Assembly (NCBI GenBank): GCA_030390025.1
Contig: CM059432.1
Coordinates: forward strand, 11,594,001-11,658,000
From: Squalus acanthias
Lineage: Eukaryota
Reading direction: 5' to 3'
DNA: 64,000 nucleotides
This document shows positions 1 through 64,000 of the stretch, one piece after another. The position numbers and the translations under genes were made by a program. The notes under the pieces are model-generated. The model saw only the letters and a program-made list of their open reading frames with translations, searched no databases and was not told the origin of the DNA. Within the stretch, counting starts at the first letter, position 1. Each line of letters starts with the position of its first letter.

Positions 1-925
1 CCTGAGGTATGGAAAGTGGTCCACGTTGTCCAAGGCCTTGTCGTGGATTTTGATAATCGGGGGGTAGTACTGTGTGGCGGGGGCAGGTTGGTAGAGGACC
101 TTTGTCTTAGGGATGTTTAGTGTAAGGCCCATGCTCTCATATGCTTCGGTGAAGGTGTTGACGATGGTTTGGAGTTCGACCTCCGAGTGAGTGCAGACTG
201 CAAGCGTCGTCTGCATACTGTAATTCGACGACAGAGGATGGGACGACCTTGGATCTGGACTGGAGGCGACGGAGGTTGAACAATTTCCCGTTTGTTGTGT
301 AAATTAGCTCCACTCCAGCGGGGAGCTTACCAAGGGTGAGATGGAGCATTGCAGCAAGGAAGATCGAGAAGAGCGTTGGTGCGATGACACAGCCTTGCTT
401 GACCCCGGTCCGTACGTGAATTGGGTCTGTGGTGGAACCGTTGGTCAGGATCACAGCTTGCATGTCGTCGTGAAGCAGGCGGAGGATGGTGACAAACTTT
501 TGAGGGCAGCCAAATTTGAGGAGGACACTCCATAATCCCTCACAGGTTGACAGTGTTGAAGGCTTTTGTGAGATCAAAGAAGGCCATGTACAGTGGTTGG
601 TGCTGTTCCCTGCATTTCTCTTGTAATTGACGCGCGGTGAAGATCATGTCCATTGTGCCCCTTAGTGGGCGGAATCCGCATTGCGACTCTGGGAGGAGCT
701 CTTCGGCCACTGGGAGAAGGCGATTGAGGAGGATTCTTACGATGACTTTCCCTGTGGCAGACAGCAGGGAAACTCCTTTGTAATTACCAGTCAGACTTGT
801 CACCTTTCTTGAAGATGGTCACAATTACGGCGTCTCTGAGATCCCCTGGCATGCTCTCCTCCTTCCAGATAAGAGAAATGAGTTCATGAATTCGCACCAG
901 TAGTGCCTCTCCGCCATGTTTTAGT
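1..925 (-). mobile_element. RTE-clade (BovB/Expander-like) LINE, reverse-transcriptase fragment, frameshifted; continues beyond window start
   Basis: Minus-strand ORFs read LLPESQCGFRP..MDMIFTARQLQEKCREQHQPLYMAFFDLTKAF and GVKQGCVIAPTLF..ELQYADD, which are RTE-type RT motifs split across two frames. Confidence 0.9.
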
Positions 926-1019
926 GCCTCGGCAGGGATTCCATCTGCTCCTGAGGCCTTGTTGTTGTTCAGTTGTCGGATGGTCTTTTCAACCTCATGC
1001 CGGGCTGGGGTTGTGCTGG

Positions 1020-2185
1020 TTATTTACTAGAATGGGGATGGGGGACTTCAGCTATGTGGAGAAGCTGGGGTTGTTCTCCTTAGAGCAGAGAAGGTTAAGA
1101 AGAGATTTGATAGAGGTTTTCAAAATCATGAATGGTTTTGATAGAGTAAATAAGGAAAAACTGTTTCCAGTGGCAAAAGGGTTGGTAACCAGAGGACACA
1201 GATTTAAGGTGATTGGCAAAAGAATCAGAGGCGACATGAGGTTCTGGACTCTCCGACCATCGGGTCATAATCTACGGATAACGGGTAAACCATTTAGGAC
1301 AGAAATGAGGAGGAATTTCTTCACCCAGAGAGTGGTGAACCTGTGGAATTCTCTACCACAGAAGGTAGTTGAGGCGAAGTCATTAAATATATTCAAGGAT
1401 GAGTTAGATATATTTCTTAAAGCTAAAGGTATCAAGGGATATGGGGAGAAGGCAGGTACAGGGTACTGAGTTTAGATGATCAGCCATGATCTCATCGAAT
1501 GGCGGAGCAGGCTCAAGGGGCCGAATGGCCTACTCCTGCTCCTATCTTCTATGTTTCTATGTTTCTATATTTTTTTACGCAGCGAGTTGCTGTGATCTGG
1601 AATGCACTGCCTGAAAGGGCGGTTTAGAATAATGAGAGTTGATCTCATTGAAATGTATAAGATTCTGAGGGGGATTGACAGGGTAGATGCTGAGAGATTG
1701 TTTCCCCAGCCTGGGGAGTCTAGAACCAGGGTCACAGTCTCAGAATAAGGGGTCGACCATTTAGGACAGAGATGAGGAGAAAGTTCTTCACTCAAAGGGT
1801 TGTGAATCTTTGGAATTCTCTACCCCAGAGGCGCTGTGGATGCTCAGTCGTTGAGTATATTCAAGACAGAGATTGATAAACTTTTGGGAACTAAGTGAAT
1901 TAAGGGATATGGGGATCGGGCGGGAAGGTGGAGTTGTGGTAGAAGATCAGTCATGATCTTCTTGAATGGCGGAGCAGGCTCGAGGGGCCGAGTGGCCTAC
2001 TCCTGCTACTATTTCTTACGTTCTTGTGTTCTAAAAGGGAATTGGATAAATACTTGAAGGAAAAAAAATGCAGGGCTATGGGGAACGAGCAGGGGAGTGG
2101 GACTAGTCGGATAGCTCTACCAAAGAGCTGGCACATTAATGATGGGCCGAATGGCCTCCTTCTGTCCTGTATCATTCTATGATGT
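1020..2185 (+). mobile_element. Nest of three CR1 (HER1-like) LINE 3' fragments
   Basis: LEQRRLRRDLIEVFKI and RRNFFTQRVVNLWNSLP C-terminal motifs. The host copy (1020-1240, ~1567-1622, ~2033-2185) is interrupted by two other CR1 ends, one with a (TTTCTATG)n tail. Confidence 0.85.
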
Positions 2186-2425
2186 AACCTTGGCCCAAAC
2201 CATGGCACTTCGAGCAATGCAGCACGTCCATCATAAGTGGCAGTTAAAGATCCCTTGGGAGTATTTGAAGCAGGATAAGGAGTTCTCCTGATGCCTTTGA
2301 TGAACTTTTCCCCCTCAATATCAACAAAAATAGGTCTCATCACTGAATGGAACCTTGCTGTGTGCAAAATGGCTGCCACATTCATCTACATAGCGACAGT
2401 GACAGTAATTCAAGATCCCAGGGTA

Positions 2426-2685
2426 CTATTTCGAAGAAGAGCAGGGGAAGTTATCCCCGGTCTCCTGGACAATATTTATCCCTCAAGCAACATCACCAAA
2501 ACAGATTATCTGGTCACTATCTCATTACTGTTTGTGGGAGCTTGCTGTGCGCAAATTGGCTGCCGCGTTTCCCACATTACAACAGTGACTACACTTCAAA
2601 AAAAGTACTTCATTGGCTGCAAAGCGCTTTGGGATGTCCTGAGGTTGTGAAAGGCGCTATAGGAATGCAAGTCTTTTCTTTCTTT
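2426..2685 (+). mobile_element. SacSINE1-like DeuSINE, 3' part
   Basis: ACTATTTCGAAGAAGAGCAGGGG..CCCCGG..GCTGTGCGCAAATTGGCTGCCGCGTTTCC..GCAAGTCTTTTCTTTC; matches about 12 other copies in the window. Confidence 0.8.
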
Positions 2686-3593
2686 AATCTCTGTGTTACT
2701 TTCCAAGATATCTATTGAGCTGTAAACTCAGATTAATAATATCTGTGGCCCTGAAAGGTTTAAAAACGAGTGATCCACCCACTCGCGAGGGTCCTCTCCA
2801 CTCTCGTGCTTGAAAAAAATTAGCTCTCGCCGCAACTGCTGATTCATCGGCTCATCTATCAGCGCTCAACTCCCCTCGTGCACTTTCCACATTCTATGGG
2901 TCTTTCATTTTGTTGAAGCGCAGTTATGACTGGGACTTGTTCCGTTCCTCTGGGACCTGGCTTGCCACCCGCATACAGCAAGGCTTGTTGAGCGAACTCT
3001 GGTGCAACAAGCCTATTTTTGTGAACCCCGAGTGTTTTGGCTGACTGAGATATTCCTGCCTTTTAAGTTTGTGTGGCGTTCACATGACCTCGCAGCACAG
3101 AGCGGCCTCTGTCCCAACCGTGTCAGCAGCCACTCACCAGACCAGCGATCAAATGGGCCAAAAAAAATTAATAAACGGGTCAAAAGTTGGAATAAGAAGC
3201 ACAGTCCGAATATGCAAAGCACATCCTGGGTCGATGCACTAAACTGTTCCCTTTTTTGTTTATAGTCAGAAAAAACCCTTGCTTTTCCTTTTGTCGTTTC
3301 CCATGGCGGAGGGAGGCTTCAGCGATACAGCAGCTTAGGAAGCTTAGAACAGTAAAACAATGCAGTGTGTTCTTTTTTTCCCCCACAATTTGCTGCTGTT
3401 ACGTCGCTGTCTTGGGGCACTGAGTGAAGCTTTTATATGGAGGCTGTGAACTCTAGCCATGGAGATGTGAATGTGCTGCTGTTTCCCTAAGGCAGTCAGC
3501 TGATTGCTTCAGACAGAGCGATCCCTCGGGGAGAGACGGCAGAGAGTCTCAGGCAGCAGATTGGCTTCAGACATTTGAAGCTTGCTGGAATGT

Positions 3594-3660
3594 GTACGTG
3601 TGCGTGCCTATATGTGTATGTATGTATGTATATGTGTATATATATATATATGTGTATATG
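3594..3660. repeat. (TG/TA)n microsatellite
   Basis: Direct reading. Confidence 0.9.
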
Positions 3661-3731
3661 TTACAAAAGCAAAATACCGTGGATGCTGGAAACCTGAACT
3701 AAAAACAGAGAATGCTGGAAATACTTAGCAT

Positions 3732-3864
3732 CAATGTTCCCCCTGAATTTTTTCTTTGGGTGCCCTGCCCATTCACACGCGAAACTTAACATTGGAAAAG
3801 CTGGTCCCGGACTGCGCGGGACCGGCAGAGAGCTGCGTGGCCGTGCAGCTTAGAGGGAACGTTG
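3732..3864. mobile_element. hAT-superfamily MITE
   Basis: TIRs CAATGTTCCC / GGGAACGTTG; perfect 8-bp TSD CTTAGCAT (3724-3731, 3865-3872). Confidence 0.9.
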
Positions 3865-3891
3865 CTTAGCATGTCAGGTAGAGAGAATCAG

Positions 3892-3928
3892 AGTTAACGT
3901 TTCAGGTCAATGACCTTTCATCAGAACT
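3892..3928 (-). ncRNA. Minimal type I hammerhead ribozyme motif (PLE-associated)
   Basis: AGTT-CTGATGA-A-AGGTC-ATT-GACCT-GAAA-CGTT-AACT: intact core, stem I AGTT/AACT, stem II AGGTC/GACCT. Confidence 0.75.
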
Positions 3929-3967
3929 GCCAGCTCTCAAACCTGAGTGTATATATATGTGTATATA

Positions 3968-4292
3968 TGGCAGCTGTCTTTCATTCTGCCATCGCCATTT
4001 ACACTTCATCTCGAGTCATCTTTTATTTACTTGTCCCATTACCATCTCCTTTTGCCTCGCGCCATCATCCCTTTTGTCATTCAATCTCTCCTGCCTTCTG
4101 TCCTATCACAGACCTTCCCTTTTGTTCTTTCCTCCCCTCCCCCCTTTCCCTGTCCCTACACTTGTTTAAAAACCTGTTCCATCTCCAACTTTTTCCAGTT
4201 CTGACGAAGGGTCACCGACCTGAAACGTTAACTCTCTGTTTCTCTCTCTACAGATGCTGCCTGACCTGCTGAGTATTTCCAGTGTTTTCTGT
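3968..4292 (+). mobile_element. Penelope-like element 3' UTR/pLTR
   Basis: Pyrimidine-rich UTR, hammerhead motif and AGATGCTGCCTGACCTGCTGAGT end, homologous to 5055-5425. Confidence 0.8.
4197..4233 (+). ncRNA. Minimal type I hammerhead ribozyme motif
   Basis: AGTT-CTGACGA-A-GGGTC-ACC-GACCT-GAAA-CGTT-AACT. Confidence 0.75.
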
Positions 4293-4293
4293 T

Positions 4294-4344
4294 GATATAT
4301 ATATATATATATATATTTATGTGTATGTGTTATATATATTTATG

Positions 4345-4412
<68 letters not shown>

Positions 4413-4420
4413 ATGTATAT
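4294..4420. repeat. (TA)n microsatellite
   Basis: Direct reading. Confidence 0.95.
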
Positions 4421-4946
4421 TTAATAAGAAACTTCAATACTCCGTGCCTGTGTGGTGGTCTGCAGAATCGGGGAAGCTAATTTTGCATGAGTGCTTGATT
4501 GTTAGTGACGGATATTATCATGTCCCCTCTGAATTAAAGTGAAAATGAAAGATGGGAGTCGGGAAATGTTTGAACTCTGAAGAACCGCCTCTTCATTTCC
4601 GACTCCCCCCACCTCCACGCCCAAGGACATGGTAAAGCAAAAGTCCATTTTTAAAAATTTATCCTGGCTAGTAAGCAAGTAAGTTGGGTTTTATAAATGT
4701 TCCGATATGCTCAGATCGATGCTGGGTATTTACACCACCACCTTGATGGGGTTTGTGGAACTGGCTGCTGGGTATCGGGTTACCTCGTCCGAACTGCAGG
4801 TGTCGTTTAAAAGCCGTATCACTGCCATCCAGGCAAGTCCCCGCCAAAAAAATATTCTGTGAGTATGACTATGTCAGGCTGCTGCTTGACCAGCCTATGG
4901 GACAGCTCTCCCAACCTTGGCACCAGTCCCCAGATGATAGTGAGGA

Positions 4947-5426
4947 TAATTTCAGATCATAACCCCGCCCCCTATCATATATATATATATATTTTTTTTT
5001 AATTTTATTTTTTTTATCCACACTTTTGTTTGGCCTTTTTTTCTTCCCTCCCACATGGCAGCTGTCCTTCATTCTGCCAGCGCAATTCACACTTCATCTA
5101 GAGCCATCCTTTGTTCCTTAACCTGTCCCATTTCCACCTCCTCTTGCCGTGAATATCTCTTCATGTCTCTTTATCTCTCCTGCTTTCTGTCCTATCACTG
5201 ACCGATCTTCCCTTTTGTTCTTTCATCCCCTCCCCCTCTTTCCCAGCCCTAAACTTGCTTTAAAATTTATTTCATTTCCTGCTATTTCCCAGTTCTGATG
5301 AAAGGTCTTCGACCTGAAACGTTAACTCTGTTTCTCTCTCCACGGATGCTGCCTGGCCTGCTGAGTTTTTCCCAGCGTTTTCTGTTGTTATTTCGGATTT
5401 CCAGCATCCGCAGTATTTTGCTATCG
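4947..5426 (+). mobile_element. 5'-truncated Penelope-like element
   Basis: Starts with the ORF end AATTTCAGATCATAA (NFRS*, as at 15837); 12-bp TSD TGATAGTGAGGA at 4935-4946 and 5427-5438. Confidence 0.88.
5291..5327 (+). ncRNA. Minimal type I hammerhead ribozyme motif
   Basis: AGTT-CTGATGA-A-AGGTC-TTC-GACCT-GAAA-CGTT-AACT. Confidence 0.75.
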
Positions 5427-6000
5427 TGATAGTGAGGAGGACTTTGCAGGGTCGACCTGGGCTGGCTGGGCCTTCGGCGTGTCCTGATTCGATGCCCAGG
5501 TCACAGTCGAGTGGTCCGTCCGGTTCGAATCTTGTTTTCCTTTCTAGCCGTTTAGTGCAACTGAGTGGCTCGCGAGGTCACGTCAGAGGGCAGTTCAGAG
5601 TCAACCACGTTGGCACGGGTCTGGAGTTACATATAGGCCAGACCGAGTAAGGACGAGCAGGTTTCCATCCCCAGTGGACATTAGTGAACCAGTTGTTTTT
5701 TTTTACAACAACCCGACAGCTTCAGCAGTCACTTTTACTGATACCAGCTTTTTATTTCAGGATGTCTTTTAACACTGAATTCAAGTTGTCAAACTGGCCT
5801 GGTGGGATTTGAACTCGTTCTCTGGTTATATTAGTCCAGGGCCATGAATTACTAGTCCAGCAACGTAACCACTAGGCTAGAGCACCGTTCCCATTCCTGA
5901 TCGCTGTCCACTGACTCCTGCTGGAATGCTTGTATGTGTGGACATTAATTGAGGACAGGATTGGGTTTGGTTTTGTTGCTCTTCATTGAAAATATCCTAT

Positions 6001-6395
6001 GAACATAAGAAATCAGAGCAGGAGTTGGCCATTCGGCCCTTCGAGTCTGCTCCGCCATTCAATAAGATCATGGCTGATCTTCTACCTCAACTCCACTTTC
6101 CTGAACTACACCATATCCCTTGATTCCATTAATATCCAAAAATCTATCGATCTCTGTCTTGAATATACTCAACGACTGAGCCTCCACAGCCCTCTGGGGT
6201 AGAGAATTCCAAAGATTCACCACCCTCTGAGTGAAGAAATTTCTCCTCATCTCAGTCCTGAATGGCCGACCCCTTTATTCTGAGACTGTGACTCCTGGTT
6301 CTAGACTCCCCAGCCAGGGGAAACATCCTCCCTGCATCTACCCTGTCAAACCCTGTAAGAATTTTGTATGTTTCAATGAGATCACCTCTCATTCT
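6001..6395 (-). mobile_element. CR1 LINE 3' fragment
   Basis: MRRNFFTQRVVNLWNSLPQRAVEAQSL; CR1 3' UTR and tail. Confidence 0.9.
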
Positions 6396-6682
6396 TTTAA
6401 CCTCTTGAGAACACTCACTATCTGTCTGTCTGGCGCACGCACTCTCGCTCTCCTGAAGATTGGCCACTTGGGCAAGGCACAGGAGTGCTGCCAGTGACCA
6501 TGGAACTGTATCTCAGCGGGAGTCAGCAGTTTCAGCAGGCGACAGCTGGAAAAGGAAGAAAGAATTGGGGAACAAACCATGTTTCAAAAGGTAGTAAGAC
6601 TCGCAGCTGCCAGGGTTTGTTTGACCCTGTATTGAGTGTCTTCTGAGCTAATGAATATTTCTGAGTTTATCTGGCACATTTA

Positions 6683-7455
6683 ACATTCTCATCCTTGTGT
6701 TCAAATCCCTCCCTGCCCTTGTCCCTCCCCATCTCCGTAACCTCCTCCAGCCCTACAACCCCCTGAGATCTCTGCACTCCTCCAATTCTGGCCTCTTGCA
6801 CATTGCCCCACCATTGGCGGCCGTGGCGTCAGCTGTCTATAAGGGGTACGGTAGCATAGTGGTTATGTTACTGGACTAGTAATCCAGAGGCCTGGACTAA
6901 TGATCGAGACGGGAGTTCAAATCCCACCACGGCAGCTGGGGAATTTAAATTCAGTTAATTGAATAAATCTGGAATAAAAAGCTAGGATCAGTAATGGTGA
7001 CCATGAAACTACCAGATTGTCGTAAAAACTCTTCTGGTTCACTAATGTCCTTTAGGGAAGGAAATCTGCCACCCTTACCCGGTCTGGCCTATATGTGACT
7101 CCAGACCCACAGCAATGTGGTTGACTCTTAACTGCCCTCTGAAATGGCCCAGCAAGCCACTCAGTTGTATTCAAGAAGGCGGCTCACCACCACCTTCTCG
7201 AGGGCAATTAGGGATGGGCAATAAATGCTGGCCTTGCCAGCGAGGTCCACATCCCGTGAATGAATTAAAAAAAAACCTAAGCTTGGGAATTCTCTCCCTA
7301 AACCTCTCAACCTCTCCTCCTTTAAGATGCTGCTTAAAACCTACCCCTTTGACCAAGCTTTTGGTCACCTGTCCCAACATCTCTTTATGTGGCTCGGTGT
7401 CAAACTTTGTCTGATAATCGCTCCTGTGAAGCGCCTTGGGACGTTTTACTACTAC
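6683..7455 (+). mobile_element. L2 LINE 3' end, interrupted by the SINE at 6845-7275
   Basis: ILILVFKSL..L.NLLQPYNP.RSL.SS, then WNSLP-like..LKTY.FDQAF and a TGTGAAGCGCCTTGGGACGTTTTACTAC tail. Confidence 0.75.
6845..7275 (+). mobile_element. Complete tRNA-derived SINE (MetaSINE-like body) sharing both ends with the family-B LINE
   Basis: A box TAGCATAGTGG 6852-6862 and B box GTTCAAATCC 6915-6924; body GTCCTTTAGGGAAGGAAATCTGCC..GTGACTCCAGACCCACAGCAATGTGG; tail AAGAAGGCGGCTCACCACCACCTTCTC..GGCAATAAATGCTGGCC matches the LINE end at 11960-12060. Confidence 0.88.
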
Positions 7456-7621
7456 TGGTGGGAGACTTACCCACCAGCTTCTCGCACCATTGGTAGCCGT
7501 GCCTTCAGCTGTCTCGACCCTAAGCTCTGGAATTCCCTCCCTAAACCTTTCTTCCTTTAAGATGCTCCTTAAAACCTACCTCTTTGGCAAAGCTTTTGGT
7601 CACCTGTCCTAATATCCCTTG

Positions 7622-8305
7622 TATATGAGTCACTGAAAGTGAATGTGCAGGTGCAGCAAGCCATTAGGAAGGCAAATGGTATGCTGGCCTTCATTATAAG
7701 AGGATTTGAGTACAGGAGTAAAGAAGTCTTACTCCAATTATATCGGGCCTTGGTGAGATCACACCTGGAGTACAGTGTACAATTTTGGTCTTCTTACCTA
7801 AGGAACGATATACTTGCCATAGAGGGAGTGCAACGAAGGTTCACGAGATTGATTCCTGGGATGGCGGGACTGTCGTATGAGAAGAGATTGAGTAAACTAG
7901 GCCTGTATTCTCTTGAATTCAGAAGAATGAGAGGGGATCTCATTGAAGCATTGGGCTTGATAGGGTGGATGCTGGGAGAATGTTTCCATTGGCTGGGGAA
8001 TCTAGAACCAGGGGCCACAGCCTCAGGATAAAGGGTCGGCCATTCAGGACTGAGATGAGAAGAAATTTCTTCACACAGAGGGTGGTGAATCTTTGGAATT
8101 CTCTACCCCAGAGGGCTGTGGAGGCTCAGTCATTGGGTATATTCAAAACAGAAGTCGATAGATTTCTGACTAGTAAGAGCATCAAGGGATATAGCGATAG
8201 GGCCGGTGAATGGAGTTGAGGCAGAAGATCAGCCATGATCTCATTGAATGGCAGAGCAGGCTCAAAGGGCGGAATGGCCTACTCCTGCTCCTATTTCTTA
8301 TGTTC
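7622..8305 (+). mobile_element. CR1 LINE 3' fragment (same subfamily as 49121-53371), inserted in an L2 end (7483-8362)
   Basis: ORFs 7639-8031 and 7965-8219 nearly match the C-terminus of the 903-aa ORF; the L2 tail resumes at ~8305. Confidence 0.9.
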
Positions 8306-8761
8306 TTATGTGGCTTGGTGTCACATTTTGTTTGATAATCGCTCCTGTGAAACGCCTTTGGAGTCCAGAAGTCCCTGACTTTCGTGGCAAGCTGAGAACC
8401 GAATGAAAGTGAAACGTTACGATAGCGATGACACACGGTCTCGTGATGCGGTGATCCCCCTTACACTTTTCGTAGATTAGCAATTGGATCTTGATCATTC
8501 CTATAAATGGGAGGTGGCAATGGGAGGCTTTGTCACACAGGGATTGGTGGACTGTCTCATGTTGCCATTGTGTGAATGAAGCTCCCTTAGCAGCAACATC
8601 TTGCATTTAAACAGTGCCTTTAACATAGTAAAAACACATCCCCAGGTGCTTTGCCGGTGTTGGACGGTGGTACTGTGATACATAAAGCAACAGTGTGTGC
8701 ACTCCACAAAATCATTTGTGTAGGTTTCGTCAAATGACAGCATCCTGTATTTATCCTTTGC

Positions 8762-9172
8762 TAAAGAAAGAAAGACTTGCATTTCTATAGCGCCTTTCGC
8801 GACTACCGGACGTCCCAAACTGCTTTACAGCCAATGAAGTACTTTTTTGGCGTGTAGTCACTGTTGTAATGTAGGAAACGCGGCAGCCAAATGCGCACAG
8901 CAAGGTCCCACAAACAGCAATGTGATCATGATCAGATGATCTGTTTTTAGTGATGTTGGTTGGGGGATAAATATTGGCCAGGACACCGGGGCTAACTCCC
9001 CTGCTCTTGTTCGAAAATGTGCCGTGGGATCTTTTATATCCGCCTGAGAGAGCAGACGGGACCTCGGTTTAACGTCTCATCCGAAAGACGGCACCTCCGA
9101 CAGTGCAGCACTCCCTCCGCGCTGCACTGGGAGTGTCAGCCGAGAATTTTGTGCGTTCAAGTCCCTGGAGTG
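8762..9172 (-). mobile_element. SacSINE1-like DeuSINE
   Basis: Reverse complement of the 35048-35425 type sequence. Confidence 0.85.
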
Positions 9173-9711
9173 GAACCAGAATAGAAAACTAGAATCAGAT
9201 TACTCAAATATGTTCTTTGAGCTTATGCCATGATTGTGGATGAGCATTCTATGCAGTTAATACATTTGTATAATTCTGCTTTATGATCTTCAGAACTAGT
9301 GAACTAAAACGAGGCCTTTGTGTATTATTTGGAGCGTGTAATGTGGACAATGCACAGTACTTGGTGTTCAAAAATGTCAGTGGGCAAAGAACGTAACAAG
9401 GTTTAACCATTTGAGGTCTGTGATATTATAATCCCGTGTAACTGGGTTAGGAGAAGCTGAGCTGTGATCCAACACGAACCTGGCTAATTCCAATCCAGAA
9501 TATTCAGCATCAGACTTTGCACTTGCGATTTAAACACGTCCCGTGAGTTTTTCTGGATAAACTTTAGATGAAAGGTCCTGTTGAAGCAGCTGAAACATGG
9601 GCTAGAGGATTTTCTGTAACATCGAAACCTTAACGCAGTGCAATTTCATCACCTGACAAGGAAGGGATGAGTACATAGTCCTGGCTGTCAGTTCATGCAA
9701 CACTAACTCCA

Positions 9712-10522
9712 CGGCTGGAGTTTTGTGGAGGAAGGCAGGTTGGGGGCCAGGGTGGGGGTGGGGGGGGGGGGGTCTGCGAGATGGTCTTAATGACAGGGCC
9801 TGATTTGAATGCGAGGCCTCGGTTTCCCGCCCGCAGCCAGCCAGATTGAGAGGCTGGCTGGCTGGCTACGGAGGGGTAGGCCTGCGGCCGCACAGAGGAA
9901 GGGAGGGAGGGAGGGTTCATGTTGGGGGCTGGGCCGTTAAATGGATCGGGGCGGGGGGGGATGGGGGTGGGGGGGGAGAGGATCGGGGCCTGGATGGTGG
10001 GAGGGCGGTGGTGGGGAGAGAAGATCATGGCCGGCCACCCGAGGATCGTAGCTGTCCTGAGCATCTTCGCTGGGTGGTGGTGGGTTGGGGAATGCCTGGG
10101 GGGGAGGGGGTCGGGGGTGATCGTGGGCCTCGTGAGGGGGTGGGGGGGGTCTCCGATCGCGGGGGGAGTGGGTTAGGCAGGGACGCTGGATCCAGGAGGA
10201 AGGGAAAAAGCCACTTACCTCCTGGATGCAGCAGTCCCCGCCTTGCTGTAACTGCCGGGTTTCACGAATTGTGTAAAACCCGTCCACATGCAATTAAGAA
10301 CAAAATGGAGGTTTAAAAAGAGGCTTCCAGCCTCATTATAATATTTAAATTGACGTTCCGCCCCCTGGGAGCAGGTTGGTCACCCGCCCCCATCCCGCCT
10401 CCCATTAAAACCGGAACTTGCCGGGTTGGAGGCGGGATCAGGTCGGGAATCCCATTTTTAACAATTTAACTTCCCCCACACTCCAAACCCACCCGTTTTT
10501 ACAGTTAAAATCCCCCCCCCCC
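9712..10522. mobile_element. GC-rich non-autonomous DNA element (Harbinger-type MITE)
   Basis: Imperfect termini GGCTGGAGTTTT / AAAATCCCCC; internal CCTCATTAT.ATATTTAAA block shared with 33660-34425. Confidence 0.55.
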
Positions 10523-11227
10523 CCACATGTATCCTACATTTTAGCAGCCCATCCAATAAACTCCCCAAAGAGAACATTTTCAACATTTCCATTCTTGTCA
10601 ATCTTTCTGACTCTTTTAAAAAAAAAAGCATGAATTTTTTAAACGTCGTATCCACCCTCTCCTTTCCAACCACCACCCACCGCCCCCCCCACCCTCCCAA
10701 AGTCTCGGCAGCCACCTTGTTAAAAGGCAGTTCCTGGGGTTTTTTTTTCTGAAATTCATTGGGAATTGGTTCCTTGTTTAGCAGGGTTTTCTTTCAGGGT
10801 TTCCTCTTGCAGGCAAACCTTCCCAGGATCGCGTGCAAAATGACGGAATTGGTATTTCCCGGGGTAATTTTCTCACGTTGTGCTCCCGGCGGAGAGCCTC
10901 ACTCTCCGGAAGCCATTTCGGGAATTTGGACGGCATCGGTTGGAAAGTTACGCGCAGTGCGCGTGCATGAATTTCCAAAAATGCAGACGTGGTTTCCCAC
11001 TGAGGGAGGAAATTTCCCCTTTTATCGCGACAACAACAACAACTTGCATTTATATAGCGCCTTTAACGCAGTAAAACGTCCCAAGGCACTTCTTAGGTTA
11101 TAAGACAATTAGGTCGTAGCATGAGGTGAGCAAAGTTCAACGTAGATAAGTATGAAGTAGTACCTTTTGGGTTAAAAAAAAAAAGTAGTGAATGTAAATA
11201 TATCCTAACTGTAAAATTCTTAATGGA

Positions 11228-12061
11228 TGGACGACGTTCAGGCTTGGGCTGATAAGTAGCAGATAACATTTGCGCCGCAGAAGTGCCAGGCAATGACTAT
11301 CTCCAACAAGCGAGAGTCTAACCACCTCCCCTTGACATTCAACGGCGTTACCATCGCCAAATCCCCCACCATGCGGGGACTGCTGCATCCTGGGGGGTCA
11401 CCATTAACCACAAACTTAACTGGACCAGCCACATAAATACCGTGGCAACAAGAGCAGGTCAGAGGCTGGGTATTCTGCGGCGAGTGTCTCACCTCCTGAC
11501 TCCCCAAAGCCTTTCCACCATCTACAAGGCACAAGTCAGGAGTGTGATGGAATATTCTCCACTTGCCTGGATGAGTGCAGCTCCAACAACACTCAAGAAG
11601 CTCGACACCATCCAGGACAAAGCAGCCCATTTGATTGGCACCCCATCCACCACCTTAAACATTTACTCCCTCCACCACCGGCGTACCGTGGCTGCAGTGT
11701 GTACCATCTACAAGATGCACTGCAGCAACTCGCCAAGGCTTCTTCGGCAGCACCTCCGAACCCCACGACCTCTTCCACCTAGAAGGACAAGGGCAGCAGG
11801 TGCATGGGAACACCACCACCTCCAAGTTCCCCTCCAAGTCACACACCATCCTGACTTAGAAGTATATCGTCGATCCTTCATTGTCACTGGGTCAAAATCC
11901 TGAACTCCCTCCCTAACAGCACTGTGGGAGTACCTTCACCACACGGACTGCAGCGGTTTAAGAAGGCGGCTCACCACCACCTTCTCAAGGACAATTAGGG
12001 ATGGGCAATAAATGCTGGCCTTGCCAGTGACGCCCACATCCCATAAACGAATTTAAAAAAA
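11228..12061 (+). mobile_element. Family-B LINE 3' fragment with complete 3' end
   Basis: LSTIYKAQVRSVMEYSPLAWMSAAPTTLKKLDTIQDKAA; ends FKKAAHHHLLK, short UTR and A-rich tail. Confidence 0.9.
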
Positions 12062-12267
12062 CAGAGACACGGATCTTTAAAAGAGCATTCAAGATAGAAA
12101 AAGGGAACAATAAATTCTGGGTTTTATAGATAGGAGCGTTTCAATTCAAAACCGAGAAGGCTGTACTAAATCTGGTTGTGTCACAGCCGGAATACTATGT
12201 GCAGTTTTGGACACCTTATTGTATCAAGCATTTTAGAGCCCAGGGAAAGGTTAGTTTACTAGGATAA

Positions 12268-12543
12268 AAGATCCCGCGGCACTATTTCGAAGAAGAGCAG
12301 GGGAGTTCTCCCCGGTGTCCTGGGGCCAATATTCATCCCTCAATCGACATCACTAAAAAAAAACCAGATTATCTGGTCATTATCACATTGCTGTTTGTGG
12401 GAGCTTGCTGTGCGCAAATGGGCTGCCGCGTTTCCCACATTACAACAGCGACTACACTTCAGAACAGTACTTCATGGGCTGTAAGGCGCTCTGGGACATC
12501 CGGTGGTCGTGAAAGGCGCTGTAAAAACGCAAGTCTTTCTTTT
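12268..12543 (+). mobile_element. SacSINE1-like DeuSINE 3' part, within a degraded CR1 (~12065-12962)
   Basis: AAAGATCCCGCGGCACTATTTCGAAGAAGAGCAGGGG... Confidence 0.8.
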
Positions 12544-14263
12544 TAATAACAGGAAATGCAGTTATGTTGGGTGACTTGAAAAACTAGGACGGTGCTCACT
12601 GGAGCAGAGACGTATGGGGAAATCCAGTAGAACCGTTCAAAGGATTTGAGAGATTAAAAAGTGGTCAGTTAATCTGTAACAAGAGCTGTTTTTGACATGC
12701 ATGAGAACCAGAGGCGAGGCGAGGCGCATTTTTGTTTAAGGCAGCCAGTTGTTGTGATCTGGAACGCGCTGCCTGAAAGGGCGGTGGAAGCAGATTCAAT
12801 AATAACTTTCCAAAGGTAATTAGATAAATACTTGAAAGACAAAAATATGCAGGGCTGTGGGGAAAGAGCGGAGGGGGAGTGGGACTAATTGGACGGCTCT
12901 TTCATAGAGCCGGCACAGGCACGATGGGCCGAATGGCCTCCTTCTGTGCTGTGCGATTCTATGAGGATGTTTTACTTCTTCTTGTGACGATCCTATCCCA
13001 CATTACAACAGTGACTACACTCCAAAAGTACTTCATTGGCTGTAAAGCACTTTGAGACGTCCGGCGGTCGTGAAAGGCGCTATAGAAATGCAAGTCTTTG
13101 GGACCTTTTACTACGTTAAAGGTGCTATATAAATACAAGTTGTTGTTGTTGTTGTTGAGGTTAGTGCGGGCATTTAACACTGCGTGCATTTTGGGTAACT
13201 GGCTGTAAGATGAATGTAAAACTCCCAGGACTGGCTAAGACTGGCTGTCGGAAAGATCTGTTTTTTTGGCAGATCTTCTAGCTGCCGACCTGAGTGAATC
13301 CAGCCATTGCCAGCATGCGACCCAATGAAACCAGAGCCCGGTGGCTAAAAGTCTTTTGTTCGCGACTAGAATCTTTTACATTTGGCTTGCAGTCAGTCGG
13401 CTGCACAACAGCCGTGCTTCGGGAACTGGTCGCACTGGTGCGGGCCGGTAATGTGAAAAGCAGCCAGGGAGGCTGGACAAGCATGTGAGGGAGAAGGGAA
13501 TAGAGGGTTACGCTGATAGAGTGAGATGAGGAAAGACGGGAGGAGGCTCGAGTGGAGCATAAACGCCGGCATGGACTGGTTGGGCCAAATGGCCTGTTCC
13601 TGTGCCGTATATCCTGTATAAACTCAGGATTATCACTACTCAGGATTAATACCTAGAAGCAGTAAGGAGGGATATTCGAACATGGAATACAATACCACAA
13701 GTGGCTGTTAAAGTTGATGCAATGACAGCATTTGATACGGAATTAGATACGAACTTGTTAAAGGATACCGGGAAAGGCAGGGAAATAGGATGCGAATGGA
13801 TAGCTCGGGTGTAAGCTCGAGCCAAGATTTCTGTGATTCTATGCGGGTGAAATCACAACACATCGTTGTGTCAAAAGTGCACTCATTGATGAAATTGCTG
13901 GCTCGAGGCGGATTGACTGTATATAGTGAAGGTGATGAGGAGCCCTAAGTGATTACTACCAGGGCCCTGGCTAGCGTGGAGAGAGTGGGGGGAGGTGGAG
14001 GGAGTTGCAATAAAAATCCTTCCCATAGACTAGCGCGAGATAAATTGGCCATCATATTTTCTTTGCACAAGAGAAAAATGCAATGATGTCATCAGCTCTG
14101 CCCTCCAACATCAGCCCCACTGGAGTTTCTTAGAATCATGAAAGAGCTCTCCAATTAGTCCCACTCCCTCACTCTTTCCCCATAGCCCTGCAATTTTTTC
14201 CCTTTCAAGTATTTATCCAATTCCCTTTGAGAGTTATTATTGAATCTGCTTCCACCGCCCTTT

Positions 14264-14685
14264 CTAGGCCTATATTCTCTGGAGTTTAGAAGAATGAGAG
14301 GTGATCTCATTGAAACATACCAAATTCTTACAGGGCTTGACAGGGTAGATGCAGGGAGGATGTTTCCCCCTAGCTGGGGAGTCTTGAACCAGGGGTCACA
14401 GTCTCAGAATAAGGGGTCAGCCATTTAGGACTGAGGTGAGGAGAAATTTCTTCACTCAGAGGGTGGTGAATCTTTGGAATTCTCTCCCCCAGAGGGCTGT
14501 GGAGGCTCAGTCGTTGAGTTTATTCAAGTCAGAGAGCGATAGATTTTTGGATATTCTGGGAATCAAGGGATATTGGGATAGTGCAGCAAAGTGGAGCTGA
14601 GGTAGAAGATCAGCCATGATCTTATTGAATGGCGGAGCAGGTTCGAGGGGCCGAATGGCCGACCCCTGCTCCTATTTCTTATGCT
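14264..14685 (+). mobile_element. CR1 3' fragment nested in an oppositely oriented CR1 end (~14130-14820)
   Basis: LGLYSLEFRRMRGDLIETY; host sequence TCCACCGCCCTTTC..AGGCAGTGCATTCCAGATC is split by the insert. Confidence 0.85.
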
Positions 14686-14844
14686 TCAGGCAGTGCATTC
14701 CAGATCACAACAACTCGCTGCGTAACAAAAAATTCTCCTCCTCTCCCCCTCTGGCTCTTTTGCCAATTACCTTGTAACTGTGTCCTCTGGTTACCGACCC
14801 TCCTGCCAGTGGAAACAGTTTGCTGGTTCGGTGGGAGAGCACCT

Positions 14845-15115
14845 AATGGGGCAGGTGACCAAAAGCTTGGTCAAAGAGGTAGGTTTGAAGGAGCGACTTA
14901 AAGGAGGAGAGAGAGCTAGAGAGGCGGAGAGGTTTAGGGAGGGAATTCCAGAGCTTGGGGCCTGAAGGCATGGCCACCAATGGGGGGGCAATGGAAATCA
15001 GGGTGCAGCAAGAGGCCAGAATTGGAGGAGCGCAGAGATCCGGGAGGGTTGTAGGGCCCGGGGGAGGTCTCCGAGATAAGGAGGGGAGCGGCTAGGGAGG
15101 GACTTGAACACAAGG
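14845..15115 (-). mobile_element. L2 LINE 3' fragment
   Basis: Reverse complement of the 6690-7380 L2 sequence. Confidence 0.75.
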
Positions 15116-15529
15116 AAATGGCAGTAACCCATCGGAATGGCGGTCTCTGCTGTTTTCCACTGGGCTCTGCCGATCTCGCAGTGGGAGTCCCCGTGGAACC
15201 GCCAGTAAATTCAGAGCCATTGTGCCCAGTTGCATCTTGCTTACAAACTTTGTACTTTGTAGTGTTAATAATAAAAAATGAGAAATACGAAATCCACTTT
15301 GAAACATTCCTCTCGCCCAGCCTGACATGGTGATGGTTTTGGATCTTCTATAGAGGGAGCTTGGCTGAAAACGTCTGCAACACTGCCCAGCGGAAAAAAA
15401 CAAACTCTGCCGCTTTTATATTTAACCTGTACAAGTAAAATCTCCGTCTAACCTTTTAACCGGTTGCCTGAATTCAGAACCTCTTTGTCCTGGGGAGAAT
15501 CTGTCTCACAACGAGCTGAAACTGTTATG

Positions 15530-16270
15530 ACAGCAAAATGCTGCGGATGCTTGAAATCTGAAATAACAACAGAAAATGCTGGCAGCACTCAGCAGGCCAG
15601 GCAGCATCCTCGGAGAGAGAAACAGAGTTAACGTTTCAGGTCTGTGACCCTTCATCAGAACTGGAAAAGGTTAGAGATTTTAAGCAGGTGCAGAGACAGG
15701 GAAAGCAGGGGGTGGGGCGGAGGGGAGGAAGGAATTGAAGGAATAGTCTGTGCTAGGGTAGGAGGCAGGCGTGGTTAAATGTTGCAAATGGGGATGGCAG
15801 AGTCATCAACAGTCGCCTGAAAAATGGGGGCAGTGGTTATGATCTGAAATTGTTGAACTCAATGTTGAGTCCAGAAGGCTGTAAAATGCCTAATCGAAAG
15901 ATGAGGCGCTGTTCCTCGAGCTTACGCTGAGCTTCATTGGAACAGTGTAAGAGGCCGAGGACAGAAAGGTCGGAGTGGGAGTGGAGCGGAGAATTAAAGT
16001 GACAGGCGACCGGAAGCTTGGGGTCACCCTTGCGGACTGAACGGGGGTGTTCCGCAAAGCGGTCACCCAATCTGCGTTTGGTCTCCCCAATGTAGAGGAG
16101 ACCGCATCATGAGCAGCGAATACAGTATACTAAATTGCAAGAAGTACAAGTAAATCGCTGTTTCACCTGGAAGGGGTGTTTGGGGCCCTGGACAGTGGGA
16201 AGAGGGGAGGTAAAAGGGCAGGTGTTGCATCTCCTGCGCTTGCACGGGAAGGTGCCGTGGGAAGGGGAAG
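15530..16270 (-). mobile_element. Penelope-like element 3' part encoding a GIY-YIG endonuclease (decayed)
   Basis: NLVYCIRCS*CGLLYIGETKRRLGDRFAEH..PVACHFNSPLHS..LEEQRLIFRLG.LQPSGLN, followed by the UTR and hammerhead motif. Confidence 0.92.
15626..15662 (-). ncRNA. Minimal type I hammerhead ribozyme motif
   Basis: AGTT-CTGATGA-A-GGGTC-ACA-GACCT-GAAA-CGTT-AACT. Confidence 0.75.
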
Positions 16271-16618
16271 CTGGCAAGTAAAGGAGTTACTCTAAAATTA
16301 AAAAAAAAGAAAATGTTACAAATAAACACAGCAGGTCAGACAACGTTTTGTAAAAGGAAAAGATAAGTTACGATGATCCGTGTGTCTACCCGGCATCAAT
16401 ACTGACGCCAGTGTATCCCGAGGTTTCCAACTTGTTTACTGCCTTGAATTTCTTTATTTCTTTAAAAAAAAAAGTGGTTTCTGTGTTTGAGGAAGCACAT
16501 GACTGCGCGGAGAATAATTGTGAGGTTGAACTCTCTTCCTTCAGCTGGCTGGTCAGTAATGACATTCTTCAGGGGAGCTGATGTGGTGCCTTTTCTCCCT
16601 GGGCACTTGTTTCACAGC

Positions 16619-16771
16619 CAGATGCCCCGTGTCCGATTGTCAGGGTGGTGTTCTGGGGGCGCAGGCGATCAGATGCCCCGTGTCCGATTGTCAGGGTGGT
16701 GTTCTGGGGGCGCAGGCGATCAGATGCCCCGTGTCCGACTGTCAGGGTGGTGTTCTGGGGGCGCAGGCGAT
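16619..16771. repeat. 51-bp tandem repeat, 3 copies
   Basis: Unit CAGATGCCCCGTGTCCGATTGTCAGGGTGGTGTTCTGGGGGCGCAGGCGAT; one substitution in copy 3. Confidence 0.97.
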
Positions 16772-17446
16772 TTGTTTGCTGGGCTCGTTTCTAACGGTAT
16801 ATCATCTTCCCAAGGGAAGGATTAGGGCTGCACGGCATGGAACAAAGCTTAAAAGAGAAAACTTTGACACTGCAATCTTCATCGAAACGCACAGCACAGA
16901 AGGAGGCCATTCGGCCTGTCGTGTCTGTGCTGGTTCTTTGAAAAGAGCAGTCTCATTCGTCCCACTCCCCATAGCCCTGCAAATTTCTCCTTTACAAGTA
17001 GCTTATTAATGAGCAATTTGTCTCTTGGAGAGATTTTTAATAGGATGTAAATGAGTGATCTGGGTAGGCTAGGATAGGCTCTCTCTGTTATCCTAATTGG
17101 CTGATCGCTCCATCAGGTACTTGATATTTACTCTGCAATAGCACCCACTTGTATTGAGATAGTGGGGTAGTTCTTGACTTTGTGTGACACTGTAAAGCGG
17201 GTGATAGCAAATTGGCCTCTTATTTTACATCTGTCCCGCTTCTTTTTCTGAAGTCGACAGATAAAAATCGGGAGAGATGTGAAATGAGCAGCCGACTCGC
17301 TATCACTGAAGTCAAGATCCAGCAGCCTAAGGTGCATAACAAAGTGGAACCAGACACCGAGCGGGAATTGGGAGGAGAGTTAAGAGGAATGTACACCGAT
17401 CTCAGGACAGCAGCACATGCTGGTCCTCCCGCCAGCACCTCTGTTT

Positions 17447-17770
17447 GGGCAACACGGTGGCATAGTGGTTAGCACTGTTACCTCACAGCGCCAGGGACCC
17501 GGGTTCGAATCCGGCCTCGGGTGACTGTCTGTGTGGAGTTTGCACATTCTCCCCGTGTCTGCGTGGGTTTCCTCCGGGTGCTCCGGTTTCCTCCCACAGT
17601 CCAAAGATGTGCGGGTTAGGTTGATTTGGCTATGATAAATTGACCCTTAGTGTTAGGGGGATTAAATACGTGGGGTTACAGGGATAGGGTGGGATATGTG
17701 TCGGTGCAGGCTCGATGGGCCGAAATGGCCTCTATCTGCACTGTGGGGATTCTGTGATTCTGTGATTCTA
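17447..17770 (+). mobile_element. HE1-type V-SINE, full length
   Basis: A box TGGCATAGTGG and B box GTTCGAATCC; V domain GTGTGGAGTTTGCACATTCTCCCCGTGTCTGCGTGGGTTTCCTCCGGGTGCTCCGGTTTCCTCCCACA; CR1-type (ATTCTGTG)n tail. Confidence 0.92.
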
Positions 17771-17961
17771 ACCCTTGCGAATATAGCGGAAAGGCAGGTC
17801 CAGGCTGCCTGTGCAGCAGCACAAGAGTTCCCGCCCGCCGCAGGTCCATTCCAGGACTCGGTTGCCACGTGACCTGGGCCACCCCGATACCAAGGGAAAG
17901 ATCTCATCGGACCGCAGCACCCAGCCACTTGACACCCTCCTCTCACTCATGTGGCACCTGC

Positions 17962-18495
17962 GATTTTATTCGTTTTATGGGATGTGGGCATCACTGGCAA
18001 GGCCAGCATTTATTGCCCATCCCTAATTGCCCTTGAGAAGGTGGTGGTGAGCCGCCTTCTTGAACCGCTGCAGTCCGTGTGGTGAAGGTGCTCCCACAGT
18101 GCTGTTAGGGAGGGAGTTCCAGGATTTTGACCCAGCGACGATGAAGGATCGGTGATATACTTCCAAGTCAGGATGGTGTGTGACTTGGATGGGAACTTGG
18201 AGGTGGCGGTGTTCCCATGTGCCTGCTGCCCTTGTCCTTCTAGGTGGAAGAGGTCGCGGGTTTGGGAGGTGCTGCCGAAGAAGCCTTGGCGAGTTGCTGC
18301 AGTGCATCTTGTAGATGGTACACACTGCAGCCACGGTATGCCGGTGGTGGAGGGAGTGAATGTTTAAGGTGGTGGATGGGGTGCCAATCAAGCGGGCTGC
18401 TTTGACCTGGATGGTGTCGAGCTTCTTGAGTGTTGTTAGAGCTGCACTCACCCAGGCAAGTGGAGAGTATTCCATCACACTCCTTACTTGTACCT
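17962..18495 (-). mobile_element. Family-B LINE 3' fragment
   Basis: ORF 18023-18478 MEYSPLAW..SWNSLPNS..FKKAAHHHLLKGN*, plus 3' UTR. Confidence 0.9.
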
Positions 18496-19210
18496 GGGAG
18501 AAGCACTACATTACGTTCATACAGCATGCACTGGCACGGTGGTAAGAAGGAGTATACGTGTGCGACACACATGGATTGCCAATGAAATTCTGTTCACACT
18601 AAAGCTGGGCGTGTAGACATTGTTTTTGGAATGGCCTGGAAGCTGCTTCACGGGGCTACATAAATGGGAGCTTTTGTGAGCTTTGCGCACAGAGAAAGTA
18701 AGGCTCTGTTTGTAAGGCAAAGTTGTGCATCAGGAAGCACAAAGCCACCATCCTTGAGATGCTAGCTGGCTTGTGTTGCAGGATGTCCCCCCCCGGGGGC
18801 CAGGTATGATCCAGATACCTGCAACATGCCAATGACGTGATCGCATATAACTCTGGTGACTACAGAGATTTCATTTAAAAACATAACATAAGAAATAGGA
18901 GCAGGAGTAGGCCATTCGGCCCCTCGAGCCTGCTCCGCCATTCAATGAGATCATGGCTGATCTTCGACCTCAACCCCGCTTTCCCGCCCGATCTCCATAT
19001 CAGGACATCCCAAAGCGCTTTACAGCCAATTAAGTACTTTTTGAAGAGTAGTCACTGTTGTAATGTAGGAAATGCAGCAGCCAATTTGCGCACAGCAAGG
19101 CCCCACAAACAGCAATGAGATAAATGACCAGATAATCTGTTTTTTTAGTGATGTAGGTTGAGGGGTAAATATTGGCCAGGACATGTTTATAAAAGAGCAG
19201 ATTTGCTAGT

Positions 19211-19420
19211 AGACACACACAAACACACACACGGACACCCAAACAGACACACATGTGCACACACACGCGCACACACACATGGACATGCACGCACACGGAC
19301 ACACACGAACACGCACACGGACACACGCGCACACGGACACGTACACGGACACACACACACACACGGACACCCAAACAGATACACACATGTGCACAGACAC
19401 ACACACACACACAGATACAG
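19211..19420. repeat. Degenerate (CA)n simple repeat
   Basis: Direct reading. Confidence 0.9.
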
Positions 19421-19655
19421 ACAGGATGAGTCTGTTGTAATAAGGCAAGAGGATTTAAAAATGTAATTTATTGACTGGCACAAAAAGCTGTTTTTCTTAA
19501 ACGGTAGGTAAATACATGGAACATACAGCTGTGTTACCATTAACATATGATAGAACAGGGCCGTATTATTTCCCAGTAAAATGAAGATTTTGTTCTAGTG
19601 TCCCTTCAGTGATGACATCTTAAATTCCGCCTTTGAGTGGGGATGTCATCATAAT

Positions 19656-20378
19656 GGCCCAGAAATTGATCTCGCTCTGTTCCCGCGGGGGTAAGCCTTC
19701 CCCGCGATCTCTCACCTCGCTTGTGCTTTTTCAGATCCAGCTCGCACGAACTTGATGTTCCAGACAGCTGCTGGGCAGTGCTTGCGTATCCCACCGGCGC
19801 AGTGAATTCGTGCGAGCTGTGGGATCACGTGACTCAGTTAGAGCCAATGGCAGCACACCATCTTGAATTCATAAGTTTATGAATCTTACACCCCCCCAAA
19901 ATAACAGCTAAACCTCAATTAAATTTTAAAAAAAACCCATCACATTAATAAAATAAGTATAGTTAAATAAATTAACCATTTTAAATAAAAAATTAAATTT
20001 TTGAAAAAATTTAAAATCTTTTAAAAAGTTATAAAAATAAACTTACCTGTCTTTAAAGTCTCTAAAAAAGATATACCTGTAAAAAAAAATTCAAAAAAAT
20101 ACTTAATTCACTACTTACCTTGTTAAAAGTGGGTCTTACTCCTCCTTTTTCCATTTCTAAAATCTTCAGTACTTACCTGCGCGTCCAAAGCATGAAGTGC
20201 ACAGCGTGCGCGCAGCCTGTAGCGCGCACGCGATGCACCGAGGAACCGCCCCCTTTTCAAAAGAGCAATTGCCGGTTTTCAGCGCATGCGCAGGGCATGC
20301 AGAAAACCGGCAATTGCAGAGGGAATACGCGAGAGTACGCAGTGCGTACTCTCGCGCACCGGGATGAATTTTTGGGCT
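19656..20378. mobile_element. PIF/Harbinger-type MITE with AT-rich core
   Basis: TIRs GGCCCAGAAATT / AATTTTTGGGCT; 3-bp TSD AAT (19653-19655, 20379-20381). Confidence 0.8.
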
Positions 20379-21065
20379 AATATCAACTGAAATTCAGCCA
20401 TGGCCCCCACCAATGGGAAAGACCCAATTACTGTGGTTACAAATCACAATATAAACAGTACCGGGTGGGAGAGAGCGACTACAAACGGAAACAATCTCAG
20501 GTTGGGATTGAAGTGGCAGTAAAACCGCTTGAGCGATTTACAACATCAAACCTTTCACTCGATTATCTTATTGCAATCGCTCCTCCCCACCCATAATTCT
20601 CTGCGTAATTAGGCTGCATATTAAATTAAATCGCATAGATTGTGAGGAAAAGAATCAATTATCAATATCCGGTAACCTCCCCCTGCTCCTGCAGACCGAG
20701 TCAGTAACATCTCGGCACCGGGGCGAGTTTATATTCTCAGTGAGCCTCGCAAAGTAGCCATTAGGCTCATAATGTGCTTAATAATCATCTGCTTAAAAGG
20801 TTCTGTCACAACTCTGCTCACATCCCTCGTTGGCATTTACTGTTTGGGTCTCTTCTATGATTTACGACCAGTGACGAACATCATTGCACATTCTCCCGAG
20901 CTGACACTAAGCAATTAGAGGCAATGTTTCCAAGGTTTGTGAAAACAAATATACAGAACAGTGAGGAGGATAGTGGCAGACTTCAGGAGGACGTGGACAG
21001 ACTGGGGAAATGGGCAGACACACGACAGATGAAACCGAATGCAGAAAAGTGATGTATATTGGAAG

Positions 21066-21513
21066 AAAAGAAAGGCAGACTTGCATTTCTGTCGCGCCTT
21101 TCATTACCGCCGGACATCCCAAAGCGCTTTACAACCAGTGAAGTACTTTTTGAAGTGTAGTCACTGTTGTAATGTAGGAAATGCGGCAGCCAATTAGCGC
21201 ACAGCAAGCTCCCACAAACAGCAATGCGATAATGACCAGATCATCTGTTTTAGTGATGTTGATTGAGGGATAAATATTGGCCAGGACACCGGGGATAACT
21301 CCCCTGCCATAGGATCATTTGCGTTCACCTGAGAGAGCAGACGGGGCCCTCGGTTTAACGTCTCCTACGAAAGACGGCCCCTCCGACAGTGCAGCTCTCC
21401 CTCAGCACTGCACTGGGAGTGTCAGCCTAGATTTCTGTGCTCAAGTCCCTGGAGTGGGGACTTGAACCCACAACCTTCAGATTCAGAGGCGAGGGTGCTA
21501 CCAACTGAGCCAT
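21066..21513 (-). mobile_element. SacSINE1-like DeuSINE, near full length, nested in a CR1 fragment (~20920-22012, +)
   Basis: tRNA head TGGCTCAGTTGG..GGGTTCAAGTCC, Deu body and tail; GGAAGAA flanks both sides. Confidence 0.88.
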
Positions 21514-23964
21514 GGAAGAACGAGGAGAGGCAATATAAACAATCATACATGAATCTTTGAAGGTGGCAGGTCAAGTTGGGAAAACTGTTAAAATAAAGCA
21601 TATGGGATCCTTGGGCTTTATAAATAGAGGCATAGAGTACAAAAGCAAGGAAGTTATTTCAACCTAACCTACCCAGTGGGAAACCGATGGAATAAATCAC
21701 TGGTTAGGCCTCAACTGGAGTATTGTGTTTATTTCTGGGCACCACACTTTAGGAAGGTTGTTGAGGCCTTGGAGAGGTTGAAGAGGAGATTTACTAGAAT
21801 AATACTAGGGATGAGGGACTTCAGTTATGTGGAGAGACCAGAGAAGCTGGGATTGTCTCCTTAGAGCAGCGAAGGTTAAGGGGAGATTTAATAGAGGCGT
21901 TCAAAATTACGAGGGGTTTTGGTAGAGTAAATAAGGAGAAACTGTTTCCACTGGCAGAAGAGTCGGTAGCCAGAGGACACAGATTTAAGATAATTGGCAG
22001 AAGAACCAGTGGGAAGATGTGGATAAACGCCTGTTTTAGGTCCCCTCCGAGAAATTGCTCTTCCCCGAGCAGAGCAGGCGTCAGGCAGGCTTCGCTGAGG
22101 ATTTCCGGGCATGGATGCGACCTAGCAATGGGCCTCCGCCAAAAAGGTAGGTACTTTATTTTTAAGGTTGATGTGGAGCCAGACGGAGCAGGAATGTTCC
22201 TCCCAGCTCCACAGCACTCTCGGGGAGGGTGGGGGGAGGCATTGCTGCTGACCCCCAAGGCCCCCTCTCGTTGTTCTCCCTCCTCCCCCACCCCCCACTA
22301 CCCCGGGACATACCTGGACGACAGAGGCCAGAAATTCTACCTGCGGAAATGGGTGAGATGCCTGTGGAGGCGCAACAGGCGATGGCAGCTCGCATAAATT
22401 ATTGAAATGAGGCCCAAGGCCCAATTTCAGGCCGGGCTCGGGCCTCCTGGTTACGCGCTGTCGGTTGCGGATCCGCCAACGGGCCATAACCAATTGCCAC
22501 ACCAGTGAGTTGTAAGGAGAGCCACATCCTGCTACTCGTGATAACATTTCTTCGTATTGCAATCTTGTTTTTGAGTTGAAGAATAAAAATGTATCATTCA
22601 CTTGTCTGTCATTAGCTGTATTCTTAAAAGAATTCTTTTGTATCTGTTTGGGGAGACAGGCAATACACGAATACTTTCTAAAGATGTCTGTTGGCGTCAG
22701 AGTGGGCCAGCCCATCTTTGTTAATGGAGCGGTCTGATCAGAATTGTCAAGGGATCGGTTTGTTTGGGCTGATAACTCTTTGAAATGTTAAATGCATGCA
22801 AAATTTTGGACTTTCAGTTATTGTTATCGGAGTCAAATCTATTTTATTTGCAAGTCAAAACCAATCGAAACCTCCCCACAATGGTCAGAAGTAAGGTTTA
22901 AGGTTTTGGGCAAGAGATGCAGGGGGGATGTGAGGGAAAACTTTTTTATGCAGCGAGTGGTGATGATCTGGAATTCGCTGCCGACGGAAGTGGTGGAAGC
23001 GGAGACACTCAATGTTTTCAAGGGGAGACTGGATAGGCCCTTGAGGGAAATAAACTTGCAGGGCTACGGGGATAGAGCGGGGCAATGGGACTGACTGGAT
23101 TGCTCTACAGAGAGCCGGCGCGGACTCGATGGGCCAAATGGCCTCCTTCTGTGCCGTTATGACTTTATGACTCTAAGTCTGCTGTTCACACTCTTCAACC
23201 TGAACAGCATAATTGATTAATAACATAATTGCCTGTCGAGTGTGAAATAATTTGTTTCACGGGTTGTATTCAACCTTTGAGACCCAGACGATTGGTATCA
23301 AATGTGCAAGTTTTTCCTGTTTTGCCAGTTCCCTGCTAATCGGTTTGGCATAGCATTGAGGGAGGCTTCGCATAGCTGAAGTGCCCACGTTTCATTTTCA
23401 AAGGCGCAATTAAAATATTCCGAAAAAGGATACCAAGACTTTGGATTCTTTTTTTATTTTCAGAAATAGTTATAAGAGAAGTATTTTGTTGATCATTTGC
23501 TGTGGGGGAGGTGGGGGGGGGGGGGGGAGGGGTTGTTGCTGCTGTGTAATTATATTTATTTTCTTTTAAATAAATCTGACTGTTCGTTTTAACCTGAATG
23601 ATGTAGTCTGGCCATGTGGTATTTTCTGTCCTTCAGAATCAGCGGGGGCTCATGGTGGTCGACCCACGTGAGGTCTACCGGTTACCGTAGCGGCAAAAAT
23701 AGTAATGGCGTCAGACATCCCATTTTCTGCCATCTCCACCTTACTCGCGTCCACTTATGTCTCTGCCGTGTGGGCAAAGGGCACCGAGGGTTGCTAGACG
23801 TTAGAGGAAAAACTGGAAGATATTTTAGAGGCCATCAACTAGGTCCACTTCAGGTACCAGTCTCACACTGACCTAATTAGGCTGCAGAGGTGTGAAAATT
23901 CTTTGCTGAGGCAAAATGAAAAGGTAACGGTCCTTGAGTATAGGTTTGTGGCAGTGGAAAGGCA

Positions 23965-24695
23965 GAGTCAAATAAGAGCAGCTAATGTTTTCCATCAGCC
24001 ACTCTTGCATCTCTCAAGGCAACAGGAACCAAACTGTGCCAGACCGAACAGTTATTTCAGTTGCTGAAGGAGCAGGGGAGTGGGACTACTTGGATAAGAA
24101 CATAAGAAATAGGAGCAGGAGTAGGTCATATGGCCCCTCGAGCCTGCTCCGCCATTCAATAAGATCATGGCTGATCTTCTACCTCAACTCCACTTTCCCG
24201 CACTATCCCCGTATCCCTTGGTTCCCATAGTATCCAAAAATCTATCGATCTCAGTCTTGAATATACTCAACGACTGAGCCTCCACAGCCCTCTGGGGTAG
24301 AGAATTCCAAAGATTTGCAACCCTCTGAGTGAAGAAATTTCTCCTCATCTCAATCCTAAATGGCTGATCCCTTATTCTGAGACTGTGGCCCCTAGTTCTA
24401 GACTCCCCAGCCAGGGGAAACATTCTCCCAGTGTCTACCCTGTCAATCCCCCTCAGAATCTTGTATGTTTCAATGAGATCACCTCACATGCTTCTAAACT
24501 CCAGAGAGTAGAGGCCCATTCTACTCAAACTCTCCTCATAGGACAATCCCCCGCGCCCCCCCCCCCATCCCAGGAATCGGTCTGGTGAACCTTCGTTGCA
24601 CTCCCTCTAAGCCAAGTATATCCTTCCTTAGGTAAGGATAGTCTCTTTCAAAGAGCCGGCACAGGCACGATGGGCCAAATGGCCTCCTTCCGTGC
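23965..24695. repeat. Local duplication, copy 1 (unique flank plus a CR1 nested in a CR1 tail)
   Basis: Colinear with 26392-27115, including both insertion junctions. Confidence 0.88.
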
Positions 24696-25156
24696 AGAAC
24701 AGCAGAGCTCATGTGCAGCAACATTAAACAGCCCTGTCGTTACAATGCTGAATGCTCGCAAGCTTAGAAATGAGCTTCACATATTTTGAGTTTCGTCAAT
24801 GAACAAAAATATTATTAAAGCATTATCAGAAATCAGCTGTATGCAGCATGACTCACCACTGAAATAATCAGTTTAATGCTGGAGGAAGCATTTCTTCAAA
24901 GCCAATCGGATTCAGTCACGCAGCCGCGTGTTTCTAAAGACATAGCCACCCACTCCAGAGATGAAAGTGTTGTTGTCAGCTGCACGTAACAGGAGCCAGA
25001 CTTCAGTGAGTGAGTCATTGACGCTGAATTATTGGACCATTGGAATTCTGATCGAACACAGAATTCAAAGATAGACGACCCCAAATGAAGAGGAAGTGAG
25101 ACGCAGATTATGCTTAAAAATAAAAGAAAATGGGTGATTTTTTTTTGTGCGTTCAG

Positions 25157-25563
25157 GTACGGTACCATAGTGGTTATGTCACTGGGCTCGTAATCCAGAG
25201 GCCTGGACTAATGATCCAGAGACGTGAGTTCAAATCCCACCACAGCAGCTGCTGGGGGAATTTAAATTTAGTTAATTAAATAAATCTGGAATTTAAAGCT
25301 AGTATCAGTAACGTTAACCATGAAACTACCAGATTGTCATTAAAAACCTATTGTCCTATGAGGAGAGATGGCCTAATATGTGACTCCAGACCCACAGCAA
25401 TGTGGTTGACTCTTAAACTGCCCCTCTGAAACGGCCCAAGCAAGCCACTCAGTTGTACAAGAAGGCAGCTCACCACCATCTTCTCGAGGGCAATTAGGGA
25501 TGGGCAATAAATGCTGTCCTTGCCAGCGACGCCCACATCCCAAGAACGAATAAAAAAAAAAAT
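25157..25563 (+). mobile_element. tRNA-derived SINE of the family-B type (copy 2)
   Basis: Same head, body and tail as 6845-7275; junction CTCAGTTGTA|CAAGAAGGCAGCTCACC. Confidence 0.88.
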
Positions 25564-26391
25564 CAAGGTGACGTTTGTTTATGCCGGGGAAATAAAATAT
25601 TTCCCCCATTTTGGGTACCCAATATCAGCATTGAGCATTCCCAGATTAGATAGAGCATGGTTAGGTGCAGAGGAGGGTTTCCTCTACTCTGCCCTGACCA
25701 TGTGCCCCAACTTCAGAACAATCTATTACTGCGTTAACGTAACATTTTTTCAATTTCTCACTCCGGCCATCCGACAAGCTCCTTGAAGTGAGATTGCCAA
25801 TTTAAGGAGCAATTGGAATCATAGAATCTTACAGCACAGAAGTAGGCCATTCGGCCCATCGTGCCTGTGCCGGCTCTTTGAAAGAGCGATCCAATTAGTC
25901 TCACTCCCCCCTTGCTCTTTCCCCCATAGCCCTGTCATTTTTTTTCTTTTCGAGTGTATATTCAATTCCCTTTTGAAAGTTACTATTGAATCTGCTTCCA
26001 CCGCCCTTTCGGGCGACGCGTTCCAATTAAGGCCATTTAAGGGGCAGTTTTGAGCTGTAGGCTCGTACCCACTGAGCACTTGAGTGAAACTGTTCAGAGT
26101 CACTTCATGATAGACCCCTTAACAGCTACCAGAGAAAGGGCAGTGAGCCCATGCCCCAGAGGTGGAAAAACTGGTATTGACACAATTGTGCCATCCAGTA
26201 TGAGGTGCTTCAAAATACCAGCTGGCGGTACAAGTAATAAGCTTATGGTCTACTACATTTTCGAGCACTCCATTGACTCTTGTGGAATTTCCGTGCCCCG
26301 TTCCTACACCGCTCAACATACAATCTGGTGTCACTGTTAAAGGGGCAAAAGACATTAAAATCCAGGGCGTAGTTTGTGTGGCTAAATCGTG

Positions 26392-27115
26392 TCAGAGGCA
26401 AATAAGAGCAGCTAATGTTTTGCATCAGCCACTCTTGCATCTCTCAAGGCAACGGGAACCAAACTGTGCCAGACTGAACAGTTATTTCAATTGCAGAAAG
26501 AGCAGGGGAGTGGGACTAATTGGATAAGAACATAAGAAATAGGAGCAGGGTAGGCCAGACGGCCCCTCGAGCCTGCCCCGCCATTCAATAAGATCATGGC
26601 TGATCATCTACCTCAACTCCACCTCCCCACGTTATCCCCATATCCCCCGATTCCCTTTGTATCCAAAAATCTATCGATCTCTGTCTCGAATATATTCAAC
26701 GACTGAGCCTCCACAGCCCTCTGGGGTAGAGAATTCTAAAGATTCACCACCCTCTTAGTGAAGAAATTTCTCCTCATCTCAGTCCTAATTGGCCGACCCC
26801 TTATTCTGAGACTGTGACTCCTGGTTCTAGACTCCCCAGCCAGGGGAAACATCCTCCCTGCATCGACCCTGTCAAGGCCCTGTAAGAATTTTGTATGTTT
26901 CAATGAGATCGCCTCTCATTCTTCTAAACTCTAGAGAATAAAGGCCTAGTCTACTCAATCTCTCCTCGTAGGACAATTCCCCCCACCCTAAGAATCAGTC
27001 TGGTGAACCTTTGTTGCACTCCCTCTAAGGCAAGTATATCCTTCCTTAGGTAAGGATAGTCTCTTTCGAAGAACCGGCACAGGACACGATGGGCCGAATG
27101 GCCTCCTTCTGTACT
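26392..27115. repeat. Local duplication, copy 2
   Basis: Colinear with 23965-24695. Confidence 0.88.
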
Positions 27116-28486
27116 GTAGGTTTCTATGATGACTGGATGCGTGCTTTAAGTTTCCCTTCACGCCCACAGAGTTGATTTTTTTTTTTTTGACAATCGTTTT
27201 AGCAAATGTTTTAATTCCAATTTTCATTTCATTAGGTTAGCAGCACTAATTTAGCTAAAGAATGTTGCGGGTTCTGGGACGGCGATCGGGAGTGCATCAC
27301 AATTCATACCTGGGAAACCGAGGTTACGTCAGGCTCCCAGTAAGAATGGGATTTAGGAGAGTATAGCATGAACACTCCTGTGGATATTTCTGTGGGTGTG
27401 TGCCGACTATAATTATGTAATAAAAATTGAATCACAGCCTCGCTTTGGGTGATGGTGCTGTTTAAATGTTACATTTAATTATTGAACATATAATTACGCC
27501 TGCATTGTACTGCAGGAGAATCTATTCTGGAAAGTTCAGAGTACCTGACAGTTGAATTTTGAAACTACTTGCGGGGTTTTTTGTTCCCTGGTGTTATCCC
27601 AAATGTACATTTATAAAATTATAACTATCGGGACAGACTGAATAGGCTGCAGGGGCTCTTTTCTCTAGAAAAGAGAATACCTGATAGGGGTCTTTAAGAT
27701 TATGAAGGGGTTCGATAGGGTAGACGTAGAGAAAATGTTTCCGCTCGTGGGGTCGTAAATATAAGATAGTCACTAATAAATCCAATAAGGAATTCAGGTG
27801 AAACTTCTTTACCCAGAGAGTGATTAGGATGTGGAACTCGCTACCACAGGGAGTGGTGAGGGGAAGCTAGATAAGCACATGAGGGAGAAAGGAATAGAAG
27901 GTTATGCTGACAGGGTGAGATGAGGTGGGGTGGGAGGAGGCTCGTGTGGAGCACAAACACCGGCACGGACCAGTTGGGCCGAATGGCCTCTTTCTGTGCT
28001 GTAAATTTGATGTAGTTCTATGTCAAATTAACGACATGATCACAAAACGTTTTTACCTTTCAAAACCCCGTATTTCATTTGTATTTGCAATTAAGATGCA
28101 GGCTGCCAGTTGGGACATTTTTTTCGCGTTGAAGGATACAGGAGAAAATGGGATTGAACGTTTCTCACAAAACCAAACAAAACAAAACCTGAGTTCTTAA
28201 TTCCACCAAGCCCTGGAAATGAAGAAACACGTTCTCCCCACTGAGCCCTGAATACTGCTTCAACATTTCCCTTTCATACCAGGTGTAAGAACATTTGAAT
28301 CCGACACCAAATATGGTTGCAACATAAGCCATTTATTGTGTTTGACCAAGTCTTTGACACACGCAATGTCTCTAGAAACATAGAAACTAGGAGCAGGAGT
28401 AGGCCATTCGGCTCGTCGAGCCTGCTCCACCATTCAATACGATCATGGCTGATCATCCAAATCCAGTACCCTGTCCCTGCTTTATC

Positions 28487-28806
28487 ACACAGAATCCCCA
28501 TCGAGCCTGCACCGACACATATCCCACCCTATCCCCGTAACCCCACGTATTTAATTCCCCCTAACATATCCCTTCCTATCCTATCCCCGTAACCCCACAT
28601 ATTTAATCCCCCCCTAACACTAAGGGTCAATTTATCATAGCCAAATCAACCTAACCCGCACATTTTTGGACTGTGGGAGGAAACCGGAGCACCCGGAGGA
28701 AACCCACGCAGACACGGGGAGAATGTGCAAACTCCACACAGACAGTCACCCGGGGCCGGATTCGAACCCGGGTCCCTGGCGCTGTGAGGCACCAGTGCTA
28801 ACCACT
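28487..28806 (-). mobile_element. HE1-type V-SINE
   Basis: Reverse complement of 17460-17765, with a short internal tandem duplication. Confidence 0.9.
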
Positions 28807-28869
28807 GATGCGGCCGGACCTGCTGTGATTTCCAGCAAAAAAAGTTTTTTGTTTTCCATACAGACACCA

Positions 28870-29178
28870 GCATCTGCCTCATTGTCTTTGATGTAATGTT
28901 TTGCTGACTGACCTGTTTGGACACCATCCACACCTTTGATTGCCGTGATTATCTCTCTGCCGAGGTGTGGTAAAGGGCAGTTGGAAAGATTAACTGTAAT
29001 CATCTGGCTGTGTTCTCTGACTATATATGCTGTGACTATATGCATCTCTTCACTTCACCTGACGAAGGAGCAGCGCTCCGAAAGCTTGTGATTTCAAATA
29101 AACCTGTTGGACTGTAACCTGGTGTTGTGCGACTTCTCACATTTGTCCACCCCAGTCCAACACCGGCATCTCCACATC
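28870..29178 (+). mobile_element. Penelope-like element pLTR (second PLE family)
   Basis: Nearly identical (inverted) to 54795-55045 and related to the GIY-YIG-bearing copy at 40759-41279. Confidence 0.85.
29055..29091 (+). ncRNA. Minimal type I hammerhead ribozyme motif (second family)
   Basis: TCAC-CTGACGA-A-GGAGC-AGC-GCTCC-GAAA-GCTT-GTGA. Confidence 0.75.
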
Positions 29179-29307
29179 TAAGCAGGAGACATACAGAGAA
29201 ATATTGTCCTGCTTTTCCTCTGGGTAGAGACGTAACCTTCATCGATCCTGACTCTCTCTACAAATTGTTAAGGAGAGCGCAAGATCTTTATGGGCCTCTA
29301 GTCATAA

Positions 29308-29771
29308 AGAAAGAAAGACTTGCATTTATATAGTGCCTTTCACGACCTCAAGACATTCCAAAGCGCTTTACAGCCAATTAAGTACTTTTGGGGTGCAGTC
29401 ACTGTTGTAATGTAGGAAACACGGCAGCCAATTTGCGCACAGCAAGCTCCCGCAAACAACAACATGATAATGGCCAGATAATCTGTTTTAGTGATGCTGA
29501 TTGAGGGATAAATATTGGCCACAACACCGAGGATAACTGCTCATCTTCGAAATAGTCCCGGGGGATCTTTTATGCCCACCTGAGAAGCACACGGGGACCT
29601 CGGTTTAACGTCTCATCCGAATGACGGCACCGCCGACAGTGCAGCGCTCCCTCAGCACTGCACTGGGACTGTCAGCCTAGCTTTATGCGCTCAAGTCTCT
29701 GGAGTGGGACTCGAACCCACAACCTTCCGACTCAGAGGCGAGGGTGCTACCCACTGAGCCACAACTGACAC
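29308..29771 (-). mobile_element. SacSINE1-like DeuSINE, full length
   Basis: Head GTCAGTTGTGGCTCAGTGGG..GGGTTCGAGTCC through the (TTTC)n tail. Confidence 0.88.
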
Positions 29772-30853
29772 TACAAGGGGAGTGGAGAATGCGGGCGACC
29801 ATCCTGCTACCTCTCACAACAATCCCACTACCATGCACACTGTCCTTGATGATTCATTATATCCTGATAAGTTATTGTGAAAAAGACCCCCAGAAATGAG
29901 GCAGTTCCTACAAAACACCAGACGGTCAATCGGTTTACCATTAAGCAAGTAACTAATCATCTTCGACCTATTGTATGCCAGCTGTGGCTCAGTGGTAGCA
30001 CTCTCACCTCTGAGTCAGAAGGTTGTGGGTTCAAAATTTGTGCACTAAATTTAGGCTGACAATCCAGTGCAGTACTGAGGGAGTGCTGTACTGTCAGAGG
30101 TGCCATCTTTCGAATGAGATGTTAAACTGAGACCCCGTCTGGCCTCTCGGATGGATGTAAAAGATCCCATGGCACTATTTCGATTGATGATTTTGAATAT
30201 TGTTGATTTTCAGTATATATTTATCCTGCATGCTCAGCGTTCTTCCTTTAAAGATGTTCCACTTGTCCTCTACTGATATTATACTACTTCAGGCAGCAGC
30301 CCAGTTATATTGCCTTTCGTATAGCTCACGCAAATGTAAAGTACCAAGCCAAAGGCCGGAATTTTCCTTACCTTGGCAGGTCCGGTGCGGCCGGTGTCCG
30401 TGGCGGGTCGCGACCCCGCTGCTGGCTCCATCCCACTGTAGAAAATGAACTTGCCTTAATGGGGTCTATTAAGCCCGCCTAGCACGTTACCCGACCCAAT
30501 TAGATGGAGCGGGCCTGCTGACGTCATTCATGACGCGTTTTAAGCTGGGATCCTTAAAGGCCACATTAAATTTTAATTTTAATCTAACATAATGGGTGTT
30601 GAATCTTTACTGTGCAATAATATAAAAAAGTTATATATGAGTGACAAAGAAATATTTAAATAATATTATCATTAAGTAATATGACTCCATCTACAAATAC
30701 GATCAAGAACATAATTAAAACTACATTAATTGGGAAGTTATTGGTGCTTTAGTCACAAATCTATAGACTTTTGTATCGGTAACTAGGACAAATAAAAGAT
30801 GTGTGTGTATAGGTAACACATAAAATTAAGCAGATTTTAAATGTAATTGTAAA

Positions 30854-31010
30854 GGGTTGGATTTACAATCTTATGTAAGTTCAGCGGAAGAGCTGCGGAA
30901 TCCCTGACAAACAGTGTAAGTGGTGCTTACAGTGTGTTTCTGGGATTTCTGCAGCTCTTACATTAAAGTTAACGATGGACAAGTGAGAGAACCTCTGCAG
31001 AAATTCACCC
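30854..31010. mobile_element. Small palindromic MITE (Harbinger-like termini)
   Basis: Termini GGGTTGGATTT / AAATTCACCC; internal hairpin AGAGCTGCGGAATCCC..GGGATTTCTGCAGCTCT. Confidence 0.6.
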
Positions 31011-31946
31011 TAAAGTCTCAAACTGAAAAAGTAAATTAGTCATATTCACAGACTGAAAGCAAATTGAACCAGTGGAATGAGTGACGAGAATGAAATTGTT
31101 ACGGTTGATGTCTTGATTTAATGTGTAACTGGACAATCACAGCATACTGTGAGAAAAACCTGACCAGAATCAACACAAAAATAGATTTAAATGGTGTATG
31201 TGTTATTTTTTACAGTGCAGATCAATTCACTGCAATTACTGTTCAGTTGGAAGGCAACAGCCGAGAATGGCCAGGGAAAAATTAACATTTACCAGTAGCA
31301 TTTCAAGTAGAACAGAATCTCCAACAATCTGTTAGCCGATGTAATCAACATGTTTTTACTTTGGTTTGTTTTCCGTGCTGTCAAGTAATCAGCTGAAGCA
31401 ATGGCCACGGAACTCCTGCCTCAGGTTGACAGACGCGGTTCCCGAGCTGTGTGAATGCCGTGGCCATGCAGGGAAATTAAAAAAGTAGTTGGGGGGGGGG
31501 GGGGGAAGCTGTTAAGTGCCTGTAAAGTACCTCATAATGATTTCAATTGGGTCCCCCGCCGCTGCAGGTCGGGTCAGCTCTGTGCTGACAAACGCGCCTG
31601 TGGGAAAGGCGTGTGGGAGCGAGTTGACAGCGGGTTCCCGATCCGCTGTCAAAAAAAAAACAACTTTCCCACCTGACCCACCACCGATCGCGCCCGCTAC
31701 CACCCCGGAAAATTCAGCCCAAATTGTTTGAGAGCTTCCTGTAATTGTCAGCAGTAAGTGTGAATGATAAACAGTTGGGGCTGGACTTTCCTTCGCCTAT
31801 GCCTTTTTCATTCTAATGCTTTTGGCCACCCATTCACCGGTCCGCCAAATGGAAATGGTGACTGGGAGGTGGGGCCCAGCAGCCTGGCCGATTTTCTAGT
31901 GGCACCGCCAACCTCACGGAGGTTCAGGTGAGTGGTGGGAGTATAA

Positions 31947-32190
31947 CTCAGAGATGCCCAGGTGAGACGTGGCAGTAAACCTCAGAGATGCCCAGGTGAG
32001 ACGTGGCAGTAAACCTCAGGGATGTCCAGGTGAGTGATGGCAGTGGACCTCAGGGATGTCCAGGTGAGTGATGGCAGTGGACCTCAGGGATGTTCAGGTG
32101 AGTGATGGCAGTGGACCTCAGGGATGTCCAGGTGAGACGTGGCAGTGGACCTCAGGGATGCCCAGGTGAGTGATGGCAGTGGACCTCAGA
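31947..32190. repeat. 34-bp minisatellite, 7 copies plus a degenerate upstream unit
   Basis: Unit CTCAG(A/G)GATG(C/T)CCAGGTGAG(ACG/TGA)TGGCAGT(AA/GG)AC. Confidence 0.95.
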
Positions 32191-32389
32191 GCAGTGGCAG
32201 AAGAGCCACTGAAGCCCCGTGTGGAGGGAGAGGCTGCAGCTGTGGTCACCTCACTCTCTTCGCAGGCCCTAACAATGTACCTTATTTATTAGGCTTTGTC
32301 TCAATCTGAGGCCTGAACTTTAATTGTTCTTCACCTTTTTCGGGGAATTTCTGCTCCCTTTTAGAGTTGGCCTACCTCGTCTGGTGCTG

Positions 32390-33541
32390 CAAGGGGTGTC
32401 TTGCAGCTGAAGATGGTTGGGCCTAGGACGCTGCCCTGAGGAACTCTTGCAGCGATGTCCTGGGGCTGATTCCAGGTATGACTTCAGCCACTGGAGAGTT
32501 TCCCCCCCCGATTCCCATTGACTTCTGTTTTACTAGGGCTCCTTGGTGCCACACTCGGTCAAATGCTGCCTTGATGTCAAGGGCAGTCACTCTCACCTCA
32601 CCTCTGGAATTCAGCTCTTTTGTCCATGTTTGGACCAAGGCTGTAATGAGGTCTGGAGCCGAGTGGTCCTGGTGGACCCCAAACTGAGCATCGGTGAACA
32701 GGTTATTGGTGAGTAAGTGCCGCTTGATAGCACTGTCGATGACACCTTCCATCACTTTGCTGATGATTGAGAGTAGGCTTATATGACGGTAATTGGCCGG
32801 ATTGGATTTGTCCTGCTTTTTGTGGACAGGACATACCTGGGTGATTTTCCATATTATCGGGTAGATGCCAGTGTGGTACCTGTGCTGGAACAGCTTGGCT
32901 AGAGGTGCGGCTAGTTCTGGAGCACAAGTCTTCAGCACGACAGCCGGGATGTTGTCGGGACCCACAGCCTTTGCTGTATCCAGTGCGCTCAGCCATTTCT
33001 TGATATCAAGTGGAGAGAATCGAATTGGCTGGAGACTGTCTTCTGTGATGTTGGAGACCTCAGGAGGAGGCCAAGAAGGATCATCCACTCGGCCCTTCTG
33101 GCTGAAGGTATTGCTGGGCTCCACCATCATTGAGGAGGGGAATGTTAATGGAACCTCCTCCATCCGTTAGTTGTTTAATTGTCCACCACTATTTACAATT
33201 GGATGTGGCAGGATTGCGGAGCTTTGACCTGATTGCTTTGCTCTGTCTCTAGAATGCTGCTTCCGCTGTTTAGCATGCATGTAGTCCTGTGTTCTGGCTT
33301 CACCAGTTTGGCACCTGATTTTTAGGTACGCCTGGTGCTGCTCCTGGCATGCTCTTCTACACCCCTCACTGAACCAGGGTTGGCCATCTGGCTTGATGGT
33401 GATAGGGGAGTGAGGGATATGCCGGGCCATGAGGTTACAGATTGTGGTGGAATACAATTCTGCTGCTGCTGATGGTCCACAGCGCCTCGTGGATACCCAG
33501 TTTTGAGCTGCTAGATCTGTTCTAAATCTATCCCATTTAGC
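32390..33541 (-). mobile_element. Family-B LINE internal (linker + RT) fragment
   Basis: ORF 32423-33163: LKTCAPELAAPLAKLF..ANYRHISLLSIISKVMEG..ALDIKAAFDRVWHQG. Confidence 0.92.
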
Positions 33542-33659
33542 TGGATTATCCCACCAATTGGATGGATTAGCTCACAGCGCAGTTTGGTAGCTGTTCAACG
33601 AGTTGACCAACATTCTTGCAATTGCTTTCGGATTGGTCACAATTGGTTTTAACACACCT

Positions 33660-34425
33660 TGGCCGGAATGTTTACCTTCGGACCAATGTTCCCTCTAATT
33701 ATTTTATTCGTGCGTGGCCCCTTTAACTGGCTGCGCGGCCCATTCACATTTTCACGCACGTGCAGTTTCTTCCATGTAAAGTCCGGTGAGCGGCCTGCGC
33801 GGGATCACCAGACCGCCGCGTGGCATGCGCAGCTTAGCAGGAACGTTGCTGCAGGCCTGCTGGGGGCGGGAGGGAGGTGTGGGGGGAGGAGTCCGGAGAC
33901 GCGCGGGAAGTCCAAAAGCTTTTTTTTCTCCCCAGCCCGCACGCCGTCAGTCTGACGTCATTGACAGGTTCCCCGCCTGGAAGTCAGCCTGATTTGACAG
34001 GCTTTGCTTCCAGTTGGGTGGGGAACGCTTCTGAGGAGGCCGCAGGACCGCGGGGGTGGGGTGGGGCTGATGGTGGGGGAGCTTGGCGGGGGGGGGGGGG
34101 GGGGGGGAGGGCCGGGAGGAAGCACTCCTGCTCCTCCCGGCTCACAAGGAGTGCTCCCCGAGGCTGTCCTCGCCTCGCTGCCGCTGCCGGGATTGAGGAG
34201 GCTCGGGAAGCCCTGGCAAGGCCGCAAAGCAGGTTAAATCCGAGGCTTCCAACCTCATTATCATATTTAAAGTGCCAGCCTGCCTCCCGGGAGCGGGTTG
34301 GCTGCCCGCCTCTTGTCCCACCTCAGTAAAAGCTGGAAGTCGGCGGGTTGGAGCCGGCTTCCCGACAGGCTTCCGACTTTTCCTCATTTAACACTCCCAC
34401 CCGCTCACCTATGTTAAAAATCCCC
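33660..34425. mobile_element. GC-rich Harbinger-type MITE containing a nested hAT MITE (33684-33848)
   Basis: Outer termini GGCCGGAATGTTT / AAAAATCCCCC; inner TIRs CAATGTTCCC / AGGAACGTTG as at 3732-3864. Confidence 0.6.
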
Positions 34426-34984
34426 CTCCCTGTGAGTCTGCCATATGCTTACATTAACAGTATCCTTGGAGATTACACCATTAATCCTGGGTCCCTGCTG
34501 CTAACAGTGTAGGTTGTTCTGAACTTTGACCATAATGGCTGCACTCTGCTCCCTCTCTGGAGAGGCGACAGTAACCCTTTAAACAGCAGCATCTGCACTG
34601 TGCACTCTCACAGGATGTACCTGGGAGAAAATCTCCTGTAGTCTCTGAAGGAAATAAAAGTGCATTAATTACAGGAGCCGAACAGCAAACCAATTCTGGG
34701 TTAAGGTTTGTCACAGCAGTGGAGATGTTTGAGTCAGTATTTGCAAATGTTCCATATTAACATCTGTATTGAAGGTGATGTCTCTCTAGTGGTTTGGCTT
34801 GTTCAAGATGTAGGCCCATCAATAAATACAGTAAACGCCCAGAGATCTGTTCCTATTAATAAGAGGCTCAGTCAGTGAGCATTTGTACTGAAGTAACTAG
34901 GAGTGACTTCTTTTTCATTCCTGAATCTGTAGATTTAGCAGTCATTTCTTAATCCCAACACACAACAGTTGTGAGCTTTATTGA

Positions 34985-35570
34985 AAAAATATTTATTCTT
35001 GGGATGTGGGTGTCGCTGGCAAAGCTGGCATTTATTGCCCGTCCAGTTGTCAGCTGTGGCTCAGTTGGTAGCACCCTCGCCTCTGAGTCAGAAGTTTGTG
35101 GGTTCAAGTGCTGCACTGTCGGAGGTGCCGTCTTTCGGATGAGACGTTAAACCGAGGCCCCGTCTGCTCTCTCAGGTGGACGTAAAAGATCCCACAGCAC
35201 TATTTCGAAGAAGAGCAGGGGAGTTATCCCCGGTGTCCTGGGGCCAATATTTATCCCTCAATCAACATAACAAAAACAGTTTATCTGGTCATTATCACAT
35301 TGCTGTTTGTGGGATCTTGCTGTGCGCAAATTGGCTGCCGCGTTTCCCACATTACAACAGTGACTACACTCCAAAAAAGTACTTCATTGTCGTGAAAGGC
35401 ACTATATAAATGCAAGTCTTTCTTTATCCCGAGTTGCCCATTTGATACAACTGGGCGGCTAACTAGGCCACTTTGGAGGGCAGTTAGGAGTCAATCACGT
35501 CGTGTGGAACTGCAATCACGTATAGGCCAGACTGGCTAAGGATGGCAGGTTTCCTTCCCTAAAAGACATG
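34985..35570 (-). mobile_element. Family-B type SINE (copy 3, degraded), split by a SacSINE1-like insertion (35048-35425, +)
   Basis: Tail at 34985-35042 and body at ~35427-35570; the insert has a tRNA head and Deu body. Confidence 0.75.
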
Positions 35571-35579
35571 AAAGGGTGC

Positions 35580-35807
35580 TGACATGAATCTTGTCATTCA
35601 TGGAAAATGACTTATGAAATAATACTGGGCGGCCTGCTGGTGGCGCTGTCCAGGGAGAGTATAAATACTCGGGCACGGGCCCAGCTTGCTCAGGACATTC
35701 TTTAACAGGAACTAGTGAAGGACACAACTAGATCTCCATGTTGTAAAACAGTTGATTAAAGCCTTGTTTAACGCTTAGACCAAGTGCCTAGTAGTTTTTT
35801 TATGTCA
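35580..35807 (+). mobile_element. Solo LTR, 228 bp (Gypsy- or BEL-like)
   Basis: Termini TGACATGAA / TTTATGTCA; 5-bp TSD GGTGC (35575-35579, 35808-35812); TATAAATA 35660-35667; ATTAAA 35755-35760. Confidence 0.8.
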
Positions 35808-35864
35808 GGTGCTTCCTCAAGGGCGCAGTGCAGTGACTTGCAGGTAAAAGATAGTTTTCCACCC

Positions 35865-35975
35865 CTAAAATAAAAGCAGAAAACGCTCAGCAGGTCAGGC
35901 AGCATCTGTGGAGAGAGAAACAAGAGTTGACGTTTTAGTTCGATGACCTTTCATCGGAACTGGAAGATGTTAGAG
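35865..35975 (-). mobile_element. PLE end with a degenerate hammerhead motif (35925-35961)
   Basis: AGTT-CCGATGA-A-AGGTC-ATC-GAACT-AAAA-CGTC-AACT; core mutated. Confidence 0.7.
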
Positions 35976-35980
35976 ATGGA

Positions 35981-36870
35981 GGGGGACGATTTTCCCCGGA
36001 GACTTTAGGCGCTAAAGAGCCCCCGAGGTGGCCAAGATGGGGGTCTTGAGCTGCAACGCCGGTTTAGCCCGCCATTTGTGCAAGATGCCATCTTGGTAAA
36101 GGAGTTGAATCGCGCGTGAGGAATGGCCGCCCCGAGGATCGTTCAGGGTCTGATTGACAATTAAATTGCCTGCTAGCGCTCATTAAAGAGGCTGCAGGCC
36201 ATTTGGTGGCTAGCACTCCAATTAATAACCTCTCCTAACAGCGACCAGCTGAACGAGAGTAAAGAAGTCGTTGCTGATGATTTCGAACGCTTCTTAAAGC
36301 CATGCTCAGCTTTCACTGTTCACTTGCTGCTGGAGGCTTGAAGAGGACTTTTGAGACACATCGGGAGACTTTCTGGGACACTTTGTCAAGGCTTCACCAA
36401 CACTCTATTGACATTTTTCCTGGAAATTCTGCGAGGACTTCACCTGAAAGGAGTGAGCGCTGTGCTGCTCTACCTTATTGGAGACCTTATAGGAGTCACC
36501 AGGAGAAAGGGAGTGCTTGGTCATCGTATCTTGCTCGGGGTCCCCCCCTTGGTCTGCAGGAGGAATGAGAGGAGGACACGAGGCCAGGCAGAGCAGCACC
36601 AGCTGCTGCAGGAGAGAGGGACAGGAGGGCGAGGTGGGCTCCTTCTCCCCTGTGGGTACAGGACATCCCTCCTCCTCTGGACCTCCTCCGCCAGGACCTC
36701 CTCCGCCGCGTCCGAGAACCTGTGCGCCCTCCCCCTCGGTCCCTGGGCCATCCTGAAACCTGCCGCTGTGTGTCAGCCAGCGCACTCCACACCTTCAGCG
36801 GAAGTGGGTGCGTGGAGGCCGCATTTATCGCTCCACAAAAATTGCATCTCATCAGGGCTTGAGTGGTAAA
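35981..36870. mobile_element. Internally deleted Harbinger derivative retaining the 5' end of the Myb/SANT gene
   Basis: Minus-strand MAQGPRGRAHRFSDAAEEVLAEEVQRRRDVLYPQG is homologous to the Myb exon at 42043-42282; left end GGGGGACGATTTT; right TIR not clear. Confidence 0.65.
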
Positions 36871-38043
36871 TCTGCAGGGGTCTCCAGGCAAGTTTAAACC
36901 ATGGTGATCAGCAGTTAGCCCCAGAATTGCGTGCTGAAACCAGACGTTCAAACAGACGTGTCTCATTAGCACTGCACCCACTTAGAACCTGTCACTAAAA
37001 TAACCCCCGAACAGCTTTCAAGCAAGTTTCCCATCCTCTTTCTGTAACCTTTAATCGTGTGCCCTGCGATCTCCTGTGTCTGAGCTCTTGTGCGTTCCCT
37101 TCTCTCTCCGTTCCACCATCAGTGCCAGAGCCTCTAGCTATCTTGTCCTTACTCTCTGAAACACTGTCCTGGGTGTGATTTTGTGTGTGTTGTGTTTGGT
37201 GGGGCGGCAGGGGGTGGGGAGGGGTGGGCGGGGGGTGGGGGGGGGGACACAAGTGTTTGGCAGAACATAACTACTTGCCCTTTTGAGTGGAATTCCGAGC
37301 ATCGGGTAAGATTGTGCCTTCTTGCTTGTTCGTGTGATGGTTGCAGAACAAGCCGGTGTTGTCGTCACTGGGAAGTGCTGCAGACACATGCTGTTGTTTT
37401 TTGTTCAAAACCCACATGATGCGCATCATGAGAAGAAGCCACTTGTTCTGCTGCCCAAGCCTGACTGAGGTAATGGTAAGAATTGCCTCATCTTTCGAGT
37501 GGGGCCTGCATTCAAGTAGTCAGATGACTGAGTTCGTGACTGGCTTCGGGCTTTGAGTTTCGAAAGAGCAGAAAATTTGAATACAGAGCACACCGGGGCC
37601 GGCCTTGACTTTGCATGATAGTGTAAGACGGGCGACAGAAGGTCAGCAGCCTGCTTTACATCTCTCCCGATTTTTATTTGCATTTGACTTCAATAGACAG
37701 GAAAATCAAGGGATATGTGGATAGTGCGGGAAAGTGGAGTTGAGGTCGATGTTCAGCCACGATCTCATTGAATGGCAGAGCAGGCTCGAGGGGCCGTATG
37801 GCCTACTCCTGCTCTTATTTCTTCTGTTTTATGTTATCCGTACTTAACCCATTGTGCACTTCCCAGATTGAAAATGTACCCAGAGAGATGTACAAGTAAC
37901 CATTGAGTGAGGGAAATTCCACTCGATATTGGCAGGGAGCAGCTTATTCTATGGGGGTGTTTGGTAGTTTCTTTATTTTAGGAAGGGGACATTGTGTTTT
38001 ATTAGTTGATCAGAATATGCTTTGCTTACCAGAGGGAACATAG

Positions 38044-38407
38044 CATAAGAACATAAGAAATAGGAGCAGGAGTAGGCCATTCGGTCCCTCGAGCCTGCTC
38101 CGCCATTCAATAAGATCATGGCTGATCTTCTACATCAACTCCACTTTCCCGCCTGATCCCCATATCCCTTGATCCTCCTAGAGTCCAAAAATCTATCTCA
38201 GCCTTGAATATACCCAACGACTCAGCATCCACAGCCCTCGGGTAGAGAATTCCAAAGATTCACAACCCTCTGAGTGAAGAAATTCCTCCTCATCACAGTC
38301 TTAAATGGCCGACCCTTTATCCTGAGACTGTGACCCCTAGTTCTAGACACTCCAGCCAGGGGAAACAATCTCTCAGCATCGACCCTGTCAATCCCCTTCA
38401 GAATCTT
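38044..38407 (-). mobile_element. CR1 LINE 3' fragment
   Basis: CATAAGAACATAAGAAATAGGAGC tail and C-terminal coding remnant. Confidence 0.88.
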
Positions 38408-38544
38408 GCTATAAATTCGGTTGTATAGCGCCTGTTGTTTGGGCGCTATGTGTGCCGTTTTGGGTCGGTGCGGGCCGCGCTGGACGCCATTTTGATGAGG
38501 GCGTTAGCGTTGGCGCTGGGAGCGTGCGCCGGAAGTATGCTCGG

Positions 38545-38984
38545 TATCCTGGCAGCAGTCATGATGCCTTCATTCTGCAGCGGCCCGCTGTACCTTCAGT
38601 CTGCTGACCACCTGGCTCATGACTCAGCTGCACAACCCACGCACACGTGGGCGGCATGCGTACAATGAGAGCCATGCTGCCACACGGAATCTGATAGAGC
38701 AGACCATTGGCATCCTTAAACAACGCTTCCGCTGCCTGGACCGCTCTGGTGGAGCCCTGCAGTACTCGCCAGAGCGCGTCTCAAGATTTGTCGTGGTCTG
38801 CTGCATGCTGCACAACCTCGCCATCATGAGGGCACAGCCCTTGCCACCAGGTATATGGCGAAGAGCTGAGGAGGAGCAGGAGGAAGCGGAAGAGGAGGAG
38901 GAGGAGGAAGGGAGGAGGCAAACCAGACAGCCCCTTTCTGCCCGGGCTGTCTGTGATCGACTCATCCGACGGCGGCACCAGTGA
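38545..38984 (+). pseudogene. Harbinger DDE transposase, C-terminal remnant
   Basis: YPGSSHDAFILQ, a deletion, then WLMT..YNESHAATRNLIEQTIGILKQRFRCLDRSGGALQYSPERV..CCMLHNLA; N-terminal half missing. Confidence 0.9.
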
Positions 38985-40758
38985 ACACAACCCCAATTCC
39001 CCATCAGTCTCACACCTTACCTTCCCTCTGTTACTGACCATCACAGCGTCCTCTTGGCCACAATGCGACAATAAAAGCCACCACAAAATAGACATTCCAA
39101 ACCAACTTTATGAATCAGACCATTACAATATTTCATTCAAAGGTCAACTAATCACCCTTGTGCATTCCTTGAGTGCCCGTCTTCTGTGTGCCTTTGCCTG
39201 TCCGAGTGCTCCTACGCAGTGCTACCCCAGTGCCTGCCGCATGGCTGGTGGAAGGCTGCCGGCTTTCAGTGGGGGGAGACCACAGATGGCCTTGCAGGAC
39301 GACCTCGAGCAGCTCTGGGCCAAGTAGGCCCGGCTTTGGTCTGCACCATCTCGGCATGGGCGGCAGCAGTCCGGGCTGGCTGGCTGGCTGACAGGCGACA
39401 GCAAGGGCACTGGCGGAGTGGCAGTGATGGGAGGACGAAAGCTGTCATCCTGAGAGAGGACACCAGGTTGGCCCTTCACGGAGCCACTGCCACTCCCCTG
39501 GGCGGCGCCTTAGCAATCCTATTAATCTGTCAGAGGACAGATTGCTGGACTGCTGTGACCCCCCCTGCAAGGCCCTTTCAACACTGGTAATCGCAGCCAT
39601 GATGGCAGCAGTCTGAGCTTCCATTGCAGCTCTCAGACGTTGGGTGGTTTCTGCTTGTGCTGCAATGGAAGTTGAGGCACCTGCCCTCAAACGCTGCATG
39701 ATGGTTGGGCCCACAAGTGCGCTAATGGATCCGGCCACCCCTCCCACGCTGGAATGGATGGGCTCCAAGCTCTGCGCAAAGCCCCGTGCCAAGTTGGTGC
39801 CAGACTCCTCCATGCTCCTTCTCATTGCATTCAGGCTTTCTGGCAGGCCTGCTAATGCACCAAGCATTTCGTTGTGCAGACCCATCCAGCTTTGTTCTGT
39901 AGGCCGCCCCATCGAAGTCCTCATCCGAGTCCTGTGCAGCAGAAACCCGTGTGCAGCCTCGCCCTCCAGGGAACTGGCATCTGCGCTACCCTTTCCCCCC
40001 TGCCCTGGCTGCAGCCCACTCATGTCCGGTGTCTCACCACGTGTAGATCCTGCCTCTAAGCTACCCTCCAGACTCTGCGCAGCGCCAGTATCTGAGCTGG
40101 TGGCTGCAAGTGTCAGATCAAGTGTCGGTGTTTCTCCTTCATCAGCGCTCTCCTCGTCCCTCTCCCTCTCCCTCTTCCACTACTGCCTGGATTTCTTGGG
40201 TCTCTGAAATGAGAAAGGCACAAGAGTAGGGTTGCGGTGGGAGGGGTGGGGGGGCGGGCGGGGGTGGTGGGGAAGCAAGAGGTGCATGCTGACACCATCT
40301 GCAGCTTGTACGTCACAAGAGATTGTGGGATGAGGGGGAAGTGGGATGTGAGAAGGAGGATTAGGTACGAGCATACTGTAATGTTCAATGTTTTTAGCGC
40401 CGCTGCTGGCCACGGCCTCTGTCACAGCCACTCCAGTTATGCCGAGCACCATCTCCTGGAGCGGGGTCAGGATACGGAGGCGCGCCTGTCCCCCGTGGTT
40501 GGCTGCAGCTGCCTCCAGTTGTGCGCCCCCTCGCCCTGCAAGAGAGAGGGAAGTGTGTCAGTGAGTGCGCTTCACGGTGTGTGGCTGGTGTGGCCGTCAT
40601 GGTTGAATAGCTGGCAGTGTGTTCAAGATGTGGATGTGAGGCTTGCAGCAGTGGTAAGTGTGTGAGGGTGAGATGGAGCATCTGAATCGTTGAAGGTGGC
40701 AGGGCAGGTTGAGAAAGCGGTTAAAAAAGCATACGGGATCCTGGGCTTCGTGAATAGA

Positions 40759-41279
40759 AATGAGAAGTCGCACAACACCAGGTTATAGTCCAACAGATTT
40801 ATTTAATTTTACAAGCTTTCGGAGCTATCGCTCCTTCGTCAGGTAAGTTAGCAATGAGAGAATCTCCCAGAATTCACAATTTAAACCCAGACAAAATCTA
40901 TTCACATTATTCGCTACAACAAAGAGCACAGCCAAGACAATGAGATGTGTCCCAGGGGGTCCAGCGTGTCAAACCACCTGCTGGCTGCATATCCTGTCAA
41001 TTTGTGTTCTTGTGTTTTTAAAAAAAAAAAAAACCAAAAAAAACACCTGGGAAGACCGGCCATGATGTCAAGTCACGTTCTGTATCGTGACATGAACCCG
41101 ATATCGCGATTGAGGCCATCCTCATGAGTGCGGAACTTGGCTATCAGTTTCTGCTCTATGATTTTGCGCTGTCGTGTATCTCGAAGGCCGCCTTGGAGAA
41201 CGCTTACCCGCAGATCCGAGGCTGAATGCCCCTGGCTGCTGAAGTGTTCCCCGACTGGGAGGCAACCCTCCTGCCTGGC
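40759..41279 (-). mobile_element. 5'-truncated Penelope-like element nested in CR1
   Basis: GIY-YIG C-terminus LPVGEHFSSQGHSASDLRVSVLQGG..EQKLIAKFRTHEDGLNRD; 10-bp TSD CGTGAATAGA (40749-40758, 41280-41289). Confidence 0.9.
40809..40846 (-). ncRNA. Minimal type I hammerhead ribozyme motif (second family, variant)
   Basis: TTAC-CTGACGA-A-GGAGC-GATA-GCTCC-GAAA-GCTT-GTAA. Confidence 0.75.
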
Positions 41280-42756
41280 CGTGAATAGAGGCAGAGACAA
41301 CAAAAGCAAGCAAGTTATGATGAACCTTTATAAAACACTGGTTGGGCCTCAACTAGAGTATTGTGTCCAATTCTGGGCACCGCACTTTAGGAAGGATGTG
41401 AAGGCCTTAGAGAGGGTGCAGAAAAGAATTACGAGAATGATTCCAGGGATGAGGGACTTCAGTTATGTGGATAGACTGGAGAAGCTGGGGTTGTTGTCCT
41501 TAGAGCAGAGAAGATTGAGAGGAGATTTGATAGAGGTTTTCAAAACCATGAGGGGTCTAGACAGAGTAGGTAGAGAGAAACTGTTCCCATTGGCGGAAGG
41601 GTCGAAAACCAGAGGACACAGATTTAAGGTGATTGGCAGAAGAACCAAAGGCGACATAAGAAAAAACTTTTTTTACGCAGCGAGTGGTTAGGATCTGGAA
41701 TGCACTGCCTGAAAGGGTGGTGGAGGCTGACTCAATCGTGGCTTTCAAAAGGGAATTGGATAAGTACCTGAAAGAAAAGCATTTGCACGGCTACGGGGAA
41801 AGGGTGGGGGAGTGGGACTAGCTGACGTGCTCTTGCAGAGAGCTGGCATGCGCTTGATGGGCCGAATGGCCGCCTTCCATGTTGTAACCATTCTATGATT
41901 CTGTGTGAGGTATGAGTCGTGTTTGATAGAGATTGTTGATAGGTGAGTGCTGGGGGTGTGGTGAGTTAAGCGGCGCTAAAAACATTGAACATTACAGAGG
42001 CTAGTGGTGTGGGATATGACATTTGAAGATGCATTCACTGACCTTGACCACTTGTGTGAGGTTGTTGAACTTCTTCCGGCACTGCATCCAGGTCCTCGGG
42101 GCATCACTGTTGGCATTGACCTCCGTGGCTATCTGCTCCCACTGCCTCCGCAGTGTCTGGCTAGTTGGCCTCCTGGCCCCCTGTGGAAACAGGACCTGTC
42201 TCCTCCTCTCCACCTCCTGTACTAAGGCCTCCAGTGCTGCGCCTGAGAACCTGGGAGCCCTCTCTCAGGCCTGTTGTGCCATTGCTGAATGTTTCCCAGT
42301 TGAAACTGTCTTCTGGAATGACTTCCGGCGCCTGGTCTCGTCAAACTGCACCTCCCCTTTAAGATGTGCAGGCTGGCTTTAATTGGTGCGAGCCTCACAC
42401 GAACCTGGGCCCGCTGCTCAGCGTGCAACCACTCAGCAGCGCGTTTAGCGCTGGGCTGCACGCCACTATCATTTAAATTAGCAGGTAGCAAGCACCAAGT
42501 TTGCGTGCTGCCTGCATTACTTTGAACGGGCGTGGGTTAATCGCTTATCGCGATCCCCGCGCTGTTCTTGAAGGATATCAAATTTTTAGCCCATACAGTT
42601 TTGCTTGTGTAAGTTAACGCTTTCGTGATTCAGTCATGCTCAACAATCATTCCTCTGGGCTGTGCAATGGTCAATAGATTAAAAATGACTTCTGTCTCTT
42701 ACTGTACGCATTAGTTTAAAGACCATCAGGTCCTTTTTATCCAACCTACAGTAGTG

Positions 42757-43672
42757 TAGAGGAACAAAGGGACCTTGGGAGAGCATGTCCACAGATCCCT
42801 GAAGGTAGCAGGCCAGATCGATAAGGTGGTTAAGAAGGCATACGGAATGCTTGTCTTTATTAGCCGTGGCATAGAATACAAGAGCAGGGTATCGCGATAA
42901 GCGATTAACCCACGCCCATTCAAGGTGATGCAGGCAGCACGCAAACTTGGTGCTGCCTGCTAATTTAAATGATAGTGGCGTGCAGCCCAGCGCTAAACGC
43001 GCTGCTGAGTGGTTGCACGCTCAGCAGCGGGCCCAGGTTCGTGCGAGGCTAGCACCAATTAAAGCCAGCCTGCACAGCTTAAAGGGGAGCTTCAACTGTA
43101 TAAAACACTAGTTAGGCCTCAGCTGGAGTACTGCGTGCAGCTCTGGTCACCACATTACAGGAAAGATGTGATTGCACGAGAGAGGGTACAGAGGAGATTT
43201 ACAAGGATGTTGCCGGGAGTAGAGAATCTTAGCTATGAGGAAAGACTGGATAGGCTGGGTCTGTTTTCCTGGGAACAGAGGAGGCTGAGGGGAGACCTTA
43301 TTGAGGTGTATAAAATTATGAGGGGCACAGATAAAGTGGATAGAAAGGACTTATTTCCCTTAGCAGAGGGGTCAAAAACCAGGGGGCACAGATTTAAAGT
43401 AATTGGTGGAAGGCTTAGAGGGGATTTGAGGGGAAATTTCTTCACCCAGAGGGTTGTGGGGGTCTGGAACTCACTGCCTGAAAGGGTGGTAGAGGCAGGA
43501 ACCCTAACCACATTGAAAAAGTACTTGGATGTGCACTTGGGATGCTGTAACCTGCAGGGCTACGGACCAAGAGCTGGGAAGTGGGATTAGGCTGGATAGC
43601 TCTTTGTTGGCCGGCGCCGACACGATGGGCCGAAATGGCCTCCTTCCGTGCTGTAACTTTCTATGATTCTAC
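42757..43672 (+). mobile_element. CR1 3' fragment carrying a ~200-bp inverted copy of adjacent Harbinger sequence (42891-43089)
   Basis: ORF 43135-43590 is the CR1 C-terminus; CR1 is split at GAATACAAGAGCAGGG|..|CTTCAACTGTATAAAAC. Confidence 0.88.
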
Positions 43673-44244
43673 AGATCTAGTTTATCTAACCCTATCACAG
43701 CTGCCATTGTTAGCTGCTGCACGTAACCATCTCAATCATGGCCAATTGCTGCACAAACCTGTCTCTGATATATCGGATCCAGTGTCTTGTGACCTTAACC
43801 ATAAACCTTCCATGTGGTACTCATGGGTTGGGGCGTGGATCAACATATGAGGGATGACGGGGCGAAGGAATGCAATCGATGTTTATTTTCAAAATGGTTT
43901 TAAAGGAATCCTGGAAGAGAAAACTGAGCTCGTTAGAAATCCTGACTGACATGTCTTGGGCTGACACAAAGGGATTTTTTTTTTAAAATCTAATCCTTGT
44001 AGCCGTGATGTGCAGACGTGGCTGTCAGTATTTTGATTGCAACCAGGATCAGAGAGACATACTGTTTGTTATTTATTAAGTTGAAATGCAGTTATGATGA
44101 TTCATTGGCACAGCACCGTGCAATCGTAAAGAATGTTGTCTGGCTGAAGATGACAGCCTGCATTTCAGGTCCAAGCATCTGACAAAACTTGCCTCCAGAA
44201 AATGACAAGGCAAATTCTTTTTGGGCATGTTAACCCCACAGGAA

Positions 44245-44478
44245 AGTGTTGTAATGTAGGGAAACGCGGCAGCCAATTTGCGCACAGCAAGCTCCCACAA
44301 ACAGAAATGTGATAATGACCAGATAATCTGTTTTTTAGTGATGTTGATTGAGGGATAAATAATTGGCCAGGACACCGGGGATAACTCCCCTGCTCTACTT
44401 CGAAATAGTGCCGTGGGATCTTTTACGTCCGCCTGAGGGAGCAGACGGGTGCCCTCGGTTTAACGTCTCATACGAAAG
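44245..44478 (-). mobile_element. SacSINE1-like DeuSINE fragment
   Basis: Homology to the other copies. Confidence 0.8.
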
Positions 44479-44942
44479 ATTGGAGGCAGGAAGTCGTGCG
44501 AGGAAACCTCCAGGAGTACGTCCAACCAGAGTTGGCAACCGTAGAGTTCCATAGTTTTAAGGTCCTAAGAAAAGTGCATTAGAGTAGGAGACAGAGGGGG
44601 TACATAGTGACTTTCGAGAGTGAGATAAGTAGGTGCTTGTTGTTAAGGAGCTGTCTTTTCTAAAAAAAAACACAAACCAACCAGAAAACCAATCACGCAT
44701 AATGGAGAAGCTATTCCACCCAGATCAGGCTGATTACCTGAATGGAATTCTGAGGAGGCATGTACTTTCATGAGGGAAAATGATGTAATTGTCTCAAGGC
44801 GATTTACTGAGAATTTTCAGCTTAATGGTCTGATCTAAAAGGTGTGGTCGATAGACTAAGCAAAACATTCCATCACTGTGGATTACTTCATTCTGGCATC
44901 AACCGCTTGTGACTGTAACAGTTCTGAAGAATGATTGTGTCA

Positions 44943-47848
44943 CATCCCTAATTGCCCCTTGAGAAGGTGGTGGTGAGCCGCCGCCTTGAACCGCTGCAGT
45001 CGTGTGGTGAAGGTACTCCCACAGCGCTGTTAGGGAGGGAGTTCCAGGAATTTGACCCAGCGGCGATGAAGGATCGGCCGATATACTTCTAAGTCAGGAT
45101 GGTGCGTGTCTTGGAGGGGTTCTTGGAGGTGGTGGTGTTCCCATGCGCCGGCTGCCCTTGTCCTTCTAGGTGGAAGAGGTCGCGGGTTTGGGAGGTGCTG
45201 CTGAAGAAGCCTTGGCTGCACCTTGTAGATGGTACACACTGCAGCCACAGTATGCCGGTGGTGGAGGGAGTCATAGAATCATAGAAGATAGGAGCAGAGT
45301 AGGCCATTCGGCCCCTCTAGCCTGCTCCGCCATTCAATGCGATCATGGCTGATCATCCAAATTCAGTACCCTGTCCCTGCTTTCTCCCCATATCCCTTGA
45401 TCCCTTTAGCCTTAAGAAATATATCCAACTCCTTCTTGAATCTATTTAATTAATTGAATGTTTAAGGTGGTGGATGGGGTGCCAGTCAAGCGGGCTGCTT
45501 TGTCCTGGATGGTGTCAAGCTTCTTGAGTGTTGTTGGAGCTGCACTCATCCAGGCAAGTGGAGAGTATTCCATCACACTCCTTACTTGTGCCTTGTAGAT
45601 GGTGGAAAGGCTTTGGGGAGTCAGGAGGTGAGACACTCGCAGCAGAATACCTTGCCTCTGACCTGCTCTTGTTGCCGCAGTATTTATGTGGCTGGTCCAG
45701 TTAAGTTTCTGGTTAATGGTGACCCCCAGGATGTTGATAGTGGGGGATTCGGCGATGGTAATGCCATTGAATGTCAAGGGGAGGTGGTTAGACTCTCGCT
45801 TGTTGGAGATAGTCATTGCCTGGCACTTCTGTGGCGCGAATGTTACCTGCCACTTATCAGCCCAAGCCTGAATGTCGTCCAGGTCTTGTTGCATGCGGGC
45901 ATGGACTGCTTCATTATCTGTGGAGTTGCGAATGGCGCTGAACACTGTGCAGTCATCAGCGAACATCCCCATTTCTGACCTTATGTTAGAGGGAAGTTCA
46001 TTGATGAAGCAGCTGAAGATGGTTGGGCCTAGGTCACTGCCTTGAGGAACTCCTGCAACGATGTCCTGGGGCTGTGATGATTGACCTTCAACCACCAACC
46101 ATCTCCTTTGTGCTCGGTATGACTCCAGCCAGTGGAGTGTTTTCCCCCTGATTCCCATTGACTTAAGTTTTACGAGGACTCCTTGATGCCAGACTCGGTC
46201 AAATGCTGCCTTGATGTCAAGGGCAGTCACTCTCACCTCACCTCTGGAATTCAGCTCCTTTGTCCATGTTTGGACCAAGGCTGTAATGAGGTCGGGAGAC
46301 CGAGTGGTCTTGTCGGAACCCAAACTGGGCATCAGTGAGCAGGTGCCGCTTGATAGCACTGTCGATGACACCTTCCGTCACTTTGCTGATGATTGAGAGT
46401 AGACTGATGGGGCGGTAATTGGCTGGGTTGGATTTGTCCTGCTTTTTATGGACAGGACATACCTGGGCAGTTTTCCACATTGTCGGATAGATGCCAGTGT
46501 TGTAGCTGTACTGGAACAGCTTGGCTAGAGGCGCGGCTAGTTCTGGAGCACAAGTCTTCAGCACGATAGCCGGGATGTTGTCGGGGCTCATAGCCTTTGC
46601 TGTATCCAGTGCGCTCAGCCGTTTCTTGATATCACGTGGAGTGAATCGAATTGGCTGAAGAATGGCTTCTGTGATGGTGGGGACCTCGGGAGTAGGCCGA
46701 TATGGATCATCCACTCAGCACTTCTGGCTGAGATTGGTTGCAAACACTTCAGCCTTGTCTTTTGCACTCACGTGCTGGGCTCCACCATCATTGAGGATGG
46801 GGATATTCTTGAAGCCTCCTCCTCCCGTTGGATGTTTAATAGTCCACCACCATTCACAACTGGATGTGGCAGGACTGCAGAGCTTTGATCTGATCTGTTG
46901 ATTGTGGGATCGCTTAGCCCTGTCTATAGCATGCTGCTTCCGCTTTTTAGCATGCATGTAGTCCTGTGTTGCAGCTTCCCCAGGTTGGCACCTTATTTTT
47001 AGGTACGCCTGGTGCTGCTCCTGGCATGCTCTTCTACACTCGTTGTTGAACCAGGGTTGGTCGTAATGGTAGAGTGAGGGATATGCCGGGCCATGAGGTT
47101 ACAGATTGTGGTGGAATACAATTCTGCTGCTGATGACCCACAGCGCCTCATGGATGCCCAGTTTTGAGCTGCTAGATCTGTTCTGAATCTATCCCATTTA
47201 GCACGGTGGTAGTGCCACACAACACGATAGAGGGTGTTCTCAGTGTGAAGACGGGACTTCGTCTCTGCAATGACTGTGGGTGGTCACTGCTACCATGCAC
47301 AGGTAGATTGGTCAGGACGAGGTCAAGTAGGTTTTTCCCTCTTGTTGGTTCTCTCACCACCTGTCGCAGGCCCAGACTGGCAGTTATGTCCTTCAGGACT
47401 CGGCCAGCTCGTGATGCTACCGAGCTGCTCTTGGTGATGGACATTGACGTCCTCTACCCAGAGTACATTCTGTGCCCTTGCTACTCTCGGTGCTTCTTCC
47501 AAGTGGTGTTCAACATGGAGGAGCACTGATTCATCAGCTGAGGGAGGGCGGGAGGTGGTAATCAGCAGGCGGTTTCCTTGCCCATGCTTGACCTGAAGCC
47601 ATGAGACTTCATGGGGTCCAGAGTCAATGTTGAGGACTCCCAGGGCCACTCCTTCCCGACTGTATACCACTGTGCCACCACCCTGGTGGGTCTGTCTTGC
47701 CGGTGGGACTAGCTTTTTATTCCAGATTTATTTAATTAACTGAATTTAAATTCCCAAGCTGCCGTGGTGGGATTTGAACTCACGCCTCTGGATCATTAGT
47801 CCAGGTCTCTGGATTACTAGCCCAGTGACATTACCACTACGCTACCGT
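44943..47848 (-). mobile_element. Family-B LINE, near full length: tRNA-derived head (47710-47848) joined to a frameshifted EN-RT ORF; nested CR1 end at ~45271-45452
   Basis: A box TAGCGTAGTGG 47834-47844 and B box GTTCAAATCC 47770-47779; EN motifs SHRQDRPT..VVYSREG..RPPSAD..DVNVHH, NLLDLVLTN, SDH; RT motifs NYRPISLL, LDIKAAFDRV, GVPQGS.LGP, MFADD. Confidence 0.92.
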
Positions 47849-47859
47849 TCCCGTATAAT

Positions 47860-48785
47860 TAAGAAGTTTGCAGATGATACATAAATTGGTTGTGTGGTTG
47901 ATAATGAAGAAGAAAGCTGCAGACTGCAGGAAGATATCAATGGACTGGTCAGGTGGGCGGAACAGTGGCAAATGGAATTCAATCTGGAGAAGTGTGAGGT
48001 AATGTATTTGGGGAGGGCTAACAAGGCAAGGGAATACACAATAAATGGTAGGACACTGAGAAGTGCAGAAGATCAGAGGGACCTTGGAGTGCATGTCCAC
48101 AGATCCCTGAAGGTAGCAGGACAGGTAGATAAGGTGGTTTGGAAGGCATATGGGATACTTGCCTTTATTAGCCGAGGCATAGAATATAAGAGCAGGGACT
48201 TTATGCTTGAACTGTATAAAACACTAGTTAGGCCGCAGCTAGAATACTGCGTGCAGTTCTGGTCACCACATTACAGGAAGGATATGATTGCACTAGAGGG
48301 GGTGCAGAGGAGATTTACGAGGATGTTGCCTGGGCTGGGGAATTTTAGCTATGAGGAAAGATTGGATAGGCTGGGGTTCTTTTCTTTGGAACAGAGGAGG
48401 CTGAGGGGAGACCTAATTGAGGTGTTTAAAATTATGAGGGACCTAGATAGAGTGGATATGGACCTATTTCCCTTAGCAGAAGGGTCAATAACCAGGGGGC
48501 ATAGATTTAAAGTAATTGGTCAGAAGTTTAGAGGGGATTTGAGGAGAAATGTTTTCACCCAGAGGGTGGTGGGGTCTGGAATTCACTGTCTGAAAGGGTG
48601 GTAGAGGCAGAAACCCTCGTCACATTTAAAAAGTACTTGGATATGCACTTGAAGTGCCGTAACCTACAGGGCTACAGACCAAGTGCTGGAACGTGGGATT
48701 AGGGTGGATAGCTCTTTGTCGGCCGGCACGGACAAGATGGGCCGAATGGCCTCCTTCTGTGCTGTAAATTTCTATGATTCTATGA
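47860..48785 (+). mobile_element. CR1 LINE 3' fragment (from FADD to tail)
   Basis: KFADD at ~47863; ORF 47894-48604; (TTCTATGA)n tail. Confidence 0.92.
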
Positions 48786-49211
48786 GAACAACCCCAACTT
48801 CTCCAGTCTATCCACATAACTGAAGTCCCTCATCCCTGGAACCATTCTTGTAAATCTTTTCTGCACCCTCTCTAAGGCCTTCACATCCTTCTTAAAGTGC
48901 GGTGTCCAGAATTGGACACAATACTCCAGTTGAGGCCGAACCAGTGTTTCATAAAGGTTCATCATACCTTCCTTGCTTTTGTACTCAATGCCTTTATTTA
49001 TGAAGCCCAGGATCCTGCATGCTATTTAAACCGCTTTCTCAACCTGCCCTGCCACCTTCAACGATTTGTACACATATACCCGCAGGTCTCTCTGTTCATG
49101 CACCCCCTTTAGGATTGTACCATAAGAACATGGGAAATAGGAGCAGGAGCAGGTCATTCGGCCCTTCGAGCCTGCTCCGCCATTCAATGAGATCATGGCT
49201 GATCTTCTGCC

Positions 49212-52060
49212 TCAACTCCATTCACCGGCCCTATCGCCATATCCCTTGATGCCCTTACTAGTCAGAAATCTATCGACTTCTGTTTTGAATATACCCAATG
49301 ACTGAGCCTCCACAACCCTCTGGGGTAGAGAATTCCAAAGATTCACCACCCTCTGTGTGAAGAAATTTCTTCTCATCTCAGTCCTGAATGGCCTATCCTT
49401 TATCTTGAGGCTGTGGCCCCTGGTTCTAGACTCCCCAGCTATGAGAAACATTCTCCCAGCATCCATCCTATCAAGCCCTGTAATAATTTTGTATGCTTCA
49501 ATGAGATCCCCTCTCATTCTTCTGAATTCAAGAGAATACAGGCCTAGTTTACTCAATCTCTTCTCATACGACAGTCCCGTCATCCCAGGAATCAATCTCG
49601 TGAACCTTCGTTGCACTCCCTCCATGGCAAGTATATCCTTCCTTAGGTAAGGAGACCAAAATTGTACACAGTACTCCAGGTGTGGTCTCACCAAGGCCCT
49701 ATATAATTGGAGTAAGACTTCTTTACTCCTGTACTCAAATCCTCTTGTAATGAAGGCCAGCACACCATTTGCCTTCCTAATGGCTTGCTGCACCTGCACA
49801 TTCACTTTCAGTGACTCATGTATAAGGACACCCAGGTCCCTTTGAGCATCTGCATTCCCCAATCTTTCACCATTTAGGAAATACTCTGCCTTTCTGTTTT
49901 TTCTACCAAAGTGGATAACTTCACATTTATCCACATTATATTCCATCTGCCATGTTCTCGCCCACTCCCTGAGCCTGTCGAGATCCCCTTGAAGCCTCTT
50001 CACATCCTCTTCACAACTAACACTGCCACCTAGCTTTGTATCATCAGCAAATTTGGAAATGTTACATTTAGTCCCCTCATCCAAATCATTGATATAGATT
50101 GTGAATAGCTGGGGCCCAAGCACCGATCCTTGCAGTACCCCACTAGTTACAGCCTGCCATCCTGAAAAAGACCCGTTTATCCCTACTCTTTGTTTTCTGT
50201 CTGTTAACCAATTCTCAATCCATGCTAGTATATTACCCCCAATTCCATGTGCCCTAATTTTGTTCACCAACCTCTTGTGTGGGACCTTATCGAAGGCCTT
50301 CTGAAAATTCAGATACACCACATCTACCAGTTCCCCCTTGTCTACTCCACTAGTTACATCCTCAAAGAACTCCAATAGGATTGTCAAACAGGATTTCCCT
50401 TTCATAAATCCATGTTGACTCTGCCCAATCTTACTATTAGTTTCTAAGTGCCCAGTTATTGCATCCTTTATAATAGATTCCAGCATTTTTCCAACTACTG
50501 ATGTGAGGCTAACAGGTCTGTAGTTCCCTGTTTTCTCTCTCCCTCCTTTCTCAAATAGCGGGGTTACATTTGCTATCCTCCAATCTGCAGGAACCGTTCC
50601 AGAATCTATAGAATTTTGGAAGATAACAACCAATGCGTCCACTATTCCAATGGCCACCTCTTTCAAAACCCTAGGATGTAGGTCATCCGGTCCTTGGGAT
50701 TTATCGACTTTTAGTCCCATTAATTTTGCTAGTACTGTTGTTTTACTAATAATAATTTCTTTAAGTTCCTCATTCTCATCGCACCCTTGGTTTTCTCGTA
50801 TTTCTGGGAGTTTTTTTGTGTCTTCCTCCGTGAAGACAGAAACAAGGTATTTATTTAATTTCTCTGCCATTTTCTCATTCCCCATTATAAATTCTCCCGT
50901 CTCTGACTGTAAAGGACCTACATTTACCTTCGCCAGTCTTTTCCTTTTCACATACCTATAGAAGCTTTTACAATCCGTTTTTATATTTTTCGCTAGATAG
51001 TGCTCATATTCCATTTTCCCTTTCTTTATCAATTTCTTGGTACCCCTTTGCTGATTTCTAAAAAGATCCCAATCCTCAGGCTGACCGCTTTTTCTGGCAA
51101 CTTTATAAGCTTCCTCCTTTGACTTAATACTAGCTTTAATTTCTTTTGTTAGCCATGGTTGGATCACTTTTCCTTTTGGGTTTTTATGCCCTAGAGGAAT
51201 ATATGTTTGTTGCAAATTATGCATTATTTCCTTGAGTGTTAGCCATTGTATGTCCACCTTCATACCTTTTAGTGTAGTCTCCCAATCTACCATGGCCAAC
51301 TTGTCCCTCATACCCTTGTAGTTTCCTCTGTTTAGATTGAAGACCTTAGTTTCAGATTGGACTACATCACTCTCAAACTGAATGTAAAATTCAATCATAT
51401 TATGGTCACTTGTCCCTAAAGGCCCCTTTACCACAAGATTATTGATTAGCCCTTTCTTATTACACAGTACCAGATCCAGAATAGCCTGTTCCCTGGTTGG
51501 TTCCTCCACATACTGATCCAGGAAACCATCTCGCATGCAGTCCAAGAATTCGTCCTCCACACCATTAGTGGTAATTTGATTTGCCCAGTCAATATGTAGA
51601 TTAAAGTCCCCCATGATTACCGTATTGCCCTTGTTACATGCACTTCTAATCTCTTGATTGATACTGTGCCCTACATTACCACTGCTGTTTGGTGGCCTAT
51701 ACACAACTCCCACCAATGTTTTCCGCCCTTTGCTGTTTCTTAGCTCCACCCAAACTGATTTCAGTTCTACATCACGATCTGCCGAGCCAAGATCTTTTAT
51801 CTCTACCATACCGATCTCAACCCTTATTAACAGCGCTACGCCACCTCCTTTTCCTTTTTGTCTGTCCTTCCTAAATGTTGAGTACCCTGGAACATTCAGT
51901 TCCCAGCTTTGGTTACCCTGCAACCATGTCTCTGTAATGGCAATTACATCCTACCCATTTACTTCTATTAGTGCCATTAATTCATGCATCTTGTTGCGAA
52001 TGCTACGTGCATTTAGATAAAGTGCCTTCAACTTTGCCTGTTTAATATTTTTCTGCACTT
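49212..52060 (-). pseudogene. CR1 ORF2 (APE endonuclease + reverse transcriptase); 903-aa open stretch preceded by one in-frame stop
   Basis: LKALYLNARSIRNK..NG*DVIAITETWL (TAG at 51951-51953); MGDFN, SDHN, NYRPVSLTS, VYLNFQKAFD (expected catalytic D reads N), QGSVLGP, FADD. Confidence 0.95.
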
Positions 52061-52189
52061 TGACCCTCTTTACTGTTGGCCTTTGTTTCTGCTCCCTACT
52101 AGTTTTGCTGACTACTTTTCTAACTTGCACTTCCAGCTTTGTTTCTCTTCGCTCTGGGCCCACACTTAGGTTCCCAGCCCCCTGACAAA

Positions 52190-53120
52190 CTAGTTTAAAT
52201 CCTTCCCAACAGCACTAGCAAACCCCCCTGCGAGGATGTTGGTCCAGCTTCTGCCGAGGTGTAACCCGTCCAGCTTGTACAGGTCCCACCTTCCCCAGAA
52301 TCGGTCCCAATGCCTCAGGAATTTAAATCCCTCCCTCCTACACCATCTGGTCTATTCTCCTATTTCTGCTCTCGCTAGCACGTGAAACTGGGAGTAATCC
52401 TGAGATTACTACCTTTGAGGTCCTGCTTTTTAATTTATTTCCTAGCTCCCTATATTCTGCTTGCACGACCTCGTCCCTCTTTCTACCTATGTCGTTGGTA
52501 CCGATATGGACCACGGCCTCTTGCTGTTCACCCTCCCCCTTCAGAATGTCCTGCAGCCGCTTACTGACATCCCTGACCCTGGCACCAGGGAGGCAATAAA
52601 CCATCCTGGAGCCACGCCTGTGGCCACAGAAACGTCTATCTGTTCCCCTTACGATAGAATCCCCTATCACTATTGCTCTCCCACTCATTTTCCTCCCCTC
52701 CTGTGTAGCTGAGCCACTCGTAGTGCCACGGACTTGACTCTTGCTGCATTCCCCTGAGAATGCATCTCCCCCAGCAGTATCCAAAACGGAAAATCTGTTG
52801 GAGAGGGAGATGGACCCAGGGGACTCCTGCACTACCTTCCTAGTTATTTTACTCTGTCTGGCGGTCACCCATTCCCTGTCTGCCTGTGTACTCTTTACCT
52901 GTGGTGTGACCACCTCATTAAACATGCTATCCACGAAGATCTCAGCCTCGTGGATGCTCCACAGTGACTCCAGCCGCAGCTCCAGCCCTGAAACGCGGAT
53001 TTCAAGTAGCTGCAGCTGGAGACACTTCCTGCACATGTGTTCACCCTGGACACCGAAAGTGTCCCTGACTTCCCACATAGCACAGGAAGAGCACTCCACG
53101 CTGCCGAGCTGCCTTGCCAT
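52190..53120 (-). pseudogene. CR1 ORF1 (Zn finger/leucine zipper + SGNH esterase-like), frameshifted near the C-terminus
   Basis: CSSC..CRKC, VIGDSIVR, CLPGA, VHIGTND. Confidence 0.92.
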
Positions 53121-54372
53121 GTCCTACCCTTAATTTACACCCTTTCCTTCCTCTAAATTAAAGAATCTTAAATACACTAGGGACCTTACTTCACTTTACA
53201 CACTACTTACTCTAAACTAGAGACCTTACTTTTACTTTAACGACTGGACTGTAGAAATACTCACCAGGTCCTACTTACCAATCAGCTCCTTCCCTTGTGC
53301 CGACGTCACTTTAAATCTCTGATGTCACTTCTGAATGTTGCCTGTTGAGGTCCGCTCTCGCTGCTGTTCCCAATAGTTTATATTGCCTCTCCTCATTCTC
53401 CCTACCAAAATGTATAATTTTGCAGTTTTCTCGTTAAATTTCATCTGCCACGTGTCCGCCCATTCACCTGCCTGTCTATGTCCTCTTGAAGTCTATCACT
53501 ATCCTCCTCACTGTTCACTATACTTCCAAGTTTTGTGTCATCTGCAAATTTTGAAATTGTGCCCTGTACACCCAAGTCCAAGCCCTTAATATATATCAAG
53601 AAAAGATGTCTTCCTTTTCTGTTCTTTATATCTCTCCCAGTCCCCTGGATCTACATTATTTTTTGCAGTCTTGTGTGCTCTTTCCTTTAGTTTTATATTA
53701 TCTCTCATCTCTTTTGTCAACCATGCCTGTTTTATTTGGTAAGTAGAGCTCTTGCCCCTTAGGGGTATATATTGGATCTGTATTAAGCTAAATTATTTTC
53801 AAACAACTCCCACTGTTCATCTACAATTTTACCCGAGAACACTTTTGACCAGTTTGCTGTCGTCTGTCTCTGTCTCGACCCGTTAAAGTTAGCCGTACCA
53901 AAATCTAGAATCTTAGTAACTGTGTTACGTTTCTCCTTTTCAAACCTAGCATTGAATTCGATCATGTCATGATCACTATTCGATAAATGTTCCCTTACTG
54001 TTGGATTATTAACTATGTCTGGCTCATTACTCGTTACTAAATTTAGTAGGGCCTGCCCTGTTGTTGGTTCCAGAGCATATTGCTCCAGAAAATTATCTTG
54101 AATGCATTCAAGAAATTCACTACCTTTCTGACTTGAGCTACTTTGCTCTTACCAATTTATATGAAAATTAAAGCCTCCCATTAAAACAACTCCGCTTTTG
54201 CTACAACCTCTCCAATCTCTGAATTAATACATTCTGCCACTTCATTGCTGCTATCAGGAGGCCTGTAGACAACTCCCATTACAGTTTTTAAGTCCTCTCT
54301 TATTCCTCAATTTTAAACATAGATTCTCCGCTGATTGCTTTCCCTTATACATATCCTGTCTTAGTTGTAATA

Positions 54373-54669
54373 CAGGTTGAGCGTCCAAAATCCGGAGTTC
54401 CGGAATCAGGACTCCGGGACGATTGGTGGCAGGGTCGTCCAGAATCCGTAAAATGTTCCGGAATCCGGACCCCCTGTCAAACCGGGCTTGGGCCCAGGCA
54501 TTTCCGGACTTGGAACGTGTTTCTGATGTCCGAAGTCCGGAAACGCCCGAGCCCAGGTTGCGATATTTCCGGACTTCGGACATCAGAAACATGTTCCGAA
54601 GTCCGGAAAAACACGAAAACTGGCTCGCCGTCGGTCCCTGAAGTTGCTGGATTCAGGACGCTCAACCTG
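54373..54669. mobile_element. Tc1/mariner-pogo (Tigger-like) MITE
   Basis: TA|CAGGTTGAGCGTCC...GGACGCTCAACCTG|TA: perfect 14-bp TIR with TA TSD; internal inverted repeats. Confidence 0.92.
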
Positions 54670-54794
54670 TAGTATCTTTAATCAATAAAGCTACCCCTCC
54701 TCCTCTTCAAGTTTCCCTATTCTTTCTCGAGACCTTTATAACCTGGAATATTTAACTCCCAGTCATGACCAGCTTGCAGCCATGTCTCAGTAAA

Positions 54795-55122
54795 TGTGAG
54801 AAGTCGCACAACACCAGGTTATAGTCCAACAGCTTTATTTGAAATCACAAGCTTTCGGAGCGCTGCTCCTTCGTCAGGTGAAGTGAAGAGATGCATATAG
54901 GCATAGCATATATAGTCAGAGAACACTGCCAGATGATTACAGTTAATCTTTCTAACTGCCCTTTATCACACCTCGGCAGAGAGATAATCACGGCAATCAA
55001 AGGTGTGGATGGTGTCCAAACAGGTCAGTCAGGAAAACATTACATCAGCTGTTGGACTATAACCTGGTGTTGTGCGACTTCTCACATTTGTCCACCCCAG
55101 TCCAACACCGGCATCTCCACAT
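54795..55122 (-). mobile_element. PLE pLTR insertion with an inverted terminal segment
   Basis: Perfect 43-bp inverted repeat at 54792-54834 / 55047-55089; TSD CAT(G/A)TCTCAGTAAA at 54781-54794 / 55123-55136. Confidence 0.88.
54845..54881 (-). ncRNA. Minimal type I hammerhead ribozyme motif (second family)
   Basis: Identical to 29055-29091 on the opposite strand. Confidence 0.75.
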
Positions 55123-56086
55123 CATATCTCAGTAAAGGCCACCATGTCAAACCCTCTGAGCTGTATTTGAGCCTCGAATTCACTCAATTTATTTCTTATA
55201 CTTTGTGCGGTAGTATATAAAACTCTTATTTGGCAAGAGACCCTAACCTGTCCGTCTGCCCTGATGCTGTCTTTCTCACACCGTTTAACTTAACACGTTT
55301 ATTATTTGTCACTCATGCTGTAACTATTTTAGTTATTTTAGTGTTCCCTTCGCCTGGAGTATATCACTGTTTGTGACCTGAACTCTGCTCTGATCCCTTT
55401 TTAAAAATCTTTAAACTATCATTTTTAATATTGTTTCTGACTGAGCCCTTTCCCCCCCCATTTATTAGTTTAAAGTCCTTTTTGCCACGCTATTTATCCT
55501 TTCCACTAGGACCTTTGTCCCAACCTGGGTCAGGTGGAGCCCGTCCCAACAGTACAGCCCCTTCCTCTCCCGGTACTGGTGCCAGTGTCCCATGAAATGG
55601 AACTCCTCATTCCCACACCACTCCTTTAGCCATGTGTTCACCTTCCTGATCTGTTTTGTCCCTGTGCCAATTAGCACGTGGCTCGAGCAATAATCCTGAG
55701 ATTACCATCCTTGAGGTCTTGCTTTTTAATTTAGCTCCTAACTTCTGATACTCCCTCAGCAGCGCCTACCCCACTTTTCATCCCTATGTCACTGATCCTG
55801 ACATGGACCATGACAACTGGATCTAACCCCTCCCTTTCCAAATTCCCTTCTAGCCGCATCGAGAACAGCAGCCAAATCAGCGGTCTTTAAAGGGACCGCT
55901 AGATGCTGTCACCAAAATGGTCAGTAGCAAATCTTTCCTTACCGGAAATGTGGAGCCAGAAGGAGCACGTTCAAACTGGGGGTCACTGCGGACCGCTGCT
56001 CACCTCCGCTCAATCTCCACCAACCGCCCCCCAGCCCCCGACTCACGGTAGGTCTGGTCTCTGGAAAATCAGGAAAAAAAGTAGTC

Positions 56087-56310
56087 ATAAGAACATAAGA
56101 AATAGGAGCAGGAGTAGGCCATTCGGCCCTTTGAGCCTGCTCCGCCATTCAATGAGATCATGGCTGATCTTCTATCTCAATTCCATTCACCGGCCTTATC
56201 GCCATATCCCTTGATGCCCTTACTAGTCAGAAATCTATCGACTTCTGTTTTGAATATACCCAATGCCTGAGCCTCCACAGCCCTCTGGGGTAGAGAATTC
56301 CAAAGATTCA
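56087..56310 (-). mobile_element. CR1 3' end (same subfamily as 49121-53371)
   Basis: Near identity to 49121-49347. Confidence 0.88.
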
Positions 56311-57011
56311 CCTTACCCTGGCACCAGTTAGGCAACACACCCTTTGGGACTCTCGATCGTGGCTGCAGAGGATGCTATCTATCTCCCTAATTATTGAATC
56401 ACCTATTAATACTACATTTCTATTCTGCTCCTCCCCACTTTGGACAGCGCTCTGCCCCACGCTAGCTGGGTCAGCATTTGTGGCTGTCCTCCCCGCAGTC
56501 CTCACAGGTACCAAGTACATTTGTACCTATTGGACAGGACCAATGTCTGCGGGACCTCCTCCTCTATCTCCCCTCGGTTCCCTCTACCCTGCTGACTGAC
56601 AGTCACACTCTCCCCTTCCTGCACCTGTGCTTTCCTCTGAAGTGCGATTGTACTCTGGAGAAAACTAGCCAGAAATTCCTCCCCCTCCCCTTATGTGTCG
56701 GAGTGTCTCCAACTCGCACTCCAGCTCAATGACTCTGAGCCGGAGTGACTGAAGGCAGAGACATTTTCTGCAGATGTGGCAATCCAGGACAGTCTCGCTG
56801 TCCACAAACTCCCACATATTACAGTCCCGACACACAACCTGCACTGCCATTTCTAGTTTTAATTTATTTTTTTGTTAGTAGTAATTTAAATCTAGATATA
56901 ATAGAATTACTTGAGATCTAGATTATATTTAGTAGATGGATTTAGCTTAATTTCAGATTAATTTGTAATAAATTAGTCTTGTTTTTTGTTTATTTACTTC
57001 TTTATTTTAGT

Positions 57012-57442
57012 AAAAGAGAGACTTGCATTTATATGGCATTTCACAACCTCAGGACGTCCCAAAGCGCTTTACAGCCAAAAGTACTTTTGAAGTGTAGTCA
57101 CTGTTGCAATGTAGGAAACGGGCCGCCAATTTGCGCACAGCAAGCTCCCGTAAGCAGCAGTGTGAAAACCAGATAATCTGGGGGTTTTTTAAGTGATGTT
57201 GATTGAGGGATAAATATTGGCCAGGACACCGGGGATAACTTCCCCATGGGATCTTTTACATCCATCTGAGAGAGCGGACGGAGCCTCGGTTTAATGTCAC
57301 ATCTGAAAAACGGCACCTCCGACAGTGCAGCGCTCCCTCAGTACTGCACTGGAGTGTCAGCCTGATATTTGTGCTCAAGTCTCTTGAACCCCCAACCTTC
57401 TCACACAGAGACGAGAGTGCTACCCACTGAGCCTTGGCTGAC
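57012..57442 (-). mobile_element. SacSINE1-like DeuSINE
   Basis: Head to tail homologous to 29308-29771. Confidence 0.85.
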
Positions 57443-57969
57443 ATATTTCCCCTCATCACTCGTTTATTATTTATGTATACCAGATTTTTATTTAATGCGA
57501 TTTGAATCCCTTTAGTGTTGGTATCCTCTACTTAGTTAATTTAAATTTGATTCCCTTAGATCTAATTGATTACCTGGATTATTTATTTATATATTTGCTG
57601 TTGGCCCTTGGTTTAAATTGCTAAGCACCTCCTTCCTCCTCTGCAGCGAGTTCCCACTCTCCCCAAATTCCCGTCTTCACTCTGTTTAGCAAGTCACTTT
57701 AGCAGATTTGCCCAGCTTTGTCCTCACCGCTCTCAGCTGCAATTCTCCATGTGTGAGCATAGATAGTGAGGACACCCAGTAAACCTCATTCCAAAATGAC
57801 ACTACAGCGCAGCCTAGTGCTGTCGAGTGCCCCCATTCCCAATGTTCTTCACTCATTTTCACTTTAAATATTCAGGCACCTGTTATTGTGTTGTTAATAG
57901 TTAAAAATCACAGCAGATTAAAGTGATATTAGCGGCAAAACTGCTAACTAATTTGATAGTCGTTGATTA

Positions 57970-58451
57970 AGAACATAAGAAAGAGTAGGCCATTCGGCCC
58001 TTCGAGTCTGCTCTGCCATTCAGTAAGATCATGGCTGATCATCTCCACTTTCCCGCCCTATCCCCATATCCCTTGATTCCCTTAATATCCAAAAATCTAT
58101 CTATCCCTGTCTTGAATATACTCAACGACTGAGCCTCCACAGCCCTCTGGGGTAGAGAATTCCAAAGATTCACAACCCTCTGAGTGAAGAAATTTCTCCT
58201 CATCTCAGTCCTAAATGGCCAACCCCTTATTCTGAGATAGATTCCCCAGCCAGGGGAAACACCCTCCCTGCATCTACCCTGGGTTTAACGCCTCATCCAA
58301 AAAAATGGCACCTCCAGTAGTACAGCAGTCCCTCAGTACTGCAGTGAGGTGTCAGCCTGGATTATGTGCTGTAGTCCCTGGAGCGGGACTATGAACCTAC
58401 AATCTTCTGACTCGGAGAATGAGAGTGCTACCCACTGAGCCACGGCTGACA
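57970..58451 (-). mobile_element. CR1 3' fragment (57970-58281) abutting a SacSINE1-like 5' fragment (58282-58451)
   Basis: Homology to the other copies. Confidence 0.8.
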
Positions 58452-59060
58452 TTTTGTCTGACTATGACTGTGGCACATTATCCTTCCTTGTTCCCCGTGT
58501 CCCTTCCATGGCCTTTGAAACGGTTGACCACACCATCCTCCTCCGCTGTCTTGTCGCCGTGGTTCTCCCTCTGTGGCATTGCCCTGGCATGGTTCTACCT
58601 GGGATAAAATGGCTGCGGGGAAGTAGTAAAGTTGCTCTTGCACCTCACCCCAGTGGTGCCGGGCAAACTGAAATTTCTTTACCCAGTGGGTTGTTGGAGC
58701 ACACAAGGCTTTGCCACATGGAGTGCTTGAGACCATTGCAATTTTTAAGGAAAAATTGGATACATATTTGAAGCGGAGGATGATACAGGGTTATGGAGAG
58801 AGCGCAGGGCAGTAGCTTTGGATTGCTCTAGCAAAGAGCTGGCACTGACACAATGGGCCGAGTGGCCTGTTTTTGTGCTGTGAACTTCAAGGGTTCCAAA
58901 TATTCCCATTTATACACTTCTCTCTGGAGCCCTGCATAACTCCAGTCGATAAACAGTACAGTAATGTACTGGCGGGGCAGCCACACTGAGACCAGTGGTA
59001 AGAAGAGAATGCTGTCGAGAGCTTCCCCTTGGTCTAAATTGCCTCTGTAGCCCTAACCTC

Positions 59061-59612
59061 ACATAGAAACATAGAAGATAGGAGTAGGAGTAGGCCATTC
59101 GGCCCCTCGAGCCTGCTCCGCCATTCAATGAGATCATGGCTGATCATCCATATTCAGTACCCTGTCCCTGCCTTTTCCCCATATCCCTTGATCCCTTTAG
59201 CCTTAAGAAATATATCTAACTCCTTCTTGAATATATTTAATGAATTGGCCTCCACTGCCTTCTGTGGTAGAGAATTCCACAGGTTCACCACTCTCTGGGT
59301 GAAGAAATTCCTCCTCATCTCAGTCCTAAATGGCTTACCCCTTATCTTTAGACTGTGACCCCTGGTTCTGGACTCCCTGACCATCGGGAACATCCTTCCT
59401 GCATCTAGTCTGTCTAGTCCTGTTAGAATTTTATAAGTTTCAATGAGATCCCCTCTCATTCTTCTAAACTCCAGCGAGTATAAGCCCAATCGACCCAATC
59501 TCTCCTCATACGTCATTCCTGCCATCCCAGGTATCAGCCTGGTGAATCTTCGCTGCACTCCCTCCATGGCAAGAACATCCTTCCTCAGATAAGGCGACCA
59601 AAACTGCACACA
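59061..59612 (-). mobile_element. CR1 3' fragment
   Basis: CVQFWSPYLRKDVLAMEGVQRRFTRL..GIKGYGEKAGTGY; (TTTCTATG)n tail. Confidence 0.92.
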
Positions 59613-59649
59613 ATGCCAGTTGAGCCCCACACCAGACATGTGACATTTG

Positions 59650-60120
59650 TCGGCCCTCTCAGGTGGACGTAAAAGATCCCATGACACTATTTCGAAGAAG
59701 AGCAGGGGAGTTCCCTCACATTCCAGATTTGTATATATTTGGGGGGCCAAATGGTGGCTCAAGGTGATGTGATACATCATTGCAGGACTGAGGGAGCCTC
59801 GCTGCACTGTCGGAGTTGCCACTTTCAGATGAGACATTAAACCGAGGGCCCGTCTCAGGTGGATGTAAAAGATCGAAGAAGAGCAGGAGCGTTCTCCCCG
59901 GCGTCCTGGCCAATATTTCTCCCTCAAACAAGATCGCTAAAAAACAGATTATCTGGTCATTATTACATTGCTGTTTGTGGGACCTTGCTGTGCGCAAGTT
60001 GGCTGTCGCATTTCCCTACATTACAACAGTGACTACACTTCAAGAAGTACTTAATTGGCTGTAAAGCGCTTTGGGACGTCCTGAGGTCGTGAAAGGCGCT
60101 ATATAAATACAAGTCTTTCG
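59650..60120 (+). mobile_element. SacSINE1-like DeuSINE fragments
   Basis: Deu body and tail. Confidence 0.8.
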
Positions 60121-60149
60121 TTCTCGCACGTTAAAAAGTATTTAGCACT

Positions 60150-60985
60150 CCTGGCAGATGGAGTATAATGTGGGAAAATGTGAGATTATCCACTTTGGAA
60201 GGAAGAATGAAAAAACAAATTATTATTTAAATGGAGTGAGACTACAAAATGTTGCGGTTCAAAGGGATCTGGGGGTCCTCGTACATGAAACACAAAAAGT
60301 TAGCATGCAGGTACAGCAAGTAATTAGGAAGGCAAATGGAATGTTGGCCTTTATTGCAAGGAGTATGGAGTATAAAAGTAGGGAAGTTTTGATGCAACTT
60401 TACAGGGCGCTGGTGAGACCGCACCTGGAGTACTGCGTACAGTTTTGGTCTCCATATTTAAGGAAGGATATACTTGCATTGGAGGAAGTGCAGAGAAGGT
60501 TCACTAAGTTGATTCCTGGGATGAAGGCGGTTGACGTATGACGAAAGATTGAGCAGGTTGGGCCTATACTCATTGGAGTTTAGAAGAATGAAAGGTGATC
60601 TTATTGAAACATACAAGATTCTGAGGGGGCTCGACAGGGTAGATGCAGGGAGGATGTTTCCCCTAGTGGGGGTATCTAGAACTAGGGGGCATAGATTCAG
60701 AATAAGGGGTCGCCAATTTAAGACGGAGATGAGGAGGAATTTCTTCTCTCGGAGGGTCGTGAATCTTTGGAATTCTCTACCCCAGAGAACTGTGGAGGCT
60801 GGGTCATTGAATATATTCAAGGCGGAGATTGACGGACATTTGAACTACAAGGGAGTCAAGGGGTAGGGGGAGAGAGCGGGAAAGTGGTGCTGAGGCCAAG
60901 ATTGGATCAGCCATGGTCTTATTGAATGGCGGAGCAGGCTCGAGGGGCCGATTGGCCGACTCCTGCTCCTGTTTCTTATGTTATT
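60150..60985 (+). mobile_element. CR1 3' fragment
   Basis: ORFs 60158-60541 and 60531-60866 (one frameshift), plus 3' UTR. Confidence 0.92.
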
Positions 60986-61799
60986 GTTGCAATTCTTCCA
61001 GGCAATCTCTAAAGTGTGTTAATATGTTGTTAGTATTTGACTGTAGGCTGTCTGACAGACTCATGAGCCACTTGTAGTTCTGTTCCATCGAGACTGGTAA
61101 GCGATTGCAGCTGAGAGGAAACTGGCATTAATATTGTCAGGTTACAGATGAATCCTTTAGAATACAATAATTCTGGAAATTATTTGAAGGCAGCGGAGCG
61201 ATAGTTTGCTCTGCGACGTATACTCTTCACTTTAGGAACATTTCAGCCCCGCTCATTCTTCAGTCTACTTTTATCCACTGCCCTTCAGGGAAAGTCTTGA
61301 AGGATGCTTTTTAAAATAACATTTTAAAATAACTCTCCATGAAGGGCTAATTTTCTGAGACCAAACTGTGTGTTGACTCACCTACTTCGGACATTTAAAT
61401 GTGCTGAGCAATAAAACATCTGTAATAAACCGAATGGCCCTGAAATCCTGTAAGTTCTGGGTGCTTGGGACCTCCACAGCTGACCTCATCCAAAGTTTGT
61501 GGGTCGGGAGAGGTCCCAGAATTTGGCTGCCGATGGTGTGTGCCTGCGGCACCAGAGGTCCATCTAGGGTGCCTGTCATTGTAAGCAGGCCGGAAAGTCT
61601 GGCAAAGATGCTCGGAAGTTGTCCCGGACAGCCACCTTACAAAGGGGGCCTATGGGGGCAGCGCTCCATTATCAGAAAGGGGGCTACTTTAAAATCTTTA
61701 ATTTAAAAAAAAAAAAAATCTTTCTTAGGGGCTCCAAACCACAATCCTGGCTTTAATCCCCAGGTGGATTCCATAACTACCAGTTGTCAGGGAGGTCCC

Positions 61800-61884
61800 T
61801 CTGACCTGACTCGGTATATCTCCCAGTCTGAGCTGACTGGGTATATCTCCCCAGTCTGAGCTGACTTGGTATATCACCCAGTCT
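61800..61884. repeat. 27-bp minisatellite, left remnant (~3 units)
   Basis: Same unit as 63035-64000. Confidence 0.9.
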
Positions 61885-63034
61885 TGAAGGGCTATTTACT
61901 AGTCCCTTTAGGGCTACCCCGGATCAGGCGTATTTCTCAGACGTTCACTTTCAACTAAAGTTTGAGGTAGCCGAATCTTAAAGACGCTTAATTGGGTCTA
62001 AAGGTCTGGGCTATCTCTCCCTAAAGGAAAGGAACAACCCGAGAATGTTACCGTCCTCCAGATAGTGCTTTTAATAAGTTTAGCTAGACTGTAACGTCCC
62101 GGATATTATGAGGGTCCGGAAAACTCCCTCAGAATTCTGTAACTCTTCACCAAAGAGTGTGCAGAGATTGAGTCGCGAGTTATTGATACAGAAGAATTAT
62201 GTGAGATAATTCTAAAAATATATAGAGATTTATTAAAAGAACCGACATGCAATTTACAGTTGGTGAATCAGTCAATCGCAACGTTAACAGTTCTAAAAAG
62301 AGAAAAAATACTATCTTATTATTAACAGAGAATCTTACTTTTAAATCTTAACTTCGCTACAGTATTACAGTTCTTAAAGTTTTCGATACAGGATATCCAT
62401 CAATATCAAATACCTTTGATCCCCGAGGTACAAAGAGTTGGAGACCACAGAGCCGCCTCTGAAGCTGAGAATCGCTTTTCTCGATTTAAAGCGAGTCTGA
62501 TATCCCATTTGAAACTTCAATATTTATACCCTTTTTCAGTTGTATTTCCTTTAAAGTTTCTGCTGACCCAAGTTAATTATCCCTATTCATCTTTCTGCCG
62601 ACCTCTGCAATTCTTACTGATACATCAGCTTGTAATATTCCAGAATCTTGTCTCATCTCCAGGTATTCTGGGTTGACCATATAAAACGGTGTGAAGGGTA
62701 GGTGTTCCTTATTTTATGTCATCTTTACGAGGGCAGATGTTCCTTATCTTATGTGCCATCTTTACGAAGTTTAAATTAGAACACCTTATCCAGGGTGAAT
62801 CATTGTTTTTGTTCCCAAAGGTCAGCCTGTCGGAGCCCTTCACCTTCTGTTTCAATAAGGTTATTTATTCAGGGTCAACAACTGTCTTATCTCAATAGCC
62901 AGAATTCTTTCATAGCTATTTCATAGTTAGGTTTCTAAATTTCCAAACCCAGTTTGTCATGTTTTAATAAGGCCAGAATTCTTTCATAAGATACTGTATT
63001 TTTCTGAATAGGTTGTATGGCTTATTCCTTCACA
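61885..63034 (-). mobile_element. Solo LTR (~1.15 kb, ERV-like) inserted into the minisatellite
   Basis: Termini TGAAGG / CCTTCA(CA); TSD GTCT (4 bp) or CAGTCT (6 bp); minus-strand TATAAATA 62521-62528 and AATAAA 62229-62234; short direct repeats in the U3-like part. Confidence 0.75.
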
Positions 63035-64000
63035 GTCTGACCTGACTAGGCATATCTCCCAGTCTGAGCTGACTAGGTATATCTCCCTGACTGACCTGAC
63101 TAGGTATATCTCCCAGTCTGAGCTGACTAGGTATATCTCCCAGTCTGAGCTGACTAGTGAAATATCCCAGACTGACCTGACTAGGTATATCTCCCAGTCT
63201 GACCTGACTAGGTATATCTCCCAGTCTGAGCTGACTAGGTATATCTCCCAGTCTGAGCTGACTAGTGAAATATCCCAGACTGACCTGACTAGGTATATCT
63301 CCCAGTCTGAGCTGACTCGGTATATCTCCCAGTCTGACCTGACCCGGTATATCTCCCATTCTGAGCTGACTAGGTATATCTCCCAGTCTGAGCTGACTCG
63401 GTATATCTCCCAGTCTGACCTGACTAGGTATATCTCCCAGTCTGAGCTGACTAGGTATATCTCTCAGTCTGACCTGACTAGATATATCTCCCAGTCTGAC
63501 CTGACTCGGTATATCTCCCAGACTGACCTGACTAGGTATATCTCCCAGACTGACCTGACTAGGTATATCTCCCAGTCTGAGCTGACTAGGTATATCTCCC
63601 AGTCTGACCTGACCCGGTATATCTCCCAGTCTGAGCTGACTAGGTATATCTCCCAGTCTGACCTGACTAGGTATATCTCCCAGTCTGAGCTGACTAGGTA
63701 TATCTCCCAGACTGACCTGACTAGGTATATCTCCCAGTCTGAGCTGACTAGGTATATCTCCCAGACTGACCTGACCCGGTATATCTCCCAGTCTGAGCTG
63801 ACTAGGTATATCTCCCAGTCTGACCTGACTAGGTATATCTCCCAGTCTGACCTGACTAGGTATATCTCCCAGACTGACCTGACTAGGTATATCTCCCAGT
63901 CTGAGCTGACTAGGTATATCTCCCAGTCTGAGCTGACTAGGTATATCTCCCAGTCTGAGCTGACTCGGTATATCTCCCAGACTGAGCTGACTCGGTATAT
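63035..64000. repeat. 27-bp minisatellite, ~36 units, continuing past the window end
   Basis: Unit CAG(T/A)CTGA(G/C)CTGACT(A/C)GGTATATCTCC. Confidence 0.98.

What the first reader, a model, noticed from the sequence alone, without database searches (positions are those of the whole stretch)
4850..5888. A LINE whose 5' end is a tRNA-derived SINE head and body running in frame into the endonuclease, with no ORF1
Seen: on the minus strand, an A box (5869-5879) and B box (5805-5814) head and the same central body as the SINE at 6845-7275 continue into an APE endonuclease N-terminus rather than a SINE tail. With the nested PLE removed, one frame runs from 5610: (T)WLTLNCPLT*PREPLSCTKRLERKTRFEPDGPLDCDLGIESGHAEGPASPGRPCKVLLTIIWGLVPRLGELSHRLVKQQPDIVILTE. 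The SINE has ATG and TGG at the two damaged codons (ORF 7115: MWLTLNCPLKWPSKPLSC), so the start codon of the LINE protein appears to sit inside the SINE 'body'. A second locus (47710-47848) independently shows the same head on the EN-RT ORF. Established: CR1-group LINEs normally have a Pol II 5' UTR and an ORF1. Inference: family B is a single-ORF autonomous retrotransposon under an internal type-2 Pol III promoter. I cannot verify from here whether this has already been described.
Basis: partly seen in the sequence, partly recalled or inferred. Interest (0 to 1): 0.88.

Follow-up and report, generated by a model that had tools for sequence, protein, structure and literature searches.

The report
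Shark LINE carrying its SINE's head
An abundant jumping gene in this shark-like genome begins with the same tRNA-derived promoter head and body as its short partner SINE, so that SINE is simply the LINE with its protein-coding middle deleted, and I found no paper that describes this arrangement.

Summary
Window 5892->4854 (minus strand) is a decayed 5' fragment of an abundant LINE of about 3.3 kb with one ORF (endonuclease plus reverse transcriptase).

- **Contiguity.** I sampled genomic copies by their endonuclease only. Of 29 copies, 24 carry the SINE body, a 124-nt leader and the endonuclease in one piece. Five are plain 5' truncations. None has another 5' UTR or an ORF1.
- **5' end.** Full-length copies start at the same nucleotide as SINE copies, with unrelated flanks. 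The A box is at +8 and the B box at +73.
- **SINE origin.** The SINE equals LINE 1-325 joined to the last ~105 nt of the LINE across a TCAA microhomology.
- **Rivals rejected.** A one-off chimera and site-specific insertion into SINEs do not fit (0 of 8).
- **Reading frame not supported.** The coding frame starts at the body/leader border, has no ATG, and is closed upstream by TAG and TAA.
- **Pol III use is inferred, not shown.** The T-run test was inconclusive and no usable RNA data were found.
- **Unresolved.** The LINE clade was not determined. No paper describing a tRNA-headed autonomous LINE was found.

The parts
5797..5892 (-). tRNA-derived head of LINE copy 1 (A box 5869-5879, B box 5805-5814)
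   Evidence: Sequence read. Matches the SINE head. Rfam tRNA hits on homologous heads fall below the gathering score.
5558..5796 (-). Body shared with the SINE (SINE positions about 96-328)
   Evidence: 77.5% identity to 6852-7167.
5427..5557 (-). LINE-specific leader (segment B) and the first codons of the endonuclease frame, up to the nested insertion
   Evidence: A repeated family: 2247 first-look candidates, 40 of 40 scored copies match. Always flanked by the SINE body and the endonuclease.
4946..5426 (.). Nested insertion of another repeat, with an 11-bp target duplication at 5427-5437 and 4935-4945
   Evidence: Related copies lie at 3967-4298 and 15521-15668. Its class was not tested.
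4854..4945 (-). Endonuclease N-terminus of LINE copy 1 (...LLTIIWGLVPRLGELSHRLVKQQPDIVILTE); the copy breaks off here
   Evidence: 89% identity to positions 48-138 of the L073 element. The same segment continues into the endonuclease in 27 of 29 loci.
6845..7275 (+). Partner SINE copy: head and body (1-325) plus the LINE 3' tail (326-431) and an A tail
   Evidence: The tail matches positions 2808-2914 of the L073 element. The junction carries a TCAA microhomology.
25156..25561 (+). Second full-length SINE copy
   Evidence: 82.4% over 442 nt to the SINE at 6840-7290.
47709..47852 (-). Head of LINE copy 2 (SINE positions 5-146), with A box TAGCGTAGTGG and B box GTTCAAATC
44940..47708 (-). LINE copy 2: endonuclease (from about 190 nt in), reverse transcriptase and 3' tail, joined directly to the head by an internal deletion
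   Evidence: 92.2% to positions 194-2515 and 88.1% to positions 2515-2857 of the L073 element. RVT_1 found in its frames.
11228..12061 (+). 5'-truncated copy of the same LINE (last 830 nt), with no SINE body upstream
17964..18501 (-). 5'-truncated copy of the same LINE (last 540 nt), with no SINE body upstream
32403..33541 (-). Internal fragment of the same LINE (element positions 735-1961), with no SINE body upstream

Best explanation
**Shown**
- The locus is a decayed 5' fragment of an abundant LINE family of about 3.3 kb.
- A full-length copy has, in order: a tRNA-derived head with A and B boxes; a 230-nt body; a 124-nt leader; one ORF of about 970 codons (endonuclease plus reverse transcriptase); and a 3' UTR of about 70 nt with AATAAA and an A-rich tail.
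- The head and body are the same sequence as in the partner SINE.
- The last ~105 nt of the LINE, including its last 13 codons, are the SINE's tail.
- The SINE is therefore LINE 1-325 joined to the LINE's 3' end across a TCAA microhomology. It is an internal-deletion (template-jump) derivative of the headed LINE.

**Inferred**
- The head is the element's own internal promoter. It fixes the first transcribed base, which is why LINE and SINE copies share one 5' end through at least two subfamily turnovers.
- RNA polymerase III, using the type-2 A/B boxes, is the most likely polymerase.
- The transcript would run through an ORF that has no shared T4 run and be polyadenylated after AAUAAA.
- The endonuclease/reverse-transcriptase frame would be translated without a conventional AUG. 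Candidates are a non-AUG start, or reinitiation or frameshifting after the short MWLT leader ORF.
- Lack of an ORF1 protein fits what is reported for Pol III-made templates in the human L1 system.
For: **Contiguity across the family**
- Sampling by endonuclease protein gave 96,374 first-look candidates, of which 150 were scored and 30 loci fetched.
- Of the 29 non-query loci, 24 have the SINE body ending at position ~325, then the leader, then the endonuclease.
- Five are truncated inside the leader or the N-terminus and have mutually unrelated flanks. None has another 5' UTR.
- An 80-nt probe across the body/leader junction gave 669 first-look candidates. All 40 scored copies cover the full probe at 95-100% identity, on many contigs.

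**Shared 5' end**
- Sixteen LINE copies and the two SINE copies in the window begin at the same GG(A/T)ACGGTAGC, and their upstream sequences are unrelated.
- Among those 16 copies, 8 have the exact A box at +8 and 8 have the exact B box, at +67 to +74.

**The SINE as a deletion derivative**
- LINE 5' side: GTTGTA[TCAA]ACTGC. LINE 3' side: GCGGT[TCAA]GAAGGCGG. SINE: GTTGTAT[TCAA]GAAGGCGG.
- Other internally deleted copies exist, for example in L034 and L038.

**Retention of the head**
- Old and young subfamily majority states differ by 8.8% in the head, 8.7% in the body, 16.5% in the leader and 5.3% in the endonuclease N-terminus.

**Coding frame**
- The endonuclease frame shows 14 synonymous to 6 non-synonymous changes from the border onward.

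**Domains**
- RVT_1 scores 132 bits. Relatives at ~40% identity carry PF03372, PF14529 and PF00078.

**T runs**
- No T run of 4 or more is shared by at least half of the copies anywhere in the element. The counts for A, C and G are 14, 12 and 10.

**Literature**
- Pol III-made templates retrotranspose without ORF1p, whereas a Pol II-made Alu needs it (PMC2666806, abstract read).
Against: - **No transcript evidence.** No listed sequencing run is on record as RNA, and the laid contigs were 100-250-nt unitigs.
- **The T-run absence is not significant.** A dinucleotide-preserving null expects only 1.4-1.5 runs, giving P(0) = 0.22. It stands out only against a mononucleotide expectation of about 4.4.
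- **Length and translation.** From recall, no natural Pol III transcript of 3.3 kb that is translated is known, and Pol III RNAs are uncapped.
- **AATAAA near the 3' end** is the normal Pol II signal.
- **tRNA likeness is below Rfam's gathering score**.
- **No intact copy seen.** Among the 57 best copies, only 6 have no stop within the 789-aa match, counting the query itself. Among these six the longest stop-free frame is 874 of about 970 codons. Autonomy is therefore inferred from subfamily majority states.
- **Direction of origin.** None of 80 distant relatives in metagenome contigs shows a tRNA-like head. The head is thus an acquisition, and which way it passed between SINE and LINE at the very origin is not settled.
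Confidence: 0.6

Rival explanations
1. The architecture is as described, but the LINE is transcribed by RNA polymerase II. The head and body would be an inherited 5' UTR, perhaps with Pol II promoter activity of their own. The A/B boxes would matter only for the SINE.
For: - AATAAA motifs sit about 40 nt and directly before the A tail.
- A protein-coding RNA of 3.3 kb is what Pol II normally makes (established knowledge).
- The T-run absence is explained by dinucleotide content.
- Kojima 2018 assumes that LINEs and their bipartite derivatives are Pol II transcripts (PMC5786205, passages read).
Against: - LINE copies start at exactly the SINE's first base in old and young subfamilies. Pol II would have to start at the same nucleotide as Pol III.
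- The ORF has no AUG in either subfamily, which is awkward for cap-dependent scanning.
- The head diverges about half as fast as the adjacent leader.
Confidence: 0.3
2. Headed LINE copies are non-autonomous chimeras copied in trans. The true autonomous master has a different 5' UTR, possibly with an ORF1, and was not sampled.
For: - No fully intact headed copy was seen.
- Sampling covered the 150 best of 96,374 first-look candidates, chosen by likeness to one endonuclease.
- More distant relatives in metagenome contigs sometimes have an upstream ORF of 150-344 aa.
Against: - None of 29 endonuclease-sampled copies has another 5' end.
- The architecture is the same in two subfamilies that differ by 16.5% in the leader.
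- The ORF shows purifying selection between those subfamilies.
- The five closest relatives are also single-ORF elements without an ORF1.
Confidence: 0.05
3. The LINE is a site-specific element that inserts into SINE copies at position 325. In that case the head, body and tail are target sequence and not part of the LINE.
For: SINE sequence flanks the LINE on both sides, and TCAA occurs at both junctions, like a 4-bp target duplication.
Against: - None of 8 interior 5'-truncated copies has the SINE body upstream.
- The five copies truncated in the leader have unrelated flanks.
- The LINE ORF would lack its last 13 codons and its stop, because these lie in the 'SINE tail'.
- 5' truncations fall at many points inside the body, as expected for one contiguous unit.
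Confidence: 0.02
4. A one-off event at this locus: a chance SINE insertion next to a LINE fragment, or a single template-switch chimera of the U6/L1 or tRNA/L1 kind.
For: - Such chimeras are known for L1 (bioRxiv 10.1101/2025.02.02.635956, passages read).
- The second window locus has a different junction.
Against: - The same junction occurs in 24 of 24 endonuclease-sampled copies that reach it.
- It also occurs in 40 of 40 scored junction matches.
Confidence: 0.01

Closest known systems
Bipartite LINE derivatives and the SINEs built on them: Bov-B/Bov-A/Bov-tA, RTE-derived SINEs, Vingi-2_ACar/SINE2-1_ACar (Okada and Hamada 1997, cited within; Kojima 2018, PMC5786205, passages read)
   Same: The short element holds the 5' part and the 3' end of its LINE. 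It arises by internal deletion. The LINE is compact, has a single ORF and lacks an ORF1.
   Different: In those cases the tRNA head sits only on the SINE and is thought to be added to a headless deletion derivative. The LINE itself has an ordinary 5' UTR that is presumed to be Pol II-driven. Here the autonomous-type element carries the tRNA-derived head at its own first base.
Ingi/RIME and L1Tc/NARTc of trypanosomes (as cited in PMC5786205)
   Same: LINE and short partner share both the 5' end and the 3' end. The short partner is a deletion form of the LINE.
   Different: From recall, the shared 5' end there is not tRNA-derived and has no A/B boxes.
HE1 V-SINE and its partner HER1 LINE of sharks and rays (table in PMC3747384; HE1 is described as a 402-bp tRNA-derived SINE in PMC2911107)
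   Same: A tRNA-derived SINE of about 400 bp in elasmobranchs that shares its 3' tail with a LINE. The pair in this window may be this one.
   Different: Identity could not be tested. No HE1 or HER1 sequence was available, and the original papers (Ogiwara 1999, 2002) are not held. What I could read mentions no shared 5' end.
U6/L1 and tRNA/L1 template-switch chimeras (bioRxiv 10.1101/2025.02.02.635956, passages read)
   Same: A small Pol III RNA sequence is joined 5' of LINE sequence. This is a likely way for the head to have been acquired originally.
   Different: Those are single insertions. The tRNA parts are mostly half-length and antisense, and they do not propagate as a family. Here one sense-oriented junction is inherited by hundreds of copies or more.
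T+ SINEs of mammals (B2, Dip, Ves) with AATAAA and polyadenylated Pol III transcripts (PMC8466645; only the abstract in the search listing was seen)
   Same: An internal Pol III promoter combined with AATAAA and an A-rich tail.
   Different: Those are short non-coding SINEs with a TCTTT-type terminator. Here the unit is 3.3 kb and coding, and no terminator motif was noted.

Membership tests
tRNA-derived SINE (SINE2) paired with a LINE through a common 3' tail | Head derived from a tRNA, with A and B boxes | tested here: met
   The A box is at +8 and the B box at +73. Rfam tRNA scores 21.5-25.4 bits, below the gathering score of 29. ARAGORN calls tRNA-Thr in 1 of 4 heads. Met by motif and layout; only weakly met by the covariance model.
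tRNA-derived SINE (SINE2) paired with a LINE through a common 3' tail | The 3' tail is the same as the 3' end of a LINE in the same genome | tested here: met
   SINE positions 326-431 match the last 105 nt of the LINE at 84-92% identity.
SINEs whose body comes from a LINE 5' part (Kojima 2018 model) | The middle of the SINE equals the 5' region of the partner LINE | tested here: met
   The SINE body is 90-97% identical to the 5' region of young LINE copies.
SINEs whose body comes from a LINE 5' part (Kojima 2018 model) | The small-RNA head is on the SINE only and the LINE is headless | tested here: not met
   Eight of 29 endonuclease-sampled LINE copies reach SINE position 14 or earlier. They start at the same base as SINE copies.
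RTE-type LINE | Compact element with one long endonuclease/reverse-transcriptase ORF, no real ORF1, a short 5' UTR and a very short 3' UTR | tested here: met
   About 3.3 kb, about 970 codons, a non-ORF 5' part of about 325 nt and a 3' UTR of about 70 nt. [quoted passage not shown]
RTE-type LINE | The reverse transcriptase groups with the RTE clade in a phylogeny | not testable with these tools
   No named reference reverse transcriptases were available. Protein searches returned unnamed relatives. Endonuclease and C-terminal motifs recalled from memory look more like the Jockey/I/CR1-type groups than RTE, but that is a lead and not a test.
   Only 504-542 nt separate the first base from the endonuclease, and no ORF of 100 aa or more lies there in six of the eight copies whose head reaches the 5' end (those matched from SINE position 1-4).
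   No reference set was available. The CR1-like LINE in the window (49212-51950) is a different family.
One-off template-switch chimera (U6/L1 type) | The junction is unique to one insertion | tested here: not met
   The same junction is present in 24 of 24 copies that reach it and in 40 of 40 scored junction matches.
Gene with a type-2 Pol III promoter | Transcription by Pol III starting just upstream of the A box | not testable with these tools
   The only indirect support is the shared 5' end of LINE and SINE copies. No RNA data could be used.
HE1 SINE / HER1 LINE | Sequence identity to the published HE1 and HER1 | not testable with these tools
   No reference sequence was available and the papers are not held.

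The most novel reading that the evidence does not exclude
This may be a natural protein-coding retrotransposon driven by RNA polymerase III. On this reading, an ancestor of the LINE captured a SINE's tRNA-type head. Since then it has used that head as a portable internal promoter. It does without ORF1 and without an AUG start, and it sheds SINEs simply by losing its ORF. LINE and SINE would then be two length forms of one element, not parasite and host.
Probability: 0.35. Interest if true: 0.9.

Novelty: new variant of a known kind. Interest (0 to 1): 0.77.

Why it matters
**The usual picture.** SINEs are normally seen as small Pol III genes that borrowed a LINE tail. LINEs are seen as Pol II genes with their own promoter. 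The origin of SINE bodies is an open question (stated in PMC5786205 and PMC6887750).

**What this family shows.** The whole 5' third of a SINE, Pol III head included, is also the 5' end of its LINE. The SINE can be derived from the LINE in a single deletion step.

**What it would give if the head drives the LINE.**
- A natural test of the experimental claim that the polymerase decides whether ORF1 is needed (PMC2666806).
- An example of a long, translated Pol III transcript.

**If Pol II is used instead.** The family still shows that a SINE module can be taken up and kept by an autonomous element through subfamily turnover. That changes how SINE/LINE pairs and conserved SINE bodies should be searched for in repeat libraries.

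**Age.** Proteins at 85% and 72% identity occur in gene models of two distant sharks. This suggests the LINE is old in elasmobranchs.

Tried and rejected
- **RNA evidence.** The look-up of sequencing runs listed no holder on record as RNA. Contigs of four coded runs laid on a LINE 5' region were 100-250-nt unitigs. They cannot show transcript ends, strand or contiguity. Nothing can be concluded on expression.
- **T-run test for Pol III.** The absence of shared T4+ runs looked striking against base composition (0 seen, about 4.4 expected). It was not striking against dinucleotide shuffles (1.4-1.5 expected, P = 0.22) or synonymous-codon shuffles of one natural ORF (2.0 expected). The CR1-like control behaved as expected, with 6 seen and 7.35 expected. 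Inconclusive.
- **ARAGORN.** It gave 0 tRNAs in the window and 1 of 4 on LINE heads, so it is too insensitive for decayed heads.
- **Counting SINE copies.** A probe across the SINE-specific junction returned nothing, because very common words are skipped. No SINE:LINE ratio was obtained.
- **Clade assignment.** Two protein searches, a PDB search, the ESM Atlas and a cluster look-up gave no named LINE references. The clade is left open.
- **Papers not held.** Ogiwara 2002 and Kojima 2011 could not be read. Ogiwara 1999 did not appear in the searches.
- **Heads in relatives.** In 80 metagenome contigs ARAGORN found 0 of 80. The A+B box pattern was found upstream of the ORF in 0. Rfam found nothing in the 6 closest. 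That pattern finds only 3 of 8 positive controls, and the contigs may be 5'-truncated.
- **Frameshift site.** A canonical -1 slippery heptamer in the overlap of the MWLT leader ORF and the endonuclease frame was looked for by eye on the majority-state frames. None was seen.
- **Earlier findings of this scan.** Three look-ups gave nothing that bears on this locus.
Full report
**What is at the locus**

The window lies in a 3.7-Gb vertebrate assembly. Its repeats, and the named relatives of its proteins, are those of sharks.

On the minus strand, 5892->5558 matches positions 13-328 of the SINE at 6845-7275 (77.5% over 325 nt). An A box (TAGCCTAGTGG) lies at 5879-5869 and a B box (GTTCAAATCC) at 5814-5805. 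The sequence then runs as follows:
- a 124-nt stretch that is not in the SINE (segment B, 5557-5434);
- a 481-bp nested insertion (5426-4946) flanked by an 11-bp target duplication;
- the peptide ...LLTIIWGLVPRLGELSHRLVKQQPDIVILTE (to 4854).

The similarity stops there for good.

The SINE has two parts. Positions 1-325 are head and body. Positions 326-431 are a tail that also occurs alone in the window, at the ends of 5'-truncated LINE copies (11228-12061 and 17964-18501) and at the end of the second LINE copy (44940).

**Is the head-to-endonuclease contiguity a family property?**

A first probe (5434-5620) found 2247 first-look candidates, and all 40 scored copies matched. In the 29 fetched non-self loci, segment B is always preceded by the SINE body ending at position ~325. 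In 27 of 29 it is followed by the endonuclease N-terminus. That probe included 63 nt of the body, so the sample is biased. Six of the loci are also copies of one segmental repeat on contig C3.

For an unbiased test I searched with 185 residues of endonuclease taken from a natural copy. This gave 96,374 first-look candidates, of which 150 were scored and 30 loci fetched. The 29 non-query loci divide as follows:

| Upstream of the endonuclease | Copies |
|---|---|
| SINE body + B + endonuclease in one piece | 24 |
| 5' truncation inside B or the N-terminus, flanks mutually unrelated | 5 |
| Another 5' UTR or an ORF1 | 0 |

Eight copies reach SINE position 14 or earlier. The others are truncated at many different points in the body, as LINE copies usually are.

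An 80-nt probe centred on the body/B junction gave 669 first-look candidates. All 40 scored copies cover the full probe at 95-100% identity, on many contigs.

Sixteen LINE copies and the two SINE copies in the window begin at the same GG(A/T)ACGGTAGC, with unrelated upstream DNA. Among those 16, eight keep an exact A box at +8 and eight keep an exact B box, at +67 to +74.

**The element**

A nearly open copy (L073) has frames of 203 and 789 residues. Together they give an endonuclease plus reverse transcriptase of about 970 codons. Pfam finds RVT_1 at 132 bits, a sub-threshold Exo_endo_phos match on the fragment, and no RNase H. Relatives at about 40% identity carry PF03372, PF14529 and PF00078.

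The stop codon lies inside the tail shared with the SINE (...FKAAAHHHLLKGN*). About 70 nt follow, with two AATAAA motifs and an A-rich end.

Head and body (325 nt) plus about 2.99 kb give a unit of about 3.3 kb. Only 504-542 nt separate the first base from the endonuclease in the six of those eight copies that were matched from SINE position 1-4, so there is no ORF1.

Among the 57 best genomic copies, 6 have no stop within the 789-residue match, counting the query itself. Among these six the longest stop-free frame is 874 codons. I therefore saw no fully intact copy.

**The SINE is the LINE minus its middle**

Natural copies show the following:
- LINE 5' side: ...CAGTTGTA[TCAA]ACTGCTAG...
- LINE 3' side: ...GCAGCGGT[TCAA]GAAGGCGGCTCACC...
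- SINE: ...CAGTTGTAT[TCAA]GAAGGCGGCTCACC...

This is one deletion, or one template jump, across a 4-5-nt microhomology. Other internally deleted LINE copies are present, for example in L034 and L038.

The second window locus fits the same picture. It has head positions 1-146 joined about 190 nt into the endonuclease, which is a full-length copy with a deletion of about 445 nt.

**Rivals tested**

- *Site-specific insertion of a headless LINE into SINEs.* This predicts that truncated LINE copies abut SINE position 325. None of 8 interior-truncated copies does, nor do the 5 copies truncated in B. The LINE would also lack its own stop codon.
- *One-off chimera.* This is excluded by the shared junction.
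- *A headless master.* This is not excluded, but none of 29 sampled copies shows one. The architecture is also the same in an old and a young subfamily.

**Reading frames**

- In the majority state of two subfamilies the MWLTLNCPL... frame is +1 relative to the endonuclease frame.
- Between those subfamilies, codon changes from the body/B border onward are 14 synonymous to 6 non-synonymous in the endonuclease frame.
- The endonuclease frame is therefore the coding frame from the border onward (QTA(T/R)KKNKNKTGRTTRHRPRHR...PCKVLLTNIWGL...).
- The window copy joins the two frames through one extra G.
- The endonuclease frame has no ATG before the end of the endonuclease.
- Upstream it is closed by TAG in 37 of 58 copies and, in the young subfamily, by TAA in 24 of 58.
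- One copy (fetched twice, as L029 and L043) is open from an ATG in the body (MAEQATQLYQTATKK...). A few others keep Tyr instead of TAA.
- The MWLT leader ORF is 19-77 codons long, depending on the subfamily.

How the long ORF is initiated is unresolved. I saw no canonical slippery site.

**Is the head used?**

Evidence for use:
- The 5' end shared with the SINE persists through subfamily turnover.
- Divergence between subfamilies is 8.8% in the head and 8.7% in the body. It is 16.5% in B and 5.3% in the endonuclease N-terminus.

Evidence that is neutral:
- No T run of 4 or more is shared by at least half of the copies anywhere in the unit. The counts for A, C and G are 14, 12 and 10.
- Dinucleotide shuffles expect only 1.4-1.5 such T runs, so P = 0.22.
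- No RNA evidence could be obtained.

I favour Pol III because a type-2 promoter is the simplest device that starts both elements at the same base. The lack of ORF1 and of an AUG also fits an uncapped, SINE-like template (PMC2666806, abstract). This is an inference.

**Relatives**

Outside sharks, the nearest proteins are only about 40% identical. Of 80 relatives fetched from metagenome contigs, the five closest are single-ORF elements of 960-986 codons. They have an ATG, no ORF1 and 3' UTRs of 100-230 nt.

None shows a tRNA-like head: ARAGORN 0 of 80, the A+B pattern 0 upstream of the ORF, and Rfam 0 of 6. Sensitivity is limited.

Having one ORF therefore looks like a trait of the lineage, while the head looks like a later capture.

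**Compared with what is known**

SINEs that hold the 5' and 3' parts of RTE or Vingi LINEs, and deletion derivatives of Ingi and L1Tc, are known (PMC5786205 and PMC7245038, passages read). In those accounts the small-RNA head is added to a headless derivative, and the LINE is taken to be a Pol II unit.

tRNA/L1 chimeras are single events and mostly antisense halves (bioRxiv 10.1101/2025.02.02.635956, passages read).

Six full-text searches found no paper that describes an autonomous LINE with a tRNA-derived head. There are limits to this:
- Repbase and Dfam could not be consulted.
- The original HE1/HER1 papers are not held.
- Supplements were not read.

The pair may be HE1/HER1. That is a recalled lead, supported only by a table entry (PMC3747384) and by the reported size of HE1 (PMC2911107).

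**Verdict**

It is wrong on the reading frame and start codon. It is unproven on Pol III. I class this as a new variant of a known kind.

Noticed in passing
window 49212-51950 (-): A 912-residue open frame of a different, CR1-like LINE (RVT_1 106 bits, Exo_endo_phos_2, Exo_endo_phos). It looks nearly intact. A 3' fragment of the same kind lies at about 6040-6400 (-), between the SINE and LINE copy 1.
   Followed up: partly
window 4946-5426; also 3967-4298, 15521-15668, 35868-35963: The repeat nested in LINE copy 1 has an 11-bp target duplication and several relatives in the window.
   Followed up: no
G000 contig C3, 63.79-64.68 Mb (loci L002-L005, L010, L021): Six near-identical copies of the same 5'-truncated LINE fragment lie 130-310 kb apart, four in one orientation and two in the other. 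This looks like a large segmental or tandem duplication and not independent insertions.
   Followed up: no
proteins P0062 and P0174: Two NCBI gene models of Heptranchias perlo (aldo-keto reductase 1B1-like; proteasome assembly chaperone 2 isoform X2) contain stretches 85% identical to this LINE's reverse transcriptase. These are likely annotation chimeras or exonised LINE pieces.
   Followed up: no
locus L038 (G000:C17:60117800-60124800): An internally deleted LINE derivative of about 1.5 kb (5' 620 nt joined to the last 530 nt) is followed directly by a second, 5'-truncated copy of the same LINE.
   Followed up: partly
window 4300-4420: A long (TA)n microsatellite lies next to a second copy of the nested repeat.
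   Followed up: no
(coded runs of organisms A-H): Between 20% and 76% of the sampled 31-letter words of one LINE copy occur in runs labelled with eight different organisms. Near-identical copies of this family are therefore shared across several species labels.
   Followed up: no

What the first reader, a model, noticed from the sequence alone, without database searches (positions are those of the whole stretch)
6845..7275. The SINE looks like an internal-deletion derivative of the family-B LINE (shares both ends)
Seen: the SINE follows the LINE 5' end up to GCCACTCAGTTG, then jumps to the last ORF codons (FKKAAHHHLL) and 3' UTR seen at 11960-12060 and 17962-18065. The copy at 25157-25563 breaks at almost the same point; the degraded copy at ~34985-35570 has the same parts. 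From memory, the body resembles the MetaSINE 'Meta' domain reported from fishes and invertebrates; this assignment is not verified. Inference: either the SINE arose by deletion from the LINE, giving a concrete origin and function (5' UTR plus start codon) for an enigmatic conserved SINE domain, or the LINE captured a pre-existing SINE as its promoter.
Basis: partly seen in the sequence, partly recalled or inferred. Interest (0 to 1): 0.7.

Follow-up and report, generated by a model that had tools for sequence, protein, structure and literature searches.

The report
Shark SINE cut from tRNA-headed LINE
A short jumping repeat in this shark-like genome is its partner protein-coding retrotransposon with the middle removed, and that partner itself begins with a tRNA-type promoter and avoids runs of T, so it may be copied by RNA polymerase III; the suggested link to the 'Meta' SINE domain is wrong.

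Summary
Largely confirmed, with corrections. The 432-nt SINE (6844-7275) is a tRNA-like head, a ~240-nt body and the last ~100 nt of an ORF1-less EN-RT LINE. Two window copies carry the head on the LINE (5885-4853; 47852-44943). Heads (91-93%) and tails (90-93%) match the young LINE copies equally well. Three of 13 scorable proteins, all three whale-shark gene models, run from body-coded peptides into the endonuclease. The best reading is therefore a deletion derivative of a LINE that already had the head; the head was captured earlier.

Not supported: the Meta domain, the 'start codon' in the body, and 'same parts' for the 35-kb copy, which has no head and another junction.

Added here: the LINE sense strand has no TTTT (0 of 8 pieces; present in 12 of 12 CR1 control pieces and 41 of 41 relatives) and avoids T-runs at silent sites (OR 0.11). 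G-runs are also avoided (OR 0.32). Pol III transcription of a coding LINE is possible (about 0.35) but untested.

The scan noted this family before, elsewhere in this genome. Eight literature searches found no description; Repbase and Dfam could not be checked.

The parts
6844..6930 (+). tRNA-derived head of the SINE. A box 6852-6862, B box 6913-6924, anticodon-like arm 6871-6887 followed by a second imperfect copy of it (~6892-6908)
   Evidence: Rfam tRNA 21.5 bits, E 0.28, below the gathering score; ARAGORN finds nothing; A box in 4 of 4 heads by pattern, B box read by eye in the same 4; sharp 5' boundary in 3 DNA runs
6931..7169 (+). Body, equal to the 5' leader of the LINE; not a Meta domain
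   Evidence: Collinear with the LINE-attached copy 5800-5558; body-coded peptides precede the endonuclease in whale-shark models P0038, P0040, P0048
7170..7275 (+). LINE-derived tail: last ORF codons (FKKAAHHHLL...), 3' UTR and A-tail
   Evidence: 90-93% to 11959-12052 and 17968-18062; loose ends before 7170 are LINE ORF sequence in 4 of 4 runs
25155..25562 (+). Second SINE copy; junction within 1-2 nt of the first; two small deletions in the body
   Evidence: head 92%, tail 90.5% to the first copy
35426..35570 (-). Older 5'-truncated copy: 3' half of the body and the first tail letters, with a different junction and no head
   Evidence: body 82% to the 6844 copy
34990..35047 (-). Rest of that copy's tail, beyond a Deu-type SINE inserted at 35048-35425
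   Evidence: 81-86% to the young tails
5428..5885 (-). LINE 5' end, older subfamily: head, body, ~110-nt linker and first endonuclease codons (PCKVLLT); no ORF1
   Evidence: head 74-80% to the young heads
4853..4945 (-). Continuation of that endonuclease N-terminus beyond a 482-nt insertion
   Evidence: 12-nt duplication around the insertion; joint 4936-5433 in 3 DNA runs; 79-83% identity to whale-shark models P0038 and P0040
47709..47852 (-). Head plus ~50 nt of body joined directly to mid-endonuclease of a young LINE copy (internal deletion or template switch)
   Evidence: 91-93% to the SINE heads; sequence
45457..47708 (-). Decayed EN-RT ORF of that LINE copy
   Evidence: Pfam RVT_1 E 6.6e-28; tblastn with P0003 covers its residues 62-821
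44943..45271 (-). 3' part of the same copy, beyond an inserted fragment of the other CR1 family; it ends in the tail
11228..12061 (+). 5'-truncated young LINE copy with a complete 3' end
17964..18501 (-). 5'-truncated young LINE copy with a complete 3' end
32403..33541 (-). Internal piece of an older LINE subfamily (81% to the 47-kb copy); also free of TTTT

Best explanation
The SINE is a bipartite deletion derivative of an ORF1-less, single-ORF EN-RT LINE (CR1 group) whose own 5' end is a tRNA-derived head plus a ~350-nt leader. Shown: the shared ends, LINE-attached heads in two window copies, body-to-endonuclease adjacency in whale-shark gene models, and several junctions. Inferred: during reverse transcription (template jump) or by later DNA deletion, the region between the end of the body and the last codons is lost. 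The product keeps the internal A/B-box promoter, so it is at once a Pol III SINE, and it keeps the 3' end that the LINE protein recognises, so it is mobilised in trans. This happened more than once. The head was captured earlier by the LINE lineage; whether as a bare tRNA copy or as an older SINE is open.
For: Equal divergence at both ends: heads of the two SINEs 93% and 91% to the LINE head at 47852, tails 90-93% to LINE tails at 12 kb and 18 kb, while the older LINE head at 5885 is only 74-80% to all three. The tail begins inside the ORF. Of 22 proteins found with the endonuclease N-terminus profile, 13 had at least 8 residues before it. Three of those 13 (P0038, P0040, P0048; all whale shark) match sense-strand body translations with 0 of 200 shuffles as good; 0 of 13 match the antisense; a fourth (P0044) is borderline, 12 of 200. 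Ten of the 15 joints displayed link the body (6950-7169) to tail positions 7175-7209, 8 of them in all three DNA runs; one contig has 39 extra letters there that look by eye like LINE linker and ORF pieces. The 35-kb copy has a different junction. The 6844 copy interrupts another repeat cleanly, so it moved as a unit.
Against: No full-length LINE with head, intact body, linker and complete ORF lies in the window; the two headed copies are truncated or deleted. One search showed 15 of 3931 joints and 24 of 8496 loose ends, and none shown is a young body running into a linker. The alternative joints have low depth (about 10-330 against summed depths near a million) and could be secondary deletions in SINE copies. 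Whale-shark gene models are predictions on dead copies and may be spliced. No target-site duplication of 6 nt or more was found at the 6844 copy, and only an A-rich 8-mer away from the ends of the 25155 copy. Equal identity at both ends also fits repeated recombination between a long-lived SINE and the LINE.
Confidence: 0.75

Rival explanations
1. The SINE came first and persists as its own lineage. The LINE captured the whole SINE head and body as its promoter, and the SINE keeps swapping in the tail of the current LINE (module exchange).
For: The head is tRNA-derived, so it was captured at some time. None of 80 related LINE loci matches head or body by blastn, and none of 32 with long ORFs has both an A-box and a B-box pattern upstream. 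Tail exchange is well documented for SINEs (PMC4824008; PMC5499810).
Against: Heads track LINE subfamilies: the young SINE heads are 91-93% to the young LINE head but 74-80% to the old one. No copy with this body and an unrelated tail was seen in the window or in the displayed rows. The relatives are only 24-45% identical in protein and many contigs may lack the 5' end, so they do not date the capture.
Confidence: 0.15
2. The headed LINE copies are one-off template-switch chimeras (reverse transcriptase jumping from LINE RNA to abundant SINE RNA, like U6-L1 chimeras, recalled). The true LINE 5' end has no head, and the SINE is an ordinary tail-sharing SINE.
For: The 47-kb copy joins mid-body directly to mid-endonuclease, as such a chimera would. 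Summed depth over the body is about 7-20 times that over the endonuclease start (not a copy number).
Against: The 5.9-kb copy leaves the body exactly where the SINE junction lies and continues into a linker that also precedes the endonuclease in whale-shark model P0046. Body-coded peptides precede the endonuclease in a second species. T-run avoidance extends over the whole ORF in two subfamilies, which random chimeras do not predict.
Confidence: 0.08
3. The body is the MetaSINE Meta domain, so this LINE leader is the origin of that conserved domain.
For: MetaSINE heads are closest to tRNA-Thr (PMC4824008) and the loop here reads AGT at the anticodon position. Hagfish and bivalve MetaSINEs use CR1 or CR1-Zenon tails.
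Against: The printed Meta consensus and three hagfish Meta domains show no similarity to the body by eye. The Meta core 14-mer has 15 window matches at up to 3 mismatches, none in the five body-bearing copies. Six 10-mers from head, body and tail occur in neither paper's searchable supplements (one file not searched).
Confidence: 0.02

Closest known systems
Bipartite LINE-derived SINEs and non-autonomous LINEs (Bov-A/Bov-tA from Bov-B; CoeSINE4, SINE2_Gav, AfroSINE from RTE; SINE2-1_ACar from Vingi), Kojima 2018, PMC5786205 (parts 1-4 of 5 read)
   Same: The SINE body and tail come from the 5' and 3' ends of one partner LINE by internal deletion.
   Different: That survey found only RTE and Vingi in SINE bodies, and bipartite derivatives only from RTE, Ingi, Vingi and R2. 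In its model the tRNA head is added after the deletion and the LINE is taken to be Pol II. Here the partner is CR1-like and the head is already on the LINE, so one deletion gives a complete SINE.
RTE-1_DAn and relatives (one sentence in PMC5786205)
   Same: A LINE that contains a tRNA-like sequence.
   Different: RTE clade; the position and role of the sequence are not described in what I read, and search listed no other paper on it among the 20 shown.
MetaSINE superfamily (PMC4824008, parts 1-3 of 6 read; consensus from the PMC7245038 supplement)
   Same: tRNA head with a possible Thr anticodon; some members use CR1-type tails.
   Different: No Meta domain after the head.
Known shark SINEs: HE1 (V-SINE, partner HER1), SacSINE1 (Deu, L2 tail), CmiSINEs (CORE) (PMC5499810 parts 1-3 of 6; table passage of PMC3747384)
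   Same: tRNA-headed, LINE-tailed SINEs of cartilaginous fishes. A Deu-type family (matched by eye) and an HE1-like family (label recalled) occur in this window as separate repeats.
   Different: Different head, body and tail; those papers describe sharing with the LINE only at the 3' end.
CR1-Zenon-like LINEs (reported in whale shark, 10.1101/443036, passages)
   Same: Probably the same family type: single EN-RT ORF, 41-50% identical to ~935-aa EN-RT proteins, apart from the ORF1-bearing CR1 family in the RT tree.
   Different: The Zenon label is recalled and was not tested against labelled references; the passages read say nothing on 5' ends.

Membership tests
MetaSINE | 66-bp Meta domain directly after the tRNA head | tested here: not met
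   By-eye comparison with the consensus; core motif absent from all body copies
MetaSINE | Head closest to tRNA-Thr and 69-89% like other MetaSINE heads | tested here: inconclusive
   Loop reads AGT; unlike the hagfish EptSINE1 heads by eye; Fig. 2A of PMC4824008 is not held as text
tRNA-derived SINE (SINE2) | tRNA-like head with A and B boxes at the 5' end | tested here: met
   A box begins 8 nt after the 5' end; B box in 4 of 4 heads by eye; weak Rfam tRNA match, E 0.28
tRNA-derived SINE (SINE2) | Dispersed multi-copy unit with fixed ends and a LINE-derived tail | tested here: met
tRNA-derived SINE (SINE2) | Transcribed by Pol III | not testable with these tools
   Only contigs were available; the one RNA-labelled run is a guess and cannot show strand or start
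Bipartite LINE-derived SINE (Kojima 2018) | Body similar to the LINE 5' part and tail to the 3' end of the same LINE | tested here: met
Bipartite LINE-derived SINE (Kojima 2018) | Partner LINE of the RTE or Vingi clade | tested here: inconclusive
   The RT tree had no labelled RTE or Vingi references; CR1-group placement rests on similarity to the window's CR1 and on recall
Bipartite LINE-derived SINE (Kojima 2018) | RNA-derived head present on the SINE only, added after the deletion | tested here: not met
   The head is on 2 of 2 window LINE copies that extend 5' of mid-endonuclease
DeuSINE / SacSINE1 | Deu domain and L2-type tail | tested here: not met
   The Deu alignment matches another window family (35048-35425 and others) by eye; blastn finds no similarity between that family and this SINE
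UCON3-domain SINEs | UCON3 domain after the head | tested here: inconclusive
   By eye a 9-mer and a ~22-nt stretch resemble Fig. S2 but in reversed order; no alignment was run
CR1-Zenon LINE | Single EN-RT ORF, no ORF1 | tested here: met
   Only ~440 nt lie between the 5' end and the endonuclease; RVT_1 hit
CR1-Zenon LINE | RT groups with reference Zenon elements | not testable with these tools
   No labelled retroelement library is held
Pol III-transcribed coding LINE (hypothetical) | No TTTT on the sense strand | tested here: met
   0 runs in 8 of 8 pieces, 5774 nt; non-redundant 3179 nt: 0 against 3.9 expected, P 0.021
Pol III-transcribed coding LINE (hypothetical) | Avoidance specific to T-runs | tested here: inconclusive
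   Silent-site odds ratios T 0.11, G 0.32, C 0.48, A 0.73; the window's own SINEs tolerate TTT
Pol III-transcribed coding LINE (hypothetical) | Full-length uncapped transcript that depends on the A and B boxes | not testable with these tools
   needs experiment

The most novel reading that the evidence does not exclude
The partner LINE is an autonomous protein-coding retrotransposon transcribed end to end by RNA polymerase III from its tRNA-derived internal promoter. Its coding strand has been purged of T-runs to escape Pol III termination, and its uncapped RNA is translated without a conventional AUG, the body serving as the initiation element. Such a LINE sheds ready-made SINEs by a single internal deletion, which gives a direct, repeatable route for SINE birth.
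Probability: 0.35. Interest if true: 0.85.

Novelty: new variant of a known kind. Interest (0 to 1): 0.62.

Why it matters
The published model (PMC5786205) makes such SINEs in two steps, deletion of a Pol II LINE and then addition of an RNA head, and found this only for RTE and Vingi. Here the order is reversed and the partner is CR1-like: the head sits on the LINE and SINEs fall out by deletion, apparently more than once. That gives one SINE body a concrete identity, a LINE leader, though it is not one of the famous conserved domains. If the LINE is really read by Pol III, it would be a ~3-kb coding RNA from a polymerase thought to make only short non-coding RNA, and the head and body give a small, directly testable promoter and translation element.

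Tried and rejected
Meta domain: rejected.

Start codon in the body: the ATG at 7115 is in the endonuclease frame only by way of the old 5.9-kb copy. That copy has ACG there, a stop nine codons on, and no Met in that frame from the head to the endonuclease. Whale-shark models reach the endonuclease from body peptides in different frames, and P0040 and P0044 suggest a third frame with a stop just upstream. The start is unresolved.

Whole genome: none is held. Viral contigs: body motif 0 matches; protein profile 41 pattern hits, none confirmed, so horizontal transfer was not testable.

ARAGORN on 47 of the 80 related loci found 0 tRNAs, but it also misses the head in this window, so this control is weak.

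RNA folding: whole SINE z -1.22, LINE leader z -0.35; no unusual stability. Target-site duplications of 6 nt or more: none at the ends of either full SINE. My B-box pattern failed on all four heads; the box was read by eye.

TTTT absence alone is weak once the family's own codon table is used as the null (P(0) 0.21; TTT-or-longer runs P 0.013); it is 0.032 and 0.017 under two other nulls. Phe TTT/TTC 4/18 against 61/104 for other two-fold codons, p 0.098.

Depth sums were not used as copy numbers, and the RNA-labelled run was not used as evidence of expression. P0039 and P0041 were dropped as unrelated repeat proteins. The sequence look-up of earlier findings returned nothing.

Full report
Setting. 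The window is 47% GC and packed with retroelements. Named protein hits come from Scyliorhinus, Heptranchias, Heterodontus and Rhincodon, so it is taken as shark-like. No whole genome is held. Two LINE families dominate. Family A has an esterase-type ORF1 and an EN-RT ORF2 (49212-53123). Family B, the subject here, is 41-50% identical to ~935-aa EN-RT proteins and groups apart from family A in an RT tree of 37 rows, with moderate support.

The observation. The element at 6844-7275 has three parts. The first is a head with an A box 8 nt from the 5' end and a B box at 6913-6924, and a weak Rfam tRNA match (E 0.28). The second is a body to 7169. The third is a tail 90-93% identical to the family B 3' ends at 12 kb and 18 kb, starting in the last ORF codons. 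The copy at 25155 breaks within 1-2 nt of the same point. Contigs of three DNA runs from three coded organisms give a sharp 5' end at 6844 (873, 1162 and 1083 contigs with unrelated flanks) and LINE ORF sequence before 7170 (323, 600 and 724 contigs). The 6844 copy interrupts another repeat whose two halves match an uninterrupted copy at 14845-15120. The 35-kb copy is not the same: it has no head and no FKKAAHHHLL codons, it joins about 30 nt further into the tail, and a Deu-type SINE splits it.

Is the head really on the LINE? Both window copies that extend 5' of mid-endonuclease carry it. At 5885-4853 (minus strand) the order is head, body, ~110-nt linker and endonuclease N-terminus, split by a 482-nt insertion with a 12-nt duplication; the empty site is seen in 3 of 3 DNA runs. 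At 47852 the head and ~50 nt of body join mid-endonuclease, and the ORF continues to the tail. There is also evidence from another species. A profile of the endonuclease start found 22 proteins, and 13 had enough upstream sequence to score. Three of them (P0038, P0040, P0048; whale-shark models) begin with peptides coded by the sense strand of this body (0 of 200 shuffles as good), none matches the antisense, and P0046 matches the linker. There is no room for an ORF1. Against this: no complete copy is in the window, the models are predictions on dead copies, and displayed only 15 of 3931 joints and 24 of 8496 loose ends, none showing a young body running into a linker.

Direction. The SINE heads are 93% and 91% identical to the young LINE head and the tails 90-93% to the young LINE tails, while the old LINE head is 74-80% from all three. 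Both ends thus left the same young subfamily at about the same time. Junctions vary: 10 of the 15 displayed joints link the body to tail positions 7175-7209, 8 of them in all three DNA runs, and one contig carries 39 extra LINE-like letters. These are low-depth and may include secondary deletions. The head is tRNA-derived and was not found in 80 related LINE loci (blastn none; paired A/B boxes in 0 of 32 long-ORF loci), though these are distant (24-45% protein identity) and often incomplete. The simplest history is capture of a head by the LINE lineage, then repeated birth of SINEs by deletion (confidence 0.75).

Meta domain. PMC4824008 (parts 1-3 of 6) defines a 66-bp domain directly after a tRNA-Thr-like head. 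Its consensus, printed in the supplement of PMC7245038, does not resemble the body by eye, and its core 14-mer has 15 window matches at up to 3 mismatches, none in a body copy. Six 10-mers of the element are absent from the searchable supplements of both papers (one file not searched; the main alignment figure is not held as text). The assignment fails.

Start codon. The ATG at 7115 lines up with the endonuclease frame only through the old copy, which has ACG there, a stop nine codons on, and no Met in that frame. Whale-shark models enter the endonuclease from different body frames. No conventional start is shown.

T-runs. A tRNA-type promoter on a 3-kb coding element predicts absence of the Pol III terminator, four or more T (established knowledge). 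The sense strand has none in 8 of 8 family B pieces (5774 nt, partly overlapping, some short), while 12 of 12 family A pieces have at least one, as do 41 of 41 related ORFs of 600 aa or more and 68 of 68 of 300 aa or more. On a non-redundant 3179 nt, runs of three or more T number 5 against 19.7 expected (P 9e-5), and runs of four or more number 0 against 3.9 (P 0.021). At silent T/C sites outside CpG context, T is used in 1 of 31 places where it would make a run of three or more, against 87 of 280 elsewhere (OR 0.11, p 5e-4). Family A gives 0.65; the 41 relatives range from 0.28 to 3.5, median 1.22. Results against: G-runs (OR 0.32, p 6e-4) and C-runs (0.48) are also avoided in family B. With the family's own codon table the absence of TTTT is unremarkable (P 0.21). 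The window's other SINEs lack TTTT in 6 of 8 copies but carry 4-10 TTT runs each, so TTT avoidance is not a general Pol III trait. Avoidance of splice-site pyrimidine tracts, of U-rich repressive elements or of homopolymers in general are alternatives (inference). Pol III transcription of the LINE is put at 0.35.

Comparison with what is known. [quoted passage not shown] The shark SINEs described in PMC5499810 (parts 1-3 of 6) and listed in PMC3747384 (passages) are CORE, Deu and V types sharing only tails. Passages of PMC11481361, PMC4016481 and 10.1101/443036 mention CR1-Zenon or Zenon LINEs but no tRNA head on them. Eight searches listed no paper on a tRNA-headed shark LINE, but subscription journals, Repbase and Dfam are not covered. 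Nine notes of this scan report the same family in this genome, eight on other stretches and one on 4850-5888 of this window. They are AI notes and add no independent support; my reading was logged before I saw them.

Verdict. A real SINE that works like, and largely is, a bipartite LINE derivative, but of an undescribed arrangement: the head on the LINE and a CR1-like partner. New variant of a known kind, interest 0.62. The Meta link is rejected, and the Pol III LINE is the open, testable possibility.

Noticed in passing
window 6871-6908 (and 25183-25222, 47824-47786): The anticodon-like arm of the head is followed by an imperfect second copy of itself, which lengthens the A-to-B box distance to about 60 nt.
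   Followed up: no
window 7045-7095; 35569-35540: A short upstream reading frame in the body (MSFREGNLP...) is kept in the 6844 copy, the 35-kb copy and whale-shark model P0038; it may be only nucleotide conservation.
   Followed up: partly
window 7165-7200: In the 6844 copy the junction is in frame between the body frame ending SHSVV and the ORF end FKKAAHHHLL; the 25155 copy is not in frame, so this is probably chance.
   Followed up: partly
window 7065-7145: A 9-mer and a ~22-nt stretch of the body resemble the UCON3 domain shown by eye, but in reversed order.
   Followed up: no
window 8762-9176, 21067-21512, 29305-29776, 35048-35425, 57013-57445, 59778-60124 and others: An abundant Deu-type SINE family (SacSINE1-like), matched by eye to the Deu alignment.
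   Followed up: partly
window 17452-17725 and 28497-28815: A second tRNA-headed SINE with a CR1-type tail, 95% between copies; probably the HE1 V-SINE (label recalled).
   Followed up: no
window 4946-5427, 3880-4298, 15521-15798, 35868-35980: A repeat family that inserted into the LINE with a 12-nt duplication; Penelope-like by recall, not tested.
   Followed up: no
window 49212-53123 (minus): Near-intact CR1 of the other family: a 912-aa open EN-RT frame and an ORF1 with a GDSL-esterase/OSK-like domain.
   Followed up: partly
window 38565-40665: Open frames that look like the transposase and partner gene of a Harbinger-type DNA transposon (recalled, not tested).
   Followed up: no
window 61796-61884 and 62984-64000: A 27-nt tandem array running off the end of the window, with a short detached copy upstream.
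   Followed up: no
window 28889-29178, 54792-55123, 40761-40848: A young repeat (97% between copies) with an inverted terminal segment of about 43-75 nt.
   Followed up: no
P0031, P0033, P0037: Shark protein annotations (cystathionine beta-synthase-like, ATPase IM, CWC25 homolog) include pieces of this LINE, either annotation contamination or exonisation.
   Followed up: no
L067, L056: Two distant LINE ORFs also show silent-site T-run avoidance (OR 0.28 and 0.43) without a detected tRNA head.
   Followed up: no

What the first reader, a model, noticed from the sequence alone, without database searches (positions are those of the whole stretch)
44943..47848. Family-B LINE sense strand lacks Pol III terminators (no TTTT in ~2.9 kb)
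Seen (counted by eye): the sense (minus) strand of this near-full-length copy has no run of four T's and only about four TTT in ~2.6 kb of coding sequence, while the antisense strand has about ten T4+ runs. The other family-B fragments (11228-12061, 17962-18495, 32390-33541) also lack sense TTTT. The neighbouring CR1 has several sense TTTT runs (plus-strand AAAA at ~49658, 50165, 50304, 50665, 51060, 51386). Established: vertebrate Pol III terminates at T4 or longer. Inference: the coding sequence has been purged of terminators so that Pol III, starting at the tRNA head (47834-47844, 47770-47779), can transcribe the whole ~3.3-kb element. That would be a protein-coding Pol III transcript, presumably needing cap-independent translation; the conserved body just upstream of the ATG is a candidate element for this.
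Basis: partly seen in the sequence, partly recalled or inferred. Interest (0 to 1): 0.85.

Follow-up and report, generated by a model that had tools for sequence, protein, structure and literature searches.

The report
LINE carrying a tRNA promoter head
A family of 3.2-kb protein-coding jumping genes in this shark-type genome begins with the same tRNA-like promoter head as its small non-coding partner element and is unusually poor in the T-runs that stop RNA polymerase III, so it may be copied by that polymerase, which would be very unusual for a protein-coding element.

Summary
The sense (minus) strand of 44943-47852 has no T4+ run and 10 A4+ runs, and the neighbouring CR1 has T4+ runs at the six places named.

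The window copy is a dead, deleted copy. It lacks 444 bp between the head and mid-endonuclease and about 65 nt at the 3' end, and it carries a CR1 insert and frameshifts.

The family feature is real. 18 of 51 genomic copies sampled with internal LINE queries begin at base 1-7 of the tRNA-derived head, with unrelated flanks, and no other 5' end was found.

A full-length element is about 3.2 kb: head (A and B boxes), SINE body, one endonuclease+RT ORF, and a 3' tail shared with the SINE.

Absence of T4 alone is weak evidence (P 0.04-0.17 against codon or dinucleotide shuffles). T3+ runs, however, are 2-3 times rarer than synonymous shuffles predict (P 0.001-0.007). This holds for T only, and two other LINE families of this genome do not show it.

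No polymerase data could be obtained. Pol III transcription is plausible (about 0.5) but unproven.

The parts
47758..47852 (-). tRNA-derived head, the 5' terminus of the element. A box TAGCGTAGTGG at 47834-47844, B box GTTCAAATCC at 47770-47779.
   Evidence: sequence; in the full-length copy L042 the same stretch matches Rfam tRNA at 22.1 bits, below the gathering score of 29 (E 0.25, model positions 7-64). ARAGORN calls no tRNA gene in the window; 24 head-bearing copies start at the same G with unrelated upstream DNA.
47708..47757 (-). First 50 nt of the SINE-type body (linker with ATTAAA and two AATAAA). Family positions 96-145.
   Evidence: It is shared with the SINE copies at 6844 and 25156 and with LINE 5' ends elsewhere.
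47707..47709 (-). Internal deletion junction. Family positions 146-589 (444 bp: rest of the SINE body, the ATG, the endonuclease N-terminus) are missing, with a 2-nt overlap at the joint.
   Evidence: window 47852-47708 = ref 1-145; 47709-45455 = ref 590-2845; of the 39 other scored head matches, none continues across this joint.
45457..47707 (-). Decayed ORF: C-terminal part of the endonuclease and the reverse transcriptase, with at least 4 frame changes.
   Evidence: Pfam PF14529 and PF00078 on the best-preserved copy L047.
45272..45456 (-). Foreign insert: 185-bp 3' end of a CR1 element.
   Evidence: 91-94% identical to CR1 tails at 59062-59247 and 1382-1561; tblastn with CR1 ORF2 residues 888-909.
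44943..45271 (-). End of the ORF (stop TAG 44948-44950) and the start of the 3' tail shared with the SINE (44943-44991). The last ~65 nt of the family tail and the A-tail are missing.
11228..12061 (+). 5'-truncated copy of the same LINE family with a complete 3' tail (GAATTTAAAAAAA).
17964..18501 (-). 5'-truncated copy of the same LINE family (3' end).
32403..33541 (-). Older internal fragment of the same family, 81% identical to the window copy and 85-88% to other copies.
6844..7275 (+). Partner SINE: head + body + LINE 3' tail. It equals the LINE with positions ~325-3120 left out.
25156..25563 (+). Second copy of the partner SINE.
49212..53123 (-). Comparator: CR1 element with an open 912-aa ORF2 and a 261-aa ORF1. 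It has sense T4+ runs.

Best explanation
The window holds a dead, internally deleted copy of an abundant CR1-superfamily LINE of about 3.2 kb. From 5' to 3', the full-length form consists of:
1. the tRNA-derived head (A and B boxes) and the body of its partner SINE;
2. one ORF of about 946 codons (AP endonuclease + reverse transcriptase);
3. a ~65-nt 3' UTR whose sequence, with the last ~45 nt of the ORF, is also the SINE's tail.

Shown:
- This whole unit was reverse-transcribed and inserted many times, and its RNA began at the first base of the tRNA-like head.
- The family's sense strand is specifically depleted of T-runs.

Inferred:
- The template RNA is made by RNA polymerase III, started by the head's internal promoter as for the SINE. 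The scarcity of T-runs lets the polymerase reach the 3' tail.
- A T1-T4 run before the A-tail, with AATAAA about 45 nt upstream, may act as terminator and polyadenylation signal, as in T+ SINEs.
- The protein frame has no in-frame AUG near its start, so translation would be unconventional. The protein could also come from other transcripts and act in trans on the shared tail.
- The SINE is the internally deleted form of this same unit.
For: Head as 5' terminus:
- 11 of 29 copies found with an endonuclease-region query, 4 of 16 found with an RT query and 3 of 6 new copies found with a mid-ORF query start at family position 1-7. The rest are 5'-truncated at scattered points.
- 24 head-bearing copies, including the window's, begin at the same G, 18 of them with GGGAA. 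Upstream DNA is unrelated.
- A pile-up of starts at position ~550 has unrelated upstream DNA, so it is not an alternative 5' end.
- The A box matches TRGCNNAGTGG at 11 of 11 positions and starts at +9. The B box is GTTCAAATCC (the consensus motifs are recalled).

T-runs:
- 34 of 51 copies have no sense T4+. No internal site has T4+ in more than 4 of 45 copies. A4+ runs number 5-19 per copy.
- ORF of L047: T3+ is 4 observed against 10.7 under synonymous shuffles (P 0.001). L042: 5 against 11.5 (P 0.001). L051: 8 against 13.7 (P 0.007). A, C and G runs are as expected.
- rho(TT) is 0.73-0.80 against rho(AA) of 0.93. TTT/TTC is 3/15, while the other T/C-ending codon pairs are 34% T-ending.

Controls from the same genome:
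- CR1 ORF2 has 6 T4+ and 30 T3+ in 2739 nt.
- Four further CR1 pieces have rho(TT) of 1.09-1.19.
- Another endonuclease+RT LINE (L057; Pfam) with T = 0.208 has 9 T4+ and 38 T3+ in 3918 nt.
- None of these is below its shuffle expectation.

3' end:
- 18 tails end in GAAT followed by one T (8), two (4), three (2) or four (4), then A(n).
- Genome-wide exact 20-mers: T1A7 4150, T2A6 1433, T3A5 1251, T4A4 926. The reversed control patterns give 0.

ORF start:
- The ATG at position ~357 is out of frame with the endonuclease frame in 18 of 21 scorable copies (14 with the same spacing of 92). It is in frame in 2 and shifted by an insertion in 1.
- 16 of 21 have no in-frame ATG upstream. Open stretches of 235-236 codons contain no Met.
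Against: - No data on the polymerase, the cap or the 5' end of the RNA were obtained.
- T4 absence by itself is within chance once low T and low TT are granted: P 0.04-0.15 under codon shuffles and 0.13-0.17 under dinucleotide shuffles.
- All copies descend from one family, so the T-run signal is a single evolutionary sample. Only two other LINE families served as controls.
- The head is below Rfam's tRNA threshold and ARAGORN does not call it.
- Most tails (8 of 18; 4150 of 7760 exact 20-mers) have a single T, so they carry no terminator of their own.
- A T4 variant at position 1538 occurs in 4 of 45 copies. It may be a small subfamily that spread despite the run.
- Canonical poly(A) hexamers sit at 117, 121 and 132 and near the 3' end. 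The 3' ones would also suit a Pol II mRNA.
- No intact ORF was seen. The longest open frame in an uninterrupted copy is 815 of ~946 codons, among the copies scored.
- Natural Pol III transcripts of 3 kb are, to my recollection, unknown.
Confidence: 0.5

Rival explanations
1. The head-bearing RNA is made by RNA polymerase II from an internal promoter lying in the captured SINE head or body, as in other LINEs that start at their own +1. The head was captured once from a SINE RNA by template switching and is kept because it carries or tolerates that promoter. The T-run poverty reflects the family's amino-acid and codon preferences, not termination.
For: T4 absence alone is not significant against composition-preserving nulls. 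The family is GC3-rich (0.57), has few Phe codons (2.2%) and prefers C-ending codons in general (66% C in the other T/C pairs). AATAAA and ATTAAA lie near the 3' end before an A-tail. The printed view is that non-LTR elements are Pol II transcripts (passage of PMC10886601; discussion of PMC5786205).
Against: A Pol II start that coincides to the base with the tRNA +1 in 18 of 24 copies would be a coincidence. Three poly(A) hexamers at positions 117-132 would threaten a Pol II mRNA. T3+ is depleted beyond what codon usage explains, for T only and on the sense strand only. A GC3-rich control LINE (GC3 0.79, T 0.208) shows no depletion. The coding frame has no AUG.
Confidence: 0.3
2. The 5' end is made by processing, not by initiation. 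The element is co-transcribed with host genes, and the tRNA-like head recruits RNase P, which cuts at tRNA +1. This would be the counterpart of the 5' self-cleaving ribozymes of R2, RTE and L1Tc.
For: The 5' end is precise at the first base of the tRNA-like part. Several LINE clades are known to define their 5' end by a ribozyme (discussion of PMC5786205).
Against: The head does not fold into a cloverleaf. Its minimum-energy fold has no acceptor stem and is no more stable than shuffles (z -0.71). Rfam aligns only model positions 7-64, which excludes the acceptor stem. This model gives no reason for T-run depletion.
Confidence: 0.07
3. Nothing special is present. A SINE merely lies beside, or was hit by, a 5'-truncated LINE in this window, and the missing T4 runs are chance.
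For: In the window itself the head abuts mid-endonuclease sequence, and none of the 39 other scored head matches crosses that joint.
Against: In other copies the same head lies at a fixed place, 590 nt upstream of the homologous point, and is joined through the same body and 5' ORF sequence. 18 of 51 copies reach it. The window joint is a private 444-bp deletion.
Confidence: 0.02

Closest known systems
HE1 SINE and HER1 LINE of sharks and rays (V-SINE with a CR1-like partner; Ogiwara et al. 1999)
   Same: A tRNA-derived SINE of elasmobranchs shares its 3' tail with a CR1-like LINE. The table in PMC3747384 lists HE1 as a V-SINE of sharks and rays with a tRNA head and partner HER1. Here the SINE and the LINE share about 110 nt of tail.
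   Different: Identity with HE1/HER1 is not tested: no reference sequence was available and the 1999 paper is not held. What I know of that work concerns the shared 3' end. Here the LINE also carries the SINE's head and body as its own 5' end.
Bipartite non-autonomous LINEs and SINE bodies derived from LINE 5' regions (Kojima 2018, PMC5786205; abstract and discussion read)
   Same: The SINE equals the 5' part plus the 3' part of the LINE, as if made by internal deletion.
   Different: That survey found such 5' contributions only for the RTE and Vingi clades. It treats LINEs as Pol II units to which a small-RNA head is added only in the SINE. Here the autonomous CR1-type element itself carries the head.
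T+ SINEs (B2, Dip, Ves): AATAAA, Pol III terminator and A-tail at the 3' end, with polyadenylated Pol III transcripts (PMC8466645, start of abstract seen in the listing; Borodulina & Kramerov 2008, seen only as a reference)
   Same: AATAAA lies ~45 nt before the end, and a short T-run stands directly before the A-tail in part of the copies.
   Different: Those are mammalian, non-coding and mobilised by L1. Here only about 12% of exact-match tails have T4, and no function of the signals was tested.
LINEs with a 5' self-cleaving ribozyme (R2, RTE, L1Tc and others; cited in the discussion of PMC5786205)
   Same: A structured, non-coding RNA module at the exact 5' end of a LINE implies an uncapped RNA and unconventional translation.
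   Different: That module is a ribozyme acting on co-transcripts. Here it is a Pol III promoter-like tRNA relic with no predicted cloverleaf.
Template-switch chimeras of LINE cDNA with small RNAs (U6/L1, tRNA/L1)
   Same: A small-RNA sequence is joined to the 5' side of a LINE sequence. This is probably how the head was first acquired.
   Different: Those are one-off, dead-end insertions with varying joints. Here one fixed architecture was propagated as a family.
Cassandra TRIMs (5S rRNA sequence with Pol III promoter and terminator in the LTRs; passage of PMC10886601)
   Same: A retrotransposon uses a captured small-RNA gene promoter for its own transcription.
   Different: Cassandra is a non-autonomous, non-coding plant LTR element.

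Membership tests
Autonomous non-LTR retrotransposon (LINE), CR1/L2-type | ORF with AP endonuclease followed by reverse transcriptase | tested here: met
   PF14529 (E 4e-11) and PF00078 (E 4e-40) on the 815-aa open frame of L047; colinear with the window's CR1 ORF2 over 844 columns, 25% identity, E 4e-74.
Autonomous non-LTR retrotransposon (LINE), CR1/L2-type | Many dispersed copies with variable 5' truncation and a common 3' end | tested here: met
   5' starts are scattered from position 1 to 1714; 16 LINE tails end at the same point before an A-run; thousands of first-look candidates.
Autonomous non-LTR retrotransposon (LINE), CR1/L2-type | Clade assignment by RT phylogeny against reference elements | not testable with these tools
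   No reference LINE library (Repbase or Dfam) was on hand. Only similarity to the neighbouring CR1 was measured.
Autonomous non-LTR retrotransposon (LINE), CR1/L2-type | Transcription by RNA polymerase II (printed view: PMC10886601 passage) | not testable with these tools
   Only assembled contigs of uncertain kind were available.
tRNA-derived SINE (SINE2) | 5' head derived from tRNA with A and B boxes | tested here: met
   (Rfam tRNA 22.1 bits, below the gathering score; both box motifs present).
tRNA-derived SINE (SINE2) | 3' tail taken from a partner LINE | tested here: met
tRNA-derived SINE (SINE2) | Short (under about 600 bp) and non-coding | tested here: not met
   The full-length unit is ~3.2 kb and encodes endonuclease + RT. 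The 370-430-bp forms at 6844 and 25156 do meet this feature.
V-SINE superfamily / HE1 | Central conserved V-domain | not testable with these tools
   No V-domain sequence was available. PMC6887750 (passages) prints none. The resemblance is recalled only.
RNA polymerase III type 2 gene | Internal A and B boxes at tRNA-like positions | tested here: met
   The A box is at +9 to +19 and the B box near +74 to +83 of the element. The consensus motifs are recalled.
RNA polymerase III type 2 gene | No T4+ run between the start and the intended end | tested here: met
   34 of 51 copies have none, and no internal site is shared by more than 4 of 45. Statistical weight is limited.
RNA polymerase III type 2 gene | T4+ terminator at the 3' end | tested here: inconclusive
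   T4 stands directly before the A-tail in 4 of 18 tails and in 926 of 7760 exact 20-mers. Most tails have T1.
RNA polymerase III type 2 gene | Occupancy by Pol III, TFIIIC and TFIIIB; alpha-amanitin-resistant transcription | not testable with these tools
   No such data were reachable.
One-off template-switch chimera (U6/L1 type) | Joint differs from copy to copy; no propagation of the chimera | tested here: not met
   The same head-body-ORF arrangement is present in 18 of 51 sampled copies. Only the window's own 444-bp deletion is private.

The most novel reading that the evidence does not exclude
This is a vertebrate autonomous LINE that replicates as a Pol III transcription unit. A tRNA-derived internal promoter starts a ~3.2-kb protein-coding RNA whose sequence has been kept free of oligo-T terminators. 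The RNA ends at a short T-run beside a poly(A) signal and is translated without cap or AUG. Its partner SINE, probably the elasmobranch V-SINE, is simply the internally deleted form. If so, the line between SINE and LINE disappears for this family, and it gives a natural case of a protein-coding Pol III gene.
Probability: 0.4. Interest if true: 0.9.

Novelty: new variant of a known kind. Interest (0 to 1): 0.72.

Why it matters
LINEs must carry their promoter inside the transcript, and the printed view is that they use Pol II while their SINE parasites use Pol III. Here an autonomous LINE has the SINE's Pol III head as its own first base in every full-length copy seen, together with a T-specific, sense-strand-specific lack of oligo-T. 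This makes three questions directly testable:
- Can Pol III make a kilobase-long coding RNA in vivo?
- How would such an uncapped RNA, with no AUG in frame, be translated?
- Do SINE heads and bodies arise from, or get captured by, their LINE partners?

If Pol II turns out to be the polymerase, the family still shows that a LINE can adopt a whole SINE 5' module as its 5' UTR, and that the SINE and LINE here are deletion variants of one unit.

Tried and rejected
- RNA evidence. The run search listed no holder on record as RNA. 17 rows are guessed RNA and all are kept as assembled contigs. Contigs of four runs from four organisms were laid on a full-length copy. They cover the family and show SINE-form joints (skips of ~2,810-2,880 nt from the body to the tail), but they give no start, strand or polymerase.
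- Alternative 5' end. The pile-up of 5' starts at position ~550 (5 of 29 copies) has unrelated upstream DNA.
- Older head-less subfamily. The 81%-identical fragment at 32403-33541 finds only ordinary family copies at 85-88% identity, so no separate lineage was found for a before-and-after comparison.
- Programmed -1 frameshift from the out-of-frame ATG. I saw no X_XXY_YYZ slippery site in the 150-nt overlap when reading the sequences printed. This was by eye, with no tool.
- LINE-specific versus SINE-specific head variants. Only 2 SINE-tail copies were in hand, and 3 LINE-linked heads (L017, L022, L037) carry the 'SINE-type' bases, so no conclusion.
- More control LINE families. The RT-family search returned mostly this family and one other. 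Several fetched loci turned out to be this family interrupted by CR1, or more copies of the same other LINE.
- Target-site duplications. None was evident by eye at four full-length copies.
- Papers not held: Ogiwara 1999, Gunnery & Mathews 1995, Borodulina & Kramerov 2008.
- Precedent in print. Searches for a LINE with a tRNA head or Pol III transcription found none. The library holds open-access papers only, and Repbase reports are not in it.
- Earlier notes of this scan. Searches returned nothing on this family.
Full report
OBSERVATION. The counts are right. In 44943-47848 the sense (minus) strand has no run of four or more T, and the antisense strand has ten. Sense T is 0.199. The sense strand has seven T3+ runs: one in the head linker, four in LINE coding sequence and two inside a foreign insert. 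The three other fragments of the family in the window also lack sense T4+ (with orientation). The neighbouring CR1 has sense T4+ runs at exactly the six places named. The A box (47834-47844, TAGCGTAGTGG) and the B box (47770-47779, GTTCAAATCC) are as stated.

THE WINDOW COPY. It is not near-full-length.
- The head and the first 50 nt of SINE-type body (47852-47708) are joined directly to the middle of the endonuclease domain. Against full-length copies, family positions 146-589 are missing, with a 2-nt overlap at the joint.
- A 185-bp CR1 tail is inserted at 45272-45456.
- The frame changes at least four times.
- The element stops at 44943, just after its stop codon (TAG 44948-44950), so the last ~65 nt of the tail and the A-tail are absent.
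- Of the 39 other scored genomic matches to the head, none continues across the window's joint.
- On its 5' side the copy abuts a 5'-truncated CR1 in the opposite orientation. No CR1 continuation lies beyond its 3' side, so the flanks say nothing about how it arose.

THE FAMILY. I expected the head to be a neighbouring SINE. It is not.
- Head position. A 308-nt query from the endonuclease region gave 29 other copies. In 11 of them the same head lies 318-454 bp upstream of the query's start, and in 3 more it lies further off because of insertions.
- Full-length copies. I mapped all copies on one full-length copy (L042:1019-4265, the 'ref'). Copies starting at ref 1-7 numbered 11 of these 29, 4 of 16 chosen by an RT-protein search for long open frames, and 3 of 6 new copies found with a mid-ORF query. 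That is 18 of 51. Three more start inside the head, and the rest are truncated at scattered points.
- A single 5' terminus. 24 head-bearing copies, including the window's and seven found with the head query, begin at the same G, 18 of them with GGGAA. The DNA upstream is unrelated. A cluster of starts near ref 550 also has unrelated upstream DNA, so I found no alternative 5' region.
- Head. It is a tRNA relic. Rfam's tRNA model aligns D, anticodon and T arms at 22.1 bits, under the gathering score of 29. ARAGORN calls nothing. The predicted fold has no acceptor stem and is no more stable than shuffles.
- ORF. Behind the head come about 230 nt of body shared with the SINE, and a stop codon at ref ~322-325. 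An open frame then runs to TAG at ref ~3163. It has PF14529 and PF00078 domains and is colinear with CR1 ORF2 at 25% identity.
- Tail. The last ~45 nt of the ORF and the ~65-nt 3' UTR are also the tail of the SINE copies at 6844-7275 and 25156-25563. These SINEs therefore equal the LINE with ref ~325-3120 left out.
- State of the copies. They differ from one another by roughly 5-14%. No intact ORF was seen. The longest open frame in an uninterrupted copy is 815 codons. Longer ones (971 and 920 aa) are CR1 insertions read through.

T-RUN STATISTICS. Across 51 copies, 34 have no sense T4+, and A4+ runs number 5-19 per copy. No internal position has T4+ in more than 4 of 45 copies. That site (ref 1538) is a G-to-T change in CGTTT. 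The seven runs in L018 lie in a foreign insertion. The family as it spread therefore had no internal T4.

Is that more than chance?
- For the ORF, synonymous-codon shuffles expect 1.8-2.6 T4+ (P of none 0.04-0.15), codon permutation expects 1.6-2.9 and dinucleotide shuffles 1.0-1.3. For a whole element, P of none is 0.009-0.017 under mononucleotide and 0.13-0.17 under dinucleotide shuffles.
- T3+ runs are 4, 5 and 8 in three copies, against 10.7, 11.5 and 13.7 under synonymous shuffles (P 0.001, 0.001, 0.007). A, C and G runs fit their expectations.
- rho(TT) is 0.73-0.80 against 0.93 for AA.
- TTT/TTC is 3/15, while the other T/C-ending codon pairs are 34% T-ending.
- Phe is 2.2% of codons (and the L047 counts).
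- The three copies are not independent. They are three readings of one family.

Controls from the same genome show none of this.
- The window's CR1 ORF2 has 6 T4+ and 30 T3+ in 2739 nt, with rho(TT) 1.04.
- Four further CR1 pieces have rho(TT) 1.09-1.19.
- A different endonuclease+RT+zf-RVT LINE (Pfam) with nearly the same T content (0.208) and higher GC3 (0.79) has 9 T4+ and 38 T3+ in 3918 nt.

Only two families could be compared.

THE TWO ENDS OF THE CODING RNA.
- 3' end. The 18 tails in hand end in ...CCCATAAACGAAT followed by no, one, two or three further T and then an A-run. One T occurs in 8, two in 4, three in 2 and four in 4. Genome-wide exact 20-mers give 4150, 1433, 1251 and 926 for T1 to T4, with 0 for the reversed control patterns. 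This is far flatter than single mutations from T1 would give. AATAAA lies ~45 nt upstream. It resembles the AATAAA-terminator-A-tail arrangement of T+ SINEs, whose Pol III transcripts are polyadenylated (PMC8466645, start of abstract in the listing). It could also mean that transcripts end within a T-run. Neither was tested.
- 5' end of the ORF. The only ATG near the start (ref ~357) is out of frame with the endonuclease frame in 18 of 21 copies that could be scored, 14 of them with the identical spacing of 92 nt. It is in frame in 2 and shifted by an insertion in 1. 16 of 21 have no in-frame ATG upstream. Open stretches of 235-236 codons contain no Met. The protein must therefore start unconventionally, whichever polymerase makes the RNA.
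- 5' UTR. It holds three poly(A) hexamers at ref 117-132.

MECHANISM.
- Shown: an RNA of about 3.2 kb that began at the first base of the tRNA-like head and ended at the shared tail was reverse-transcribed and inserted many times. This family's sense strand avoids T-runs in a way that codon usage, base composition and the behaviour of two other LINE families do not explain.
- Inferred: Pol III, placed by the A and B boxes as on the SINE, starts that RNA, and T-run avoidance lets it reach the tail. I put this at about 0.5.
- Source of the protein: it need not come from the same molecule. Since it mobilises the SINE through the shared tail, it can act in trans.
- Main rival (0.3): a Pol II internal promoter within the captured module, with the T-run pattern a by-product of this family's composition. 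Against it stand the base-exact coincidence of the start with tRNA +1, the early poly(A) hexamers and the T-specific junction avoidance.
- Processing of co-transcripts by RNase P at the tRNA-like head (0.07): this would explain the precise end, but not the T-runs, and the head shows no cloverleaf.
- Chance juxtaposition: excluded for the family.

COMPARISON WITH WHAT IS KNOWN.
- The pair looks like the elasmobranch HE1 V-SINE and its CR1-like partner HER1 (table of PMC3747384). I could not test identity, and the 1999 paper is not held.
- Kojima's survey (PMC5786205, abstract and discussion read) found LINE 5' regions in SINE bodies only for RTE and Vingi. It treats LINEs and bipartite LINEs as Pol II units and says SINEs cannot encode a protein.
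- A 2024 paper states that non-LTR elements are Pol II transcripts and SINEs are Pol III transcripts (PMC10886601, passage).
- That Pol III transcripts can serve as mRNA and can be polyadenylated rests on titles I saw only in a reference list and on recall.
- Seven literature searches and three look-ups in this scan's notes gave no LINE with a small-RNA head. The paper library is open-access only.

VERDICT. It is a new variant of a known kind, an autonomous LINE that carries its SINE partner's Pol III head and body as its own 5' end. Interest 0.72.

Noticed in passing
L012:1261 and homologous sites in 21 copies (family position ~357); absent from the window copy: The endonuclease-RT frame has no in-frame AUG near its start. 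The nearby ATG opens a separate ~50-codon frame that overlaps it, offset by one base.
   Followed up: partly
3' ends of 18 copies (e.g. window 12040-12061, 7262-7275; L041, L047, L048, L054) and genome-wide 20-mers: The element ends in GAAT plus 0-3 further T before the A-tail. Exact-match counts are 4150, 1433, 1251 and 926 for T1 to T4, a flat distribution that simple mutation from T1 would not give.
   Followed up: partly
L019, L024, L031, L033, L025 (family position ~548-558): Five of 29 copies are 5'-truncated within 10 nt of each other, just after AATGTC, with unrelated upstream DNA. This looks like a truncation hotspot.
   Followed up: partly
L059, L060, L061: Copies of this LINE are interrupted by CR1 insertions in the same orientation and frame. 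This gives long chimeric open frames (971, 920 and 805 aa) that mimic intact genes in an ORF-length screen.
   Followed up: no
L002 and L008 (both on contig C1615, ~181 kb apart): A 390-nt 5' fragment of the LINE with its flanks occurs twice at 97% identity over 2.1 kb. This is a segmental duplication, not two insertions.
   Followed up: partly
L042:1302-1343 joined to 4132-4183 in contigs of runs X1, X4, X8, X11: SINE-form joints (body joined to tail, skipping ~2,810-2,880 nt) are present in contigs of four different organisms. The joint positions and filler letters vary slightly, which suggests several SINE subfamilies or repeated deletion events.
   Followed up: no
window 5743-5892 (-): A third, much older head-like copy (75% identical to the LINE head) lies beside the SINE at 6844.
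   Followed up: no
window 47858-48702 (+) and 43090-43590 (+): Two further 5'-truncated CR1 fragments flank the finding. The first abuts the LINE head in the opposite orientation.
   Followed up: partly
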